Shown in pieces: positions 1 through 64,000 of a stretch of DNA of 64,000 nucleotides. A program made the translations under genes and the position numbers. The stretch is from a virus. Each line of letters starts with the position of its first letter. The first letter of the stretch is position 1. The stretch lies in IMG/VR virus record IMGVR_UViG_3300027736_002225; one strand, written 5' to 3'. Below the pieces are notes generated by a model. That model was not told the DNA's origin. It searched no databases and was given only the letters and a program-made list of their open reading frames with translations.

Positions 1-1013
1 GCAGATGTTATTGTTGGGCTTCCTGTAGTAGTTGCTGCAGGTAATGTATTTGCATATCTTACTATAACAACACCGGAACCACCAGATCCAGTACCGCCGC
101 CGCCACCGCCAGTATTTGTGCCGCCGTTAACTCCGTTTCCTAAATACCCGGCGCCACCATAATTAAAGCCAAGACCGGCGCCGCCGCCTCCATCTCCACC
201 ATTACCACCTTGACCTCCAGAATAAGAGCCGCCGCCGCCAGCAGAATAAGGTAATGAAGTACCTGTTATACTTGAATATGCTCCAATACCACCATTAAGT
301 CCAGAACCCGCGGCACCGGCTCCTCCACCGCCTCCAGATTGGCCGTTAAATGCAGTTCCGCCGTCATAGCCTTGTCTAGGAGTTGTTTCAGGTACATTAC
401 CGAGACCGCCGTTACCACCACCCGATCCACCATTTTGACCTGCGGCGCCTCCTCCTGCTGATTCTATCTTTGAAGAAAGATAACCGCCTTCAATATTTGA
501 AGCATTGCTGCCGCCGGCGCCAACAATAATTGTATAGGTGTAAATACCGGTCATAGGAGCAGTTATAGATCCTGTTCTAAAACCTCCGCCGCCGCCAGCG
601 CCTGCAGTACTACTTCCACCACCACTGCCGCCGCCACCGACAATTAAATATTCCATAGCCGGAAATACAGATCCACCTCCGGCAAAGTTTTCTGTACCAA
701 ATAAATTGAAACTAACATTGGCGGTATTTGCAGATACTACTACAAGATCTGCTTGATCTAATGTAATTCCTGCAGTGATACCTATAGATTCATATGCAGC
801 GATTGGTGTTCTATATGAAAAATAGTGTTTGCTTGTTAAATTGGCGCCGCCTTTTCTAAATGCAATATCAAATGTTGCAGTTCCAGAACCATAATTACAA
901 ACATTTAATGTGGATACCACCGTACTTGTATAGTACGGCACTCCATATAAAATAATATTTGAGTTTCCGGTAAGGCTTGTTGATTGCCCCAATACTTTAA
1001 AATTTAACGCCAT
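1..1013 (-). CDS. Glycine-rich virion/tail-associated protein (runs off window start; not in ORF track)
   Basis: ATG at 1013, reading MALNFKVLGQ...; open frame to position 1 with 'EYLIVGGGGSGG', 'NTGGGGGG' and 'GGSGVVIVRY' motifs typical of phage glycine-rich domains. Confidence 0.8.
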   Translation of the reverse strand, partial: MALNFKVLGQSTSLTGNSNIILYGVPYYTSTVVSTLNVCNYGSGTATFDIAFRKGGANLTSKHYFSYRTPIAAYESIGITAGITLDQADLVVVSANTANVSFNLFGTENFAGGGSVFPAMEYLIVGGGGSGGGSSTAGAGGGGGFRTGSITAPMTGIYTYTIIVGAGGSNASNIEGGYLSSKIESAGGGAAGQNGGSGGGNGGLGNVPETTPRQGYDGGTAFNGQSGGGGGAGAAGSGLNGGIGAYSSITGTSLPYSAGGGGSYSGGQGGNGGDGGGGAGLGFNYGGAGYLGNGVNGGTNTGGGGGGTGSGGSGVVIVRYANTLPAATTTGSPTITS

Positions 1014-1022
1014 ATTTTAATC

Positions 1023-4000
1023 TCACAGACCAGCAAATAAGAAAGGATTGAATGATAATGTTGTTATTGCTTCATTGCCGAAGTATTTAACTTCAACTAT
1101 AGAATTTGTTGCAGGTATTGAACTTAATATTAATGTTGTTCCATTAACAGAATAATCCAGAGTAGGTATTTGTGTAACACCATCTATGTTAACTATAATA
1201 CGTTTTGCATCTGCAACTGCGGACGCCATCATAATGTTTGCATTGCCGCCATTAAAATATTGTGCGTCAATAATTGTGTGAACACCGCCGCTAATTAAAC
1301 CATTTGATGCAAGTGTTATACCATCGCCTGCACTTAATGCTGCAATTACTCTTGTATTTGTAAAATACAGATTTGCGCCGGTTTCAACTACATTTGCAGT
1401 ATATATGTTGTTCCAAACATTTGCGGATATATTTCCAGCATAAACATTTGATGCAGATATTGTTAATGCGCCAGATGCACCAGTTACTAATTCTGTTCCT
1501 CTAATAATTAAACCATTAGCAGTAATATAATTAGTAACTAATAAATTACCATTTACTGCAATATTACCCGTTAACGCGGATATATTTGCACTAATTTGAC
1601 CATTTGCCGCAATATTAATATTTTGGCCTGCCAATGTTGGCAATAATTGAATTATATTTGAATATACTCTTGTATTAGTATAATATAAATTAGATGCTGA
1701 TTCAATTACATTTGCAGTATAAATGCCTTGCCATGTATTTGCAAAAATACCTGCGGCAATTACGTTACCCGAAACATTTAAATTGCCTGTTACAGAATTT
1801 AATGTTCCTGCAGGCAGAGTAATATTTGTTAAGAATGCTCCACTGCCGATAAAATATGCTGCCTTAACATTTCCTGTAGTAAATACATTAGAGTTAAGAT
1901 TTACATTACTTGCGGTGATGCTAATATTTGATGCAGAATTAATATTAAAGTCTGTAGAAGAATATATTAATCCGGCACCTGTTGTGCTTGAAATAAACGC
2001 ATTAGCAATTACGTTACCTGTAACATTTAAATTACCTGAAACGGAATTAATTGTAGTAACAATACCAGTTAATAATGCACCATTGCCTTTGAAGTAGTTT
2101 GCACTTACATTCCCTGTAGCAAATATATTAGAATTTAAATTAATATTTGCAGCAGTTATGCTTGCATTTGCACTTGTAGTTATTACTATATCCGAAGTCG
2201 ATGATAATAATGCACTGCCCGTACCAGTTAAATTTATTGTATTTGCAGTAATATTTCCTGCTGCAATAATTGCAGCGCCTGCAATTATATTTCCACTTAC
2301 ATTTAAATTACCTGTTACAGAATTTAATGCACCTGCTGGTAATACTATACCAGTTAATAATGCGCCATTGCCTTTGAAGTAGTTTGCACTTACATTCCCT
2401 GTAGCAAATATATTAGAATTTAAATTAATATTGGATGCTGTAATATTTACATTACTTACTGCATTCAATAACAGATCAGATGTTGATGATAATATACCTA
2501 CGCCAGTTGATGTAGATACAAATGCGTTGGCAATTACATTGCCTGTTACTGTTAAATTACCAGTTACGGAATTAATTGTAGTAACAATACCAGTTAATAA
2601 TGCACCATTGCCTTTAAAATATGTAGCGCTTATATTACCAGTAGCAAATACGTTTGAATTAAAATTAATATTACTAGAAACAATATTTACATTTGCAATA
2701 GTATTGATGTAAATATCAGAACCAGAAGTTAATATTGCCGGACCAACTGTTCCGGAAACAAAAGTATTAGCAATTACGTTACCAGTTACATTTAGATTTC
2801 CATTTACAGAATTAATTGTAGTAACAATACCTGTTAATAACGAGCCGTTACCTATAAAATATGAGGCCGAGGCATTGCCGGTATTAATTACTGCTCCGGT
2901 GTATATTGCATTGGCAATTACGTTGCCAGTTACATTTAGATTTCCATTTACAGAATTAATTGTAGTAACAATACCTGTTAATAACGAGCCGTTACCTTTA
3001 AAATAATTTGCGTTTATATTACCAGATGCAAATACATTTGAATTTAAATTAATACTGCTTGCAGTAATGGATACATTTGATGTTGCATTCAATAAAAGAT
3101 CATTTGTAGATGATAATATTGCTGCCCCAAGAGCTGTAGAAACAAATCCATTTGCAATTACATTGCCGGAAACATTCAGGTTACCTGTTACAGAATTTAA
3201 TGTACCTGCAGGTAAAGTAATATTAGATAATCTAGAACCATCCCCAACAAAATATGCATTTGTTGTAATGTTGCCGGTTGAGACAACTGTTGTTGCAACT
3301 GTATTACCAATGAAATATCCAGCCGAGGCATTTCCCGTATTAATTACTGCGCCAGTATAGATTGCGTTGGCAATTACGTTACCAGTTACATTTAAATTTC
3401 CGGCAACAGAGTTAATTGTAGTAACAATACCTGTTAATAGCGCGCCATTGCCTTTAAAGTAGGTAGCGCTTATATTTCCTGTTGCAAATACATTTGAATT
3501 TAAATTAATACTGCTTGAGGTGATATTTACATTACTTGCGGCATTAATTAATAAATCAGAGGTGGATGATAATATTGCTGCACCAAGAGATATAGAAACA
3601 AATCCATTAGCAACTACATTACCAGCAACATTCAAGTTACCTGTTACAGAATTTACAGATATATTAGTTAATCTAGAACCATCGCCTATAAAATATGCGG
3701 CCGATGCATTGCCTGTATTAATTACTGCGCCAGTATAGATTGCGTTGGCAATTACGTTACCGGAAACATTCAAGTTACCTGTTACAGAATTTAATGTACC
3801 TGCTGGTAATACTATACCAGTTAATAATGCACCATTGCCTTTAAAGAAATTGGCGGTTACATTACCAGTAGTAAATACATTTGAATTTAAATTAATATTA
3901 ATTGCAGTAAGATTTAAATTACCTGCGGCAGTCAATGCTAAATCTGAGGTTGAAGATAATGTTCCTGTTCCGGGAGCAGTTGCTACAAACGCATTAGCAA

Positions 4001-7000
4001 TTACGTTACCAGTTACATTTAAATTGCCTACAACAGAGTTAATTGTAGTAACAATTCCGGTTAATAATGCACCGTTACCTTTAAAATAATTTGCCGTTAT
4101 ATTGCCTGTAGCAAATATATTGGAATTAAGGTTAATACTACTTGAGGTAATATTTACATTTGATGTTGCATTCAATAACAGATCAGATGTAGATGATAAT
4201 ATGCCTACACCAGTTGAAGTAGATACAAATGCGTTGGCAATTACGTTACCAGTTACATTTAGATTTCCATTTACAGAATTGATTGATGTAACAATTCCGG
4301 TTAATAATGCACCATTACCAACAAAATAATTTGCTCTTAAATTTCCGCCAACAAATACATTTGAATTTAAATTAATATTACTTGCAGTAAGATTTAAATT
4401 ACCTGTTGCTATTAATGCTAGATCAGAAGTCGAAGATAATGTTCCAGCTCCCGGCGCTGTAGCAACAAACGAATTTGCAATTACGTTACCATTTACATTT
4501 AAATTACCTGTTATGGAATTTAATGTTCCTGTAGGTAAAACAATATTAGTTAATCTTGAACCATCTCCAACGAAATAATTTGCTGCAAGATTTGCAAGTC
4601 TAAACGATGCATGACTTGTATCAATAAAGATATTAGCATCTGGTTCTGGGGAATAATTTTCAAATACTTTCCATGTGCCAGAATCTGAAGCATCTCTAAA
4701 GAAACCTGCGTGATGATAAACACCATCATTATAATTACCAGCAAATCCTAAATCAGGATTAGATGTTTCCGAACCTGCATTCAAATAAATCATATTGTCC
4801 GATACGGACAAGTTATTTGATGTATGAGTTGTTACATTACCATAGAATGTTGCAGTGCCGTAGAAAGTAGCATTTCCATCTACTCGTAAACCATTGAATT
4901 GAACATTTGCCGTTGTAGCAACATTTTGTCCAATTGATATTACACCCGTCGTATTATTGTAAGATACGCCCGTACCTTCAGATATTGCTAATCTGGCTCT
5001 TGCATTTGTGTAATATAGATTATTAAATTCAACAACATTTGCCGTTGTCAAATCTGTTACATTTGCTTTATTTGCTAATAACGGAGCAACATTCGCATAT
5101 ACTCTTGTATTAGTATAATATAAATTGCTTGCTTCTGGTATTTGATCTGTAGTAAAATTAACACCCGCGGCCAATCCTAAGCTACTCAATAATTGAATAA
5201 CATTAGAATATACTCTTGCGTTCGTATAATACAGATTACCCGAAGCTGCATTTTCCGATACATTGCCAGTATTTAAACCATCAATAGTTGCACTAATAGT
5301 TGCAGTAACATTTGCAGTTGCTCTAATTGTACCTGCAATTGGATCGTATATAATTGTACCATCAGCTGCGCTAATAGAGTTTCTTGCTCTTGCATTAGAG
5401 AAGAATACATTACCTGTTGTGGTATTACCAGATTCAATTATATTTGCGGTAGTTAAATCCGATACATTAGCTTTTTTTGCTAATAATGGGAATACATTTG
5501 CATAAACTCTTGCATTAGTATAATATAGATTACTTGCCGCTTCAGTAATATTAGCCGTTGTAAAATTGGCGGTTGATAATACTATATTGGCAATATTAGA
5601 TGTTTCTGTGCCAGAAACGGTTATTGATGCAGGTGCCCAAATTGTACCATTCCAAATTAGGCCTTGGCCTACGGTTGGTACTGCGGTTACTGTATCAACG
5701 TCTGCAAGTGCATTTATGCTTGCTTGAGATAAGTTGGCAAATACTCTTGCATTAGTAAAATATAGATTGCCCGTAGATTCAATTACATTGGCAGTATAAA
5801 TTCCTTGCCATACATTTCCAACAATATATGCTGCTTGTAATAAATTTGCACCGGTTAAACTACCGCCGGCTGCCGAACCAACAATAATTGTATTTGCAAT
5901 TATATTGCCGGAAACAGTTAAATTGCCTGTAATTGAATTGATGTTTGCTAATTGTGATCCGTCACCAATAAAATATCCAGCTCTAACATTACCAGCAACT
6001 ACATTTCCTGTTACTGTTACATTACTTAATGCAGTATTTGTTATTGCATTAACTGCTCTTGTATTTGTAAAATATAAATTTGAAGTAGATTCAATTACAT
6101 TTGCCGTTGTTAAATCCGATACATTTGCCTTAGTTGCCAATAATGGCAATACATTTGCATATACTCTTGCATTTGTGTAGTATAAATTACTTGCAGATTC
6201 AATGACATTTGCAGTATAAAGACCTTGCCATATATTAGCACTAATGTAATTTGTTTGTATTAAATTTGCACCAGTGATAACACCGCCCGTGCCTGCACCA
6301 ACTACCATTGAGTTGGCAATTATATTGCCCGTTACTGTTAAATTACCTGTAACAGAATTAATATTAGCAACAATATTTGTTAATAATGATCCGTCACCAA
6401 TAAAATATCCAGCTCTAACATTACCAGCAACTACATTTCCTGTTACTGTTACATTACTTAATGTTGTTCCGGTAACTGCAGAAATAACTCTAGCATTTGT
6501 ATAATATAAATTAGAACCTTCTGCCAAATTTGAAGTTGTAAAATTAGCAATGGATATAACTAGATTTGCAATATTTGCGGTGTTAGCAAAAATTGCTGTA
6601 TTGGCAACTGTTGCTGCATTTGCAAACCCTGCAGTGTTAGCAAAGGTTGATACATTTGCCGAGCCCGATATATTAGCAAAACCGGATGTATTTGCAAAAC
6701 TTGCAGTGTTAGCAAAGGTTGCTACATTGGCTGAACCTGATATATTAGCAAACCCAGATGTGTTTGCAAATGTTGTCGTATTTGCAGAATTTGCAATGGA
6801 TGCAAACCCAGATGTGTTTGCGGAACCGGAATTAGTTGCAAAATTAGCAGATATTGCTATATTTGCTATACTTGCTAAACCTGAAAAATTTGCCGAATCT
6901 GCAGTGTTAGCAAATGTTGCTACATTGGCAACAGCAGCCAAATTAGCAAAACTTGTTGTATTAGCGAATCCCGTTGTATTGGCAAATGTTGCTACATTGG

Positions 7001-8318
7001 CAAATGTTGCTACATTGGCAAATATTGATGTGTTTGCAACTGCTGCCACATTGGCAAAATTTGTCGTATTAGCGAATGTTGATGTGTTTGCAACTGCTGC
7101 CACATTGGCAAAATTTGTCGTATTAGCGAATGTTGCTGTGTTTGAAACTGCTGCTACATTAGCAAAATCCGTCGTATTAGCGAATGTTGCCGTGTTTGCA
7201 ACTGCTGCCACATTGGCAAAATTTGTTGTGTTAGCAAATGTTGATGTATTAGCAAAACTTGTTGTGTTAGCAAATGTTGATGTATTAGCAAAACCTGTAG
7301 TATTTGCAAAATTGGATCTAAGTGCTATATTTGAAGAATTTGATATATAAGCAACTTCTGCCAATAACGTGTAATAACTATTATTTGAGACTAATGATGT
7401 GTTTGCAAATCCTGATACATTAGCATATCCGGCATTGTTAGCAAAAATTGCAGAATTGGCAAAATTTGCTAAATTTGCTACATTTGCATACCCAGATACA
7501 TTAGCAAATCCCGATACATTAGCAATGGCAGCTATATTAGCAAATCCCGATACATTAGCAATGGCAGCTACATTTGCATACCCAGATACATTAGCAATGG
7601 CAGCTACATTAGCAAATCCCGATACATTAGCAATGGCAGCTATATTAGCAAATCCCGATACATTAGCATATCCAGATACATTGGCAATGGCAGCTATATT
7701 AGCAATGGCAGCTACATTGGCAATGGAAGCTACATTGGCAAATCCTGTTGTATTTGCGTATCCCGATACATTGGCAAAACCAGATGAATTTGCGTATCCC
7801 GATACATTAGCATAACCGGATACATTAGAAAAACCAGATGAATTTGCAAATCCAGATGTGGTTGATGCGGCCACAACGCCAAGTACTACATTTGCAATAT
7901 TGGAAATTTCTGTACTAGAAACAGAAATTGTTGCAGGGACCCAAATATTAGTTTTCCAAATAAGGCCCTGGCCTTCAGTTGGCGCATTGGTTGCAGTATC
8001 AACATCTACTAAAGCATTAATACTTGCTTGGGATAAGTTTGCGTATACTCTTGTATTAGTATAATAAAGATTTGAACCTTCTCTGAGGTTTGCAGTTGTA
8101 AAATTATTTAACGATACTGATATATTTGCAACATCTACAACGTGTGCAGGTTCTTGCCAAGATCGAGTACCGTCAGTATTTGCAACTAAAATATAACCAT
8201 TGGCCGAAGGCAAGCCCAAGTCTGGCTCTGTCTCACTTAGACCAATGAAGTCGTATCTACTTGCACGAACGTTCGCGCTTTTGACCTTTTTTACTCTACC
8301 CGATAAAAGTTTAGTCAT
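1023..8318 (-). CDS. Giant Asn/Thr-rich repetitive tail fibre/virion protein (2431 aa)
   Basis: ANxxxF hexapeptide repeats, 'TANVxExxNLYYTNxRV' repeats and 'YFxGNGxLLTGI/GNLNVTGNVIAN' repeats. Confidence 0.8.
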   Translation of the reverse strand: MTKLLSGRVKKVKSANVRASRYDFIGLSETEPDLGLPSANGYILVANTDGTRSWQEPAHVVDVANISVSLNNFTTANLREGSNLYYTNTRVYANLSQASINALVDVDTATNAPTEGQGLIWKTNIWVPATISVSSTEISNIANVVLGVVAASTTSGFANSSGFSNVSGYANVSGYANSSGFANVSGYANTTGFANVASIANVAAIANIAAIANVSGYANVSGFANIAAIANVSGFANVAAIANVSGYANVAAIANVSGFANIAAIANVSGFANVSGYANVANLANFANSAIFANNAGYANVSGFANTSLVSNNSYYTLLAEVAYISNSSNIALRSNFANTTGFANTSTFANTTSFANTSTFANTTNFANVAAVANTATFANTTDFANVAAVSNTATFANTTNFANVAAVANTSTFANTTNFANVAAVANTSIFANVATFANVATFANTTGFANTTSFANLAAVANVATFANTADSANFSGLASIANIAISANFATNSGSANTSGFASIANSANTTTFANTSGFANISGSANVATFANTASFANTSGFANISGSANVSTFANTAGFANAATVANTAIFANTANIANLVISIANFTTSNLAEGSNLYYTNARVISAVTGTTLSNVTVTGNVVAGNVRAGYFIGDGSLLTNIVANINSVTGNLTVTGNIIANSMVVGAGTGGVITGANLIQTNYISANIWQGLYTANVIESASNLYYTNARVYANVLPLLATKANVSDLTTANVIESTSNLYFTNTRAVNAITNTALSNVTVTGNVVAGNVRAGYFIGDGSQLANINSITGNLTVSGNIIANTIIVGSAAGGSLTGANLLQAAYIVGNVWQGIYTANVIESTGNLYFTNARVFANLSQASINALADVDTVTAVPTVGQGLIWNGTIWAPASITVSGTETSNIANIVLSTANFTTANITEAASNLYYTNARVYANVFPLLAKKANVSDLTTANIIESGNTTTGNVFFSNARARNSISAADGTIIYDPIAGTIRATANVTATISATIDGLNTGNVSENAASGNLYYTNARVYSNVIQLLSSLGLAAGVNFTTDQIPEASNLYYTNTRVYANVAPLLANKANVTDLTTANVVEFNNLYYTNARARLAISEGTGVSYNNTTGVISIGQNVATTANVQFNGLRVDGNATFYGTATFYGNVTTHTSNNLSVSDNMIYLNAGSETSNPDLGFAGNYNDGVYHHAGFFRDASDSGTWKVFENYSPEPDANIFIDTSHASFRLANLAANYFVGDGSRLTNIVLPTGTLNSITGNLNVNGNVIANSFVATAPGAGTLSSTSDLALIATGNLNLTASNINLNSNVFVGGNLRANYFVGNGALLTGIVTSINSVNGNLNVTGNVIANAFVSTSTGVGILSSTSDLLLNATSNVNITSSSINLNSNIFATGNITANYFKGNGALLTGIVTTINSVVGNLNVTGNVIANAFVATAPGTGTLSSTSDLALTAAGNLNLTAININLNSNVFTTGNVTANFFKGNGALLTGIVLPAGTLNSVTGNLNVSGNVIANAIYTGAVINTGNASAAYFIGDGSRLTNISVNSVTGNLNVAGNVVANGFVSISLGAAILSSTSDLLINAASNVNITSSSINLNSNVFATGNISATYFKGNGALLTGIVTTINSVAGNLNVTGNVIANAIYTGAVINTGNASAGYFIGNTVATTVVSTGNITTNAYFVGDGSRLSNITLPAGTLNSVTGNLNVSGNVIANGFVSTALGAAILSSTNDLLLNATSNVSITASSINLNSNVFASGNINANYFKGNGSLLTGIVTTINSVNGNLNVTGNVIANAIYTGAVINTGNASASYFIGNGSLLTGIVTTINSVNGNLNVTGNVIANTFVSGTVGPAILTSGSDIYINTIANVNIVSSNINFNSNVFATGNISATYFKGNGALLTGIVTTINSVTGNLTVTGNVIANAFVSTSTGVGILSSTSDLLLNAVSNVNITASNINLNSNIFATGNVSANYFKGNGALLTGIVLPAGALNSVTGNLNVSGNIIAGAAIIAAGNITANTINLTGTGSALLSSTSDIVITTSANASITAANINLNSNIFATGNVSANYFKGNGALLTGIVTTINSVSGNLNVTGNVIANAFISSTTGAGLIYSSTDFNINSASNISITASNVNLNSNVFTTGNVKAAYFIGSGAFLTNITLPAGTLNSVTGNLNVSGNVIAAGIFANTWQGIYTANVIESASNLYYTNTRVYSNIIQLLPTLAGQNINIAANGQISANISALTGNIAVNGNLLVTNYITANGLIIRGTELVTGASGALTISASNVYAGNISANVWNNIYTANVVETGANLYFTNTRVIAALSAGDGITLASNGLISGGVHTIIDAQYFNGGNANIMMASAVADAKRIIVNIDGVTQIPTLDYSVNGTTLILSSIPATNSIVEVKYFGNEAITTLSFNPFLFAGL

Positions 8319-8646
8319 TTGCTGTTTCTAAAATACTCATAACTAATTTTAAACCGTCATTTACGCTACAAGTTCCAACCACTTTTTGTCCTGTTTCTAA
8401 AACTAATTTTCCTGTAGTAATACTAGCAGTATCTTTCGTAGGAATTTCAAAATCTTTTGTTAATTCAACCAATACATTTGATGCAGTACTATGATAGAAT
8501 GTAGTACTTACTGTATTTCCAGTAACATTTGTTGCCTGCATTGACAATACAATACAAGTTTTTAATGCAGGTGCAGTATAAATTACATTTGGAGATGTTT
8601 TAATATTAGCAGTTATTGTTCTAAATACATTTAATGCGGTTGCCAT
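8311..8646 (-). CDS. Small virion structural protein (111 aa)
   Basis: Lies between two giant structural genes; resembles the N-terminal domain of the 1-1013 protein. Confidence 0.6.
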   Translation of the reverse strand: MATALNVFRTITANIKTSPNVIYTAPALKTCIVLSMQATNVTGNTVSTTFYHSTASNVLVELTKDFEIPTKDTASITTGKLVLETGQKVVGTCSVNDGLKLVMSILETAND

Positions 8647-8650
8647 TTTT

Positions 8651-11600
8651 TTATCCTTCGATTGCTAGCATATATGGTGTCATAACTGCGAACAATGCTT
8701 TGTTGAATGTTCGACCAGAAATTGTTCCGTCAACTCTATTTATAACAAGTCCTGTACCAATTCTAAAATCACCTCTTTGATCCGTACTTGTAAAGAATAC
8801 TTTACCGCCACGCAATTCAGTAATTTCATTTTCTTGTTTAGGAATTCCGCCTAAATATGGCAATGCAGTTGCAATAGTATCGCCCGAGCCAACATATTCA
8901 AAAGTATGTCCGCTTGATGAAATATAACTTCCTTGATGGAAAGATACGCTAGTATTTGCCGGTATCGCTACTTGGATTGTTTCCAATAATGTGACCGTAC
9001 TAGTATTTCCTACTAGGTTTGTTGCATTTTTAACTGTATAATATGTGCCTGTACCATTACTAATATTTGACCAATTTTTATTTACAAATCCAATTACTTC
9101 TGCCTTAATATAATCTCTATTAGCAAGAATCAATTTTGTGGCGTTAATAACATTTGGTGATGTATTTGCAGTTAATCCAATTGGTCTTCTTGCAGGAGCA
9201 ACTGACGGACCTTGAGAAATAATATTTGTAACTAAACCAATATTTTGTAATACTAAATTAGCCGTCGCATAATCCGATGCAGGCGCCGCACTAGTATTTT
9301 GTTTGTAGCGTGTTTGATATGGAGGGTCAAACAAATTAGCATTTACATACGCAATTGTTTCTGCCTTAATGTAATCTCTATTTATTAATAAGATTTTTGC
9401 CGCATTTGATAAATTAGCATTTGTAACAGGAGCATATACAATTGGTGTTTTTGCCGGTGCTACATTTGGACCGTTAGTAATAATATTCTTAATTAAACTA
9501 ATTTTTTGTGCAATAACATTTGCTTCTGCAGTTGTTGCTGAAGTATATGTAGTTGTATCCTGAAGTACATCTATTTGATATGGAGGATCAAACATTGTTT
9601 CGTTTACATACGCAATTGTTTCTGCCTTAATAAAATCTCTATTAGCAATTATTAATTTTGTAGCATTAACTACATTTGCATCTGTGCTTGCAGTTAAACT
9701 AATAGGAGTTCTAGCGTAAATAACATTTGGACCGTTAGTAATAATGTTATTAATTATTCCAACTAAGTTTCTTTCCGTTGTTACTTCTGACAATGTTGCT
9801 GCCGGTGCTGCTGTAGTATTTTGTGGCACTGCTGTTTGATATGTGGAAGTGATAACATTACCTAAAATAATCTTATCAATTAGTCCACTAATAAACGTGT
9901 ATGCTTGTCCTGTTTTAACGATTTGATCGTTAATTTGAGTAACATTTGAATTGAAATTATAATAATATACACCAGATTGAATAGTTTGTTTATTGCCGCC
10001 ATGTATCAAGTCAAAGGTAATACTATCTAATATGTAACCTACATCGCGAGAGCATTTTGTTTGTGCATTTGCCCCATCAACAAAATTATTTGTGTTCGCA
10101 AAGAATCCTGGATATGTAGTGTTAACATATGCAATCACTTCTGCTTGAATAAAAGATTTATTAGCAATAACTAAATTTGCGCCATTTGTAACTGTAGTAT
10201 TAGAAGTTCTTGGATATTGATTTGGAATAATAGAATCTGTAACACCTACGGTTCCATTAGTAATAATACTTGTTAACAAATCAAATCTAGCACTGTATAT
10301 ATTTGCTTCTACAGGACTAGCTGCTGACCCTGTTACTTGTGTAACCGATCCTTGATATGGAGAAGTTATCGTAATATTTTGAACAATATTGGATGCCAAT
10401 CTCTTCGCATAATTAATTGCGGCAATTGTTTGTGTAGATTGATTTGCAATTGCAGATTCCGATTGTGCCCAATATTGTAACCCGGCAAATGTGGATTGGC
10501 TATTTCCAGAATATGCCAAATCCAACGCAATTGAATCTACAATTAGTCCTGTATCTCTTTCGCATTTTTCTTGATTGTATGCTGCATTCTTTTTATTTTG
10601 TACTACTTTATTTGAAACTTGAGCAATGTAATCGTATGCTTTGCCCGTCTTAACGATTTGATCGTTAATTTGGGTTACATTTGCACTATAATTATAATAA
10701 TAAGTACCCGATTGTATTGCTTGTCTATTGCCGTCGTGTAGCAAATCAAAGCGAACGCTATCAATAATATACCCTACATCGCGAGAGCATTTTGTTTGTG
10801 CATTTGCAACATCTATAAAGTTATTTGCATTTGCAAAGAATCCTGGATATGTAGTGTTAACATATGCAATTACTTCTGCTTGAATAAATGATTTGTTTAA
10901 ATAAATTAGATTTGCAGAATTATTTAATCCAACATTTGTATTTGCTGGGAATGAATTTGGTACAATTCTATCTGTTACACCAACTGTTCCGTTATTAATT
11001 ATGTCAACAATTAAATTAAATTCATCTGTAACTTTGCCTGCAGCAGTTCCTGCAGTTCCTCTAACTTGAGTAACTGTTCCTTGATAAGGAGAAGAAATTA
11101 CAGTATCACTTGCGATATTAACTGCTAAAGTTTTAGCATAATTTATTGCTGCAACGGTTTCATCGGACTGTGTAGGTATTGCAGAATCTGTCTGTGACCA
11201 ATATTGCAGACCAGCAAATATGGATTGCGAATTGCTTCCATACGCAAGATCCATTAACACCGAGTCAACAATTAGACCAGTATCTCTTTCGCATTTATCT
11301 TGATTATACGCCGCATTCTTTTTCTTTGTTATAACATTGGTTATAATTTGACCAATATAATTATATGCTGCACCTGTTTGTACAACCTGGTCATTAATTT
11401 GTGTAGTTGATGCGTTATAATTGTAGTAGTAAGTACCTGCTTGGACTGCTTGCTTATTACCGCCGTGCAATAAATCAAATCTAATTGTATCTAAAATAAA
11501 TCCAACATCTCTAGCGCAAGTATTTGCATTATATGTAAATCCTGGATATGTAGAATTTACAAATGCTACAACTTCTGATGCAATGAATGTATTATTTCTA

Positions 11601-14600
11601 TATAATAAATTCGATGCATGATTTACATATGCATTAGTATTTGCAGGATATGAATTAGGAATTATTAAATCTGTTACGCCAACTGTGCCATTGGTAATAA
11701 TACCTGTTATAATATCAAACTCCGAAGCGACCTTAACATTCGATGTGGGATCTGCAATTAATGTTGGTGCAGATGCATACTGTTGAACATTAGATCCTTG
11801 ATATGTATAAGATACTCTAACATTTGCTATTACGTTTAATGCTAAAGATTTAGCATAATTAATTGCCGCCAAGGTTTCAACTGATTGATTTGGAATTGCC
11901 GATTCTGTCTGTGCCCAATATTGTAGACCTGCAAAGGTTGCTTGAGTATTGCCGCCGTACGCCAAATCAAATGCCAATGAATCTACAATTAAACCAGAGT
12001 CTCTTGCACATTTATCTTGATTGTATGTTGCAAATAAAATAGAGTCTCCATAATTTGGTCTTTGTGATAGATTTGTAAATACAAATTCTTGACCCAATGT
12101 GTCATCTCTTAATTTCCCATAATATAATGCCTCGCTAACGCCGTCAGCATACAATGCGTATGTACCAAACGATGCGTTAGAGTTTGTTATGGAACAGAAG
12201 CCGCCCGTTTCACATTTGATAGCAATATGGCAGCAAATTGTAAACACAGAAACTAACTGAGTGTAGCCTCTATACAACATATGGATACCAATACCACCTT
12301 CATTAGTTTGTGTATATGAGTCACACACCATTGAACGTAGGCCACTTACATATCTACCATCTACACGCATACCTGTACCGGTAGTTGTAATTGAGCTAGA
12401 ATTTTGTATATACGGGCTGGTAACAATTGTACCTGCAGATCCATCTGGATTGTATGAGAATACTGCAGAAGGAGCAATATGGTCTCTGAATGTAAATCCT
12501 GTTACGTAGCAAGCATTGTTAACATAGAACATATCAACTGCTGGCTGAGATGGTCTAATTGTAGTTGTTCTTAAATTGTCGCCTACTAAACCAACACGAC
12601 GACCAATTGTTACTGGTTGGTTGTATAAGGTATAGTCTCCGCTCTTAACAAAAACAGTAGTCCATTCTGTTGCTCTTGCCAATGCGATATGGATATTTGC
12701 CAAAGCATTACTTGCGGTATTGCCTGTATTATTATCGTTTCCGTTCTTAGCAACATAAATTACATTTGCAACAGGAGCAGTTATTGATGCTCTTAATTCT
12801 GCAATTGTTGGTTGTAATGCTAATTGAGCTCTTGTATTAGTAAAATACAGATTATCAACTGCTTCAGGAACCTTTGCAGTAGTTATGCCCGACCAAGTAT
12901 TAGCAACAATTCTATTTGTTGTAATTGTATCTATAACTAGATTACCAGCCGGCGATGCTATATTTCCAGATATCGTTAAATTACTCAAAGCAGTTTGAGT
13001 AATAGCATTAACGGCTTTAACATTAGAGAAATATAAATTATTTCCAACTTCAACAATATTTGCAGTCGTTAAATCTGTTACGTTTGCTTTCAGATTTAAT
13101 AGCGGAATTATATTTGCTAAAACTCTTGTATTAGAATAATATAAGTTTGCTCCGCCTTCAGGAATATTTGCGCTTGATAATCCAGATGCAGCAATTAAAC
13201 TACTGTCAATTTTACCAGATGGAGAAGTAATTACCAATGCGTTCGCATTTGCACTCATAATGATCGTATTACTAGAATCCGTCATTACAAAGGTGTTACC
13301 TGTCGAACTTATCGAACCAGAATTAGAGAATTTAATTGAGTTGCCGTATAACCATAAATCTCTAAATGGTCTATCACTAGATCCAATATCAAATGCATTG
13401 CCAACAATTGGCAATAAGCTAGTTGTAATATTAGAGAAATAACTTTCTATTCTAGCATTTGTATAATATAAGTTTGCACCTTCTCTTAGATTACTTGTGG
13501 TAAAGTTATCTAAAGAACTAATTGTACCAATTAGATTACCAAACAAATAATTTGCTGCAAGATTTGCTAATCTAAATGAGGGGTGCGAAGTATCAATGTA
13601 GATATTAGCATCTGGTTCTGGAGAATAGTTTTCAAATACTTTCCATGTACCATTATTTCTTGCGTCGCGGAAGAAACCAGTATGATGATATGATCCATCA
13701 TTATAATTACCGGCAAATCCTAGGTCAGGATTGGATGCTTCCGAACCTGAATTCAAATAAATCATATTGTCCGATATGGACAGATTATTTGATGCGTGCG
13801 TTGTTACATTACCGTAAAAATTAACTGGCCCAGTAACATTCAATTGACCAAATGTTACGTTTGCGTTTGTAGCAACATTTTGTCCAATTGATATTACGCC
13901 TGTAGTGTTACTATAAACAACGCCGGTTCCGCCAGACAATGCCAATCTAACTCTAGAATTAGTTAGATATAAATTAGATCCTATTTCAATTACATTAGCA
14001 GTTGTTAAATCTACTACATTAGCTTTTCCTACTAACAAAGGAGCCACATTTGCATAAACTCTTGCATTTGTGTAATACAGATTACTTGCCGATTCAATTA
14101 CATTAGCAGTTGTTAAATCAACAACATTTGCCTTTAATGCTAGTAATGGAGATACGTTAGCGTAGACACGAGCATTAGTAAAATATAAATTGCTTGTAGA
14201 TTCAAGTACATTGGCTGTGTATATTCCTTGCCATATATTAGCAGAAATATAATTTGTTTGTACTAAATTGGCACCTGTTAATCTACCGCCAGATATTGAT
14301 CCAATAATTAAGGTATTTGCAATTACATTACCAGAAACAGTTAAATTCCCATTTACGGAATTTACGTTTGCTACAATTCCAGTTAATAGATAACCATTAC
14401 CTATAAAATAACTTGCAGAAACATTTCCGCTGGAAACTATATTTCCAAGAACAGTTAAATTACTTATTGTAGAGTTTGCAACTGCAGAAATTACTCTAGC
14501 ATTTGTAAAATATAAATTAGAACCAAACTCGTTAACATTTGCTGTCGTTAGATCAGAAACATTTGCCTTTAATGCTAGTAATGGAGATACGTTAGCGTAA

Positions 14601-16573
14601 ACTCTAGCATTTGTAAAATATAAATTAGAACCAAACTCGTTAACATTTGCTGTCGTTAGATCAGAAACATTTGCCTTTAATGCTAGTAATGGAGATACGT
14701 TAGCGTAAACTCTAGCATTACTGAAATATAAGTTTGCTCCATACTCATTAACATTTGCAGTAGTTAAATCTGATACATTTGCTTTAGTTGCTAGTAATGG
14801 AGATACATTGGCATAAACTCTGGCATTAGTATAGTATAAGTTTGACCCAAACTCGTTAACATTTGCGGTTGTTAAATCCGATATATTGGCTTTGGTTGCT
14901 AATAATGGTAATACATTAGCATAAACTCTTGCATTTGTGTAATACAGATTGCTTGCAGATTCTCTTACATTTGCTGTTGTTAAATCTGCAACATTTGCCT
15001 TATTTGATAATAATGGAAATACGTTAGCGTAAACACGAGCATTAGTATAGTAAAGATTGCTTGCAGATTCAATTACGTTTGCAGTAGTTAAATCCGATAC
15101 ATTGGCTTTAGTTACTAATAGTGGAGATACATTTGCATAAACTCTAGCATTAGTGTAATATAAATTACTTGCAGATTCAATTACGTTTGCGGTGTATAAA
15201 TTATTCCAAACATTTGCAGTGATGCTTGTTGTTAAGATATTTAATGCACTTGCATTGCCTGCAATAACAATGCCATTTGCAAGAATAGTATTATTTACAC
15301 TTAGATTGCCGCCAACTAATATATTGCCATATATTGTTGCAGTATTTGTAGTGAATACATTTGATGTAGATACTTGCGATACAATATTTGCAGCAAGTAC
15401 GGTGTTTGTTACATCAATACCTTGTATTGTTAATCCGTTTGCTTTTACATAGCCCGTGACATTTAAATTGCCGCGGAATTGTCCTGATAATGTAAGATTG
15501 CCAAGATTTAAATCTGCATTTGCAAGACTTACTGCACTAGCACCAGAAACATTTGCCCTAATTGTTCCTGTAATAGGATCGTAAGTTATACTTGCATCGC
15601 CGGCGCTAATAGCTGCTCTGGCTCTTGCATTCGTAAAATATAATTTTTGTCCTTCTGCGATATCGTCAGAAGTGCCAGAGAATGTAGTTATTAATCCAGG
15701 ATTTGAACCAATTAATAACCAAGCATTTCCTGAGTACATCAGGAATGCAGAATCTCCGGTCTTTGATAATTCGATAGCAAGATTATTTCTAATATTGCTA
15801 GATATTGTAAATCTACCACCTTGAGTAGATACTAGATTAATAACTTTTAATTGACCATCAACACCTTGGGGAAGATCTAAATATTTTTTACCGCCCGCAT
15901 CTTCACTAACATTTGGAACGGTAAAAACAATATTTGCACCAGGACTACCAGGAGTACCATTTACAACAATATTTGCAGTATATCTACTTCCTAAAGTATT
16001 AGTACCATCAATTGATGTTGATAATCCAATTACATTTCCAGCATTCGTCGAATCACTAACATCAAATATATAGGTTGCACCTTTTGTAAAGGTTAACCCT
16101 GTAGGAAAAGGTCTAAGCCCCGTAGGGCCTACCCAATCATCTGGAGGATAAGAAAAAGTAGTTCCTTGAGCGCCGCCTAAATATATCTTATTGTTTTGCG
16201 CTCTAACATATAATGTCTTTGTAAACGGCGTACCGTTTGCAAAAGTTATGCCTCGTCCAGTGGCAGATTTGCCCTCAGTATAAAAGAATAATGAGGTAGG
16301 TAATACCGAACCGTTTGCAACGGCATTTGCACCAGCGGAAACTCCTCCATATAAATCGGTTCTAGTAGTATTTACACTAATAGTACCCGACGTATACAGA
16401 GATTGAGCGGGGCCGCCAAGAATTATGTTCCCAGATAATGTAGGATCGGTGATCGAAGCGAATAGTGTACCTGCCGATACATTTTCGCTTTGACCATCCT
16501 GAATAAGATATATTAGGTCATCTTTATTTACTACATTAGCTTGGACAAGCTGCGATATCTTTAAATCTGCCAT
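8651..16573 (-). CDS. Giant virion structural protein (2640 aa) with beta-helix/pectin-lyase-like region and KCxRD repeats
   Basis: 'MADLKISQL' start, NLYYTN repeats, 'YVAKNGNDNNTG...VFVKSGDY...GDNLR' motif, repeated 'KCxRD(V/T)GxIxD' units, C-terminal 'SGHTFEYVGSG...TDQRGDFRIG' as in T4-like giant virion proteins. Confidence 0.8.
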   Translation of the reverse strand: MADLKISQLVQANVVNKDDLIYLIQDGQSENVSAGTLFASITDPTLSGNIILGGPAQSLYTSGTISVNTTRTDLYGGVSAGANAVANGSVLPTSLFFYTEGKSATGRGITFANGTPFTKTLYVRAQNNKIYLGGAQGTTFSYPPDDWVGPTGLRPFPTGLTFTKGATYIFDVSDSTNAGNVIGLSTSIDGTNTLGSRYTANIVVNGTPGSPGANIVFTVPNVSEDAGGKKYLDLPQGVDGQLKVINLVSTQGGRFTISSNIRNNLAIELSKTGDSAFLMYSGNAWLLIGSNPGLITTFSGTSDDIAEGQKLYFTNARARAAISAGDASITYDPITGTIRANVSGASAVSLANADLNLGNLTLSGQFRGNLNVTGYVKANGLTIQGIDVTNTVLAANIVSQVSTSNVFTTNTATIYGNILVGGNLSVNNTILANGIVIAGNASALNILTTSITANVWNNLYTANVIESASNLYYTNARVYANVSPLLVTKANVSDLTTANVIESASNLYYTNARVYANVFPLLSNKANVADLTTANVRESASNLYYTNARVYANVLPLLATKANISDLTTANVNEFGSNLYYTNARVYANVSPLLATKANVSDLTTANVNEYGANLYFSNARVYANVSPLLALKANVSDLTTANVNEFGSNLYFTNARVYANVSPLLALKANVSDLTTANVNEFGSNLYFTNARVISAVANSTISNLTVLGNIVSSGNVSASYFIGNGYLLTGIVANVNSVNGNLTVSGNVIANTLIIGSISGGRLTGANLVQTNYISANIWQGIYTANVLESTSNLYFTNARVYANVSPLLALKANVVDLTTANVIESASNLYYTNARVYANVAPLLVGKANVVDLTTANVIEIGSNLYLTNSRVRLALSGGTGVVYSNTTGVISIGQNVATNANVTFGQLNVTGPVNFYGNVTTHASNNLSISDNMIYLNSGSEASNPDLGFAGNYNDGSYHHTGFFRDARNNGTWKVFENYSPEPDANIYIDTSHPSFRLANLAANYLFGNLIGTISSLDNFTTSNLREGANLYYTNARIESYFSNITTSLLPIVGNAFDIGSSDRPFRDLWLYGNSIKFSNSGSISSTGNTFVMTDSSNTIIMSANANALVITSPSGKIDSSLIAASGLSSANIPEGGANLYYSNTRVLANIIPLLNLKANVTDLTTANIVEVGNNLYFSNVKAVNAITQTALSNLTISGNIASPAGNLVIDTITTNRIVANTWSGITTAKVPEAVDNLYFTNTRAQLALQPTIAELRASITAPVANVIYVAKNGNDNNTGNTASNALANIHIALARATEWTTVFVKSGDYTLYNQPVTIGRRVGLVGDNLRTTTIRPSQPAVDMFYVNNACYVTGFTFRDHIAPSAVFSYNPDGSAGTIVTSPYIQNSSSITTTGTGMRVDGRYVSGLRSMVCDSYTQTNEGGIGIHMLYRGYTQLVSVFTICCHIAIKCETGGFCSITNSNASFGTYALYADGVSEALYYGKLRDDTLGQEFVFTNLSQRPNYGDSILFATYNQDKCARDSGLIVDSLAFDLAYGGNTQATFAGLQYWAQTESAIPNQSVETLAAINYAKSLALNVIANVRVSYTYQGSNVQQYASAPTLIADPTSNVKVASEFDIITGIITNGTVGVTDLIIPNSYPANTNAYVNHASNLLYRNNTFIASEVVAFVNSTYPGFTYNANTCARDVGFILDTIRFDLLHGGNKQAVQAGTYYYNYNASTTQINDQVVQTGAAYNYIGQIITNVITKKKNAAYNQDKCERDTGLIVDSVLMDLAYGSNSQSIFAGLQYWSQTDSAIPTQSDETVAAINYAKTLAVNIASDTVISSPYQGTVTQVRGTAGTAAGKVTDEFNLIVDIINNGTVGVTDRIVPNSFPANTNVGLNNSANLIYLNKSFIQAEVIAYVNTTYPGFFANANNFIDVANAQTKCSRDVGYIIDSVRFDLLHDGNRQAIQSGTYYYNYSANVTQINDQIVKTGKAYDYIAQVSNKVVQNKKNAAYNQEKCERDTGLIVDSIALDLAYSGNSQSTFAGLQYWAQSESAIANQSTQTIAAINYAKRLASNIVQNITITSPYQGSVTQVTGSAASPVEANIYSARFDLLTSIITNGTVGVTDSIIPNQYPRTSNTTVTNGANLVIANKSFIQAEVIAYVNTTYPGFFANTNNFVDGANAQTKCSRDVGYILDSITFDLIHGGNKQTIQSGVYYYNFNSNVTQINDQIVKTGQAYTFISGLIDKIILGNVITSTYQTAVPQNTTAAPAATLSEVTTERNLVGIINNIITNGPNVIYARTPISLTASTDANVVNATKLIIANRDFIKAETIAYVNETMFDPPYQIDVLQDTTTYTSATTAEANVIAQKISLIKNIITNGPNVAPAKTPIVYAPVTNANLSNAAKILLINRDYIKAETIAYVNANLFDPPYQTRYKQNTSAAPASDYATANLVLQNIGLVTNIISQGPSVAPARRPIGLTANTSPNVINATKLILANRDYIKAEVIGFVNKNWSNISNGTGTYYTVKNATNLVGNTSTVTLLETIQVAIPANTSVSFHQGSYISSSGHTFEYVGSGDTIATALPYLGGIPKQENEITELRGGKVFFTSTDQRGDFRIGTGLVINRVDGTISGRTFNKALFAVMTPYMLAIEG
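14493..14719. repeat. Exact 108-nt tandem duplication inside the 2640-aa gene
   Basis: Unit starting actctagcatt at 14493, 14601 and 14709; the first two units are identical (36 aa). Confidence 0.9.
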
Positions 16574-16623
16574 TAAACCACCAAAAGGTTACTAATTGAA
16601 TGTGCGCATAATCAAGAAGTGTT

Positions 16624-17169
16624 TTAGGATTCAGACATTATAGAATCATCGTAAGCATCTGTCTGTAGTGTACCTGTAGCATTTGCATTAAAGTTTTTAG
16701 ACATTGCAACCAATGTATTAACCTTGCGACGTACGCTACCTTGTGTTGTAGTATATGTGTGGTACTCAACCCAGCCTGGACTTAGGAAACCATTTGCTTT
16801 GTTGCCTGCAACATTTGCTTCTACACGGTCAAAACCATATACAGTACGCTTGCTAACTGTATTAGCATAACGACCTGCAGTATTTCCCCAACCTTTAGTA
16901 TTTAACCATTTTGGAGATTGTTGAACCGCAATTTGTACGTTACCTGCAGTATTTGCTCGTTCATATCCCGTTCTTAAGTATACCGTATTTGAAGAAACTA
17001 CGTATCCTACTCGGTAATTTACATTACCAAGAACTAGCGCATCGCCTGGATCTACGTTTGCTGCTGTGAAATATGGTGCTGAAAGCACAACGGTATTGCT
17101 ACCTAAGTTAGCAGTAAAAGATGTACCACTAACAAATTCTAATCTATCTAATTTTCCCCATGCTGACAT
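16624..17169 (-). CDS. Hypothetical virion protein (181 aa)
   Basis: 'MSAWG' start, 'PGWVEY...LVAM' motif, ggag RBS, structural-gene context. Confidence 0.55.
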   Translation of the reverse strand: MSAWGKLDRLEFVSGTSFTANLGSNTVVLSAPYFTAANVDPGDALVLGNVNYRVGYVVSSNTVYLRTGYERANTAGNVQIAVQQSPKWLNTKGWGNTAGRYANTVSKRTVYGFDRVEANVAGNKANGFLSPGWVEYHTYTTTQGSVRRKVNTLVAMSKNFNANATGTLQTDAYDDSIMSES

Positions 17170-17211
17170 TTTTTGTCTCCTGTTTATTTGTTATAATTGC
17201 AATTATGCAAA

Positions 17212-18813
17212 TTATTCTTTAGCTTTTTTAGCCGGTGGAAGTGATTCCAAACGACGTACCGAACCATGGTGTATATATTTCTTACGGCCACCGTCACTAT
17301 CAGTTACGACATATTCAGCATAAGGTTGTCCGCTTTTTGTACTATATTTATCATCGCTTACAGTATTGCCTGCTTTACGATGTGCATTAATCTTATCTTG
17401 AATTTCCATTCTTGTGAAGGACTCAATGATAACCTCATCATCATTTTCTTTATATGCTTGTTCAGCAATTGAAATAAGTTCTGCTTGAGCTGCTTCTTCG
17501 TCTGTTCTAACGATAGATTGAACCGCTCTTAAGAAATCGCCAAATGTAGGATTGTCAGTAATTTCAATTGTAAAGTCATTATGCTTAACAATTGTTTCTG
17601 CTACGCTTTCATCTAATTCTTCAACTTCCTCCATTGTATGCTGACCAGAAGGTTTTAATCCTGCTGCTCTATATTTAATTTCAGCTTTATTGCTTGCTTT
17701 GCCAGCAAGGTCATATCTCTTATTTGCTTTTGCTTCATCTCCATCACGGCGTGCATCGCTGGCAGCACTGACTGCAGCGCCACGAACTCTAGTTAAAGTA
17801 TTAATTGATAACTCATCTAATTCTTCAGCTTCTTCTTTTCTCATTTTTGCTAGAACTGCTCCAGCAACACGTTCTCCAGCTGCCTGGCTACCATATCTCT
17901 TTGCCGCTGATTTAGAGATCTTTGAGAAGTTTTTACCTGGCTTACCTAAGTCTGCACCCATACGACCAGCTTTTGCGGAAAGAGTATTTTCGGCAACAGG
18001 CATTACATGATGGCCGTGAAGACTACCTTCAATCTTATGCTTCGCTCTTAATTGCCCAGCTTCTTTCTGAATTTTCTTGGATTCTGCTGGACCGGCATAT
18101 TCAGCATCAGCAGTTGCCATATCTGAATGTGATACCATATCATCAGCAACTTTATTTCCATAATGCTTACGAACATGATTTTCAATTGCTGTGGCGGCAT
18201 GGGCACCATTCTTCATGCTACCTTCACCATGCCCATAGCCTTGATCCGATGAATAATTATGTCTAGCATGCTGATGCCATAAACTCGACAACGACATATG
18301 ATCCATTTTACCTTCATCTAATTCTTCAACTTCTTCTCTTCTAATACCAGCGGCATTCAAAGCAGCAGCGCGGTCACCATATGTTTTAATATCTGGCGCA
18401 GCCTTTTTAATAGCAGCTTTTACTTGAGGAGAAGCATTACTAGCATCGACATGTTTCATTGTTACTTTGCCAGCATGCCCCATTGCAGCAGCGTATCCAG
18501 GAATTTTCATCATTCTTTTTAATCTTTCTGGATCTTTTGCAGTTTCAGCACCTGCGGCAGCCAGTCTTGCCTGACGAGCTACAAATTCTTTTTTAGATTC
18601 CGTATTGGCTTCATCCAACTCATAATCTTCTTTTTTAATAGAAGCGGAAATTGCCTTGCGACGATTCTTTAAATAGTCGTCCGACTTACCTACTTTACCA
18701 TCGTTGTCAACATCTGCATCTTCTTTACCAACTGGGTCAAGTTTTGCTTCAGTTAAAACAGGGTGTGTGACAGCTCTGATTGCTTCAAATAAATCGTTTG
18801 AGATTCTTTGCAT
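17212..18813 (-). CDS. Probable internal head protein/polyprotein (533 aa) with repeated EExEELDE linkers
   Basis: Modules separated by EDYELDE, EEVEELDE, EEAEELDE and EEVEELDE; 'LDPVGKEDADVDNDG...DDYLKNRRKAI' motif. Confidence 0.65.
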   Translation of the reverse strand: MQRISNDLFEAIRAVTHPVLTEAKLDPVGKEDADVDNDGKVGKSDDYLKNRRKAISASIKKEDYELDEANTESKKEFVARQARLAAAGAETAKDPERLKRMMKIPGYAAAMGHAGKVTMKHVDASNASPQVKAAIKKAAPDIKTYGDRAAALNAAGIRREEVEELDEGKMDHMSLSSLWHQHARHNYSSDQGYGHGEGSMKNGAHAATAIENHVRKHYGNKVADDMVSHSDMATADAEYAGPAESKKIQKEAGQLRAKHKIEGSLHGHHVMPVAENTLSAKAGRMGADLGKPGKNFSKISKSAAKRYGSQAAGERVAGAVLAKMRKEEAEELDELSINTLTRVRGAAVSAASDARRDGDEAKANKRYDLAGKASNKAEIKYRAAGLKPSGQHTMEEVEELDESVAETIVKHNDFTIEITDNPTFGDFLRAVQSIVRTDEEAAQAELISIAEQAYKENDDEVIIESFTRMEIQDKINAHRKAGNTVSDDKYSTKSGQPYAEYVVTDSDGGRKKYIHHGSVRRLESLPPAKKAKE

Positions 18814-18863
18814 TTTGGATTCCTTTATTAATTGTTCTTTTATTATTTATTAAAATTAATCTG

Positions 18864-19319
18864 TTACTTTTTCTTAACAGACAATCTAGATCGTTCTAAA
18901 GCTCTTATTTTTGGTAATAATTTCTGAGCTAAATTTCCTTGTGATGCCATCATTGTCTTGACTTGTTTTTCTAATGCATCTTTTTGTTGAGCAGATAATT
19001 GGTTTTTATTTCTACTCTTCAATATTCTTTTCTGTAAAGCTCTATGGGCCGCCGCATTTGCTCTTCTTTTCAATGTCTCCAATGAAGAAGCTCTTTTCAA
19101 TTTCATCTTTCGAGCTTGCCCAATAGATGTTTTTCTAGATTTAAATTTCTGACCTTTTCTCAATCTAGAAGAAGCAGTTAACGACTCTTCCAATTCTTCT
19201 ATTATGAATTCATCTGGCGAATATAGATTCGCAATATCTTCCCATGTTAAATGGTCAGCTATTTCGTCCATTTCCCTTTCGGAAAGTTCTTCGTCTATAA
19301 ATTCGATAAAAGAAATCAT
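18864..19319 (-). CDS. Basic hypothetical protein with capsid-targeting-like N-terminus (151 aa)
   Basis: Starts MISFIEFIDEE; acidic N-half and very basic C-half. Confidence 0.6.
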   Translation of the reverse strand: MISFIEFIDEELSEREMDEIADHLTWEDIANLYSPDEFIIEELEESLTASSRLRKGQKFKSRKTSIGQARKMKLKRASSLETLKRRANAAAHRALQKRILKSRNKNQLSAQQKDALEKQVKTMMASQGNLAQKLLPKIRALERSRLSVKKK

Positions 19320-19753
19320 TTTAATGTAGATTTAAGCATCCAAGCGTGTTTCTGATGAGCAATAACTCTGTCTTGTAGGAAATTAGATACCCCAATTTCT
19401 CCGGCGGCCTCTGCAATCTTGTAACCTTGCATCAATGATAAGATAACAATATCATTAGCAGTTACCAAATTTGCGATCATTTGCATCGGAGGAACAACAG
19501 TATCATCTTCAGGAACAGATGCAAAATTCTTCAATTTCATTAATGATGTTGGAGCAAACGCATCTAATGCTCGAATATGTTCTGCAGTTGTATCTATTGC
19601 TTCATATACTTCTTCGTATATGTTTTGCAAGAATGTATGATACTCATAGAAATCTGCACCGGTAATATTCCAATGATAGCTATGTGTTTTATAATATAGT
19701 ACAAAGGTATTGCCTAATACCTTGTTAAGTGCTTGGACTAGTTCTTCATTCAT
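19316..19753 (-). CDS. dps: Dps/ferritin-like DNA-protecting protein
   Basis: 'KTHSYHWNITGADFYEYHTFL...DTTAEHIRAL...HQKHAWML' Dps signature. Confidence 0.92.
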   Translation of the reverse strand: MNEELVQALNKVLGNTFVLYYKTHSYHWNITGADFYEYHTFLQNIYEEVYEAIDTTAEHIRALDAFAPTSLMKLKNFASVPEDDTVVPPMQMIANLVTANDIVILSLMQGYKIAEAAGEIGVSNFLQDRVIAHQKHAWMLKSTLK

Positions 19754-19758
19754 TTTAA

Positions 19759-21663
19759 TTATTCCTGTGCGTGTGCTTTAATCATTTGCTTATATGAAGT
19801 ACTAGATGTGCCAAGTTCTGCCTTGTCTCTATGAACTGCTTGCATTTCCTTGCTCTTGTCTGCTTCAATTTTCTTTGTTTGCGGAGTAGACAGGTAAGAT
19901 TTAAATGAAGCTAATCCCAAAGGTTTATCTGGATATCCTTGATCTGCAATTGGCATATCTATACCGTGATAAACTTCTTTATTAGGAGAAGCATTAATAT
20001 CTCTTGTTGCTGTTGGAGGATCTGGGACATATGTTTCTTTAACCGGAACTCCTAACGATCTTCTTAGTGAAGAAAGTGCTCTTTTTGTAGACGGTAATTG
20101 TTCTTCTGAATCGTTAGGAATTCCGTCTTTATCTGTATCGTTCATTTGGTCTACCTTTTTGTCTCTAATAATTGGGGTATTTCTTTGTTTAACCCATTTT
20201 TCTTTACCATCAGGGCCTGCTCTAGAAACCATTCTAAAGTTTGCGGCATTTACACCTTCTGCAACATCACCTTGTCCAAATACTGGAACAGTCGATCCTG
20301 TTTCGTTTGCCATAGTACCATCTTTGTGTAGGCTTAATTTGCCAATTTCTGCTACGTGTTTTTTCATATACAGCAATGTCTCATCTCCGTATCCAAGCAT
20401 ATTTAAGGTATCATGGGCAATTGCCATGTACATATTAAAATCGTGAACCATCTTATCATCGGCAAATCCTGTTTTAGTTGCTTCTTTTTCTATGCCAAGA
20501 TAACTATTTGTTGCTTGAATTGCTTGTAATATGTATTTTGAATTCGCCGTAGATGTTGCAATTAAATCTTTTAATTGTTTAGATGCACCTTCGCACATAT
20601 GAAGGTTTTTAGTATGATATCCATTATACTCAACTTCCATAGATTGATTATTTCTCTCAACTAATTGTTCTTTAGACATTAATAAAGCAGGAATTCTTCT
20701 TAAATCTTTAGTCTCTACAACATCATATTTTCTAACAAATTCTTTAATCTTCAATACTTTATTGCTTTCGCGTATATCATTAATCCAATATTTTTTAGTA
20801 TTTCCAGATTCTAATACTAATGTAACATAAGAAGAACCGCGATAAACAATTTCTCCAAGATCACCTGTTCTAGATTCTACAACTGTACCAATATTGAATA
20901 TTTCAGATGCATGGTATGCTTCTCTAATTGGAACGCATTTTGATTTAGTTGTGCTCCAAACTGACCCGGATGGACACATCTTTTTATCTTCGCCAGGAGT
21001 CATCTTCTGCATATACAGAGTTCCTTCAGGAGTACCCCAATCATGACGATACGGATTCTCAAAATCTTCTTTTACTGATCTAATATGATTTGCAATTTCT
21101 TCAGCGTGCGGATGCAGGGCTGCAGGTAGACCAGATTTAAACTTGTCCATTTCACCTGCTCTAGCATGTGCTCGCATTTTTGTGCCAGACATACCTTCTA
21201 CGCCTTCTGCATCAGGATCTCTTTGTCCTGCAGAAACTACTTTAATTGATTTAAAATTATAATGTCCATGTTTGCTTGGAACATTATTATATTTGTGTAA
21301 TAGTTTGTGATACTCTGGTACACGATCAGAACCGGCTACCATAACTAAATAATTATAACCTTGTTTGTGTATGCTCGTTGCTGCGTCTAATACGCTAGGA
21401 GCCTCTTTAGACGATCCAGAAATTTTAATTCCTTTACCCGCTACTTTTTTAAGATATCCGATTTTAGCTTTTTGTGGTACAGGATCTTTAGCAGTACCTT
21501 CAGAATGCGATGTAACGATATGCGCAGTCGCGCCATGTTCTTTGGCAGTATCTTTAACTTTAGTAATTAGTTTTTCGTGCCCGACGGTAGGAGGATTGAA
21601 CCTTCCGAAGGCGAAAGCGGCCGTTCTTTCTGGCGCCTCTGTGATGAATTCTTTAAAGTCCAT
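19759..21663 (-). CDS. HIGH-superfamily (cytidylyltransferase-like) nucleotidyltransferase with long C-terminal extension
   Basis: 'FGRFNPPTVGHEKL', 'MVAGSDRV' and 'GMSGTKMR' motifs; CTS-like start MDFKEFITE. Confidence 0.8.
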   Translation of the reverse strand: MDFKEFITEAPERTAAFAFGRFNPPTVGHEKLITKVKDTAKEHGATAHIVTSHSEGTAKDPVPQKAKIGYLKKVAGKGIKISGSSKEAPSVLDAATSIHKQGYNYLVMVAGSDRVPEYHKLLHKYNNVPSKHGHYNFKSIKVVSAGQRDPDAEGVEGMSGTKMRAHARAGEMDKFKSGLPAALHPHAEEIANHIRSVKEDFENPYRHDWGTPEGTLYMQKMTPGEDKKMCPSGSVWSTTKSKCVPIREAYHASEIFNIGTVVESRTGDLGEIVYRGSSYVTLVLESGNTKKYWINDIRESNKVLKIKEFVRKYDVVETKDLRRIPALLMSKEQLVERNNQSMEVEYNGYHTKNLHMCEGASKQLKDLIATSTANSKYILQAIQATNSYLGIEKEATKTGFADDKMVHDFNMYMAIAHDTLNMLGYGDETLLYMKKHVAEIGKLSLHKDGTMANETGSTVPVFGQGDVAEGVNAANFRMVSRAGPDGKEKWVKQRNTPIIRDKKVDQMNDTDKDGIPNDSEEQLPSTKRALSSLRRSLGVPVKETYVPDPPTATRDINASPNKEVYHGIDMPIADQGYPDKPLGLASFKSYLSTPQTKKIEADKSKEMQAVHRDKAELGTSSTSYKQMIKAHAQE

Positions 21664-21694
21664 TGTTTTCCATTAGAATATAGTTGATACTGTT

Positions 21695-21702
21695 TATTTA
21701 TA
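21695..21702 (-). promoter_or_regulatory. T4-type late promoter TATAAATA
   Basis: Exact consensus upstream of the start at 21663. Confidence 0.7.
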
Positions 21703-21718
21703 AGATAAGAATGTTTGG

Positions 21719-21886
21719 TTACAACAATTCTTTAATCTGTTCAATTTGTTCTTCAGTCAACGGTCCATCATCTGGCTCATAAGTAGGAACCAATTTATCA
21801 ACTTCCTTAACCAATTCAGGATCTACAGCCTGTCCCATTGATCGAGCAAAGTTAACCAAAAGTTCCTTTTCTTTTATATTCTTCAT
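21719..21886 (-). CDS. Small hypothetical protein (55 aa; not in ORF track)
   Basis: MKNIKEKELLVNFARSMGQAVDPELVKEVDKLVPTYEPDDGPLTEEQIEQIKELL* fills the intergenic gap. Confidence 0.55.
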   Translation of the reverse strand: MKNIKEKELLVNFARSMGQAVDPELVKEVDKLVPTYEPDDGPLTEEQIEQIKELL

Positions 21887-21941
21887 TGACAAACTATTGA
21901 CATGATGTTATTATTCCCTATGAGCCTGGGTAATAAGAGTC

Positions 21942-22460
21942 TTAACAATTCCACTTCTTCAAAGCAAGATTGATTCTTGACTTTGGATCATTGGCTGTTT
22001 TAGAAGACGTCAACTTATCCTTCATTCCACCCATACGAGCACAAAAAGATTTGCGTCTATTTGCTGCTTTACTTCCGGGCTTTAATTTAGACGGAGGTGT
22101 TGTAACTGCTGTTTGCAGATGGCTACCAGGATGTTCTCTTCTGTAAGCCATTACTCCCGATTTAGTTAAGCCGCCTTCCGGATTCTTATGCTTTGAATCT
22201 TGCCAGTCCTCTTTCATCGCAGCCATATTGTCTACTAAATTAGGATATGGTCTACCAGCAGCTTTTGCTCTTGCTTTAGCATTTGCTTTTTGTGCAGGTG
22301 TCATATGTCCGTGTGACTTTTTAGGATTTGGTTCATCCCAAACTTCTTCAGGTATACAATTAGGTACTTTCTTACCATTCTTCTTTTTCATACCTAACAT
22401 TTTATAATCCTTCCAGCAAGGATCCTTGTCTTCGTCTATGAACTCTTTGAATTTTTTCAT
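21942..22460 (-). CDS. Basic conserved phage protein (DUF6321-like), CTS-like start
   Basis: 'DPCWKDYKMLGMKKKNGKKVPNC', 'RPYPNLVDNM' and 'RRKSFCARM...SRINLALKKWNC' modules. Confidence 0.7.
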   Translation of the reverse strand: MKKFKEFIDEDKDPCWKDYKMLGMKKKNGKKVPNCIPEEVWDEPNPKKSHGHMTPAQKANAKARAKAAGRPYPNLVDNMAAMKEDWQDSKHKNPEGGLTKSGVMAYRREHPGSHLQTAVTTPPSKLKPGSKAANRRKSFCARMGGMKDKLTSSKTANDPKSRINLALKKWNC

Positions 22461-23653
22461 GATTGTCTCGAAAAGTTTTCTCTGCTAAAGTCTGCTCTAT
22501 CTACTAATTTTGTAGGACGATTGTTTATTACTGCAACATGGCCTTCTGGTTTAGTTGCCTTACCATTAATAGAATGATGGTAATCGTAATGGGATCCTGC
22601 AAGTGTATGTACCAAAACATTCTTTGCGTTTTGTAAATGCTTATGAACTTCTAATGTAGATTTAAATGCAGGCTCATGCTTATCTATATGTGCCATTGCC
22701 GCGTTTAAAGTTGCAGTTTTTGCTTCTTTTGCTTTAGGTGTTTTAACCTTATCAACTTCTTTCTGCAATCTACCTTTTAGATGAGCTTTGTATCCTCCAA
22801 CTGAAGGTGTACTACCTTCTCTAACTGTAGAGTTAATATAAGTCTTTAAGTGTTCTTTATGTGATTCATGGGCACCTTCAAGATGTCCATAACTCTTTAA
22901 TTTATTATTTTCCTCAACTGCTTTCTTCATATGACCTTCAAACGACTTTTGCGCTTCAGGTGTATAATGTGCTGCAGATGATTTAAACGATGTGTCAATC
23001 ATATGAACATCGGGATGTTTATTGAAATGCGATACGTCGGCATTATAATGTGCCTTCATATGCTCAAGATTATTTCCATGATATGCAGTATGAACTGCAA
23101 CACCTATTTTAGCTTCCTTTGCCTTTGCGGCTTCGGGAGTATTATTCTTTGCAGAATAAGTTATAGTGTTAGGTTTGAAGTGAACTGATCCTGCAGAAGA
23201 TTCAACGTCTCCGTGAGGATTTGATTTGCTCTTTACACCGGAGTGCATTATGTCGCCCTGAAACACTCCTCGATTAGGAGTAACTTTTGGCAAATGATGC
23301 AAAGCTGCGGTTAACTTATTTACAAGCCCGGGTGCGTGACCATGATTCTTTTGTATATCAGATGTTGTATAATTTAATTTTGGATTCTTATTGAATGCCG
23401 ATTTAGATGCAACAAAGAATCTACCTGATTCAGGATGATGCCCAAATACAACTGAAGGGGAACCATCATACTTTGTTGATAAAGATACTGATGATTTCTT
23501 ACCTTGTAACGCTCTGTGCGTTTCATGCAGAGTATTGAATGCGTGCTTAAAGCCTTCTTCCCCTGCATTAATAGGATGGTCTTCTGCGTGTTCTAAATGA
23601 GTTAGTTTTTCCTCATTCGCAGATTCGTTTAGGAATGATGAAAAGGAAATCAT
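22457..23653 (-). CDS. Conserved phage protein (DUF6267-like) with ligase-type nucleotidyltransferase motifs
   Basis: 'THLEHAED', 'STKYDGSPSVVFG' (KxDG), 'VFQGDIM', 'PEGHV' and 'KLVDR'. Confidence 0.65.
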   Translation of the reverse strand: MISFSSFLNESANEEKLTHLEHAEDHPINAGEEGFKHAFNTLHETHRALQGKKSSVSLSTKYDGSPSVVFGHHPESGRFFVASKSAFNKNPKLNYTTSDIQKNHGHAPGLVNKLTAALHHLPKVTPNRGVFQGDIMHSGVKSKSNPHGDVESSAGSVHFKPNTITYSAKNNTPEAAKAKEAKIGVAVHTAYHGNNLEHMKAHYNADVSHFNKHPDVHMIDTSFKSSAAHYTPEAQKSFEGHMKKAVEENNKLKSYGHLEGAHESHKEHLKTYINSTVREGSTPSVGGYKAHLKGRLQKEVDKVKTPKAKEAKTATLNAAMAHIDKHEPAFKSTLEVHKHLQNAKNVLVHTLAGSHYDYHHSINGKATKPEGHVAVINNRPTKLVDRADFSRENFSRQS

Positions 23654-24744
23654 TTTGCCAACTTTTCATAATCTTTACCGTGTGATACTGCGCCAACAAT
23701 ATTTGTCATTGGAGAACTTTTATCTTTAAAAGAAATCTTAGCAATATGATGTTGTTTGCCGCTTTGATCTTCAGCATGAACGTGCATATATGTGCCTTTG
23801 CTTGAGAAGTTATAATGCTTTACTTTAGAATGCATTGTATTAAATTCATCGTGCGGGCTTGAAATATTTACTTTATTCTTCTTAGTATCGTAATGTGCTT
23901 TGATTACAGGTGTTGGAGTCTCTTCTGCATTCATTAATCTTTTAACAGCATGAGTCTTATCCTCATGACTTAGATTGTTAAAGTGTGTTGCGTAATGTGA
24001 TGCCAAACCTGATCTAAAATCGGAACTAGCTTTTTTAACTTTTGCAACTCTATCAGCATGCTGAGGGCTCTTTTCTAGAGCTCTAAATTGAGAATTGCGT
24101 TCGTTTTGATTTGTACCTGTAATTAATTTATTTTTACCTGAACCTCTATTTGCCATTGAAACTAGATGTTCTTTATGAGTATCAATCTCATGCTGAGATG
24201 CCGTTGCATGATGCTCAGGTATCTTTGCCATTTTATTCAAGTCTTTAAGACCAGGAGATCTTAAACCGGGCTTTTCGCCTACTTTCAAACTAATAGCAAA
24301 GTGCTTGCCCTTTGATGTACTTAATAACGCGTCCCCCGGATTATTTTTATCCCCGGCATGTCCTGATACTTTTGATAATTGTCCTGGTCTAGATGTCCAA
24401 GTTGCGTGCAATGTTTCATTCTTACCTACGCCATGATGTTGTTCTAAATGTTTGTGAACTGCGGCATAAGTTTGTTCTGCGGCGGCATGGATATGTGCAC
24501 TATGTTCCGGTGTTAGATTTCCGTGATGATGTGTATGTGCTTCCGCGGGAGACATATTTTCTTCATTGGAAAACTTTGGGGGATGTTCTTTATTTGGGTG
24601 AGCGTGTTGCATGAAACTTGTTTCGAATGCTGGGCCCATATGTGCAGCAGTAGACCCTGCAGCTTCTTCGAGAATTTCTAATTCTTCTGCTAATGTTTTT
24701 GCAACGATCGCAGCTGATTCTCTAAGTTCTTTGAATTGTTTCAT
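23650..24744 (-). CDS. His-rich protein, possible PD-(D/E)XK-like nuclease (364 aa)
   Basis: 'NPGDALL...FAISLK' motif; CTS-like start MKQFKELRE. Confidence 0.45.
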   Translation of the reverse strand: MKQFKELRESAAIVAKTLAEELEILEEAAGSTAAHMGPAFETSFMQHAHPNKEHPPKFSNEENMSPAEAHTHHHGNLTPEHSAHIHAAAEQTYAAVHKHLEQHHGVGKNETLHATWTSRPGQLSKVSGHAGDKNNPGDALLSTSKGKHFAISLKVGEKPGLRSPGLKDLNKMAKIPEHHATASQHEIDTHKEHLVSMANRGSGKNKLITGTNQNERNSQFRALEKSPQHADRVAKVKKASSDFRSGLASHYATHFNNLSHEDKTHAVKRLMNAEETPTPVIKAHYDTKKNKVNISSPHDEFNTMHSKVKHYNFSSKGTYMHVHAEDQSGKQHHIAKISFKDKSSPMTNIVGAVSHGKDYEKLAK

Positions 24745-24777
24745 GTTTCTTCCATTTAAATGAATTGATACTAATAT

Positions 24778-24785
24778 TATTTATA
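24778..24785 (-). promoter_or_regulatory. T4-type late promoter TATAAATA
   Basis: Exact consensus upstream of the CTS-protein cluster. Confidence 0.75.
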
Positions 24786-24811
24786 TTAAATCAAAGTTAC
24801 GAAACACGTAG

Positions 24812-24837
24812 AAAACCGGCGAATTGCTCGCCGGTTT
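24812..24837 (-). terminator. Intrinsic terminator
   Basis: AAACCGGCGA-gcaat-TCGCCGGTTTT hairpin just after the stop at 24844. Confidence 0.7.
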
Positions 24838-24843
24838 GTAGGA

Positions 24844-25428
24844 TTATTTGATATTTTTATACCAGGCTTCTATTACTGGGTGCAAAACATCATCAGTGTA
24901 GTCCATTTTCATGGTATTTACAATTGCGAGAATAATCTGTATATTGCCTTTGACGTATCCTTTCTTTGAATTGATACGATCTACACTAGGACGAAATGGA
25001 TTTCGGTTACCCTTTGTCCCCAATTCCATCTTAAATGGAATTTTTGTAATAGCACATTTACCTTCGCATGCATTGAATTTACTTTGAATATACTCGGGAG
25101 TAAGATTAAATAACATCTTACGACCTTTCTTTTCATGAGCAGCAACTCGATTTTTAAGAGCAGTATATTCGGTTACACCAAATTTTTCAGGGGATGCTTT
25201 CTTTGCTCTATTTGCAGTACGAGTTTTAATTCGTAGTGCTTCTTTTTGCTCCGAGGTTAATTCTTTTTTCTTCTTTTGATAATCCCACTTACCAAAGGAA
25301 TTAACTATTTCAGTTTCTTCAGCAGTCAATGGACGTGCATCAATGCGACGGATTAGATGCAAGCGCTTTGCTTGTTTGCGAAGCACTGCATCCTCAAAAT
25401 TGTATACCATATTAGATACCGATACCAT
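24844..25428 (-). CDS. His-Me/HNH-like endonuclease-domain protein (194 aa)
   Basis: '[10 protein letters not shown]...[20 protein letters not shown]...N..K' motif. Confidence 0.6.
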
Positions 25429-25705
25429 CTACATTCGAAGAATAGTTTGGACGTTCTTGCGAAGCATAATCTATTTTGCAGATATTATTTTCGCCCAGAT
25501 GACCGTTGGTAGCGGTATCTGCCATCTGAAAAAATTCTTTCTTAGTAATTTCTCGTGTAGAAACAATCGTTTCCCCAAGATATTGCTGGTCAAATTCTTC
25601 AGCTTCTTGCATAGCAACTGTGTCGCCAGCGTGGTCAGCTTCTTTAGCGTCAACTACGTAATAGTGACGGAACATTGTAACGGTTTCAACTAGATATAAA
25701 GCCAT
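25412..25705 (-). CDS. Hypothetical phage protein (97 aa)
   Basis: ORF with agga RBS; '[15 protein letters not shown]'. Confidence 0.6.
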
Positions 25706-25789
25706 AATATAATCCTAAAAATTCCGCTTACGCCTTACGGAAACACTTTGTCTATAAAAAACGGGCAGGAGTGTTCGTTCTAAATTAAT

Positions 25790-26032
25790 TTAGAATGCAG
25801 CGTTGCCGTGTGCTGCGTAAGCTGCTGCTACCATTGCACGTGAAGGTGTGCCAAGACGGTATGCTTGCTTACCGTTCTTTGTGGTGTTAGTGTAAACAGC
25901 ATAACCTTCAGCGCGAAGTTCGCTGATACGAGGACGTACGCTGTTCTCTTTGCTTTGTGTCAAACCAGCCAATTGTGCTGGGGTGAATTGACGCCCAGAC
26001 TTAAGTACATTCAAAATACGCGATTTAAGCAT
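25790..26032 (-). CDS. Winged-HTH DNA-binding protein (80 aa; start revised to ATG 26032)
   Basis: MLKSRILNVLKSGRQFTPAQLAGL...SVRPRISELRAEGYAVY; ggag RBS; the track's TTG start lies in the promoter -35 box. Confidence 0.75.
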   Translation of the reverse strand: MLKSRILNVLKSGRQFTPAQLAGLTQSKENSVRPRISELRAEGYAVYTNTTKNGKQAYRLGTPSRAMVAAAYAAHGNAAF

Positions 26033-26108
26033 ATAAAACTCCATTAAACAAAATAACCGCTTCAAAAATTTTACAGTAACGGCGGTTGATTCGTTACTGT
26101 ATCTTGCT

Positions 26109-26137
26109 ATTATAACAGAAAAATGAATTTCTGTCAA
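26109..26137 (-). promoter_or_regulatory. Sigma70-type early promoter
   Basis: TTGACA-17 nt-TATAAT with extended -10 TG. Confidence 0.85.
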
Positions 26138-26140
26138 GCA

Positions 26141-26356
26141 TTATTTACCAGGCTTTTTGACCTTTTGTAAATATTCTATACCAATATGACCCTGCTCAAT
26201 TTCATTTAGAGCAGTTACAATTGCACCGTCGCTAGATAAAATCTTTGCTTTGTGTCCACGTTTAAGTTCTCGTGCTCGAATAGATGCAATAAGAACTAGA
26301 TCATACCTATTACCAATCATGTTGGTTGCTTCTTCTGACGTATATCGTGCTGTCAT
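26141..26356 (-). CDS. rpoZ: RNA polymerase omega subunit homologue
   Basis: 'GNRYDLVLIASIRAREL...IVTALNEIEQG' matches the RpoZ pattern. Confidence 0.85.
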   Translation of the reverse strand: MTARYTSEEATNMIGNRYDLVLIASIRARELKRGHKAKILSSDGAIVTALNEIEQGHIGIEYLQKVKKPGK

Positions 26357-26371
26357 ATCTTCCTTTGTTGT

Positions 26372-26447
26372 TGGTGCGCCGGGAGGGATTTGAACCCCCG
26401 CTCAACAAATTATGAGTTTGCTGCCTTAACCGCTTGGCCACCGGCGC
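26372..26447 (-). tRNA. tRNA-CAT (Ile2 or Met)
   Basis: Cloverleaf, loop CTCATAA, encoded CCA; identity not resolvable by eye. Confidence 0.85.
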
Positions 26448-26454
26448 TAAATTG

Positions 26455-26541
26455 TGGTACGACTGACCGGAATCGAACCGGTACGCCCTTACGGACATCA
26501 GATTTTAAGTCTGAGGCGTCTACCGATTCCGCCACAGTCGC
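26455..26541 (-). tRNA. tRNA-Leu(TAA)
   Basis: Loop CTTAAAA, long variable arm, CCA. Confidence 0.92.
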
Positions 26542-26546
26542 AAAAA

Positions 26547-26822
26547 TTAAGTATCAATATTAGACCATTTTTTCAACTTAATGAATTTGTCTAATTTGAA
26601 TTGCAATAAAATATTACTATCAACTATACCTTGCTTATCTAACAATTCAATCATTGCCAATAGATCTCCAAGTTCTTCTTGTAGCCGATAAAGATTTGTT
26701 TGATTTGGCGTATCTGGATGTGTCGCTTCTAGACCAAACCGAAATACTTTACTGATTGCTTGGATTACTTCAGCACATTCTTCTTGTAGAATCCGAAGTG
26801 TTTCCATTGTTTGTTCGTTCAT
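26547..26822 (-). CDS. MazG-like NTP pyrophosphohydrolase
   Basis: 'LQEECAEVIQAISK...LQEELGDLL' EExxE...EExxD motif. Confidence 0.8.
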   Translation of the reverse strand: MNEQTMETLRILQEECAEVIQAISKVFRFGLEATHPDTPNQTNLYRLQEELGDLLAMIELLDKQGIVDSNILLQFKLDKFIKLKKWSNIDT

Positions 26823-26841
26823 ACTATCACCTTAAAAACAT

Positions 26842-26870
26842 ATTATAACATCTTTTTGACTATCTGTCAA
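26842..26870 (-). promoter_or_regulatory. Sigma70-type early promoter
   Basis: TTGACA-17 nt-TATAAT. Confidence 0.85.
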
Positions 26871-27298
26871 GCATATTCGTAATTAATTGTGTCCAAATTC
26901 TTCCGGAATTCCTTTGCCCCGTTCTTGAGGTGGAATCTACGAGCCATTTCTGTCGTCGGACTCAACGTAACAAATCGTTTGATGTGTGGCTTTGTGCTAA
27001 TTATTTCGTCTCTTGCTTTGAAAATTAAATCACGTCCAGCACCAGGAATGTAACTCCAAATTGTATAGAAGATTACTGTAGATGGTTCTGAAGATGGTTT
27101 TAGTAATTCAATGCATGAACTTGGAATGTCATCCATATATGCAACGCATACTACTGCTTGAGGTTTATTGTCTTTTAATAAAACAAGCACTTCTCTGTTT
27201 TCAGAGATTCTAAATTCTACAGGTATCTCAGGGCGGACAGGATCGTCCTTAATTAGATTCAATATTGGATCAGACAAGTCTGTTGGCTTATATATCAT
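26867..27298 (-). CDS. Hypothetical protein, GNAT/malonyl-CoA-decarboxylase-like fold (143 aa)
   Basis: 'VIFYTIWSY..GAGRDLI...FVTLSP...RFHLKNGA' resembles the MCD/GNAT core. Confidence 0.5.
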   Translation of the reverse strand: MIYKPTDLSDPILNLIKDDPVRPEIPVEFRISENREVLVLLKDNKPQAVVCVAYMDDIPSSCIELLKPSSEPSTVIFYTIWSYIPGAGRDLIFKARDEIISTKPHIKRFVTLSPTTEMARRFHLKNGAKEFRKNLDTINYEYA

Positions 27299-27337
27299 AA
27301 TCTGTGCACCTGAAGAATAGATTTTACATTATACATT

Positions 27338-27345
27338 TATTTATA
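27338..27345 (-). promoter_or_regulatory. T4-type late promoter TATAAATA
   Basis: Exact consensus in intergenic gap. Confidence 0.65.
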
Positions 27346-27385
27346 CAAAAAAACCAACAAATTTTTTCATCTACTGAAAATATAT

Positions 27386-27985
27386 TTAATCTATTAAGAA
27401 GCCTTTCCTCATATAGTCGGGGGCATCTATATATCTTAATTCGTCGGATACTGGTTGGTCAACATCGTCATCGTTCCAAACAGGAATTGCCACAGTGTTG
27501 CCATGGACAAAATCTGGATTTCCTCTTAGATGTACTTCGATGACTTTTTTACCTATGAACTCTATATTAGCATAATCAAACTTACGTAGTACGGAAAGTT
27601 CTATAGGCATATAAAGGGTATCGGCACACTTCTGCCACTTTGAGAATTTCCATAAAGGATCGCCGGGATTTCTAAATCCCTCAACTGCAAGTACTGGCGC
27701 GCCATAAATGTAATCAACACTAATGTGCCGACCTTCAAATATCTCGCACCAGAAAGAACCTGCAGGCAAATGATTAGTATCGTGTTCAATATGATAGAAT
27801 GCCGCACCTTTACCCATACCAATTATATTAGTAACCGGACGCACTATGTAATTACCAGGTTTCGGAACAGGTACACCTGCAGGTCCGCAGACGTATCCCA
27901 ATTTTCTAGAAAGGATTAATTTATCAAATAACCAAAGATCATTTAATTCGCAATTAATCCATGCCTCGTCTTCGCTGATATTCAT
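27386..27985 (-). CDS. ATP-grasp-like phage protein (start revised to MNISEDEAW)
   Basis: ggagg RBS before 27985; 'YIVRP...GMGKGA', 'CEIFEGRHISVD' and 'NIEFIGKKVIEVHLR'. Confidence 0.55.
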   Translation of the reverse strand: MNISEDEAWINCELNDLWLFDKLILSRKLGYVCGPAGVPVPKPGNYIVRPVTNIIGMGKGAAFYHIEHDTNHLPAGSFWCEIFEGRHISVDYIYGAPVLAVEGFRNPGDPLWKFSKWQKCADTLYMPIELSVLRKFDYANIEFIGKKVIEVHLRGNPDFVHGNTVAIPVWNDDDVDQPVSDELRYIDAPDYMRKGFLID

Positions 27986-27996
27986 AGTGCCTCCAA

Positions 27997-28479
27997 TTAT
28001 GCTGCTTGTTGATATGCTAAAATTTCCTTCAAACGGTCTGCACAATAAGAAGCCGCAAATGCGTTTGGTTTAACCATCGGTACAACATTACAAGTACCTT
28101 TGATATAACCAACTGCTTGTTGAATCACTATAGAACTATTATGCCTTAGATCCGGGTTGATATCCAAATGAATTTCAACTTCCCGTTCTCCAATGCAATC
28201 TTCGATCAAGTGATACAAATCTGCAACTCTGTACACTTCTGACATTAGACGCATCGAAGGCCGTTGAGCCTTAGAATCATAGTCAATCTCAGTTTGTACT
28301 TCGCCAAAAATCTTACAACCATGTCGTCCATCGATGTGAACTACGATTGCGAGAGTATAATCTGCATACCATTTGCCGTCGCGTTTATATCTTTCAGAGT
28401 CAGCACCAATGTAAATTTTGGTTTCTAGACTTTGAGCTTCAATAAAAGCTTTTACTTCAGCAATATTTATCTTTCTCAT
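27997..28479 (-). CDS. RNase H-like YkuK family protein
   Basis: 'KIYIGADS...RLMSEV...EIHLDIN...KPNAFAASYCAD'. Confidence 0.8.
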   Translation of the reverse strand: MRKINIAEVKAFIEAQSLETKIYIGADSERYKRDGKWYADYTLAIVVHIDGRHGCKIFGEVQTEIDYDSKAQRPSMRLMSEVYRVADLYHLIEDCIGEREVEIHLDINPDLRHNSSIVIQQAVGYIKGTCNVVPMVKPNAFAASYCADRLKEILAYQQAA

Positions 28480-28499
28480 AATTCACCTCATTAAAAACA

Positions 28500-28573
28500 T
28501 GGAGCGGGTAGAGAGAATCGAACTCTCACATTAACCTTGGCAAGGTCATAAGCTACCATTACATCATACCCGC
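28500..28573 (-). tRNA. tRNA-Gly(GCC)
   Basis: Loop TTGCCAA, CCA. Confidence 0.92.
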
Positions 28574-28575
28574 AC

Positions 28576-28651
28576 TGGTGGTAATAGTTGGACTCGAACC
28601 AACGATAGACTGCGTATGAAGCAGTTGCATTAGCCACTATGCTATATTACC
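28576..28651 (-). tRNA. tRNA-Met(CAT)
   Basis: Loop TTCATAC, CCA; Met versus Ile2 identity uncertain. Confidence 0.85.
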
Positions 28652-28658
28652 TTATATA

Positions 28659-28735
28659 TGGCCGGCCCTGAGAGATTCGAACTCCCAACCTCAAGTTTCG
28701 AAGACTTGCTTTCTATCCAATTGAATTAAGGGCCG
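28659..28735 (-). tRNA. tRNA-Arg(TCG)
   Basis: Loop CTTCGAA, CCA. Confidence 0.9.
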
Positions 28736-28740
28736 TAAAC

Positions 28741-28827
28741 TGGCAGAGAGTGTGGGAGTCGAACCCACTCGCCCCTTTCGGAGCGTCAGATTAGCAATCT
28801 GGTGCCTTACCATCCAGCCCACTCTCC
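28741..28827 (-). tRNA. tRNA-Ser(GCT)
   Basis: Loop TTGCTAA, long variable arm, CCA. Confidence 0.92.
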
Positions 28828-28833
28828 TAAACT

Positions 28834-29397
28834 TTACATCGTTGGTCCGTTACCATTGCGAAAACCAATCTCACCACCTTCTTCTTTGATTCGTTTTAAC
28901 ACATCTTCAAATAAGATAGGTGCAAAATCAGTTTGTTCAACACAAACACAATGATATCGAACATCCACTATTCCATCTTTCATTACTCTGTTAGAGTGCA
29001 AATGTCCGTGAATGTTAACACCAAATCTACCCAACGATTCAGTATGAATTGGTATATGACTTAAGATCATTCCATTCATAACATGATATGCTCGCAATTC
29101 GCGGAAGTATGCTCTATACTCATCGTCACGGAAAATATCGTGATTGCCGCGAATTAAAACCTTATCGCCGTTTAAGCGAGCCATTATGGACAACGCTTTA
29201 CGGTTTATAACTACATCACCTAAGTGATATACTTTATCGTTTGGTCGAACTGTTTCGTTCCAACGCTTAACCATTTCCTCATCCATTTCTGCAGGATCAG
29301 TCCATGGCCTAAGTTTTGTGACACCGTCGTTGCGAGTAAATTTACATACGCCGGCATGACCGAAATGAGTATCGCTTACTAAAAATACTGCTGGCAT
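28834..29397 (-). CDS. Calcineurin-like metallophosphoesterase
   Basis: SDTHFGH, HLGD, GNHD and HGHLH motifs. Confidence 0.9.
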   Translation of the reverse strand: MPAVFLVSDTHFGHAGVCKFTRNDGVTKLRPWTDPAEMDEEMVKRWNETVRPNDKVYHLGDVVINRKALSIMARLNGDKVLIRGNHDIFRDDEYRAYFRELRAYHVMNGMILSHIPIHTESLGRFGVNIHGHLHSNRVMKDGIVDVRYHCVCVEQTDFAPILFEDVLKRIKEEGGEIGFRNGNGPTM

Positions 29398-29413
29398 ATT
29401 ATACTCCTTAACT

Positions 29414-29503
29414 TGGAGGAAGATGTGAGATTCGAACTCACGGAACCCTTTCAGATCCGCTAGTTTTCAAGACTAGAGCCATAAGCCACTCGGCCAATCT
29501 TCC
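29414..29503 (-). tRNA. tRNA-Ser(TGA)
   Basis: Loop CTTGAAA, long variable arm, CCA. Confidence 0.92.
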
Positions 29504-29512
29504 GTTATTATT

Positions 29513-29589
29513 TGGCATCCCGGGTAAGAATCGAACTTACAACCTTTGGCTTTGGAGGCCACTGCTCTGCCTGATTGAGCTACCGAGAC
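29513..29589 (-). tRNA. tRNA-Trp(CCA)
   Basis: Loop CTCCAAA, CCA end. Confidence 0.9.
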
Positions 29590-29598
29590 ATATTTTAC

Positions 29599-29674
29599 TG
29601 GTGCAACCTAGAGGAATCGAACCTCTTTCAACGGTTCTTCAGACCGCCGCTATGACCACATCAGCTAAAGTTGC
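29599..29674 (-). tRNA. tRNA-Phe(GAA)
   Basis: Loop CTGAAGA, CCA. Confidence 0.9.
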
Positions 29675-29683
29675 ATTATTTAT

Positions 29684-29759
29684 TGGGGTGTCTGATGGGG
29701 ATCGAACCCACGCATATCGGAATCACAACCCGAGGCCTTACCACTTGGCGACAGACACC
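29684..29759 (-). tRNA. tRNA-His(GTG)
   Basis: Loop TTGTGAT, G-1:C73, CCA. Confidence 0.92.
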
Positions 29760-29821
29760 ATATAGAAACACACTATCTACTACGGATCCACGTTTTACGC
29801 AGACAATGTGTTCTTATATGG
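29758..29821 (-). ncRNA. Long spacer hairpin between tRNA-Lys and tRNA-His
   Basis: CCATATAAGAACACATTGTCTGC pairs with GTAGATAGTGTGTTTCTATATGG (about 22 bp, G-U pairs on the minus strand). Confidence 0.6.
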
Positions 29822-29894
29822 TAGGACGTATTGGATTCGAACCAATGACCAATAGATTAAAAGTCTACTGCTCTACCATCTGAGCTAACGTCCC
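29819..29894 (-). tRNA. tRNA-Lys(TTT)
   Basis: Loop CTTTTAA, CCA. Confidence 0.92.
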
Positions 29895-29948
29895 GTTTAT
29901 CTTATCACTCTTGTCACTATTCATAACAGATCTCCTTTTTAAAAAATT

Positions 29949-30022
29949 TGGCAGAGGGTACTGGGTTTGAACCAGTGATGACAGAGTCAAAGTCTGTAGT
30001 GTTACCGCTACACTAACCCCCA
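29949..30022 (-). tRNA. tRNA-Gln(TTG)
   Basis: Loop CTTTGAC, CCA. Confidence 0.9.
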
Positions 30023-30029
30023 ACAAAAA

Positions 30030-30104
30030 TGGTCCGCCGAAGAGGAATCGAACCTCTATTAATAGCTTAGAAGGCCACTGTTCTATCCGTTGAACTATCG
30101 GCAG
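30030..30104 (-). tRNA. tRNA-Arg(TCT)
   Basis: Loop CTTCTAA, CCA. Confidence 0.92.
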
Positions 30105-30111
30105 AAAAATC

Positions 30112-30381
30112 TTATTCAGCTTCTACAACTGCAAGAATATCTTCTTCAGAGATAATTCCAATATACAAGTCTCCGTCTTTAACTACTTTTGATTTTGTCC
30201 ACATAGGATAAACAATATCTCCAACCTTTACTTCTTTAACATCTGGCCCAATAGCAAGAACTGTACCTGCTCGAGTATTGCTGTCTCCATTAGCTTCACC
30301 TAAATAGATTCCGCTATCTGTAACTTTTTTCTTTTCATTCTCAATGACCAGAACTTTGTTCTGCAATGGGATATAGTTCAT
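30112..30381 (-). CDS. groES: GroES-like co-chaperonin
   Basis: 'PLQNKVLV...TDSGIYL...GTVLAIGP...VKVGDIV...EEDILAVV'. Confidence 0.88.
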   Translation of the reverse strand: MNYIPLQNKVLVIENEKKKVTDSGIYLGEANGDSNTRAGTVLAIGPDVKEVKVGDIVYPMWTKSKVVKDGDLYIGIISEEDILAVVEAE

Positions 30382-30402
30382 AAAATTTCCTTAAAATAAA
30401 AA

Positions 30403-30477
30403 TGGTACCTTGTGACAGGATTGAACTGCCGACCGTCGCCTTGTAAGGGCGCTGCTCTACCGCTGAGCTAACAAGGC
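30403..30477 (-). tRNA. tRNA-Val(TAC)
   Basis: Loop CTTACAA, CCA. Confidence 0.92.
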
Positions 30478-30481
30478 GGTT

Positions 30482-30568
30482 TGGTGGATGCGGATGGACT
30501 CGAACCACCAACGTTTCTTATGTCACGGATTTACAGTCCGCTGCCTTCACCATTCGGCACACGCATCC
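30482..30568 (-). tRNA. tRNA-Tyr(GTA)
   Basis: Loop CTGTAAA, long variable arm, CCA. Confidence 0.92.
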
Positions 30569-30574
30569 TAAAAC

Positions 30575-30649
30575 TGGCTCCTCGACGTGGGGTCGAACCA
30601 CGGACCAACAGATTAACAGTCTGCTGCTCTACCTCTGAGCTATCGAGGA
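30575..30649 (-). tRNA. tRNA-Asn(GTT)
   Basis: Loop CTGTTAA, CCA. Confidence 0.93.
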
Positions 30650-30655
30650 ATAAAA

Positions 30656-30733
30656 TGGTCTCCGATGAGAGATTCGAACTCCCGTTATTCTTCATCCCAA
30701 ATGAAGTGCCATACCAGGCTAGGCGAATCGGAG
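30656..30733 (-). tRNA. tRNA-Pro(TGG)
   Basis: Loop TTTGGGA, CCA. Confidence 0.92.
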
Positions 30734-30737
30734 AAAT

Positions 30738-30811
30738 TGGAGCGGGGTGCGAGAATCGAACTCGCGCTATCAGCTTGGAAGGCTGAAATCCTACCATTAA
30801 ATGAACCCCGC
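30738..30811 (-). tRNA. tRNA-Gly(TCC)
   Basis: Loop CTTCCAA, CCA. Confidence 0.92.
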
Positions 30812-30817
30812 AAATAC

Positions 30818-30892
30818 TGGTGCCCCTTGCTGGAATCGAACCAACACACCCTGCTTACAAAACAGGACCTCTACCATTAAGGATAAAAGGGC
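30818..30892 (-). tRNA. tRNA-Thr(TGT)
   Basis: Loop TTTGTAA, CCA. Confidence 0.9.
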
Positions 30893-30902
30893 AAAAAAAT
30901 TT

Positions 30903-30978
30903 TGGTGGAGAATATCAGATTCGAACTGATCGCCCCCTGCTTGCAAAGCAGATGCTCTACCAAATGAGCTAATCCCCC
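30903..30978 (-). tRNA. tRNA-Ala(TGC)
   Basis: Loop TTTGCAA, G3:U70, CCA. Confidence 0.93.
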
Positions 30979-31029
30979 AAGGTGACTTATTACTTAGCCT
31001 ATTATACGCCATAAGTCAAAGCGAGTATC

Positions 31030-31106
31030 TGGTGCCCTAGGGGAGACTTGAACTCCCAGAACCTGGTTTCTAAGACCAGTACGTATACCAATTCCGTCAC
31101 CAGGGC
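31030..31106 (-). tRNA. tRNA-Leu(TAG), short variable region
   Basis: Loop CTTAGAA, 77 nt, CCA. Confidence 0.88.
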
Positions 31107-31112
31107 AAAACT

Positions 31113-31188
31113 TGGCGGTCTGTAGGGAATTCGAATCCCTCCTACAAGCGTGACAGGCTCGCGTGCTTACCGCTAACACTAACAGACC
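31113..31188 (-). tRNA. tRNA-Asp(GTC)
   Basis: Loop CTGTCAC, CCA. Confidence 0.92.
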
Positions 31189-31391
31189 AAATTAGGATAA
31201 GCTACTAGGTTCCACCCTAGCCCTTAATTGAGCGGTTACTCTGTCCATCTTTTTTATCTGGTACCTGTGTGCAGAAAGATAACTGCCTATCAGAGCCTGA
31301 GACCACGTGCTTGGACTCGCTCACGGTTTTCTGCCACCGGACCTCTATCGCTAGTCAAACGCTACTTTAACGAAAGTAGTAACGGGATTCT
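31189..31391 (-). ncRNA. Candidate structured ncRNA A (~200 nt)
   Basis: GC-richer gap between tRNAs with hairpins CTACTTT/AAAGTAG, CGGT/ACCG, GCAG/CTGC and CTAGG/CCTAG. Confidence 0.5.
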
Positions 31392-31467
31392 TGGAGTGCG
31401 CGACAGGAGTTGAACCTGCATGATACGGATTTGCAATCCGCTCCCTAGCCATTCGGGTCACGCGCAC
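31392..31467 (-). tRNA. tRNA-Cys(GCA)
   Basis: Loop TTGCAAA, U73, CCA. Confidence 0.92.
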
Positions 31468-31469
31468 AT

Positions 31470-31618
31470 ATTATTGTTAAGTGTTATCGTACAAATTCTG
31501 AGATAGCCGCTAAGCATGCTCAATGCCGATGTAGTTATTTCAGGATCAGTCGCCGGCTGCTTTGACCCGAATAGTGTAAGCGTCCTTACACGATACCTTG
31601 ATAACACTTAACAATAAT
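31470..31618 (-). ncRNA. Candidate structured ncRNA B (~150 nt)
   Basis: Perfect 19-bp terminal stem (31470-31488 with 31600-31618) enclosing a GTGTAAG-gacg-CTTACAC hairpin and others. Confidence 0.65.
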
Positions 31619-31620
31619 TA

Positions 31621-31854
31621 CCATATTAAAATGCACTAGGATGTCTGACAACAATTCCACTGGAACTAACCACGCATTCGTCATGCGACTGGTCGTCATC
31701 CACATTACAGTCCAACTTACTCCAGCGCGACGCGGAGAATCAAGCCTAAGCTGACCTCTGTCTTTCTTGTGTCAAGAAGGAGTCTGTGCGGCCACAGATT
31801 TAGTACTCCACTTGATCACCTACTGGGTTGGTAACCTAATACATTTTAATATGG
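31621..31854 (-). ncRNA. Candidate structured ncRNA C (~230 nt)
   Basis: 20-bp terminal stem (two G-U pairs on the minus strand) enclosing at least 5 hairpins. Confidence 0.65.
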
Positions 31855-31927
31855 AGTCCTGTACGGGATTCGAACCCGTGTGAATACCGTGAAAGGGTAC
31901 TATCCTAGGCCACTAGATGAACAGGAC
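31852..31927 (-). tRNA. tRNA-Glu(TTC)
   Basis: Loop CTTTCAC, CCA. Confidence 0.92.
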
Positions 31928-31932
31928 ATATA

Positions 31933-32006
31933 TGGTATCCAGTAGAGGTAACGCTCCTCTGTCTTACGATTATCAGTCGTATGCTCTACTATTGAGCTAA
32001 CCGGAT
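31933..32006 (-). tRNA. tRNA-Ile(GAT), non-canonical T-loop
   Basis: Loop CTGATAA; T-arm AGAGG-AGCGTTA-CCTCT; CCA. Confidence 0.85.
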
Positions 32007-32083
32007 ACATTTTAAAATGATATACAAATTTTAAAAGAACTATAAGCAACTAACTCTATCATTCTGTTGCTGTTTATGTGTCT

Positions 32084-32112
32084 ATTATAGCACACTCTTG
32101 ACATCTTGTCAA
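32084..32112 (-). promoter_or_regulatory. Consensus sigma70 promoter for the tRNA operon
   Basis: TTGACA-agatgtcaagagtgtgc(17)-TATAAT with extended -10 TG. Confidence 0.9.
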
Positions 32113-32155
32113 ATCTTATTTTAAAGACCCTTTGCTTTGCTAGGGTACTTAAAAT

Positions 32156-32191
32156 AAAAAACCCTCGGACTTTGCGGGTACCGAGGGTTTT
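32156..32191 (-). terminator. Intrinsic terminator (attenuator) upstream of the tRNA operon
   Basis: AAAACCCTCGG-tacccgcaaagt-CCGAGGG-TTTTTT. Confidence 0.85.
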
Positions 32192-32218
32192 AATAGATTT
32201 CAGAAATGTTCTGCAAAC

Positions 32219-32314
32219 TTACCCTCGATGCACTCTCCATGAATTTGGACGCGCAAAGCATTCTGGCTGTGTGCCATAAATGTCTTTTCCGTGGGATGCG
32301 AGTTTACTTAACAT
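32219..32314 (-). CDS. Putative leader peptide containing all 20 amino acids (31 aa; not in ORF track)
   Basis: MLSKLASHGKDIYGTQPECFARPNSWRVHRG*; AAGGA RBS; 3' end complementary to the terminator 5' arm. Confidence 0.8.
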   Translation of the reverse strand: MLSKLASHGKDIYGTQPECFARPNSWRVHRG

Positions 32315-32336
32315 TACTTTTTTCCTTGCTATAAAT

Positions 32337-32344
32337 TATTTATA
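32337..32344 (-). promoter_or_regulatory. T4-type late promoter TATAAATA driving the leader
   Basis: Exact consensus 22 nt upstream of the leader ATG. Confidence 0.8.
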
Positions 32345-32385
32345 GTCTAGAACATCTATCTATCGGTACTTTTTAAACTTTATTT

Positions 32386-32805
32386 TCAAACTGTTGCTTC
32401 TGCAAGTTCTTTGATTTCTTCAATATCGAAATCTTCATCTTTTGCTTTTACAACTTTTACTGGCTTTGTTTTCTTAGCAGGAGCAACTGGAGTCACTGGT
32501 TTGCTTTTAACAAGAGCCACTGCTTTGGTTGCTTTAACCTTTGCAGGCTTTGCTACCGCAACACCTTGTTTCTTACCCATGGTTTCTGTAATAACAGAAT
32601 TCCATTGTGCAAAGACTCCGCCCGCATCTAGCAGATACTGACAAGCTTCTGCTTTAGTCATCGGCTTAGGCAGCTCGATAAGTTCAAGTGGATTGTGTCC
32701 GCCTTTGGACAACAGCTTAACACGAGATGCCAGATCATTGGCAAAACGAACCTTGGTGCCTTGTTCGGCGTGGGTGGAAACACCTGCAACTGTGAATGTA
32801 CTCAT
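32386..32805 (-). CDS. Hypothetical early protein with Lys/Ala/Pro-rich tail (139 aa)
   Basis: 'FTVAGVS...KVRFAND...LIELPKPMTKAEA'; follows a sigma70 promoter. Confidence 0.65.
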   Translation of the reverse strand: MSTFTVAGVSTHAEQGTKVRFANDLASRVKLLSKGGHNPLELIELPKPMTKAEACQYLLDAGGVFAQWNSVITETMGKKQGVAVAKPAKVKATKAVALVKSKPVTPVAPAKKTKPVKVVKAKDEDFDIEEIKELAEATV

Positions 32806-32853
32806 AATATAGACCTTTCAAAAAATTGATAAATTAACGACTTCACATTTCAT

Positions 32854-32882
32854 ATTATATACCCTTTCGGGCGGCTTGTCAA
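32854..32882 (-). promoter_or_regulatory. Sigma70-type early promoter
   Basis: TTGACA-17 nt-TATAAT. Confidence 0.85.
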
Positions 32883-33268
32883 GCACTTTTTGTGTCCAAA
32901 AGCAAAAATTCCTTAATCTTTTTGACGTGCTTGCAATCTCTACGGAATTGGAACCCCACGCAATCACATGAGACCTTGCCATTTCCAGAAATTACGTTAT
33001 AGACTGAACCTTTTAGTTTGGACTTTACCTTGAACACTCGTGTATCTGAGCGCTGTTTGGAAAACTCAAAACCAACGATAAACCTCTTATGGATGTAAGA
33101 AGTAGGGTATTCTTTAGTCCCTGTATGTACAGAAACGTAATCGTTATCCAACCACGTAGGATTGCTAACAACTCTACCCTTGAACACTACATTGTCGTAT
33201 TCTACGTTAAGTAGATTGGACTTGAATCTAGCGTGCAGCTCTACGGTTTGACCTATTTCTAACTTCAT
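32879..33268 (-). CDS. SWIM zinc-finger protein (start revised to 33268)
   Basis: 'CDCVGFQFRRDCKH' CxCxnCxH motif. Confidence 0.75.
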   Translation of the reverse strand: MKLEIGQTVELHARFKSNLLNVEYDNVVFKGRVVSNPTWLDNDYVSVHTGTKEYPTSYIHKRFIVGFEFSKQRSDTRVFKVKSKLKGSVYNVISGNGKVSCDCVGFQFRRDCKHVKKIKEFLLLDTKSA

Positions 33269-33274
33269 AACCAT

Positions 33275-33303
33275 ATTATAACAGAAAAAAGAACCCGAGT
33301 CAA
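33275..33303 (-). promoter_or_regulatory. Sigma70-type early promoter
   Basis: TTGACT-17 nt-TATAAT. Confidence 0.8.
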
Positions 33304-33316
33304 ATGCTCGGGTTCT
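33285..33316 (-). terminator. Intrinsic terminator overlapping the promoter -35 box
   Basis: AGAACCCGAG-catttga-CTCGGGTTCT-TTTTT. Confidence 0.75.
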
Positions 33317-33358
33317 AGGTGTTGTTTTTTAACAACAGGGTCGTTTTTTGCTTAATTT

Positions 33359-33511
33359 TTAAGCATTTTCCTTCTCGATTATTCCTTCTGATTCTAAATA
33401 GTCTAAAGTATCCTCGACTCCTTCGTTGTGACCCCATTTAAAGCACGCATAGCATGCTGCAAGCATTAGGGCTATTTGTATCATATCATATAGCGTAAAT
33501 GTATAATTCAT
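33359..33511 (-). CDS. Small membrane protein (50 aa; not in ORF track)
   Basis: MNYTFTLYDMIQIALMLAACYACFKWGHNEGVEDTLDYLESEGIIEKENA*; aaggag RBS. Confidence 0.7.
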   Translation of the reverse strand: MNYTFTLYDMIQIALMLAACYACFKWGHNEGVEDTLDYLESEGIIEKENA

Positions 33512-33540
33512 ATTTCGCTCCTTATAGTTATTTTAGCATA

Positions 33541-34026
33541 TCACAAAAACCAATCAGCTTGCCGTTGTTTTAGATTTTTAAATTGATCATGTTCAATTAT
33601 AAATTTTGCAACAAGACCATTTTCCATACCATAGGCTTCTATTTCCCATGGTTGGTCCCAATAGGAATAGTCTTCATCATATTTCACACCGAACCATGAT
33701 GTAATACATCGGCTTTTACTAAACCTATCTTTTACCTCTCCTTTGGCTAGTTGTTTTAGATGAACCATTTCGTGTGCGAGAATTTTAAACATAAGAATCG
33801 TTTTTTTAGTACGCTGTATGTCAATGCTAAATTCTCGGGGATTGCCTGTATCACTAAATTCATAATTACAATATCCACCTGCATCTATATTGTCTCTTAC
33901 TGTAATTTTAACAGTAATATTCTTTGACATCTGAGGTGAGAGCAAATTTCCTGCATAGGAATGCGCCGCCAATTTAAGTAGTTTTACGAGAGTGTTATCT
34001 TTCGCGTTTCTGACGGTGACGTACAT
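33541..34026 (-). CDS. Putative zinc metallopeptidase
   Basis: 'LAHEMVHLKQ...PWEIEAY' HExxH...E motif; late promoter TATAAATA at 34043-34050. Confidence 0.75.
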   Translation of the reverse strand: MYVTVRNAKDNTLVKLLKLAAHSYAGNLLSPQMSKNITVKITVRDNIDAGGYCNYEFSDTGNPREFSIDIQRTKKTILMFKILAHEMVHLKQLAKGEVKDRFSKSRCITSWFGVKYDEDYSYWDQPWEIEAYGMENGLVAKFIIEHDQFKNLKQRQADWFL

Positions 34027-34059
34027 TTTTGCCCTCCCATTTTATTTATAATGGTTAGG

Positions 34060-34887
34060 TTATGTCCAAAGTGAGTCTCTAGCTTTAATAAGACGAATCA
34101 TCATTTCTTCATCTTCCTTTTCGTAGGCCGTATCTATATCATCCATCATTTTAAGCATAGCAGCGGTATCTACTTTATCATCTTTGTTTAGAACACTAAA
34201 CAACGTGCCATCACTTCTCTTACTTTCACAATATGCAGACCACCCACTTGTTTCCATGGAGTCAACACGCAATGGGCGAATAGTAGTCCACCAGAGGTAA
34301 AGTTCTTTAATTTCTATAGCGCGCAATGCTTGACCTGCAGGCTTACCATAGTCTGTAGAGTCTTCTTCAACTCCCCAATCTTTATCCATCATTAGACTAG
34401 ACGCCCAATCTAGATGATCGAGACCTGCTTGAGGGCAACGCCAATTGCGCCAACGAAACCAACCACTTGCCCAAAATGGAGCTTTATATTTTGCTTTGGC
34501 ATCTTTATCGCCCCAGGCAATGTGATGCCATGCTTGTTCTATTTCAACAAAGTCCACCAGCTCATTAAAAAGGCAAGGAAGGAAACGGTTGCCAACATCG
34601 TACCATTGCCCTGGTTTGATATCTCTGGGATGAGCAGTAAGAGAATGAGTGCGAGTAACCCAACGATTATTAATATAATACTTAACATTATAAAGCCCAT
34701 CTATAGGGGCAAAGATAAACGTTTGCAGTTTATCTAAGCCTTCTTCAGCAATCCAATAACGGATAGGATACTTAGCTTGAGCTTCCTTATTCCATTTATC
34801 CCACCCCTCAGCAGTTTCTGCTTTTGGTTTAAACGTCCCTCTAATCCACTCTGCAAATTTACTATTTGACCAGTAGTTACTTCTCAT
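34060..34887 (-). CDS. Hypothetical Trp-rich phage protein (275 aa)
   Basis: Long ORF in operon; C-terminal 'MMIRLIKARDSLWT'. Confidence 0.65.
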   Translation of the reverse strand: MRSNYWSNSKFAEWIRGTFKPKAETAEGWDKWNKEAQAKYPIRYWIAEEGLDKLQTFIFAPIDGLYNVKYYINNRWVTRTHSLTAHPRDIKPGQWYDVGNRFLPCLFNELVDFVEIEQAWHHIAWGDKDAKAKYKAPFWASGWFRWRNWRCPQAGLDHLDWASSLMMDKDWGVEEDSTDYGKPAGQALRAIEIKELYLWWTTIRPLRVDSMETSGWSAYCESKRSDGTLFSVLNKDDKVDTAAMLKMMDDIDTAYEKEDEEMMIRLIKARDSLWT

Positions 34888-35072
34888 TTATTATTCCCCA
34901 CAGTATTTTTAGTTACGCTAGCAATTGCTGCAAGTACTTCTTTAGTAAGTTGTTCATCATCCCAAACCAATTCAACACGACCATCTTCATTTTTTGTAAC
35001 CGTCAGATGGGTGCCTTGAATAATCTTGGGCCAGGTTTCAATAGTCGTATTTTTTGGTTTGCGTGATGCCAT
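34884..35072 (-). CDS. Hypothetical protein (62 aa)
   Basis: Tightly packed between its neighbours. Confidence 0.6.
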   Translation of the reverse strand: MASRKPKNTTIETWPKIIQGTHLTVTKNEDGRVELVWDDEQLTKEVLAAIASVTKNTVGNNK

Positions 35073-35074
35073 AA

Positions 35075-35269
35075 TTAAGCCTTGGTTTTTGCTTCTGCGC
35101 GAGCTGTACGAACTTCGGTAATTTCTGTTCGACGAGCTTTAATTGATTTTCCTAGTTCCTGCAATGCTTTGCGAGCACGGGTGCCTGCAGCATTGTTACC
35201 CTTTTCAAACTTCTCATTTTCCGCTTCGTATGCTGCCAATTGTGTTTTAATATCTTCATGTGCGCTCAT
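35075..35269 (-). CDS. Histone H1-like Hc1-family small protein
   Basis: 'EKFEKGNNAAGTRARKALQEL...RRTEI'. Confidence 0.75.
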   Translation of the reverse strand: MSAHEDIKTQLAAYEAENEKFEKGNNAAGTRARKALQELGKSIKARRTEITEVRTARAEAKTKA

Positions 35270-35278
35270 TTTATTTCC

Positions 35279-36691
35279 TTAAATTTTAATTGCTGAAAAG
35301 TCTCTACGTGTCCTGTTGAACACATCCCCTAAATTATAATTGCTTTTTGCTGAGTTGTCAACCCTGTCGATATCCAAATTAGCATCTGTCAATCCTTTTT
35401 GCGCGGATGGCTCTAAATCATATAGTTTCATCTTTGCTCTATCAATCCCAATCATAAATCTTTTATTTGATGTTGGGTCATTATATCTATTCTTTAATTG
35501 CTTAACCATTAGTTGATTCAATTGCTCTAGCTCTTCTGTAGAAATTAAGGCAAACATAAAATCAACTGTCGCAGGCAAACCAAACGATTCCGATGTATCT
35601 GTTAGTTCTACATCGGTATTGCCATACCCACTTCGAGTTGTCTGTGTGGCACTTAAGATAGGTACATTTTCTTCTACTGCCAAACCACGAAGTTCTTCTG
35701 CAATAGATTTAATTAAAGTATACGAATTAATATTTGAACCTGACTTGAATCTAGAACTTGCACAAATATTTAAATAATCAATAATAATTATATCAGGTTT
35801 AAACTGTCGCTTCAACTGCAATTCATTTAACAATGCTTTAAAGTGTCCTGTATGGGCACCCGCCGTTGGATATTCCTTAATAATCAGATTGCCTTCTGTT
35901 TTATTACGAATCTTTTCAATCCTGCTATCAAATAAAGACTTCGGTAAATCTTTTAATTGATCCATTGTAATGTTCATTAGATTTGCATCAATACGTTCTG
36001 CAATTCTTTCTTCTGCCATTTCTAAAGTTATATACAGAACATTTTTATTCTGACTTAAAACAGATGCAGCAACGTGACACATAAACAACGATTTACCAAC
36101 ACCAGTACCTGCAAGACAAACATTCAACGTCTTGTTAGGCATACCGCCGTTAGTAATTTTGTTAAAGTAATCTAAATCAAATGGTACACGAGATGTTACA
36201 CGATGATAGGATTCATATCGACTTTCTGCATCCTGAATATAATCATGTCCAACATTATTGTCAAAGCAAACACCTAGTGCGTCTTGTAACAGTTGAGGAA
36301 TACCATCTTCCGATTTTGCTTTATCTCTGCCATCTATAATTGCAATTGAATTTAGGATGGCATTATAAATTGCTTTGTCTTTACAGAACTTTTCTGTTTC
36401 CTTATACAACCAATCACGATTGTGTTCTGTTTTTTCAAATTGGTTAACAATGTCAACAATTTCTTTGTACTGATCTTCAGTAAGACTTTTATCATTCTGT
36501 ACTGCAATTACCAATGCATCTTTGTTTGGTAATGAATTATACTGGTCAATAAAATCTTTTATTCGATCATAAATTATTTTTTCGTTATTGTCTATAAAAT
36601 AATCCCGCTTCAAAAACGGGATTACTTTTCTCATATAGTCATCGTCATTTATTAAATTCTCAAGAATTACTGTCTCGATTTTCGTAGTCAT
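35279..36691 (-). CDS. 41: T4 gp41-like replicative DNA helicase
   Basis: Walker A 'AGTGVGKS', 'LEMAEERIAERIDAN', 'IDYLNIC' and 'SESFGLPATVD'. Confidence 0.95.
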   Translation of the reverse strand: MTTKIETVILENLINDDDYMRKVIPFLKRDYFIDNNEKIIYDRIKDFIDQYNSLPNKDALVIAVQNDKSLTEDQYKEIVDIVNQFEKTEHNRDWLYKETEKFCKDKAIYNAILNSIAIIDGRDKAKSEDGIPQLLQDALGVCFDNNVGHDYIQDAESRYESYHRVTSRVPFDLDYFNKITNGGMPNKTLNVCLAGTGVGKSLFMCHVAASVLSQNKNVLYITLEMAEERIAERIDANLMNITMDQLKDLPKSLFDSRIEKIRNKTEGNLIIKEYPTAGAHTGHFKALLNELQLKRQFKPDIIIIDYLNICASSRFKSGSNINSYTLIKSIAEELRGLAVEENVPILSATQTTRSGYGNTDVELTDTSESFGLPATVDFMFALISTEELEQLNQLMVKQLKNRYNDPTSNKRFMIGIDRAKMKLYDLEPSAQKGLTDANLDIDRVDNSAKSNYNLGDVFNRTRRDFSAIKI

Positions 36692-36950
36692 GCATTGCCT
36701 GTTCTATCATATTGTTTAGAATACCTGAAAACACAGTATTGAATTTTTCAGACTTCATATCATTTTCATCTTTATGCGGCGGCTTTTCAATTATAGTAAA
36801 ATCTACAGCAAGTTGTCCGTCACTATTATCTTCCAACGCGATGGAAGCAATACTGACGATTGTTCCGGCAAACTCACCTTCCAAAAGTTTGACGCCCCAT
36901 AAATCTTTATCTTCATTTTTTAAAGCCCACGGACTATACTTCACTGGCAT
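36660..36950 (-). CDS. gp40-like head vertex assembly chaperone (start revised to MPVKYSPW)
   Basis: Position between uvsX and gene 41 as in T4; 'VKLLEGEFAGTIV'. Confidence 0.6.
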   Translation of the reverse strand: MPVKYSPWALKNEDKDLWGVKLLEGEFAGTIVSIASIALEDNSDGQLAVDFTIIEKPPHKDENDMKSEKFNTVFSGILNNMIEQAMHDYENRDSNS

Positions 36951-38013
36951 TTTCAAATTCCTCTTCGATGTCTGTTTCATCAAAACTCTTACCTAACATA
37001 TCGCTTCCTGCAATACGATAATTGTTTTCAATGTATTCTTTAAAAGATTTGGTTGTTAAAATTGGCATCCAAAATTCTTTGGTATACGTATCTTTAAGCC
37101 GATATTTCTTAGCATCAATTTCGCCTGTTTCTTTATCTACTTTGCTATACCAACCATTAGATGGCTTAACAACATATCCGCCTTCTAAGGCAACATCAAG
37201 TAGACCAGACCATTTACTGATTCCGCCTTCAAATGTAACTTCAATTGGGATCTTAGATTTCTCACGAACAAATCTAGATTTCTCTACGTTTATAACAAAG
37301 TTATATCCAATAACTTCGGTTCCTTCTTTTTCTTGTTGGCGACCAATAATAAAGATGTTATCGGCTGAGTAATACAAACCAGTTCCACCAGATACGATCT
37401 GTTTCGGATACAAACCAATTTCAGAATAAGTATGGTTAACAACAACCATAGGAATATCTTTAATTGTTAAGTGAGGGGTAACCATTCTAAACAAAGATTT
37501 CATCTGTTTAGCACGAGTCATATCTGCAACAGACTTACCTTCTAGTGCGTCATCAACTTCTTTCTTAGAAGCAAGATTGCCAACAGAATCAATGATAATG
37601 ATTACTTGCTCGCCTCGATTAATGTTATTAATTTGTGACATAATATCAAACTTCAATTGTTCAATATCTGTAATCGGAGTATGCAAGATTCGTGAAGTGT
37701 TAATTCCAAAGTTATCAAAATACGCTTGAGGCGAACCAAACTCTGAATCATAAAATAAAACAACCGCGTCTGGATACTTATCAATATATGCTTTAGTAAG
37801 CAATAATGTGAATGCAGTTTTAAAGTGTTTAGATGGGCCTGCAAATACTGTTAGTCCAGGAGTAAATCCTCCTTCAAGGCTTCCAGACAATGCAACATTC
37901 ATCATTGGTACTGAGGTTTGAATCATATCCTTCTTAGCGAAGAATTTAGATTTATTTAAAATTTCTGATTCTTTAATTGTTGAATTTTTCTTCAACCGTT
38001 CTAGTAATGACAT
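36934..38013 (-). CDS. uvsX: UvsX RecA-like recombinase
   Basis: 'AGPSKHFKT', 'FYDSEFG', 'DSVGNLASKKE' and 'DMTRAK'. Confidence 0.95.
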   Translation of the reverse strand: MSLLERLKKNSTIKESEILNKSKFFAKKDMIQTSVPMMNVALSGSLEGGFTPGLTVFAGPSKHFKTAFTLLLTKAYIDKYPDAVVLFYDSEFGSPQAYFDNFGINTSRILHTPITDIEQLKFDIMSQINNINRGEQVIIIIDSVGNLASKKEVDDALEGKSVADMTRAKQMKSLFRMVTPHLTIKDIPMVVVNHTYSEIGLYPKQIVSGGTGLYYSADNIFIIGRQQEKEGTEVIGYNFVINVEKSRFVREKSKIPIEVTFEGGISKWSGLLDVALEGGYVVKPSNGWYSKVDKETGEIDAKKYRLKDTYTKEFWMPILTTKSFKEYIENNYRIAGSDMLGKSFDETDIEEEFENASEV

Positions 38014-38039
38014 ATCTATTCCTTAAGTAATAAAATAAT

Positions 38040-38068
38040 ATTATATAGTATTTGTGCATAGTTGTCTA
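38040..38068 (-). promoter_or_regulatory. Sigma70-type promoter for uvsX-40-41
   Basis: TAGACA-17 nt-TATAAT. Confidence 0.7.
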
Positions 38069-38079
38069 TGCTTTTTGAA

Positions 38080-38913
38080 TTAAAAGATCACCGTCCATGG
38101 TTTTCTTGTTTCGCTTGTACAAGTTTTCTCATCTCGAATAAACCTTCCTGCATTTCGAATATACTGGTGCATATACAAATCAACGTAATCCATATCTAAT
38201 CCTTCAACCAAACAAGCAAACGATGATGACATTGCGTGAAACTGCTTTGCGTTTTGCAATACCATGCCAAAGTGCAGAATGTTCATATGGTAGTTTTGCA
38301 TTGTAGGCGCCGAAATAATTTTTATATCTTTACCAACAATATCCAACAACTTATTAGTATCCATAGTTAATCCTCTAGTAGGATCATGGTGTATAAAAAT
38401 ATATTCCTCATGATTTGGATTCACCATATTGAATACTTGTTCTTCTGCCTGCATATCTCGTTCATAGTAGAAACTCATAAAACGATGTTTCCAATCTATC
38501 TCCATAAAATCATAATATGCTTGATTCCCGTAAATAGATTTTGTGGATAGTTCTGACCAAGAAGCCTGATACTGATTTGTTCCGGAACGCAGAAATTCGT
38601 CAAAAGATTTTCCAGGAACACCTCTTTGTATTTCATGTCCAAGTAGATAGATCGAATCCGGAACAATTGTCTTTATATGCTCTATCATGCCATTATGTTC
38701 ATTGCCGGAATCAATGAACAATACTTTTATTCTTGGATCATCTCGATACATAAATTCTACAACGTGAGAATAATGCCTCCACGATACAACATAAATTTGT
38801 GTTAACGAATGTTCTATTAACAGTCGACGAGCCATACCATTAAACATGATATGGTCGCCGAGTCCTTGCATGGTATATAACATACCAATTCTTTGATTTT
38901 CACGAATGGCCAT
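38080..38913 (-). CDS. Glycosyltransferase-like hypothetical protein, paralogue of 58333-59121
   Basis: 'GLGDHIMFNGM...NAKQFHAMSSSFACLVE'. Confidence 0.55.
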   Translation of the reverse strand: MAIRENQRIGMLYTMQGLGDHIMFNGMARRLLIEHSLTQIYVVSWRHYSHVVEFMYRDDPRIKVLFIDSGNEHNGMIEHIKTIVPDSIYLLGHEIQRGVPGKSFDEFLRSGTNQYQASWSELSTKSIYGNQAYYDFMEIDWKHRFMSFYYERDMQAEEQVFNMVNPNHEEYIFIHHDPTRGLTMDTNKLLDIVGKDIKIISAPTMQNYHMNILHFGMVLQNAKQFHAMSSSFACLVEGLDMDYVDLYMHQYIRNAGRFIRDEKTCTSETRKPWTVIF

Positions 38914-38928
38914 AATAAAGGTATAAAC

Positions 38929-39744
38929 TTATTCTGTTGCGTTTGAACCGCACTTGGCGCGCTTAGCCTTAGTCAATGCCCCAAAATCTACCTGCCATTC
39001 GGTGCCTGGTGCAAGCTCTTTATGATTGGGTGGTAATTTAAAATCTACATTTGAAGCATTTTCAATGTCTGCAATTGGCATGCGAAACTTTGTCAAATCA
39101 TTTCCTAAATTAGGATATGGAGGAACGTGAGGAAACCCCCATCCAGCAACTTCATTTGTTTGATTGTTAATTACAATTTTATAAAAACCATGAGGAACAA
39201 CTACACCACTACCAATCTTTTTATCCTGTGCATTATAAATGCCGCCGACATAAATTGTGTAACTTTGATTACGTTGAACTGCCCATCCGCGAACAGATGT
39301 TTCTAATAGTTTCCAAATCCCTCTATTTAGACTTCCTGCCTGAGGTGCCATGTTTGTCATCAAGAATGATTCATATTCAACTTGTTGATCCCAACTTAAA
39401 TCTCCATCAGGACTCATATGACCTTTATCATATCCAGTTCCAACATAATCATCTACCCTAGGTCCGTTTTGAATAGACGCATCTGCTACAAAGGCATTTG
39501 TTCTTGGCCAACATCCTAGTGCATTTTGCGGAAGCAATTCATAGGTTACAAATTTAGGAAGTTTTGCTGCTGCATCATATCCTACAAGATACCCCTGTCG
39601 GCAAATTGGTTGAACTCCTTGGGTTGCGGGGAATCCATATGGTGCATGAACTTGACATGCTTGTACCGGCAATGGTTGACGCTGATCCCAACCATATGAG
39701 TATAAACTTAATGATGCTAGAAATGTAAAAATAATCTTTTTCAT
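38929..39744 (-). CDS. DNA/RNA non-specific endonuclease with signal peptide
   Basis: 'YDKGHMSP', 'TNMAPQAGSLNRGIWKLLE' and 'VPHGFYKI'. Confidence 0.9.
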   Translation of the reverse strand: MKKIIFTFLASLSLYSYGWDQRQPLPVQACQVHAPYGFPATQGVQPICRQGYLVGYDAAAKLPKFVTYELLPQNALGCWPRTNAFVADASIQNGPRVDDYVGTGYDKGHMSPDGDLSWDQQVEYESFLMTNMAPQAGSLNRGIWKLLETSVRGWAVQRNQSYTIYVGGIYNAQDKKIGSGVVVPHGFYKIVINNQTNEVAGWGFPHVPPYPNLGNDLTKFRMPIADIENASNVDFKLPPNHKELAPGTEWQVDFGALTKAKRAKCGSNATE

Positions 39745-42233
39745 GAGAATAATCCCTCTAATGTTGCCTGTGGTTTAGCAGTCCACCCCACACCATTTAA
39801 AATTGTTGTTAATGGTTCAAGAAATGATTTCTCAAACATCGTATCATAATCTACGTATTGTTTCAAATTAAACTCGTCGGGCATCTGATTAATAAATGCA
39901 ATACAATTTTCTTTAATCAAATTTGGCTCTTTTAAGTAAATGAATTTAATTTTGTCGCCTTCACTTATAAGTTCATACTTGCCGGTTAGTTGTTTTTCCT
40001 TTAAATAGAAATTATACAACAATGCGCCTCGAACGTGCATAGGAGTTCCTTGCCTATAAATTGAACTCCTATCTGTATATTTATCGACTCCGTTAACACC
40101 TCTAGGGAAAGCAATCAATTCTGGAGACATTTTTCTATACTTATATTCAAATTCTCGGATGTAATCTTGAATCTGTTGTTCTGTTCCAGTCAATGCCAAT
40201 TTAACTGCATGGCGCAATGCCTCACGAATAGGCTCAGGAGTAGACGACCTAACAATCTCCAATCCCATGACCTTTAATTTTGGTTCTTTGTATTGAACGC
40301 CCTCATTATTATAAACATTCAAGGCATATCTTTTCTTAGCAACCCAAATACCTCGGTCTGCAATAACTTCTCGTTTAAAATAAATCTTTGTATCAAAAGC
40401 ATTCGTGTAATCTGCTAAGCCGTCGCATGCTGCATTAATTGCCTTTTCAATTTTCTCATTACAAATCTTATCCAAGATCTCTACAATCTTTTCTTTCGGT
40501 TGATCTTTATAATACTTTTGTACTAATGGATCCAATGTGATATAGCATGCATCTGTATCCGAATAAAAAGAATACATAAAGTCTTTTGTTCCACAGACTT
40601 TATTTAAGTATTCATTCAAAGCTGCACCGACTGTCTGAATAATATACTGACCTGTAAGTGTAATACCTTCCGCAATATTAGAATCATAGAATCTAAAAAA
40701 TTCATTACCCCATGCCCCGAACAAAGAATTCAATTGAATCTTACGAGCCATCTGAAAATTGTTATACTTGGAAATCTCATTCTGATAAGACTTATCCTTT
40801 GTTTCTTCATACTTTGCTTGCGAAGCCAACATCAATTTTTTATAACGCTGACGATCATCAAACAATTTCTGCACAATCTCAGGAAACAATCCTTGCTTTT
40901 CTCTTGTGTAAGAATATCCATTTGCAGACATACAACAATTGTTGTCTTTTAGATCCTGCAGATTGTATTCTTTTTTCATTAATCTATCAACAGTTGTATC
41001 TTTTGTTGCTTGAATAACCTGCGTCTCGGGAGATAGATTATACTGCATAATAATACTTGGATACAGACTTGTCGCATCAAAAGATACGACCCAATCATAT
41101 TGTCCGGGTTTCGGTTCTTGGACATACGCTCCTACAATTTGTCGAGCAGGCTTACCTTCCCGCTGATGAACAATGATGTTCTTCTTATAAAGATGATTCC
41201 AAAGAATACAATCCCATGTTCTAACTGCCGAGAATACATCTACATAGTTACACTTTGCATCATATGCCATTGTCAAGATCAACTCAATAAGTCGCATCTT
41301 ATTTTCCAATTGGTCAATCAGTTCCGTATCGACTACGTTATATTCTACGAACTTTTGCCAATCATTTTTATAGAAATCTCGGAATGAAGAATATTCCTCG
41401 TATGACAATTTTTCTTTACCAAGTTCTACCTTAGCAATGTGATCTAGTTTATATGATTCTTGGGCACCATAAGTAAACTTCTTATACAGATCAAGATAGT
41501 CCAATGCAGCTACGCCAAGAATATCGTATGTCAATTCTGTCTTATTCATTCGAGTAAATTCTTTTGAATTCACTACATTCCAAGGAGACAATTGTCGAAG
41601 GAATTCATCTCCAAGTATTTTGGAAATTCGACTGCACAAATAAGGAATGTCGAAGAAGTCAATATTCCAACCTGTAATGATATGAGGATATCCATCGTCA
41701 ATCATAGATTGGATATATTTTTGAAATAGATCTTGCTCGTCCTTGCATTTAATATACTTATGATTTGGCTTTGTAACTTTAAAGTTCTTTGTACCAAATG
41801 TAACAATTTCTTTAGTATTATAATCTTGAGTGGTGATTAGTAGAACTTCTTCCATAGGATTTCGGACATTAGGGAATCCAAGTTCTGCAGATGTCTCAAT
41901 ATCCAAAGACCATATCTTTAACTGCGAAATATCAAAATCTACTTCGTCAGGAAATGTTTTTGTGATGTACTGATAGGCGTAATTTGTGTTGCCAAAAATC
42001 TCAAAATTGTCTACGTCGCTGTATCGTTTGACGTAATCTTTTGCTTCGTTAATACTTTCGAAAACAATTTCATCCAAATTTTCACCAAACAAAGATTTAT
42101 ACTTTGTTGGAGTTTTGGATTTCAAGAATAAACTAGGTTTAAATTCAATCTTATCTTGGACAGATTTGCCGTTATTGATTCCTCGAACAAGAATCTTGTT
42201 ACCATATTGATTGACACTAGTGTAAAACTTCAT
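39741..42233 (-). CDS. 43: T4 gp43-like family B DNA polymerase
   Basis: ExoI 'DIET', 'FDATSLYPSII', 'KIQLNSLFGA' and 'YSDTDA'. Confidence 0.97.
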   Translation of the reverse strand: MKFYTSVNQYGNKILVRGINNGKSVQDKIEFKPSLFLKSKTPTKYKSLFGENLDEIVFESINEAKDYVKRYSDVDNFEIFGNTNYAYQYITKTFPDEVDFDISQLKIWSLDIETSAELGFPNVRNPMEEVLLITTQDYNTKEIVTFGTKNFKVTKPNHKYIKCKDEQDLFQKYIQSMIDDGYPHIITGWNIDFFDIPYLCSRISKILGDEFLRQLSPWNVVNSKEFTRMNKTELTYDILGVAALDYLDLYKKFTYGAQESYKLDHIAKVELGKEKLSYEEYSSFRDFYKNDWQKFVEYNVVDTELIDQLENKMRLIELILTMAYDAKCNYVDVFSAVRTWDCILWNHLYKKNIIVHQREGKPARQIVGAYVQEPKPGQYDWVVSFDATSLYPSIIMQYNLSPETQVIQATKDTTVDRLMKKEYNLQDLKDNNCCMSANGYSYTREKQGLFPEIVQKLFDDRQRYKKLMLASQAKYEETKDKSYQNEISKYNNFQMARKIQLNSLFGAWGNEFFRFYDSNIAEGITLTGQYIIQTVGAALNEYLNKVCGTKDFMYSFYSDTDACYITLDPLVQKYYKDQPKEKIVEILDKICNEKIEKAINAACDGLADYTNAFDTKIYFKREVIADRGIWVAKKRYALNVYNNEGVQYKEPKLKVMGLEIVRSSTPEPIREALRHAVKLALTGTEQQIQDYIREFEYKYRKMSPELIAFPRGVNGVDKYTDRSSIYRQGTPMHVRGALLYNFYLKEKQLTGKYELISEGDKIKFIYLKEPNLIKENCIAFINQMPDEFNLKQYVDYDTMFEKSFLEPLTTILNGVGWTAKPQATLEGLFS

Positions 42234-42250
42234 TCAGTAAATCCTAAGGG

Positions 42251-42258
42251 TATAAATA
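42251..42258 (+). promoter_or_regulatory. T4-type late promoter for the plus-strand membrane-protein operon
   Basis: TATAAATA on the plus strand upstream of 42373. Confidence 0.7.
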
Positions 42259-42266
42259 ATTGTATC

Positions 42267-42295
42267 ATTATATAGCAAATTTAGTAATTTGTCTA
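42267..42295 (-). promoter_or_regulatory. Sigma70-type promoter for gene 43
   Basis: TAGACA-17 nt-TATAAT. Confidence 0.7.
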
Positions 42296-42372
42296 TAGAT
42301 ATATATGACTATATCCAAGCATGCAATGTGCTTTTGACCTTTTTGTAAAATTAAAACATAAAGGAGGATAGA

Positions 42373-42537
42373 ATGGCGACAAAGAAAGCTATTACTAGAC
42401 GAAAAGTAGTAGAACCCCCTGCCGCATCTACAAAAAGTTTTCCAACCGCCGCCTTAGGTGTGGGTATGGTTATCCTTACCAATTACCAGACAGAAGTAAA
42501 ACAAATACTGGGATTAATAATGAAAGCATTAACATGA
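42373..42537 (+). CDS. Small hypothetical protein (54 aa; not in ORF track)
   Basis: AAGGAGG RBS; MATKKAITRRKVVEPP...; ATGA overlap with the next gene. Confidence 0.7.
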   Translation: MATKKAITRRKVVEPPAASTKSFPTAALGVGMVILTNYQTEVKQILGLIMKALT

Positions 42538-43283
42538 AAATAATAGATAAGATTTTAGAATACAAGAGAACTCCATATGTTATTGCAGGGGTAATATTCT
42601 TAAGCAGTTTGGTCGTACTTAGCTGTTTCAAAAGCGCAGAAACTCAACTAACTACGCTTAACCATGCTGCGTCACTTAGTCGCACTATGGCTAAATCATC
42701 TGATGATTTAACTAATTATGCTAGATTTTTTGTAACAACTAAGAACGAACAATGGAGAACAGAGTTTAACAATGTGCTTAAAATACGCAACGGTGAGGTA
42801 GCGGATGAAAAGGGAGTTACAAAATCATTTAAAGTTAGGGTAAAAGAAGTACCGTTTTTACAAACTGAATTGGATAAGTTATTGAAGGCAGAAGAATTAA
42901 GTAACAATCTTGCTAAACTAGAAGTTCAAGCGTTTGCCCTGATTGACAAAGGCAAACCTGAATTAAATTTTGAAATACAAACGTATCACTATACAGCAGC
43001 ACAGATGTTGATGTTTGGGGACGATTACAAAAAATACAAGAAAGAAATTGTAAACACTACTGATGAATTTTATGGTATGGTAGTACACAGGTTGCAATCA
43101 GACTATTTGTTTTACATGACGGCAGCATGGACAATGATTATTGTTATAAATTTAAGTTTAATTTTACTAGTAATGGTTATCAAACACAAAGAAATAGTTG
43201 ATAAGAAACCAGTTAGAACAGTTGCTAAAAAAATACCGGTAAAGAAACCAGTAGTAAAAAAAGTTAATAAGGAGAACAAATAA
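42534..43283 (+). CDS. Two-TM protein with chemoreceptor/kinase-type periplasmic sensor domain and no output domain
   Basis: TM, then 'SSDDLTNYARFFVTT...LKIRNG...KAEELSNNLAKLEVQAF...MFGDDYKKYKKEI', then TM and a short basic tail. Confidence 0.65.
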   Translation: MKIIDKILEYKRTPYVIAGVIFLSSLVVLSCFKSAETQLTTLNHAASLSRTMAKSSDDLTNYARFFVTTKNEQWRTEFNNVLKIRNGEVADEKGVTKSFKVRVKEVPFLQTELDKLLKAEELSNNLAKLEVQAFALIDKGKPELNFEIQTYHYTAAQMLMFGDDYKKYKKEIVNTTDEFYGMVVHRLQSDYLFYMTAAWTMIIVINLSLILLVMVIKHKEIVDKKPVRTVAKKIPVKKPVVKKVNKENK

Positions 43284-43810
43284 TGCCAGAATCACGCTCA
43301 GAAAGAGAAGCACATATCAAAGATAGAGCCGGATGGACCATCACAGTTATAGCAGCATTACTAGCAGTTAACACATATGTTGCCAATGGCATTAGCAGTA
43401 ATATATTAACTAACACAATCAAAGCTAATGATACTTGGAACTTTTATCAAGCAAAAAGTATCAAACAAACTATAGCAGAAAATGCTAGAGATGATGCACT
43501 TGCTCGTAAAGATAACAAAAAAGCACAAGAGTTAACTGCCAAAATTGATAGATACGAAAGTGATCCTATCAAGAATGAAGGCAAGAAAGAATTAATGGCT
43601 AAAGCCAAAGGTTTAGAAGCTGAAAGAGATGAAGCTAAAAAGCACAGTCCATGGTTAACATTTGCCGGATCAACACTACAACTTAGCATTGTACTATTAT
43701 CTGCTGCTATATTAGCAGTTAGCATGGGAATGTTTTACGCTAGCATCGGCGTAGGACTAATTGGCGCATTGTTAATGAGCCAGGGTATTTGGTTATGGGT
43801 ACCCTTTTAA
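43283..43810 (+). CDS. DUF4337-like membrane protein
   Basis: 'ANDTWNFYQAKSIKQ...LQLSIVLLSAAIL'. Confidence 0.7.
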   Translation: MPESRSEREAHIKDRAGWTITVIAALLAVNTYVANGISSNILTNTIKANDTWNFYQAKSIKQTIAENARDDALARKDNKKAQELTAKIDRYESDPIKNEGKKELMAKAKGLEAERDEAKKHSPWLTFAGSTLQLSIVLLSAAILAVSMGMFYASIGVGLIGALLMSQGIWLWVPF

Positions 43811-44016
43811 AGTTATTGATTATATTATTATTATCAACAACAGTTATAGTATCAAGTGAGGAGACTTCTAACGGATTAAAAAAAGATGAGGTGTGGTTGT
43901 GTGTTCGTTGGCAATGGACAACTACACCAGTTGAGGGCAAAGTCAATTGTGTTGAGTGGGCCAAAAAAGATTGTTCTAACAGATTATATCCAGAACTATG
44001 TAAAAGGGGCGGGTAA
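43789..44016 (+). CDS. Small secreted Cys-containing protein (75 aa)
   Basis: Signal peptide plus 4 Cys ('CVRWQW...CVEWAKKDC...C'). Confidence 0.6.
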   Translation: MVMGTLLKLLIILLLSTTVIVSSEETSNGLKKDEVWLCVRWQWTTTPVEGKVNCVEWAKKDCSNRLYPELCKRGG

Positions 44017-44630
44017 TGATTGATCCAATTAGTATAAGTCTTGCTTTTTCTGCAGCACAATCAGCAATCAGTGGTATTAAACAAGCCATTGCTATGGGTA
44101 AAGATGTCAATAGTATTATTGGACAAGTAGGGCATTTCTTTGAGGCGGCCGATCAAGTTCATTTAGCCAGCATCAAAGCTAAACACGGTGCTATGGATAA
44201 AACTGATGCTCAAATTGGTCGTATGGCACTTGAGTTTGCTATGCACAGCAATAAATTGCGCGAGGATGAGAGAGCATTAAAAGACATGATTTATTGGCAA
44301 TTAGGTAAGCCTCAAATCTGGGAAGAAATGATTGCTGAACGTACCAGGTTAATGAAAGAAAAGCGTGAGGGTGAAGAAGCACAAGCAAAGGCCAAGCAAG
44401 AACATAAAGAAAAGATGGCTAAGTATGTTATGATAACAATGTATACTATAGGATTTGGAATTATTATTTCTGCATTTGTTATGCTAGGTGTTCAATTTTA
44501 TAGTATGGCTGAAGAACAAAAAGAACTTGAAGCTAAACAAGCAAAGGCATTGCAAATTCGTAGACAAAATCATTGGTTAAGAGAACAAGAACAGAAAAAA
44601 GAATTGGCTAAGGCAGCCAACGGGGGTTAG
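44016..44630 (+). CDS. Membrane-anchored coiled-coil protein (204 aa)
   Basis: 'MIDPISI' start, one TM near the C-terminus. Confidence 0.65.
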   Translation: MIDPISISLAFSAAQSAISGIKQAIAMGKDVNSIIGQVGHFFEAADQVHLASIKAKHGAMDKTDAQIGRMALEFAMHSNKLREDERALKDMIYWQLGKPQIWEEMIAERTRLMKEKREGEEAQAKAKQEHKEKMAKYVMITMYTIGFGIIISAFVMLGVQFYSMAEEQKELEAKQAKALQIRRQNHWLREQEQKKELAKAANGG

Positions 44631-44740
44631 TGTTTATCTTTTTTCCAATCTTTAAACATTTCCCAAAATATCATAACTAACGGCAGGCACCCAAGTAAGA
44701 ACAATAAATCGTTAAAAGTAATTACTATATTAAAGTACAT
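44627..44740 (-). CDS. Small single-TM peptide (37 aa; not in ORF track)
   Basis: MYFNIVITFNDLLFLLGCLPLVMIFWEMFKDWKKDKH*; late-promoter-like AATAAATA just upstream. Confidence 0.45.
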   Translation of the reverse strand: MYFNIVITFNDLLFLLGCLPLVMIFWEMFKDWKKDKH

Positions 44741-44769
44741 CAACTATTTATTAACATAGAAGATTAGAA

Positions 44770-45531
44770 ATGTCAGATAAAAAATATCGTAGTATTTTTA
44801 TAAGCGACGTACATTTAGGTACAAAAGATTCTAAGGCAGATAAGCTAAACAATTTTCTTAAGAATAATTCTTGCAATACACTATACTTAGTAGGAGATAT
44901 AATAGATGCTTGGAGAATTCAACAAAACAAATGGCGGTGGAAACAAAGCCACACTAATGTGGTCCGTCGTGTTCTCGGCCATGCTAAACGTGGCACTCGT
45001 GTTGTGTATATTGCAGGTAATCACGACGAATTCTTAAGACCTATGATCCCATATGGTTTCAGCTTCGGCCTCGTTGAGATACATAATCAAATAGAACATA
45101 TAGGCGCAGACGGTAAACATTATCTTGTAGTACATGGAGATATGTTTGACGGTATAACCAGATTAGCGCCCTGGTTAAGTTTTTTAGGAGATAAAGCATA
45201 TGATTTCATTTTATCAGTTAATAGCAAATACAATTGGATACGCCATCGCTTTGGTTTTGGGTACTTTAGTCTTAGTCAATATCTCAAAGCAAGAGTAAAG
45301 AAAGCAGTAGATTTTATTTTTCATTTTGAGAAAAATCTTGCAACCTATTGTAAGAAACGTGGATTTGATGGTGTAATCTGTGGGCATATTCATCATGCCG
45401 AGATTAAAGAAATAGACGGCGTTGCCTACATGAATGACGGCGACTGGGTTGAATCATGTACTGCATTGGTTGAACACCATGACGGCAAATGGGAAATAAT
45501 TACTTGGACAAGTGAAAAGGACGAAGTATGA
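44770..45531 (+). CDS. UDP-2,3-diacylglucosamine pyrophosphatase-like (LpxH-like) metallophosphoesterase
   Basis: SDVHLG, LVGDIID, GNHD, HGD, CGHIH and 'YMNDGDWVESCTALVE'. Confidence 0.85.
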   Translation: MSDKKYRSIFISDVHLGTKDSKADKLNNFLKNNSCNTLYLVGDIIDAWRIQQNKWRWKQSHTNVVRRVLGHAKRGTRVVYIAGNHDEFLRPMIPYGFSFGLVEIHNQIEHIGADGKHYLVVHGDMFDGITRLAPWLSFLGDKAYDFILSVNSKYNWIRHRFGFGYFSLSQYLKARVKKAVDFIFHFEKNLATYCKKRGFDGVICGHIHHAEIKEIDGVAYMNDGDWVESCTALVEHHDGKWEIITWTSEKDEV

Positions 45532-46235
45532 TAGAAGATAAAATTACAATTGTTATTCCATGTAAAAATGAGGAAGACTATATTTCATTTTTACTAGATG
45601 ATTTAAAAAAACAATGTCTTGGAAGAACAAGAATTATTATTGCAGATGCCTCTACAGATAATACCCGAAAAGTTATTCAACAAAATAAAGGCGATTTGAA
45701 TATTGAAATTATAGATGGCGGGCCCGTTTCTATTGCTAAAAACAACGGAGCAAAATTAGCAACAACACCATATATACTATTCATAGATAGCGATGTAAGA
45801 TTTTTCTCAAATACTGTTATACTTGAATGCGTTTATGAATTAGAATCCAATAATTTAGATTTGATTGGATTACGTCTAAAATGTTATGATAGGGATAGAC
45901 GAGCTCAAATTGGGTTTATGTTATTCAATTTTGTAAATAACATTATGAAACATAAGGTCCCATTTGCTGTAGGATCTTTTATGCTAACTCGCAGAGACAA
46001 ATTTAAAGAATACGGTATGTTCTCTGAGAAATATGGAACCAGTGAGGATTTCTTTTTATCCAAACAATACGATACTAAGAAGTTTAAATTAGTAAAACAT
46101 TACTGCGGGCAAGATAGTAGAAGGTTTCAAAAGATGGGATACTTCGGAATGGTTTGGTATCTTGTTAAAAATTTCTGGAATAGAAATAAAGAAATATACT
46201 GGGATAAAATGGATTATTCCAAGTATTGGAAATAA
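45528..46235 (+). CDS. Glycosyltransferase family 2
   Basis: 'IVIPCKNEE', 'DASTDNT', 'FIDSD' and 'SED'. Confidence 0.88.
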   Translation: MIEDKITIVIPCKNEEDYISFLLDDLKKQCLGRTRIIIADASTDNTRKVIQQNKGDLNIEIIDGGPVSIAKNNGAKLATTPYILFIDSDVRFFSNTVILECVYELESNNLDLIGLRLKCYDRDRRAQIGFMLFNFVNNIMKHKVPFAVGSFMLTRRDKFKEYGMFSEKYGTSEDFFLSKQYDTKKFKLVKHYCGQDSRRFQKMGYFGMVWYLVKNFWNRNKEIYWDKMDYSKYWK

Positions 46236-46967
46236 CTATTCGTGAGTTGCAATAAACTCTGCTTCCGGTATTCTTGTGCGAGTGTTTTTACTTCCAAGAA
46301 CAACTACAATACGTCTACCAACATCTGTATCTAACATCATAACAATGCATCCGCCAGACGCTTTAATATATCCTGTTTTACTAACAACAAAATTATATCT
46401 TTTACCAATTATAGGATTGGTATTATTAAAGAACAACCATTTCTTTTTTAATTTTATTGATATCTTAGAAGTATTACTTGCTTCTACAATTGCAGGATAA
46501 TCTTTAGCTGCTTGTACTAATTTAATAAGATCAAGTGCAGTACTAATATTCATTACATCTAGACCAGATGCCTCTACATATTTTGTATCAAGCATATTTA
46601 AATCAAATGCTTTTTGATTCATTGCCCTGACGCACATTAATTTTCCGCCAGGATAACTATCACATAAAGCAATTGCGGCTTTATTATCCGATTTAACCAT
46701 TGCTAGTTGAATCAGTTCTTTTCGTGTGTATTGATTTATTTTTGCATCTAATGGTAGCTTCTTATCTAGTACTACCATTACAGTCATAAGCTTAGTTATG
46801 CTCGCAATTGATCTTGATGCAGTAGGATTTTCACTTTGAAGTATCTTGCCGTTGCCGTCTGCAACCAACCAACTGTCTGCAGTAATATCCATAGCAAAAA
46901 GATTGCTCGATATAAGAGCAAGTAAACATAATATAAATTTCACGTTAATCCAATTACATAGGTTCAT
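46236..46967 (-). CDS. D-Ala-D-Ala endo/carboxypeptidase, peptidase S11 (PBP7-like)
   Basis: Signal peptide; SITK, SDN and KTG catalytic motifs. Confidence 0.9.
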   Translation of the reverse strand: MNLCNWINVKFILCLLALISSNLFAMDITADSWLVADGNGKILQSENPTASRSIASITKLMTVMVVLDKKLPLDAKINQYTRKELIQLAMVKSDNKAAIALCDSYPGGKLMCVRAMNQKAFDLNMLDTKYVEASGLDVMNISTALDLIKLVQAAKDYPAIVEASNTSKISIKLKKKWLFFNNTNPIIGKRYNFVVSKTGYIKASGGCIVMMLDTDVGRRIVVVLGSKNTRTRIPEAEFIATHE

Positions 46968-47211
46968 CCGGCCCGTCGTCTCGACGAAACTTTATTCCAA
47001 TATAAGTACCGCAGGCGGCGCCAAGTGCCGCAGGTATAAGTAACATATGATCAGTCGTGTAGTTAATAACTACAAATGCACCTAAAACAGTAACAACAAC
47101 TGACCACGCACTTGCAACTACTGCTCTACTATCTGCAACAGATTTTAGATAGTATGTATAAAAAATATCTATACAAAATAAAGATAAAAAAGTAAGGATA
47201 TATTCAAACAT
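46954..47211 (-). CDS. Small multi-TM protein (85 aa; start revised to MFEYIL)
   Basis: Three hydrophobic segments; the track's start lies inside the tRNA. Confidence 0.65.
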   Translation of the reverse strand: MFEYILTFLSLFCIDIFYTYYLKSVADSRAVVASAWSVVVTVLGAFVVINYTTDHMLLIPAALGAACGTYIGIKFRRDDGPDEPM

Positions 47212-47217
47212 AGATGA

Positions 47218-47292
47218 TGGATGCGGGTGATGGATTCGCACCACCGACCTCTGGATTATGAGTCCAGCGCGCTACTACTGCGCCAACCCGCA
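47218..47292 (-). tRNA. tRNA-Met(CAT), initiator-like, isolated from the main array
   Basis: TGCGGGT acceptor, loop CTCATAA, T-loop TGCGAAT, CCA. Confidence 0.8.
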
Positions 47293-47301
47293 ATATATTT
47301 A

Positions 47302-47421
47302 TTAACGGCCCTGGCCGCGATATTTTTTATGTGACGTCTTTTGCGTCTTATTCATAGACGATGTCTTTACTCGTCCGCCTTGTTTGGTGCGCTTTTTAAC
47401 GCTTTCAATTTTCTTACTCAT
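47302..47421 (-). CDS. Small basic protein ending KKYRGQGR (39 aa; not in ORF track)
   Basis: MSKKIESVKKRTKQGGRVKTSSMNKTQKTSHKKYRGQGR*; ATGA overlap with the upstream gene. Confidence 0.7.
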   Translation of the reverse strand: MSKKIESVKKRTKQGGRVKTSSMNKTQKTSHKKYRGQGR

Positions 47422-47708
47422 AGTTCACTTTCATTAATTTCAGGATCTTTTCCTGCGTTGTCGGTTCCACGCCTAAAGCTTTGGCCGGTTAAAGCTTTTG
47501 CTTTACTTGTAGAATGAGATCTACCACATTCATTACATATTGCATAGTATTGTTTATGTATAACCGGGCCACCGACCCATTTATAATTTGTTTCTTTTAC
47601 ATTATATTTAATGTCTTTGAACTTATTCTTACATTGAACAGAGTCACATAATGCTTTTCCTGTTACTGGGTCTATAAAGACAACAGGCCCGTTCAATTGT
47701 CTTTTCAT
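47418..47708 (-). CDS. Hypothetical zinc-ribbon protein (96 aa)
   Basis: CDSVQC...CNECG. Confidence 0.6.
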   Translation of the reverse strand: MKRQLNGPVVFIDPVTGKALCDSVQCKNKFKDIKYNVKETNYKWVGGPVIHKQYYAICNECGRSHSTSKAKALTGQSFRRGTDNAGKDPEINESEL

Positions 47709-48043
47709 ATAGTCTTTGTTATATTAGCAAAGGTTGTAAATTGTTCTTTATTTTCTGGAACAACTTCAGTAATTTTTAATGATTCAATTGCTTTGTTATA
47801 ATCTTTAACCATAGAGTCAACTAATTCGGTCATCCAAACTATGCTCTTTTCATCTAATTGCAATTTGTGATCTTTTACATATGGGACATAGGGAAATAAT
47901 GCTAGTTGCATATCCCCGCCTGGGTTTGCGGGATCCCTTGCCATTGTAATCATAAAAGGTTTGTGTATTGTCAATGTATCTTGCAATCGAGAAACATCGC
48001 CAACCAATTCTTCACCGGTAACTAATTTTAAAATTTTAATCAT
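47705..48043 (-). CDS. Sm-like domain phage protein (112 aa)
   Basis: 'IKILKLVTGEELVGDV...LFPYVPY'; late promoter at 48108-48115. Confidence 0.65.
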   Translation of the reverse strand: MIKILKLVTGEELVGDVSRLQDTLTIHKPFMITMARDPANPGGDMQLALFPYVPYVKDHKLQLDEKSIVWMTELVDSMVKDYNKAIESLKITEVVPENKEQFTTFANITKTI

Positions 48044-48221
48044 ATTGTTTCCATAAATTCAAAAGCTTCAATCTCATTATAAAACATCCTTATTATAATG
48101 TCATTAGTATTTATATTCAAGCAAATTATAAGTATTTGATCAACTAGGGTGCTGACCTTTACATGCCAACACCTAGTTTAACTGCACCTAAAGTACAAAA
48201 GTTATTTTTCACAAAAGAATA

Positions 48222-48356
48222 TTATAGAATACCTTTGCGATTTAGAAATACAATTCTGCGCTCTAGATCAAAATGATCTGTTGCTTTTGCCAAATATAAT
48301 TCCGAGTCTTTTTTAGGTGTTAGTGATTTAATGATCTGTTTCCAAATTTTTTGCAT
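48222..48356 (-). CDS. DUF3563-like small protein (44 aa; not in ORF track)
   Basis: 'ELYLAKATDHFDLERRI'; agga RBS. Confidence 0.6.
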   Translation of the reverse strand: MQKIWKQIIKSLTPKKDSELYLAKATDHFDLERRIVFLNRKGIL

Positions 48357-48365
48357 TTTATATCC

Positions 48366-48875
48366 TTACAGATTTTCTTCTGTAAGAAATTGAGGCTTGC
48401 TAGATTTTTTTGCAGGTTTTACTGCAACTTCTACCTCATCTTTCACATCAATTTTCTTTGGTTTCTTGTGCTCAGGAATAATACGCTCAAGAGCAATCTT
48501 TAGCATACCATTAATTAAAGCAGCATCTTTAATTTCAATTTGGTCGTTAAGAGCAAATGTTCTTGTGAAATTACGTGAAGCGATTCCTTTGTACAACCAC
48601 TCTAGTGCGTCGTTGTCCTCAGCTGCATTGCCTTTGATAACGAGTTTATCGTCAACAAATTCAATTTCGATTTCTTGTTTAGAAAATCCAGCAACAGCCA
48701 TTTCGATAACATATTTGTTCTCGTCTGTTTTCTTAATGTTGTATGGAGGATAGCTGGGAATGTTTTTAGTAATGTCATCATGAATTTGCGCCATTCGAGT
48801 AAATTGATTGTCAAAACCAACAAAAAATTTATCAAAGTCCTTAAAGCCAGGACCGAATACTGATAGATGTGTCAT
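48366..48875 (-). CDS. Small heat-shock protein Hsp20/IbpA (start revised to MTHLSV)
   Basis: 'SYPPYNI...IEMAVAGF...KGIASRNFTRTF...NGMLKIALERIIPE'; ggag RBS. Confidence 0.93.
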   Translation of the reverse strand: MTHLSVFGPGFKDFDKFFVGFDNQFTRMAQIHDDITKNIPSYPPYNIKKTDENKYVIEMAVAGFSKQEIEIEFVDDKLVIKGNAAEDNDALEWLYKGIASRNFTRTFALNDQIEIKDAALINGMLKIALERIIPEHKKPKKIDVKDEVEVAVKPAKKSSKPQFLTEENL

Positions 48876-48876
48876 A

Positions 48877-49098
48877 TTAATCTCCCTTTTTTGTAATGCC
48901 AGTAATTGTATTTGCAAATGTTTCTGTAGCAACGGTCATAACGTCATTAGCAGACTTAGCAATTTGTTTTGTAAAGACACGTTGTGCCTCAACGAAATCA
49001 ACTAAAGGTTTAAGAAGGGATTCTTCCTTAACTGTTTGTTTGAGGAAGTTAATTTTGGCGTTTTGAATTGAATCAATAGCCATGTTTGAATAAAACAT
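48877..49098 (-). CDS. Phasin-like small helical protein (73 aa)
   Basis: 'IDSIQNAKINF...FVEAQRVFTKQIAK'; aggag RBS. Confidence 0.55.
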   Translation of the reverse strand: MFYSNMAIDSIQNAKINFLKQTVKEESLLKPLVDFVEAQRVFTKQIAKSANDVMTVATETFANTITGITKKGD

Positions 49099-49109
49099 AT
49101 AGTTTCTCC

Positions 49110-49350
49110 TAATAAGCGAGTGTTTTAATAATGTGCTACCCCGAAGGCGTAGCGTTTGTTCCTGCTTACTTTATACAGGGCCAACTAACGAGTGGCAGTG
49201 AAATATCTCGGACGCCTTATACCGTAGCATCAAACAGCCCTAAGGTGGGTACCTTGAAGAACGGATACGCCAGGGAATCCGCCGTGTTATTAGTGTGCGT
49301 TTTAACTTGTGGCGTAGGTCGCACCCCCTGCCATCCCATCCCGGGGATAA
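49110..49350 (-). ncRNA. Structured ~240-nt leader/ncRNA after a late promoter
   Basis: TATAAATA at 49354-49361 followed by GC-rich hairpins including GCTAC-g-CC-TTCG-GG-GTAGC. Confidence 0.5.
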
Positions 49351-49356
49351 AATTAT

Positions 49357-49680
49357 TTATACAGTAAACGAACTACCGCATCCACAAGTATGCTTAGCAT
49401 TTGGATTTGTTATAACAAATTCCTTTGACATAAAAGAACCTTTATAGTCAATGACAGCCCCTGTTAAGTATTGCATACTAATAGCATCTATTAGTAATTT
49501 AAAATTGTCAAGCGGTATTTCAAAATCATCTTCATTTTTTACATGATCTAACGTAAACCCATAATTAAATCCTGAGCAGCCACCACCTTGGACAAAAGTT
49601 CTAAGACAAGCCTCGGGATTGTCTTCTTCAATTAATATGTCTAGTATTTTAGACTTTGCAGCATCTGTTACTGTAATCAT
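49357..49680 (-). CDS. A-type Fe-S carrier (IscA/ErpA/HesB)
   Basis: 'GGGCSGFNY' and 'NPNAKHTCGCGSSF'. Confidence 0.93.
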   Translation of the reverse strand: MITVTDAAKSKILDILIEEDNPEACLRTFVQGGGCSGFNYGFTLDHVKNEDDFEIPLDNFKLLIDAISMQYLTGAVIDYKGSFMSKEFVITNPNAKHTCGCGSSFTV

Positions 49681-50035
49681 GGATCGCTGCCTTTATAGCA
49701 TCTTCTGCTAGAATTGAACAATGTATTTTAACTGGAGGGAGGGCTAGCTCTTTTGCAATTTGTGAGTTTTTGATGTTAGCAGCATCATTAATATGCATAC
49801 CCTTAACCCACTCAGTAACCAACGACGAACTCGCGATTGCTGAACCACATCCATATGTCTTGAAACGAGCATCTCTAATAAAACCATTATCATCCACTTT
49901 TATTTGTAATTTCATTACATCGCCGCAAGCCGGTGCACCGACCATTCCCGTTCCTATACCGGATTCGTTTTTATCAAAGCTTCCAACGTTTCTTGGATTT
50001 TCGTAATGATCGAGAACAGTTGTTGAATATGACAT
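49649..50035 (-). CDS. iscU: Fe-S scaffold IscU (start revised to MSYSTTVLDHY)
   Basis: 'HYENPRNVG', 'GAPACGDVM', 'GCGSAIASSS' and 'LPPVKIHCS'. Confidence 0.95.
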   Translation of the reverse strand: MSYSTTVLDHYENPRNVGSFDKNESGIGTGMVGAPACGDVMKLQIKVDDNGFIRDARFKTYGCGSAIASSSLVTEWVKGMHINDAANIKNSQIAKELALPPVKIHCSILAEDAIKAAIHDYSNRCCKV

Positions 50036-50055
50036 ATAGTTATTTATACGGATTA

Positions 50056-50484
50056 TTAGTCCGTAGTTTGCTTTTTCTTGCCAATATTGTATTTTGTTTG
50101 TAAAGACCATTCATGTTTGTCTTTAAAAGCAATTACTTTAATCTGCGATAATGGAGCAAGTTGTTGAAACAATTCTGCTTTTATAACTTTTACTAAACCC
50201 CAATCTATTAGCAATTTAGCAATTGTATTACGTCGCTCCAGATCATTATCCGTTAGATCGGCAGATTTGCCATCTAACGCAAACAATTCTTTAAAGTGTA
50301 CAATAAAATATCTGCCCTGTTTATGCAGAATATGACACGATTGATATAGCACCTTATCTTTTCGTGATGCCACGCCAATACGTGTGAGTGTTTCTCGGAC
50401 TTTTAAAAAGTCGTCCGGTTGAGTTAAGGTTACTTCTAATGGATTATAACCAGGAAAATCAATGTGAAAAATATCTTCAGCCAT
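50056..50484 (-). CDS. regA: RegA translational repressor
   Basis: 'DDFLKVRETLTRIGVAS...LYQSCHILHKQGRYFIVHFKELFALDG'. Confidence 0.95.
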   Translation of the reverse strand: MAEDIFHIDFPGYNPLEVTLTQPDDFLKVRETLTRIGVASRKDKVLYQSCHILHKQGRYFIVHFKELFALDGKSADLTDNDLERRNTIAKLLIDWGLVKVIKAELFQQLAPLSQIKVIAFKDKHEWSLQTKYNIGKKKQTTD

Positions 50485-50923
50485 TCCTACCACCTTTTAT
50501 TAGTTTTATTCTTAAATAATCTAATTTATTTTTATCAAAGAGTGGGAGTACTTGGCGTGCTTTTTCTGTGCTATATCCATAGTATTCCTTTATCACTTCG
50601 ATCGCTTCAATTTTCTCAGCCTTAATCCATTTATTGAATCTTTTTTTGGGCCTAATTATATTTATTAAAAACGAATTTTGAAGCTTTTTATCGAGATGAG
50701 GACGGGAATTCATCTCATTTGCTGGAATTACTGTGTCGTGACCGTATGAAAGTCCTTTATTAATGATAAACGGATTATATTGTTTCTCAGACCAATCGTC
50801 AACTATTAAATTATCCTTAGAATAATGAATAGCATTAATAAAATCGAAAGGCGATATTGCTGGCGCCTTATAGGGCGTTACTGTTATTTCTTCTTTTGGC
50901 TTACCTAAAAAATCTAAACTCAT
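50477..50923 (-). CDS. 62: Clamp loader small subunit gp62
   Basis: 'YNPFIINKGLS...ANEMN...KRFNKWIK...YYGYSTEKA'; synteny. Confidence 0.9.
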   Translation of the reverse strand: MSLDFLGKPKEEITVTPYKAPAISPFDFINAIHYSKDNLIVDDWSEKQYNPFIINKGLSYGHDTVIPANEMNSRPHLDKKLQNSFLINIIRPKKRFNKWIKAEKIEAIEVIKEYYGYSTEKARQVLPLFDKNKLDYLRIKLIKGGRNG

Positions 50924-50934
50924 AGCATTTACTG

Positions 50935-51876
50935 TTATTTAAATTCAACAGAAGCCATAATCTCAGTTAAGCATGCAACCAAATTAATTTCTTGATCTGC
51001 GCAAAATGCGGACTTATATTGATAATCAGCAAGTAATAGAATCAATTGCGGAACCTGTACTACGCTATCGCAGAAAGTATCATAGAACTTTCTAAATAGA
51101 GTTTGCGGATCATTGTCAATGTTATTAACAACCCATGTACGCATTTTCTTCCAGTCTTTATCTTTAAGAGAAGAAACCAATTCCTGCATATTGGCTTCGC
51201 CCATATTAACAAGAATGCCTTCGTCAATTTTACCTGAAGAACTATAACGCTGCATTTCATTTAGAATACGACGATAATCAGGGAAATGCTTTTCAATTAC
51301 TTTTGCTGCAACCTTTTGATCGAAGTCAACATTCTCATGCTTAAGAATTTCGCATACTCGTTTAAAGAACGCGCCAGCAATCTTAGGCTTTTCGCTCTTA
51401 GGTAATTTAAATTCTATAACAGTTGTTCTAGAATGAAGCGGAGGAATAATACGATTCTTAAAATTACAAGTAAAGATGAACCTGCAATTCGATGAGAATT
51501 CTTCCATAAAAGCACGAAGTGCCGGTTGTGTAGAATTTGGATTCAAATAATCCGCTTCATCTAGAATAACTACTTTTGCTTTACCGCTAAATGATACAGT
51601 AGATGCAAATTGTTTAATTTTTGTTCTTAGAACATCAATACCAGATTCTTCTGAACCGTTAATGATGATATAATCAGTTTGTAACTCTTCGCATAATGCT
51701 CGGGCAATAGTAGTCTTACCCATACCAGCACCGCCGCACAATAGCATATTTTGAATCTCTCCTTTGGAGAGCATTTCCTGAAAGACCTTCTTTTGATCTG
51801 CAGGAAGAATACAATCTTCTAATGTGCGTGGCCGATACTTTTCAACCCACAAAAACTCTTGTTCACGAATATCCAT
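50935..51876 (-). CDS. 44: Clamp loader ATPase gp44
   Basis: 'LWVEKYRP', 'GMGKTT', 'ILDEADYL' and 'LHSR'. Confidence 0.95.
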   Translation of the reverse strand: MDIREQEFLWVEKYRPRTLEDCILPADQKKVFQEMLSKGEIQNMLLCGGAGMGKTTIARALCEELQTDYIIINGSEESGIDVLRTKIKQFASTVSFSGKAKVVILDEADYLNPNSTQPALRAFMEEFSSNCRFIFTCNFKNRIIPPLHSRTTVIEFKLPKSEKPKIAGAFFKRVCEILKHENVDFDQKVAAKVIEKHFPDYRRILNEMQRYSSSGKIDEGILVNMGEANMQELVSSLKDKDWKKMRTWVVNNIDNDPQTLFRKFYDTFCDSVVQVPQLILLLADYQYKSAFCADQEINLVACLTEIMASVEFK

Positions 51877-51912
51877 AATAATCCCATAATATTAAATTTT
51901 GTAAGGCACAAA

Positions 51913-52107
51913 TTAATTATTAGAAACAATAATTGTATCTTCTAATTCTTTTTTCAATGCTGCAATTCTTTCTTCCAAAACAGAAATTGCTGTATTATAA
52001 TGACCCGTCCCTTCTTTCAAACGGTCAAAATAATACCTACGCAAAGTTTCTGCTTCTGTTTCTAGAACTGCGATATATTCTTCATTTGATGTATGGAAGA
52101 TTTTCAT
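51913..52107 (-). CDS. Hypothetical protein (64 aa)
   Basis: Coupled ORF between genes 45 and 44. Confidence 0.6.
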   Translation of the reverse strand: MKIFHTSNEEYIAVLETEAETLRRYYFDRLKEGTGHYNTAISVLEERIAALKKELEDTIIVSNN

Positions 52108-52760
52108 ACTACAGAATCCGGTTCCATTGCAATAAAATATTCTACAGATTTTGTAGCGTGTTTAAAGTGAAACAATTTCTTTTTAGAGATTGTAATTTCA
52201 TAAGCATCAGGAATTACTTTAAAATTATCTACAGACATATGGCATTCAAATGCATCTTTGCTTGAACCAATTGTACGTTTATACGTATTTGCTGTATCAT
52301 TTTTCTTATCCCCTACAGTAAGGACAACATTGCCATCCTTAGATGTTACTGAGATTGTTGGGGCAGCTGTAATGTTTGCTGCTTTAATAATCATATTAAT
52401 ATCTTCTGCGGTCAAGCTGAACTTGAAGTGAGAATCAATTTCAATAGATTTATCTGGAGCTGAAACAATAACGCTTGCGTTAGAATAGAAGTATTCAAAC
52501 TTGCCATTGTTCTTAGAAATGGTCAAAGACTTTTCACCGAATTCAACATCTTGATTTTCCATCAATGTTAGCAAAGCCAACAAAGAGTTTAGATCATAGA
52601 CAGGAACTTCAACAGGAAAGTCTTCAGCCACAGTTGCTTTAGCAAAAATGTTTTTTGCTGTACTGATTGTGGACAAAGTCTTTCCTTTACGAATCAAAAT
52701 GTTACTGTTGATCGCAGCAAAATTCTTTAATAGTTGGATTGTTTCATTACTAATTTGCAT
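52104..52760 (-). CDS. 45: Sliding clamp gp45
   Basis: 'ISNETIQLLKNFAAINSNI...YDLNSLL...YFIAME'. Confidence 0.93.
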   Translation of the reverse strand: MQISNETIQLLKNFAAINSNILIRKGKTLSTISTAKNIFAKATVAEDFPVEVPVYDLNSLLALLTLMENQDVEFGEKSLTISKNNGKFEYFYSNASVIVSAPDKSIEIDSHFKFSLTAEDINMIIKAANITAAPTISVTSKDGNVVLTVGDKKNDTANTYKRTIGSSKDAFECHMSVDNFKVIPDAYEITISKKKLFHFKHATKSVEYFIAMEPDSVV

Positions 52761-52779
52761 AATATTTCCTTTTCAATTT

Positions 52780-53088
52780 TCAAACAGGGTGGTGGTCAAT
52801 AGTTTTATCTGTATCGTTGACTTCGATATCATGTACATATAAAAGCATCAATGCGTAGTGTAACACCTTTAGAAGGTCTTGTCTATTCCTTCCTGCTTTT
52901 TTTCCGTACCTTTGGACATATTTCATGACGTTCCCTGCGGTGAATCCAACGCCATGTCCATTATCAATAATAAATTCCGTTGCTTGAAATTTATTCATTG
53001 AATAGTGTTGACCATATGTTTTATCAATATAGTCTTTAAATTCCTTAATAAGTTCGCCTTCGTTGTACTTATAATTTATTTCCGCCAT
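52780..53088 (-). CDS. DUF3310-like (nucleotide-kinase-like) protein
   Basis: 'TYGQHYS...GNVMKYVQRYGKK...DLLKVLHYA'. Confidence 0.75.
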   Translation of the reverse strand: MAEINYKYNEGELIKEFKDYIDKTYGQHYSMNKFQATEFIIDNGHGVGFTAGNVMKYVQRYGKKAGRNRQDLLKVLHYALMLLYVHDIEVNDTDKTIDHHPV

Positions 53089-53801
53089 GGTAAATTTCCA
53101 TTATATAATTTGTTCATATGTTCATTTCCTCTAAGGAAGAACTCCGCTTGCACCGAATCTGATCTGTTTCCTGCTCTATAGTTAACAGTATACTTACCGG
53201 TTGCTGCAGCCTCAATTGTATTGTCTTTTAGTGTATATGTCAATGCTCGATCAACTTCAGGTTGATCGTCGGGATGTCTTGCGCGTCTATACCAAATAGG
53301 AGACAATTGTAATGCCAATGGTTTAGCAAAAAAGAAACAATTAACATCGACAAAGTAATCGTCTATAACTGATTTATAGTCTCCTAGACTTTCACAGTCA
53401 TCGTTGCAAATAAATTTGCCATCCGAATCCACAATCTTTCTTAATGAGTATGCCCATTGTTTATCTCCAATTGCATTCATTAGATTTTCAATGTGATCTG
53501 GTTCTAACCAATTATCCTCATCCAAGTAGCAGATATAGTCGCCTTTAGCAAGATATGTACTTGCGCCATAAATTCTATGGCCATTATATTGTTCAAGTCC
53601 CGTTGCATATGGTAATACCATATAATCAAGATTTGGATGGTTAAAATCTAATATTTGTTTTGTTGCATCAAATGATCTGTGTTCACCATCTACAACAACT
53701 AGATGTTGTATGTTTTTATAGGTTTGTTTTGCAACTGATTCTATATTCTTTCTTAAATATTTAGAACCAGTTGTTGCCGTAACAATAGTAACGTCTGTCA
53801 T
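53076..53801 (-). CDS. Glycosyltransferase family 2
   Basis: 'SVAKQTY...VVVDG...YLDEDNW'. Confidence 0.85.
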   Translation of the reverse strand: MTDVTIVTATTGSKYLRKNIESVAKQTYKNIQHLVVVDGEHRSFDATKQILDFNHPNLDYMVLPYATGLEQYNGHRIYGASTYLAKGDYICYLDEDNWLEPDHIENLMNAIGDKQWAYSLRKIVDSDGKFICNDDCESLGDYKSVIDDYFVDVNCFFFAKPLALQLSPIWYRRARHPDDQPEVDRALTYTLKDNTIEAAATGKYTVNYRAGNRSDSVQAEFFLRGNEHMNKLYNGNLPWRK

Positions 53802-54445
53802 ACGTCTCTCACATAGAATTCATTCTGCTCAATAACTTTATCTTTAGTCCAACCAAATTGAGATAAATAATCTTCAATTTCAGCATTCTTCCAATTGTTC
53901 TCAATAACCAATAATTTAGTTTTATATTTTGTAGTATCAAAAGATTTTAATACATCCAATTCTGTTCCTTCAGTATCAATGGTGATAAAATCAATAACAG
54001 GGTGTTCAAAATAATTTTCAATAATCCAATCTAAACGTCTTGAAGGTACATTAATTTTAAGTTCTTGCGGATCAAGCCCCATTTCTTTATGCGCTTCTAC
54101 TAATTTTTGATCTACCTGCAAACCACTCATACCGCCCCATGGTTGGTGCCCTTGGTTTTGATAGTTGCAGTATACTATTGTAAATTCTGCATCATTTGTA
54201 TTTTCAGTAGATACTGCACAATTTAATGCCTGCTTTCTTTTTTCTTCACAAGAATCAAAAAATCTAGGGCCTGGTTGTGGTTCTATTACTAAACAATCCC
54301 ATCCTAATGATTTCTCAAAATAATATGTGTTTGAATGAGTAATACCATCACTGCCGCCAACCTCAATACATTTACCAACGTATCCTTTTGGAAAATATTC
54401 CTCAATGAATTTATCTTCTTCGGAAGAACCATAATATTGTGCCAT
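53798..54445 (-). CDS. FkbM-family methyltransferase
   Basis: 'IEVGGSDG...IEP...IDTEGTELDVL'. Confidence 0.88.
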   Translation of the reverse strand: MAQYYGSSEEDKFIEEYFPKGYVGKCIEVGGSDGITHSNTYYFEKSLGWDCLVIEPQPGPRFFDSCEEKRKQALNCAVSTENTNDAEFTIVYCNYQNQGHQPWGGMSGLQVDQKLVEAHKEMGLDPQELKINVPSRRLDWIIENYFEHPVIDFITIDTEGTELDVLKSFDTTKYKTKLLVIENNWKNAEIEDYLSQFGWTKDKVIEQNEFYVRDV

Positions 54446-54456
54446 ATAATTTGCCT

Positions 54457-55155
54457 TTAATTTATAAGAATGCCGTTACTGAATTTAAATTCTTTTGGAG
54501 TGTTTTCTGGATTATACCCATTACATTCTTTAAGTGTTGGCGGATATAATGGTACATCATCCTCATTATATCCGTTGCCACAAAAATCATAAGGGTTTGC
54601 TAATTGTTTTCGTGTTTCGCCGAACCAACCTTCATTCATAGAATGTATCATTGCATTATCTCTAACCATAGGCCATATAACTTCTTTTAAGAATATTTGA
54701 TCGCCTAGATAATATGCAAAATTTTTCATATAATAATACATTAGATTATACATTGGATTATTAAATCTACCTTTATATCCAAAAGCACATCCTATGATAG
54801 GGAATTCGTAATGAGCTTCATGATCTTGAAATGTATGGAATTTTTTATCAGAGTTTAACCATTCATTAACTGCTCGTTGTTCTCTGATAGTTATTCTGCT
54901 ATCGGAATCTCGGACAATTACAACATTATCATCTGATTCAAATAAAGCTTTAAATCTCCAGAACATACCATAACTGTCATCTGTTACTTCTATAATATTA
55001 GCATCAGTTAGATTTTCAAACTTTCGTTTGTCGTCAGTATAAATTCTAAATTCCCAATCAGGGTAAAATTCTTTTGCCAATTCATATTGTCGATTGGCAC
55101 CAACAATGTAGCGGGGCGAATCGCCCCACACAGATATAGATATAATCTTTCTCAT
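54457..55155 (-). CDS. Glycan-related hypothetical protein (start revised to MRKIISISVWG)
   Basis: 'GMFWRF...VRDSDSR...DQIFL'. Confidence 0.6.
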   Translation of the reverse strand: MRKIISISVWGDSPRYIVGANRQYELAKEFYPDWEFRIYTDDKRKFENLTDANIIEVTDDSYGMFWRFKALFESDDNVVIVRDSDSRITIREQRAVNEWLNSDKKFHTFQDHEAHYEFPIIGCAFGYKGRFNNPMYNLMYYYMKNFAYYLGDQIFLKEVIWPMVRDNAMIHSMNEGWFGETRKQLANPYDFCGNGYNEDDVPLYPPTLKECNGYNPENTPKEFKFSNGILIN

Positions 55156-55156
55156 T

Positions 55157-56359
55157 TTAATATCTAGATTTTCTTTCAACAATAATTGCCGGACGTCCAC
55201 TATATCTAGCTTTCTTAAATGCAAGTTCTAAATCTGCACCAGTTACAGGATCATATACCGGGAAACTTACTGCGGTTCTAAGCATATTTGTAAAGTCTTG
55301 CGAGTGAGTAATTCCTGAATAGAAAGGACCGCCATCTGCAGTAACTGCTCTGATAATTACAGGAACAGTATACTCTCCATGAGAAATTCTTTCAATTTTG
55401 TCAATATGATTAACAATCGCATCCATTGCAACTAACATAAAGTCATGACGTTCAAAATATAGAACTGGAATAAATCCTTCAAATCCCATACCAATTGCCA
55501 ATCCAGCCATTAGATTTTCTGCAACAGGAGTTTCTAATTTTTGTTCATCAGATACGCCTTTCAATGTTCCCATTGCGTTACCGCCTGGAGCATTGTTAAC
55601 ATTATATCCAATAAAGATTGCGCCTTCGTTGCCCAATTCGGTCATTGCCTTAAATGCGGCATCTTTATATTTTAATTCGTCAACTGTAAATTCTGGATAT
55701 TCGATTTCCTTTAAAGGCGGGAAATATTCATCATCTGTTTTCTTAACAGCTTTTGATAAATCAATCATGCCGGGTTTTCTAGCGTGCGGGTATGTAATTT
55801 CATATTTGTATTTAATAACAGAAGGAGAATTCCAAACATAGTCTGCAGTTTTGCCCCAACGCTGATCGTTAGTTGCTTCTACTGACCGGTTGTTATTCTC
55901 AATAACAAACTTACAAGGCAAATCCCATCCATCCACATAACGAATTGCTTCATAGGTGTGTCCGTTATCTTCTGTTCCATCTCCAATAAAGCACCACACT
56001 TTTTGCGTAGATCCTTTACGTTTCAACGCCCACGCAAGACCTGCTGCAATTGCAGGCGTTCCGCCAATAATTGCAGAACAGAAAAAGTTTCTAGCTTTGT
56101 CGTAAATAAACATACTACGCCCATTGAGAATTCTATCCTCAACTACTTCTGCGGGAATACCATGCAACAACGCATGATAATGGCTTCTGTGATTAGAAAT
56201 AACATAATCGCCTTCTTTAATGTCTTTAAAGATATCAATTAGTTGTGTTTCATTACCACCAGATAGATGGAATAAAAATGGTAATTTATTATCTAAATAT
56301 AGCTCGCCAATCCTGTCCTCAAAGGCAATTAGCTCTTCCGGTGTCCAATCTCTTTTCAT
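55157..56359 (-). CDS. TPP-dependent dehydrogenase E1 alpha + beta-N fusion (transketolase-like)
   Basis: 'HLSGGNE', 'HRSHYH', 'GDGTEDNG...ENN' and 'ETPVAEN'. Confidence 0.8.
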   Translation of the reverse strand: MKRDWTPEELIAFEDRIGELYLDNKLPFLFHLSGGNETQLIDIFKDIKEGDYVISNHRSHYHALLHGIPAEVVEDRILNGRSMFIYDKARNFFCSAIIGGTPAIAAGLAWALKRKGSTQKVWCFIGDGTEDNGHTYEAIRYVDGWDLPCKFVIENNNRSVEATNDQRWGKTADYVWNSPSVIKYKYEITYPHARKPGMIDLSKAVKKTDDEYFPPLKEIEYPEFTVDELKYKDAAFKAMTELGNEGAIFIGYNVNNAPGGNAMGTLKGVSDEQKLETPVAENLMAGLAIGMGFEGFIPVLYFERHDFMLVAMDAIVNHIDKIERISHGEYTVPVIIRAVTADGGPFYSGITHSQDFTNMLRTAVSFPVYDPVTGADLELAFKKARYSGRPAIIVERKSRY

Positions 56360-57393
56360 TTAATGCTCTCCTTAAAATTAATAACAATTCTTCCAGCTTC
56401 GCCATTTCTCATTTTAGCAAAACCATCATTTATATCTTCTAAACCAATTACATCGGTTACTAGTTTGTTTGCAAGTTCAATATTATTATCGATGTGCATA
56501 ATAATATCGGCCAAATCATTCTCAGGAACAAAATTGCCACCATCTGAACTAAATATTTTTATACCATCAAATATTTTTAACGCATTGTCCAATGTTAATT
56601 TTTCGCCCGTCTTTGGTTGACCAACTAATACTAATGAGCCTTGTTTACCAAGAAGAGAAAATGCCTTGGAAATTACATCTGTATTTCCTGAAGTGTCAAT
56701 ACAATAATCCATTAGAGAAGATTCTGCAAAGAATGATGGGGCAGTTTCATATGAAAAATACTTTGCACCAAATTGTTCTACAAATGGACGCTTAACCTCA
56801 TAACGATCAACTAATGTAACATTTACATTATATAACACTTTTAGCCAGAATGCAATAGTTAATCCCAATCCACCAGCACCAGTAATTAAAATATTTGAAT
56901 TATCTTTTATTTTCAAATCATATTTTACAATACCATATGCTGTAGAAAACGCACATCCCATTAATGGATATAGATTTGTTAATTCTGTTTTATAGTCTAC
57001 AGGAGTAACTCTATTTTCGGAAACAATTGTTTTCTCTGCAAAAGTTGTTACTGGGCCCGAACCAACGAGTCCCAATTTGGAAAAATATTTGCCACCAAAA
57101 CAATCGCAACCGATACCTTTTCTCCAATGTAAAACAACATAATCACCGGGTTTTACTTTAGTAACATTGTCGCCAATTTGTTTTACTTGACCAAATCCTT
57201 CGTGGCCCATAAAATGGGGCATATACTTGTCCCATCCTTTAACCGCATCTATTTCATTTATTTGTGCGCCGCAAAGACCAGATGAGATCATTTCAACTAA
57301 TACTTGTCCTTCAGTAGGATCTTGATGTTCAAATTGCTCAATACTTAAAGGTTCAAAATGCTTGCGCATTACCGCTGCCGAAAAAGTTTTCAT
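56356..57393 (-). CDS. Zn-dependent alcohol dehydrogenase (MDR)
   Basis: 'GLCG', 'GHEG' and 'GAGGLG'. Confidence 0.88.
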   Translation of the reverse strand: MKTFSAAVMRKHFEPLSIEQFEHQDPTEGQVLVEMISSGLCGAQINEIDAVKGWDKYMPHFMGHEGFGQVKQIGDNVTKVKPGDYVVLHWRKGIGCDCFGGKYFSKLGLVGSGPVTTFAEKTIVSENRVTPVDYKTELTNLYPLMGCAFSTAYGIVKYDLKIKDNSNILITGAGGLGLTIAFWLKVLYNVNVTLVDRYEVKRPFVEQFGAKYFSYETAPSFFAESSLMDYCIDTSGNTDVISKAFSLLGKQGSLVLVGQPKTGEKLTLDNALKIFDGIKIFSSDGGNFVPENDLADIIMHIDNNIELANKLVTDVIGLEDINDGFAKMRNGEAGRIVINFKESIK

Positions 57394-58331
57394 ATAGTTT
57401 TATTTCCTTTCATTAAATCTTCCAATTTTGCTCTATATTGTATTCCCGAGGATACAAATTTTGCAGCCAATTTATTTGCATAACCAATACTTTCCTCAAA
57501 AGAATGCCCTTCTAAGAAACAAAAACTTAGAACAGCTAGTACAGAATCTCCCGCACCACTTAATTCTTTTACCTTCACTTCTTCCGCCTTTGAGTGTATT
57601 AAACCGAGCACGCTATCATAAGCGTATATTCCATCATTACCTGCAGTAATAACTATTTTTTGAATTCGTAATTTATTGCAAATTATTCTACACGCTTCTT
57701 CCATTGAAAAATCGGATGCGTATCGCAATCTAATTTTTTCAAATTCATATTTGTTTGGTTTTATAACTGTTGCTGAGGTAAAGATACTTAGATCATCTCG
57801 TTTTGTATCAACTAATACTGGGATGTTGTACATATTTGCAATCTCTATAATAGATTCTGCAACTTTCTTTGTGATAACACCTTTTTTATAATCAATCAAT
57901 AGTATATCATCAAATAAAGATATGTTATTCTTAACATATTCTATAATTTCATTCTCAGTATTTTCTAATAGTGGATGTGTAGATTCGTTGTCATATCTAA
58001 GTAAGTGTGCATTTTTATACTTAGATATCAATCTAGTTTTTACAGTAGTTTTTCTGCCTGCTTCTTTTGTAATAAAGCAGTTACTGTTAAGATGAAAGTT
58101 ATCGTTAAAAGTAGAGACCACTGAATCATAATCATTACCAACAACCGAAATAAAATTTACATTATGTCCCAATGAACATATATGTGCAGCAACATTGTAT
58201 GCGCCACCGAGCATATCTACTTCATCTTCTGTATCTAATACTAATGTCGGTGCTTCTGCAGAGATTCTTGTAGCATTACCATAAATAAACCTATCAAAAA
58301 TTAAATCACCTATAATCAAATGTCTTTTCAT
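57390..58331 (-). CDS. Heptose-7-phosphate kinase (HldE/RfaE domain I, PfkB family)
   Basis: 'RISAEAP', 'GGAYNVA', 'DYKKG', 'KPN' and 'SGAGDSV'. Confidence 0.85.
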   Translation of the reverse strand: MKRHLIIGDLIFDRFIYGNATRISAEAPTLVLDTEDEVDMLGGAYNVAAHICSLGHNVNFISVVGNDYDSVVSTFNDNFHLNSNCFITKEAGRKTTVKTRLISKYKNAHLLRYDNESTHPLLENTENEIIEYVKNNISLFDDILLIDYKKGVITKKVAESIIEIANMYNIPVLVDTKRDDLSIFTSATVIKPNKYEFEKIRLRYASDFSMEEACRIICNKLRIQKIVITAGNDGIYAYDSVLGLIHSKAEEVKVKELSGAGDSVLAVLSFCFLEGHSFEESIGYANKLAAKFVSSGIQYRAKLEDLMKGNKTI

Positions 58332-58332
58332 A

Positions 58333-59121
58333 TCAATACATTACCTCATATCCTATAACTCCCCATCGATTATTGTTCCATCTACAATTAACTTGGGTCT
58401 CAACGCATGCTTTTATGTTGTGAAAGAACAATCTAGCAGAGGTTCTATCAACAACACTATCAACCAAACATCCAACGCTACTCGGAACTACATGAATTTC
58501 TTTAGCATTATAAATTAAATCCATGTAATCAAATATATTATCTGTAGCGCCTTCTTTAATTTCAATAATATCAAGATTATTTATATTACCAGAAACAGCT
58601 ACGTTTATAGGATATCCATCGGGTTTGTTGCTACTATATCTATGGACTAACATATAGTCCCTTCCTTTATATAAGGAATCAAATAGCTTTTTAGAATTTT
58701 TAGTATTTTGTGGAATCTGGCATTTAGTATATCTTGCAGAGAATGGAACTTCTACAATTTCATACATTTGCCTATCAGAACTTATTGCAAGATTTGCGTA
58801 ATCAAGTTGTCCATTAGGAAGTTTTCTTAATAATCTAGTATATTGTATTTCCGGATCTGCCGCACTCAACATACTGCAATTATTTTTATTTGCAAAATCT
58901 TCTAGCAAATGTTTATTGCGTGTAATATCAATATCAGGGAATTCTAATAATTCAATATTACTAAATCCCTCATATAATGTTTGCATAGATTCCCTAAAGA
59001 ATTTTCTATAAGGAACATAAACAACATCGCAGACTTCTGCAAATGCGTGAACCATTCCGTTGCAAATTATATGATCACCGAGACCAGTATGAGTATGTAG
59101 TAATAATCTATCACCTGCCAT
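58333..59121 (-). CDS. Glycosyltransferase-like hypothetical protein
   Basis: 'GLGDHIICNGMV...NAKEIHVVPSSVGCLVD'. Confidence 0.55.
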   Translation of the reverse strand: MAGDRLLLHTHTGLGDHIICNGMVHAFAEVCDVVYVPYRKFFRESMQTLYEGFSNIELLEFPDIDITRNKHLLEDFANKNNCSMLSAADPEIQYTRLLRKLPNGQLDYANLAISSDRQMYEIVEVPFSARYTKCQIPQNTKNSKKLFDSLYKGRDYMLVHRYSSNKPDGYPINVAVSGNINNLDIIEIKEGATDNIFDYMDLIYNAKEIHVVPSSVGCLVDSVVDRTSARLFFHNIKACVETQVNCRWNNNRWGVIGYEVMY

Positions 59122-59125
59122 TATT

Positions 59126-59923
59126 TTATCCTTGTTTCAAGTAATCTACGTAATTGGAAACGCCTTCCTTTATTGTAGTCATACTTGATAAATTATATCC
59201 AATTTTTTCCAATGTTGTCATATCGGAAGATGTATTCTTTTGATATTGATTAACTATATCTTCAGGAAACTTTATATATTCCTTTTCACCAAATCCAATT
59301 TTTTCTAAAAGACATTGTAGTACATATTCAAAATTATTTTGTGTACCTGATCCTAAATCATATGTTCCGGGAATATAGTTATTTAAAAAGTATTCTATTA
59401 CTTTAATAAGATCCTGTACATATATAAAATCTCTATAGATTGAATCCGATCCTTCAAATATTTTTGCTTTACCTGTGTCATTAATTTGATTATACCAATG
59501 ATATATTGTACTAGCCATTCTACCTTTATGTTCCTCATGCGGGCCATATACATTAAAAAATCTTAGAACAACTGCTCTGTTATTAATATGTTCTTCACTA
59601 TCAAGTTTACTCTTAGCATAAAGATTTAATGGGCCGTTTCCATTTCCATAAATTGCTGCAGAACTTGCAAATATAAAAGGAATATTATTTTCGTTACAAT
59701 AATCAAACCATTTATTAGTGCTGTCAACATTTAATCTTGTCAATCTACCCCAATCTTTTTCCAATGTATTAGAAATTGCTCCCAAATGAACAACTCCTGT
59801 TATGTCTTTTGAATATATTGGTTCATCCTCAATATCAAGACCAACGACATTATAATTTCTTTTTACAAAATAGTCTATTGCATTTTGTCCAATAAAACCA
59901 TTTGCCCCGGTTATTACTACCAT
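59126..59923 (-). CDS. hldD: ADP-L-glycero-D-manno-heptose 6-epimerase-like
   Basis: 'GANGFIG', 'ASSAAIYG', 'PLNLYAKSK', 'RFFNVYGPHEEHKGRMAS' and 'RDFIYV'. Confidence 0.85.
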   Translation of the reverse strand: MVVITGANGFIGQNAIDYFVKRNYNVVGLDIEDEPIYSKDITGVVHLGAISNTLEKDWGRLTRLNVDSTNKWFDYCNENNIPFIFASSAAIYGNGNGPLNLYAKSKLDSEEHINNRAVVLRFFNVYGPHEEHKGRMASTIYHWYNQINDTGKAKIFEGSDSIYRDFIYVQDLIKVIEYFLNNYIPGTYDLGSGTQNNFEYVLQCLLEKIGFGEKEYIKFPEDIVNQYQKNTSSDMTTLEKIGYNLSSMTTIKEGVSNYVDYLKQG

Positions 59924-60867
59924 ACAAAATTCTCTTTATAATAATCTACCATAATTTCTAATTCATTATCAAAATTTGCATTTGGGCGCCACCCAAGAGA
60001 TTTTAATTTAGAATCATCTATTGCATATCTAACATCTTGGCCTTGTCGTTTTTCGGACAAATCCATAAAATTGCTATATGTTTCTTCGGTGCATAAGTGA
60101 AATCTATCTATAATTTTTTTGGCAATAACTATATTTTGTTCCTCATAGTTTCCAGATATGTTATAGATTTCATTTTTTGTTTCAGATTTAATTATGGTTA
60201 TAACTGCAGAAGCGGTATCAGATACATGGAGCCATGTTCTTCGCGGCATCCCGGCATCGTGCATAATAATTTTCCTACCCAAAGTCAAATGCTTAATTGC
60301 TTTTGGTATAAATTTTTCTACATATTGCCCTGTGCCATAATTATTAGTTGGTCTAAGAATGACATAAGGAACCTCATATGTTCTTGCCCATGCAAGTACT
60401 AACATATCTGCAGCTGCTTTTGTTGCAGAATATGGATTACTTGGTTTTAATAAATCTGTTTCAGAATGAGCGCCATCAACAATATCACCATATACTTCAT
60501 CCGTACTAAAATGCAATAGTGTAGGGCGTCTTGTTTTTGGGGTTGCTTTTATTAGTTCAAGTAATTTATGGACTCCATTAATATTGCTTCTAAGGAAAAC
60601 ATCTGAGCTAACAATACTATTGTCAACGTGTGTTTCGGCAGCCATATTAATGATGTAGTCGCAATCATAAATTTTTTCTAGATCATTAATATCCGAATAC
60701 AAAAATTTAAATTTTGGATATTCTAATAGTAAAGGAAGGAAGTTTTTATTGCTGGCATATGTTTTTTTATCAATACCAAAAACATAATAACCTTCATCTA
60801 AACATTTTTTAGTAACATGGTATCCCATGAATCCTAAACAACCTGTCACATAAACAATTTTTGTCAT
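59917..60867 (-). CDS. rfbB: dTDP-glucose 4,6-dehydratase
   Basis: 'AAETHVDNSI', 'STDEVYG', 'PSNPYSATKA' and 'NNYG..Q..EKFIP'. Confidence 0.9.
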   Translation of the reverse strand: MTKIVYVTGCLGFMGYHVTKKCLDEGYYVFGIDKKTYASNKNFLPLLLEYPKFKFLYSDINDLEKIYDCDYIINMAAETHVDNSIVSSDVFLRSNINGVHKLLELIKATPKTRRPTLLHFSTDEVYGDIVDGAHSETDLLKPSNPYSATKAAADMLVLAWARTYEVPYVILRPTNNYGTGQYVEKFIPKAIKHLTLGRKIIMHDAGMPRRTWLHVSDTASAVITIIKSETKNEIYNISGNYEEQNIVIAKKIIDRFHLCTEETYSNFMDLSEKRQGQDVRYAIDDSKLKSLGWRPNANFDNELEIMVDYYKENFVW

Positions 60868-61643
60868 ACATATACTTTCAACCCATGTGCTAAGCCATAT
60901 AAACGAAGAGCATGGTGCTTTTTTAAATTATCTAAAGCAGTAGAATTCCCAGTATAATCTGTATTCCCTGTTGATTCTACAATAAAATTTTTCTCTAAAT
61001 TATTTATATCACAAAAATAATCTAAAAATTCACTAAGCTTTATTTTTTCAGGATATACGCAATCTATTGTCTGATACAATGAGGTTACTGTTTGTAGATT
61101 TGACAATACAAATTTAATTATATTGTAAAAATCTTGTATTGAGATGTAATCAAATTTTCGGTCATCTATAAGTTTAAAAGGTTCTGTAGATGCAAGGAAT
61201 CTTTTTAATAACCGAGTTTCATATTCTGTATTTCCAAAACATCCAAACAATCGCAAATTAATGTATTTTGCATCTTTTCTAATAATATCATAAATTGTTC
61301 TCTTAGAGAAAGCATACGCATTGTTTGTATCTGTACCTTCTATTCCCGAACCAATATTAATATAATTTTTAAATAGATTAGAGTTAGAATGAAAATTATA
61401 AAACAAAGATAAATTTCTTGCTACGTCGTATGCGTCTTTGCTTTGTAGATTTTCTTTTCCGCCAAATGTTAGACAATTTATAACAACATCTGCTTGAACC
61501 GCAGTTAATAAATTCTTTACAGTTTCATTGTCAAATAAATCTACCTGATCTTTATAGATAGGAAGTACTTGATGTGCCGATGTTAACTCTTTAGTTAGGT
61601 AAGATCCAATAAATCCGCCTGCGCCAATAATTACAATTCTCAT
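60864..61643 (-). CDS. NAD-dependent epimerase/reductase
   Basis: 'GAGGFIG', YxxSK and 'LRLFGCFG'. Confidence 0.85.
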   Translation of the reverse strand: MRIVIIGAGGFIGSYLTKELTSAHQVLPIYKDQVDLFDNETVKNLLTAVQADVVINCLTFGGKENLQSKDAYDVARNLSLFYNFHSNSNLFKNYINIGSGIEGTDTNNAYAFSKRTIYDIIRKDAKYINLRLFGCFGNTEYETRLLKRFLASTEPFKLIDDRKFDYISIQDFYNIIKFVLSNLQTVTSLYQTIDCVYPEKIKLSEFLDYFCDINNLEKNFIVESTGNTDYTGNSTALDNLKKHHALRLYGLAHGLKVYV

Positions 61644-62380
61644 ATGTTTACAATCATTTCTTTTTTAAATTCTTCATCTGATAAAAATGGTAGCATGTCA
61701 TGAAGGCCTGCCTGTTTACCATTTTTTAATGCTTGGGCTGGTAAAATTTCTTGGTCTTCTAAACACTTACAATCTATAATAGCGGGCCCGTCAACTAATA
61801 AAAAATCTTTAAAGGAATTCAATTGAGTTTCCAATCTAACATCTTGATAATCTAGACCAAATGTAGTTGCTATATTCTTAAAAGATGGAAACCATAATCC
61901 AGTTTCAGAACTTGTTCCAAATACTCGTCCATTAAAATATTTGGATTGGGTATTTTTAATACTTAAATATCCATTATTATTCAATACAATAAATTTTATA
62001 TTAAGGTTATGTTGTTTTACAACGGCAAGTTCTTGAATATTGCTCATAAAACTACCATCGCCTGTTATGGCAATAACTTGTTGATTGCTTGACATAGCAA
62101 CACCTATTGCTGCAGGAACCACCCAGCCCATATCTGCTTGTGCTGGGCTAAAAATAAAGCGTTGTCCTTCTTTTGCATTAAGGGCAGTTGGTCCAGCATA
62201 ACTAATACTGCCAGCATCGCCCATAATAATATCAGATGCTATACTATATTTGTTTACTGCATCTAAAACTGCGTAAATATTTAATGCGTAATCATTATTA
62301 TTCGCGGCATATTCTGGCTGCATCACCGGCCATATGTTTTTCCAATGATTGCATTTATCAATCCATTCTTGCCGCGTCAT
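61640..62380 (-). CDS. Acetolactate-synthase-like TPP enzyme, C-terminal part
   Basis: 'MGWVVPAAIG...GDGSFMSNIQEL...NNNGYLSIK'. Confidence 0.85.
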   Translation of the reverse strand: MTRQEWIDKCNHWKNIWPVMQPEYAANNNDYALNIYAVLDAVNKYSIASDIIMGDAGSISYAGPTALNAKEGQRFIFSPAQADMGWVVPAAIGVAMSSNQQVIAITGDGSFMSNIQELAVVKQHNLNIKFIVLNNNGYLSIKNTQSKYFNGRVFGTSSETGLWFPSFKNIATTFGLDYQDVRLETQLNSFKDFLLVDGPAIIDCKCLEDQEILPAQALKNGKQAGLHDMLPFLSDEEFKKEMIVNI

Positions 62381-63387
62381 ATCATACCTCTAAAAAATTT
62401 TTCTAGGTTAACATTATACTTGGAATCAATATGCACAATATCTTTTTTCAACTCATTTATATCTAAATCTATTGCAATCTTATAACTAGCGGGACTAAAT
62501 TGTTTTGGATCATATCCAATAACACTGCTATTTACGCTGCTTCCAAGTATCAATAATAAGTCAGCATTCTGCATTGCAAAATTACCTGCTCGAGAACCTT
62601 TAATTCCTACGGTACCAATACTTAACGGGTGGCTATCTGCAGTATAGTCCCTTGCACCGTAAGTACTAACGTATGGGATCTGATAATTTTCAATAAAATT
62701 AACAAATTGATCCACAGTATTACTTTGTCTAATACCGTATCCAGCAAGAATAACTGGGCGCCGAGACTCTGAAATTTTTTGTTTAATCTCAGAAAAATTA
62801 GACATTAGGTTGTTTACAACCGACGGTATATACGTTGAATATTTTTCCGGCATTTCTGCCGTTTGAATATTGCTAGGAATGTCTATCCAAACGGGACCGG
62901 GTCTACCACTTGTCGCAGTATAAACTGCTTCTTGAATTTTATAAGCAACATCTTCAACACTAGTAATGAATGTTGCGGTTTTTGTCATTGATTTAAATGT
63001 ATCAATAACATTATGTTCTTGTATTCCATACTTTCGAATATTAATATTCTTTTGTTCATTTATCCAAGAACTACAAGTATCCAAACGGACATTACCACTT
63101 ATGAATAATACAGGAACAGAATCTTGCCAAGCATTTAAAACACTAGTTGCACAGTTTGTTCCTGCACACCCAGTAGTAGGATTTACTACAGATAGTTTTC
63201 CTGTAAATTTACTTTCGCCTATTGCAGAATGTCCTGCACCTTGTTCGTGATGATAACAGATATAATTTATTTTTCCATGTTTAATGAAACCATCATTAAG
63301 TCCGCTGGCGCCGCCGCCCATCAATCCATGTACTCTAGATACACCTATATTATATAAGTATTCTGCTATCCAATCACAAACTCGCAT
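62377..63387 (-). CDS. Acetolactate-synthase-like TPP enzyme, N-terminal + middle part (start revised to MRVCD)
   Basis: 'HHEQGAG', 'TTGCAGTN', 'SGRPGPVWIDIP' and 'NFAMQNADLLL'. Confidence 0.85.
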   Translation of the reverse strand: MRVCDWIAEYLYNIGVSRVHGLMGGGASGLNDGFIKHGKINYICYHHEQGAGHSAIGESKFTGKLSVVNPTTGCAGTNCATSVLNAWQDSVPVLFISGNVRLDTCSSWINEQKNINIRKYGIQEHNVIDTFKSMTKTATFITSVEDVAYKIQEAVYTATSGRPGPVWIDIPSNIQTAEMPEKYSTYIPSVVNNLMSNFSEIKQKISESRRPVILAGYGIRQSNTVDQFVNFIENYQIPYVSTYGARDYTADSHPLSIGTVGIKGSRAGNFAMQNADLLLILGSSVNSSVIGYDPKQFSPASYKIAIDLDINELKKDIVHIDSKYNVNLEKFFRGMI

Positions 63388-64000
63388 GATTTGTTGCCCA
63401 ATCATTAATACGTTTTAATGCTTCAATTATATCTTTTTTACTGGTAGCATAACAAAGGCGTAGATATCCTTTGCCATATTCCCCAAAACAATCGCCAGGT
63501 AATGTAACAACCCCGGCATCAAGTAATGCGTTGCATACCTCTTCAGAAGTTAGACCCGTCTTTGTAATATTTGGAAATACATAGAATGCGCCTCCTGGAA
63601 ACAAACACTCAAATCCCGGAATCTTATTCAATCCATCAACCAGTAAATCTCTTCTAGACTTATATTCTTCCATCATATTATAAACAGAATCTTGCGGGCC
63701 GTCAATAGCTTCTTTCCCGGCTGCTTGAATAAATGGGCTAACGCAACTACTCGTTGTTTGTAACAATGCAGCCATTCTTTCAATCACAGTACTAGGGCCT
63801 ATCATAGTTCCTAGTCTCCAACCAGTCATTGCAAATGCTTTACTAAAACCATTGCTTATAATAACGTGTTCTTTACATTCATCATATATTCCGGGACTAC
63901 TAAATGTGCTATAATTCATCCTACTATAAATTTCGTCACTATACAGATATATGTCTTTTTCTTTTGCCAATTCATATATTGCTTTAATTTCTTCAGGAGT
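63374..64000 (-). CDS. Class I/II PLP aminotransferase (5' truncated by window edge)
   Basis: 'SDEIY', 'NGFSKAFAMTGWRLG', 'GAFYVF' and 'YLRLCYA'. Confidence 0.9.
   Translation of the reverse strand, partial: TPEEIKAIYELAKEKDIYLYSDEIYSRMNYSTFSSPGIYDECKEHVIISNGFSKAFAMTGWRLGTMIGPSTVIERMAALLQTTSSCVSPFIQAAGKEAIDGPQDSVYNMMEEYKSRRDLLVDGLNKIPGFECLFPGGAFYVFPNITKTGLTSEEVCNALLDAGVVTLPGDCFGEYGKGYLRLCYATSKKDIIEALKRINDWATNHASL

What the first reader, a model, noticed from the sequence alone, without database searches (positions are those of the whole stretch)
32156..32344. An all-20-amino-acid leader peptide and attenuator gating a complete phage tRNA operon
Seen, on the minus strand in order: T4 late promoter TATAAATA (32337-44), AAGGA RBS, a 31-codon ORF (32314-32219, MLSKLASHGKDIYGTQPECFARPNSWRVHRG*), then 27 nt, then an intrinsic terminator (AAAACCCTCGG-loop-CCGAGGG-T6), then 25 tRNA genes. 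The peptide contains every one of the 20 amino acids, and 29 of its 31 codons are different. Repeated residues mostly switch codon: Arg CGT/AGA/CGA, Ser AGT/TCC/TCA, Gly GGA/GGC/GGG, Leu TTA/CTC, Ala GCA/GCG, His CAC/CAT. Uniform random sampling needs about 72 codons on average to collect all 20 residues. The ORF end ATCGAGGGT (His-Arg-Gly-stop) pairs over 9 bp (one G-U) with ACCCTCGGT, the terminator 5' arm, and a small CAGAA/TTCTG hairpin lies between them. Known: trp/his/leu attenuators use runs of cognate codons to sense one or a few amino acids. Inference: this is the inverse design. A ribosome reaching the stop masks the anti-terminator strand and transcription ends, whereas a stall at almost any starved or cleaved tRNA's codon frees it and the phage tRNA set is transcribed late in infection. 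It would be a general tRNA-pool sensor, plausibly against host anticodon nucleases or starvation. I know of no description of such an element. Caveat: stalls at the last ~5 codons may still mask the anti-terminator.
Basis: partly seen in the sequence, partly recalled or inferred. Interest (0 to 1): 0.96.

Follow-up and report, generated by a model that had tools for sequence, protein, structure and literature searches.

The report
All-amino-acid leader gating phage tRNAs
Just upstream of its complete tRNA gene set, an uncultured T4-like lake phage carries a 31-codon mini-gene that uses all 20 amino acids and ends inside a stop/go RNA switch; related phages keep this property despite heavy sequence change, so it probably raises late tRNA transcription whenever ribosomes decode any codon slowly.

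Summary
On the minus strand lie TATAAATA, AAGGA, a 31-codon ORF with all 20 amino acids, a 27-nt spacer, a strong intrinsic terminator and then 25 tRNA genes.

The decisive test was comparative. About 55 IMG/VR loci, found through the neighbouring gene and not through the peptide, carry the same cassette directly before their tRNA arrays. I found 26 distinct peptide variants in about 11 clades (31-38 aa, 30-47% identical to the window's). Sixteen use all 20 amino acids and the rest use 18-19. Column-shuffled chimeras average 17.6 against 19.8 observed (0 of 20,000 reach it), and the result holds without the window's clade. Only the ORF frame shows the property.

A GAGGGT-like ORF end, kept in three reading frames, is the best partner of the terminator's 5' arm in 8 of 12 clades. 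Covariation does not support this pairing.

One qualification matters. A perfect sigma-70 promoter and a boxA-like motif lie after the terminator, so the switch can only gate transcription arriving from upstream, presumably late.

The best reading is a trp-style attenuator that senses decoding of nearly every amino acid. I found no published account for tRNA genes. The whiB7 uORF is the nearest tested precedent. This scan has noted similar all-amino-acid leaders on other phage DNA.

The parts
32337..32344 (-). T4-type late-promoter consensus TATAAATA
   Evidence: Exact match. It is conserved upstream of the leader in 10 of 11 clades while the flanks diverge. In three clades the ATG lies 5-6 nt after it, which is leaderless spacing. 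Late timing is inferred, not shown.
32323..32327 (-). Shine-Dalgarno AAGGA, 8 nt before the ATG
   Evidence: AGGAG or AAGGA sits at a similar spacing in four other clades.
32219..32314 (-). Leader ORF of 31 codons plus stop, with all 20 amino acids and 29 distinct codons
   Evidence: I found 26 homologous variants with coverage of 18-20. Coverage is selected and specific to this frame.
32289..32318 (-). Region 1: start codon plus the first ~9 codons, complementary to the ORF end and the post-stop spacer
   Evidence: Duplex -18.8 kcal/mol, z -2.65. It also appears in the full-length MFE. Analogous helices reach z -2.4 to -6.4 in 10 of 14 variants.
32221..32229 (-). Region 2: antiterminator strand at the ORF end (last 8 coding nt plus the first nt of the stop)
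   Evidence: It pairs over 9 bp with 32188-32180 when the 3' arm is absent. It is the best partner of the 5' arm in the whole leader, at -15.3 kcal/mol. The GGG motif is kept in three reading frames across clades.
32201..32213 (-). Small spacer hairpin (5-bp stem, 3-nt loop) between stop codon and terminator
   Evidence: A hairpin is predicted at this position in the other clades as well. A role as a pause site is speculation.
32150..32191 (-). Intrinsic terminator (regions 3 and 4): 11-bp stem, 12-nt loop, T-tract
   Evidence: -17.5 kcal/mol. It is nearly invariant in 14 aligned relatives, with one compensatory pair, and L075 carries a further compensatory change.
32084..32112 (-). Perfect sigma-70 promoter (TTGACA-17-TATAAT with extended -10), downstream of the terminator
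   Evidence: 12 of 12 match. It is conserved in nearly all relatives. This stretch recurs at six other places in the 99%-identical record G001.
32025..32040 (-). boxA-like conserved motif just before the first tRNA
   Evidence: Conserved in all clades (sequences). The resemblance to rrn boxA is from memory and was not tested.
26372..32006 (-). Array of 25 tRNA genes covering all 20 amino acids
   Evidence: ARAGORN and Rfam.

Best explanation
This is a leader-peptide transcription attenuator whose 31-codon leader is kept as a 'pangram' of the 20 amino acids. It sits between a T4-type late promoter and the phage's complete tRNA array.

Proposed working (inferred):
1. RNA polymerase starting at TATAAATA, or arriving from the upstream gene, transcribes the leader while a ribosome translates it.
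2. If decoding is fast, the ribosome reaches the last codons or the stop. There it covers the GAGGGT-type ORF end (region 2), so the terminator (regions 3:4) forms and transcription ends before the array.
3. If the ribosome is delayed at almost any earlier codon, region 2 is free to pair with the terminator's 5' arm. Such a delay could come from a scarce, uncharged or cleaved tRNA. Polymerase then reads through, past the boxA-like site, into the tRNA genes.
4. A second helix joins the start-codon region to the ORF end and spacer (1:2). It may limit the decision to the first, co-transcriptional ribosome.

Early in infection the array is driven unconditionally by its own consensus sigma-70 promoter downstream of the terminator. 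The switch would therefore add demand-dependent tRNA synthesis, presumably late.

Shown here: the anatomy, its conservation, its linkage to tRNA arrays, selection on amino-acid coverage in the ORF frame, and conserved 2:3 complementarity.
Inferred: translation, late timing, polarity of the response and its physiological role.
For: 1. Cassette order is conserved. TATAAATA, a 31-38-codon ORF, a 26-34-nt spacer with a hairpin, the terminator, a sigma-70 promoter and the tRNA array occur in that order in about 55 of 77 loci found through the neighbouring 139-aa gene.
2. The cassette is linked to the array. Where an extra gene of about 265 aa is inserted, the cassette stays with the array and not with the 139-aa gene. 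It is absent from the five loci with no tRNAs.
3. Coverage is selected.
- 16 of 26 variants use all 20 amino acids and the rest use 18-19.
- A column shuffle gives 19.77 observed against 17.58 +/- 0.28, with 0 of 20,000 shuffles as high.
- Without the window's clade, and using the least favourable member of each clade, the result is 19.4 against 17.57 (highest shuffle 18.7).
- With the family's own composition, P(all 20) is 0.1-1.2% per peptide.
- The ORF frame gives 19.7 against 15.8-16.3 in the five other frames, and it is the only frame free of stops in all 12 representatives.
4. Selection is on composition, not on peptide identity. Within clades, 31 variable codons are nonsynonymous and 12 synonymous, with no third-position excess.
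5. The RNA switch is predicted.
- Without the 3' arm, the MFE pairs the 5' arm with the ORF end in most clades.
- The ORF end is the best partner in 8 of 12 clades, at -12 to -17 kcal/mol.
- The GGG of region 2 sits in three different reading frames across clades.
- Ribosome-mask partition functions give an antiterminator probability of 0.77-1.0 for A-site codons from 2 to about n-6, and about 0 at the ORF end, in the window and five other clades. In the window this covers 18 amino acids.
6. Translation signals are present: a Shine-Dalgarno sequence in five clades, and an ATG exactly 5-6 nt after TATAAATA (leaderless) in three.
7. In L074 the first tRNA follows the terminator directly, with no promoter in between.
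8. There is a tested precedent. In the M. smegmatis whiB7 uORF attenuator, single codons are enough for amino-acid-specific sensing (PMC10274678).
Against: - A perfect sigma-70 promoter and a boxA-like motif lie after the terminator, so the array does not depend on read-through.
- There is no covariation for the antiterminator: 62% of cells pair, equal to shuffles, and own-versus-other duplexes are alike.
- The 2:3 pairing is weak (-4 to -8 kcal/mol) in the L016/L024/L015 clade.
- In the L035, L049 and L057 clades the equilibrium model lets the antiterminator form only for stalls in the first 9-12 codons.
- The last codons count towards coverage (own versus swapped tails, p 0.0015 to 0.011), yet the occlusion model cannot sense them. 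Val in the window's leader is one such case.
- Some relatives have tRNA arrays with no cassette (L019, L021, L067, L070, L072).
- Leader and array do not always mirror each other. The L093 and L104 arrays lack tRNA-Phe although their leaders contain Phe.
- TATAAATA is not enriched in the window (12 found, 13.5 expected), and no late sigma factor was identified.
- No expression data could be obtained.
Confidence: 0.6

Rival explanations
1. This is an independent late micro-gene with its own terminator. The 31-aa peptide acts in trans or has an unrelated role, and the terminator merely insulates the separately promoted tRNA array from upstream transcription.
For: The array has its own consensus promoter and a boxA-like site after the terminator. 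The terminator is strong. A peptide core (an aromatic-Ala-Arg stretch, then Asn-Ser-Trp) is shared by most clades. The antiterminator lacks covariation.
Against: A trans-acting peptide should show purifying selection on its sequence, but within clades nonsynonymous changes outnumber synonymous ones 31 to 12. It gives no reason for selection on complete amino-acid coverage within minimal length. It does not explain why region 2 is kept across three reading frames, or why it is complementary to the 5' arm. It does not explain the strict linkage to tRNA arrays. In L074 no promoter lies between terminator and tRNA.
Confidence: 0.15
2. This is a translation-coupled switch of a different logic. One version is that read-through or termination depends on completed translation and ribosome release, so that every codon, including the last ones, is sensed. 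Another is that the ribosome acts on transcript stability or processing rather than on termination.
For: Tail codons supply the missing amino acid in 10 of 13 clades, more often than swapped tails do (p 0.0015 to 0.011). The occlusion model cannot explain this. In several clades a strong 1:2 helix encloses the whole ORF.
Against: No structural element links the stop codon to the terminator other than region 2. The terminator is self-sufficient. The distance from stop codon to 5' arm (26-34 nt) rules out direct masking of the terminator.
Confidence: 0.12
3. This is a non-coding late RNA, or a chance ORF in an intergenic region. The ORF and its composition would be accidents.
For: Two other all-20 short ORFs exist in the same window. 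Third codon positions are no more variable than the others. Codon choice is poorer than in phage genes.
Against: The ORF is intact in all 26 variants. Only this frame is always open, and only this frame has high coverage. Coverage exceeds every one of 20,000 column shuffles even when the window's clade is excluded. Translation-start signals are conserved.
Confidence: 0.03

Closest known systems
Classical leader-peptide attenuators of amino-acid operons (trpL, hisL, leuL, thrL, pheL, ilv leaders)
   Same: Both have a short translated leader, an intrinsic terminator, an alternative helix between the leader end and the terminator's 5' arm, and a further upstream helix (1:2, 2:3, 3:4 logic). In both, a ribosome at the ORF end favours termination. 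This description of the classical systems is from established knowledge.
   Different: - There are no runs of cognate codons. Each amino acid appears about once and complete coverage is what is conserved.
- The genes downstream are tRNA genes of a phage.
- The leader is driven by a T4-type late-promoter motif.
- A second, constitutive promoter lies after the terminator.
- Region 1 includes the start codon.
whiB7/wblC uORF attenuator of Actinobacteria (PMC10274678)
   Same: It is an experimentally tested broad sensor. Genes related to 18 of 20 amino acids activate it. [quoted passage not shown] Removing its single Trp codon, or its His codons, abolishes the matching response. This shows that single codons can suffice and that uORF composition sets what is sensed.
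   Different: It controls a transcription factor for antibiotic and alanine stress, not tRNA genes. That uORF is alanine-enriched, varies in composition between species, and is incomplete in M. tuberculosis. Here completeness itself is conserved within 31-38 codons. There is no sequence relationship.
T-box riboswitches
   Same: They also couple tRNA charging status to a terminator/antiterminator decision. This is from established knowledge.
   Different: T-boxes bind one uncharged tRNA directly, with no translation, and control aminoacyl-tRNA synthetase or amino-acid genes. No T-box or other Rfam family matches this region.
All-amino-acid and array-matched leader cassettes noted by this scan in other phages (for example e1-5340402, e1-5648057, e1-5363975, e1-5381190)
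   Same: These notes describe the same idea on other DNA: a tiny ORF wired to a terminator switch before phage tRNA arrays, with a composition covering the array's amino acids.
   Different: They are unchecked AI notes about other genomes, with leaders of 40-47 codons. Whether any is homologous to this 31-38-codon family was not tested.

Membership tests
Leader-peptide transcription attenuator (trp/his/leu/thr/ilv type) | Short ORF with translation-start signals upstream of the controlled genes | tested here: met
   A 31-codon ORF with AAGGA 8 nt upstream. The ORF is kept in 26 variants, with a Shine-Dalgarno sequence or leaderless spacing. It is the only frame open in all 12 representatives.
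Leader-peptide transcription attenuator (trp/his/leu/thr/ilv type) | Intrinsic terminator between the leader ORF and the controlled genes | tested here: met
   An 11-bp GC-rich stem plus a T-tract, -17.5 kcal/mol. It is conserved in 14 aligned relatives.
Leader-peptide transcription attenuator (trp/his/leu/thr/ilv type) | Mutually exclusive antiterminator whose 5' strand a ribosome at the ORF end can mask | tested here: inconclusive
   It is predicted in most clades. The motif is kept in three reading frames. There is no covariation, the pairing is weak in one clade, and a 1:2 helix out-competes it in three.
Leader-peptide transcription attenuator (trp/his/leu/thr/ilv type) | Control codons: clusters of codons for the amino acid or acids made by the operon | tested here: not met
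   There are no runs. Each of the 20 amino acids appears 1-3 times, and complete coverage is the conserved trait.
Leader-peptide transcription attenuator (trp/his/leu/thr/ilv type) | The attenuator lies between the operon's promoter and its genes, so all transcription is gated | tested here: not met
   A perfect sigma-70 promoter at 32112-32084 lies after the terminator. Only L074 lacks one.
Leader-peptide transcription attenuator (trp/his/leu/thr/ilv type) | Read-through rises when leader translation stalls | not testable with these tools
   No expression data were available. Only equilibrium folding with ribosome masks was possible.
whiB7-type broad-sensing uORF attenuator | uORF composition determines which amino-acid shortages are sensed, and single codons suffice | not testable with these tools
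   This is shown for M. smegmatis (PMC10274678). Here it is only inferred from selection on coverage.
T-box riboswitch | Match to the T-box covariance model (specifier loop, T-box sequence) | tested here: not met
   An Rfam E-value search of 31950-32450 returned only the tRNA and two chance-level hits.

The most novel reading that the evidence does not exclude
Phage tRNA arrays are under homeostatic control by a 'pangram' leader peptide. This minimal ORF is kept by selection to contain every amino acid, so that slow decoding of any codon class raises transcription of the phage's own complete tRNA set late in infection. Slow decoding could come from starvation, host shut-off or anticodon nucleases. 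Because even the last codons count towards coverage, the sensing step may differ from classical ribosome occlusion, for example by depending on ribosome release.
Probability: 0.5. Interest if true: 0.92.

Novelty: new variant of a known kind. Interest (0 to 1): 0.86.

Why it matters
Attenuation is textbook for amino-acid operons. I found no published case in which it controls tRNA genes, and none in which a leader is selected to contain all 20 amino acids in about 31-38 codons (five literature searches).

If the reading is right, four things follow:
- Phages with full tRNA sets do not simply over-supply tRNAs. They measure decoding speed and feed the result back on tRNA transcription.
- This bears on why large phages carry tRNA arrays and on how they withstand host tRNA depletion or cleavage.
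- The unit of about 190 nt is a compact natural sensor of overall translation capacity that could be reused as a reporter.
- The question becomes directly testable. The relatives are a ready set of natural variants that lack single amino acids (F, V, A, D, H/I or W). They also differ in their 1:2 and 2:3 helix strengths, and one (L074) lacks the bypass promoter.

Tried and rejected
- **Cultured-phage collection.** Megablast, blastn and tblastn found nothing, so no annotated relative is available.
- **DNA-pattern scan.** It added only two new variants of one clade, plus chance hits.
- **Covariation.** The terminator is almost invariant. The antiterminator in a fixed register is no better than shuffles. 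Duplexes of an ORF tail with its own 5' arm are no better than with other clades' arms (-12.6 against -11.5 kcal/mol).
- **'One codon per phage tRNA isoacceptor'.**
  - Both Ser boxes are present in all 24 variants tested, and both Arg boxes in all but one.
  - Leu and Gly are not consistent.
  - I treat this as suggestive only.
- **'Leader mirrors array'.** L085 lacks Phe in both leader and array, but L093 and L104 have Phe in the leader and no tRNA-Phe in the array. This is not supported as a rule.
- **Rare-codon design.** Leader codons are less preferred than in phage genes (z -2 to -3 in 10 of 12 clades). RNA-structure constraints explain this equally well.
- **More cassettes in the window.**
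  - Two of the array's gaps hold only structured RNA-like sequence.
  - A third gap holds a Cpn10 gene.
  - The isolated tRNA-Met at 47218 has no leader.
- **The other two all-20 short ORFs.**
  - One is the C-terminus of a 277-aa ORF.
  - The other lies in a structured gap that is absent from the L008-clade arrays.
  - Both were dismissed as chance.

Full report
**1. What is there**

On the minus strand the window reads, in order:
- TATAAATA at 32344-32337;
- AAGGA at 32327-32323;
- an ATG-started ORF of 31 codons at 32314-32219;
- a 27-nt spacer with a small hairpin;
- an intrinsic terminator at 32191-32150, with 11-nt arms, a 12-nt loop and a T-tract;
- the first of 25 tRNA genes, tRNA-Ile, at 32006.

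The ORF uses all 20 amino acids and 29 distinct codons. The array, with one further tRNA-Met at 47218, covers every amino acid (Rfam).

It lies between the terminator and the array. A separate note on the same window (e1-5791218) does record it.

**2. What phage this is**

- The window encodes a family-B DNA polymerase, a UvsX-type recombinase and a DnaB-like helicase.
- It also encodes a gp45-type sliding clamp.
- It is therefore a T4-like phage with about 35% G+C.
- The cultured-phage collection holds nothing similar, even at protein level.
- The nearest held record, G001, is a 113-kb IMG/VR contig that is 99% identical over this region.

**3. Chance for the single ORF**

P(all 20 in 31 residues) is about 4e-4 with the window's composition and 2e-3 with uniform composition. 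The window has 489 ATG ORFs of 20-45 aa, and two others, of 37 and 39 aa, also contain all 20. Alone, the ORF is only a curiosity picked after the fact.

**4. The comparative test**

I searched viral contigs with the neighbouring 139-aa protein (32386-32805), which is a query independent of the leader.
- It returned 77 loci at 42-100% identity.
- About 55 carry a homologous small ORF (profile E-values 1e-9 to 1e-19).
- Wherever downstream sequence is available, the same order follows: TATAAATA, ORF, spacer with hairpin, terminator, sigma-70 promoter, tRNA array.
- Where a gene of about 265 aa is inserted after the 139-aa gene, the cassette stays next to the array.
- It is absent from the five loci without tRNAs. 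It is also absent from some loci that do have arrays (L019, L021, L067, L070, L072).
- Arrays behind the cassette hold 21-26 tRNAs for 18-20 amino acids.

**5. Coverage is conserved and selected**

- I found 26 distinct variants in about 11 clades. They are 31-38 aa long and 21-47% identical to the window's peptide. Sixteen have all 20 amino acids, eight have 19 and two have 18.
- Shuffling residues within alignment columns keeps conservation and composition but breaks within-sequence complementarity. It gives 17.58 +/- 0.28 against 19.77 observed for 13 representatives, and 0 of 20,000 shuffles reach the observed value.
- The result holds with gap patterns fixed. It also holds without the window's clade, and with the least favourable member of each clade (19.4 against 17.57, highest shuffle 18.7).
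- Rare residues such as Asp, His, Lys, Tyr, Val, Cys and Phe sit in different columns in different clades.
- The five other reading frames of the same DNA give 15.8-16.3 distinct residues and contain stops.
- Within clades, variable codons are 31 nonsynonymous to 12 synonymous, with no third-position excess.

Selection therefore acts on composition in this frame, and on the RNA, but not on a particular peptide sequence. That points to translation as the thing being measured.

**6. The RNA switch**

*The 2:3 antiterminator*
- Without the 3' arm, ViennaRNA pairs the terminator's 5' arm with the ORF end in the window and in most clades.
- Among all 24-nt windows of the leader, the ORF end is the best partner in 8 of 12 clades (-12 to -17 kcal/mol). 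It is near-best in L014, and in L053 the best window lies 9-12 nt before the stop. It is weak (-4 to -8) in the L016/L024/L015 clade.
- The GGG of this strand is read as a whole codon in the window. In most clades it spans positions 3-1-2 of two codons, and in L057/L065 positions 2-3-1. The nucleotides are kept while the frame moves.

*The 1:2 helix*
- The first ~9 codons, with the start codon, are complementary to the ORF end plus spacer. This gives z -2.4 to -6.4 in 10 of 14 variants and a helix of about -30 kcal/mol in the L035 clade.
- Together with the terminator arms, this gives the classical four-region layout.

*Ribosome-mask folding*
- I computed partition functions on transcripts that end before the 3' arm, with a ribosome mask at each A-site codon. 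Two classes appear.
- In the window, L008, L014, L017, L053 and L075, the antiterminator has probability 0.77-1.0 with no ribosome or with a stall at any codon from 2 to about n-6. It has probability about 0 at the last ~5 codons and the stop.
- In L035, L049 and L057 the 1:2 helix wins unless the ribosome covers the first 9-12 codons.
- For the window's leader, 18 amino acids lie in the predicted sensed zone. Val and elongator Met do not.
- These are equilibrium estimates that ignore kinetics and the bulk of the ribosome.

**7. What does not fit**

- There is no covariation for the antiterminator.
- The residues after the conserved Trp supply the one missing amino acid in 10 of 13 clades. That is more often than swapped tails do (p 0.0015, or 0.011 for ten independent clades). 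Yet the occlusion model cannot sense those codons.
- Leader and array do not always match for Phe.
- TATAAATA is not enriched overall. However, 11 of the 12 copies are on the coding strand, and several sit 17-34 nt before ORF starts.
- No late sigma factor was identified.
- The bypass promoter means the switch can only add to array expression. L074, where a tRNA follows the T-tract directly, is the one natural case of sole dependence.

**8. Comparison with what is known**

- *Classical attenuators.* The layout is that of the trp/his/leu class. Two defining features are not met: there are no control-codon runs, and the switch is not the sole path to the genes.
- *whiB7.* The nearest tested precedent is the mycobacterial whiB7 uORF. 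Depletion related to 18 of 20 amino acids activates it. The M. smegmatis uORF lacks only Cys, and deleting its single Trp codon removes Trp sensing (PMC10274678). That shows the principle can work with single codons.
- *Other RNA families.* No T-box or other Rfam family matches.
- *Literature.* Five full-text searches found no account of leader-peptide control of phage or bacterial tRNA arrays.
- *This scan.* It has earlier, unchecked notes of similar cassettes, including all-20 leaders of 40-47 codons, in other phage genomes. This family is therefore one instance of what may be a wider phenomenon.

**9. Verdict**

- My estimates are about 0.9 that the ORF is a translated element selected for complete amino-acid coverage. 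They are about 0.6 that it works as a stall-to-read-through attenuator feeding the tRNA array.
- It is a new variant of a known kind of control.

Noticed in passing
window 32025-32040 (-), and the same position in L008, L015, L017, L023, L035, L049, L053, L057, L075: A conserved motif of about 16 nt (GTTC, then a T/A-rich run ending in TTTG) lies 10-20 nt before the first tRNA in every clade. In L017 and L075 it reads almost like the rrn boxA antitermination box as I remember it. The array transcript may recruit the host's rRNA-type antitermination factors.
   Followed up: partly
window 30112-30381 (-): An 89-aa Cpn10/GroES co-chaperonin gene sits inside the tRNA array (Pfam PF00166, E 6e-13).
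   Followed up: yes
window 31468-31851 (-) and 31189-31391 (-): Two G+C-richer, hairpin-rich gaps lie inside the array and match no Rfam family. They are candidate stable RNAs. The first contains a 39-aa ORF (31705-31586) that also has all 20 amino acids. I judge that to be chance, because the gap is absent from the L008-clade arrays.
   Followed up: partly
window 32059-32154 (-); G001:C1 at about 102198, 106519, 107438, 109395, 111208, 112139: The stretch holding the post-terminator sigma-70 promoter recurs at six other places in the near-identical record (72-94% identity). This suggests a family of repeated early-promoter modules. Four more perfect or near-perfect TTGACA-17-TATAAT sites lie in 26000-34000.
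   Followed up: no
L008, L014/L047/L054 and L075 loci: In three clades the leader's ATG lies exactly 5-6 nt after TATAAATA, so the mRNA would be leaderless. Other clades carry AGGAG or AAGGA instead.
   Followed up: partly
L074:3553-3806 (+): In this relative tRNA-Asp starts about 12 nt after the terminator's T-tract, with no intervening promoter. It is a natural variant in which the array head depends on read-through.
   Followed up: partly
window 1023-8318 (-) and 8651-16573 (-): Two giant ORFs of 2431 and 2640 aa. The first has seven Chlorovirus-glycoprotein-type repeats (PF06598) and is probably a fibre or surface protein.
   Followed up: partly
window 48366-48932, 49649-50110, 55157-56359 (-): Auxiliary genes: Hsp20-like, NifU-like Fe-S assembly, and a fused E1 dehydrogenase/transketolase-like protein.
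   Followed up: no
leader ORFs of all clades: Both serine codon boxes (AGY and TCN) occur in all 24 variants tested. Both arginine boxes (AGR and CGN) occur in all but one. These boxes need different tRNAs. Leu and Gly do not follow this pattern.
   Followed up: partly
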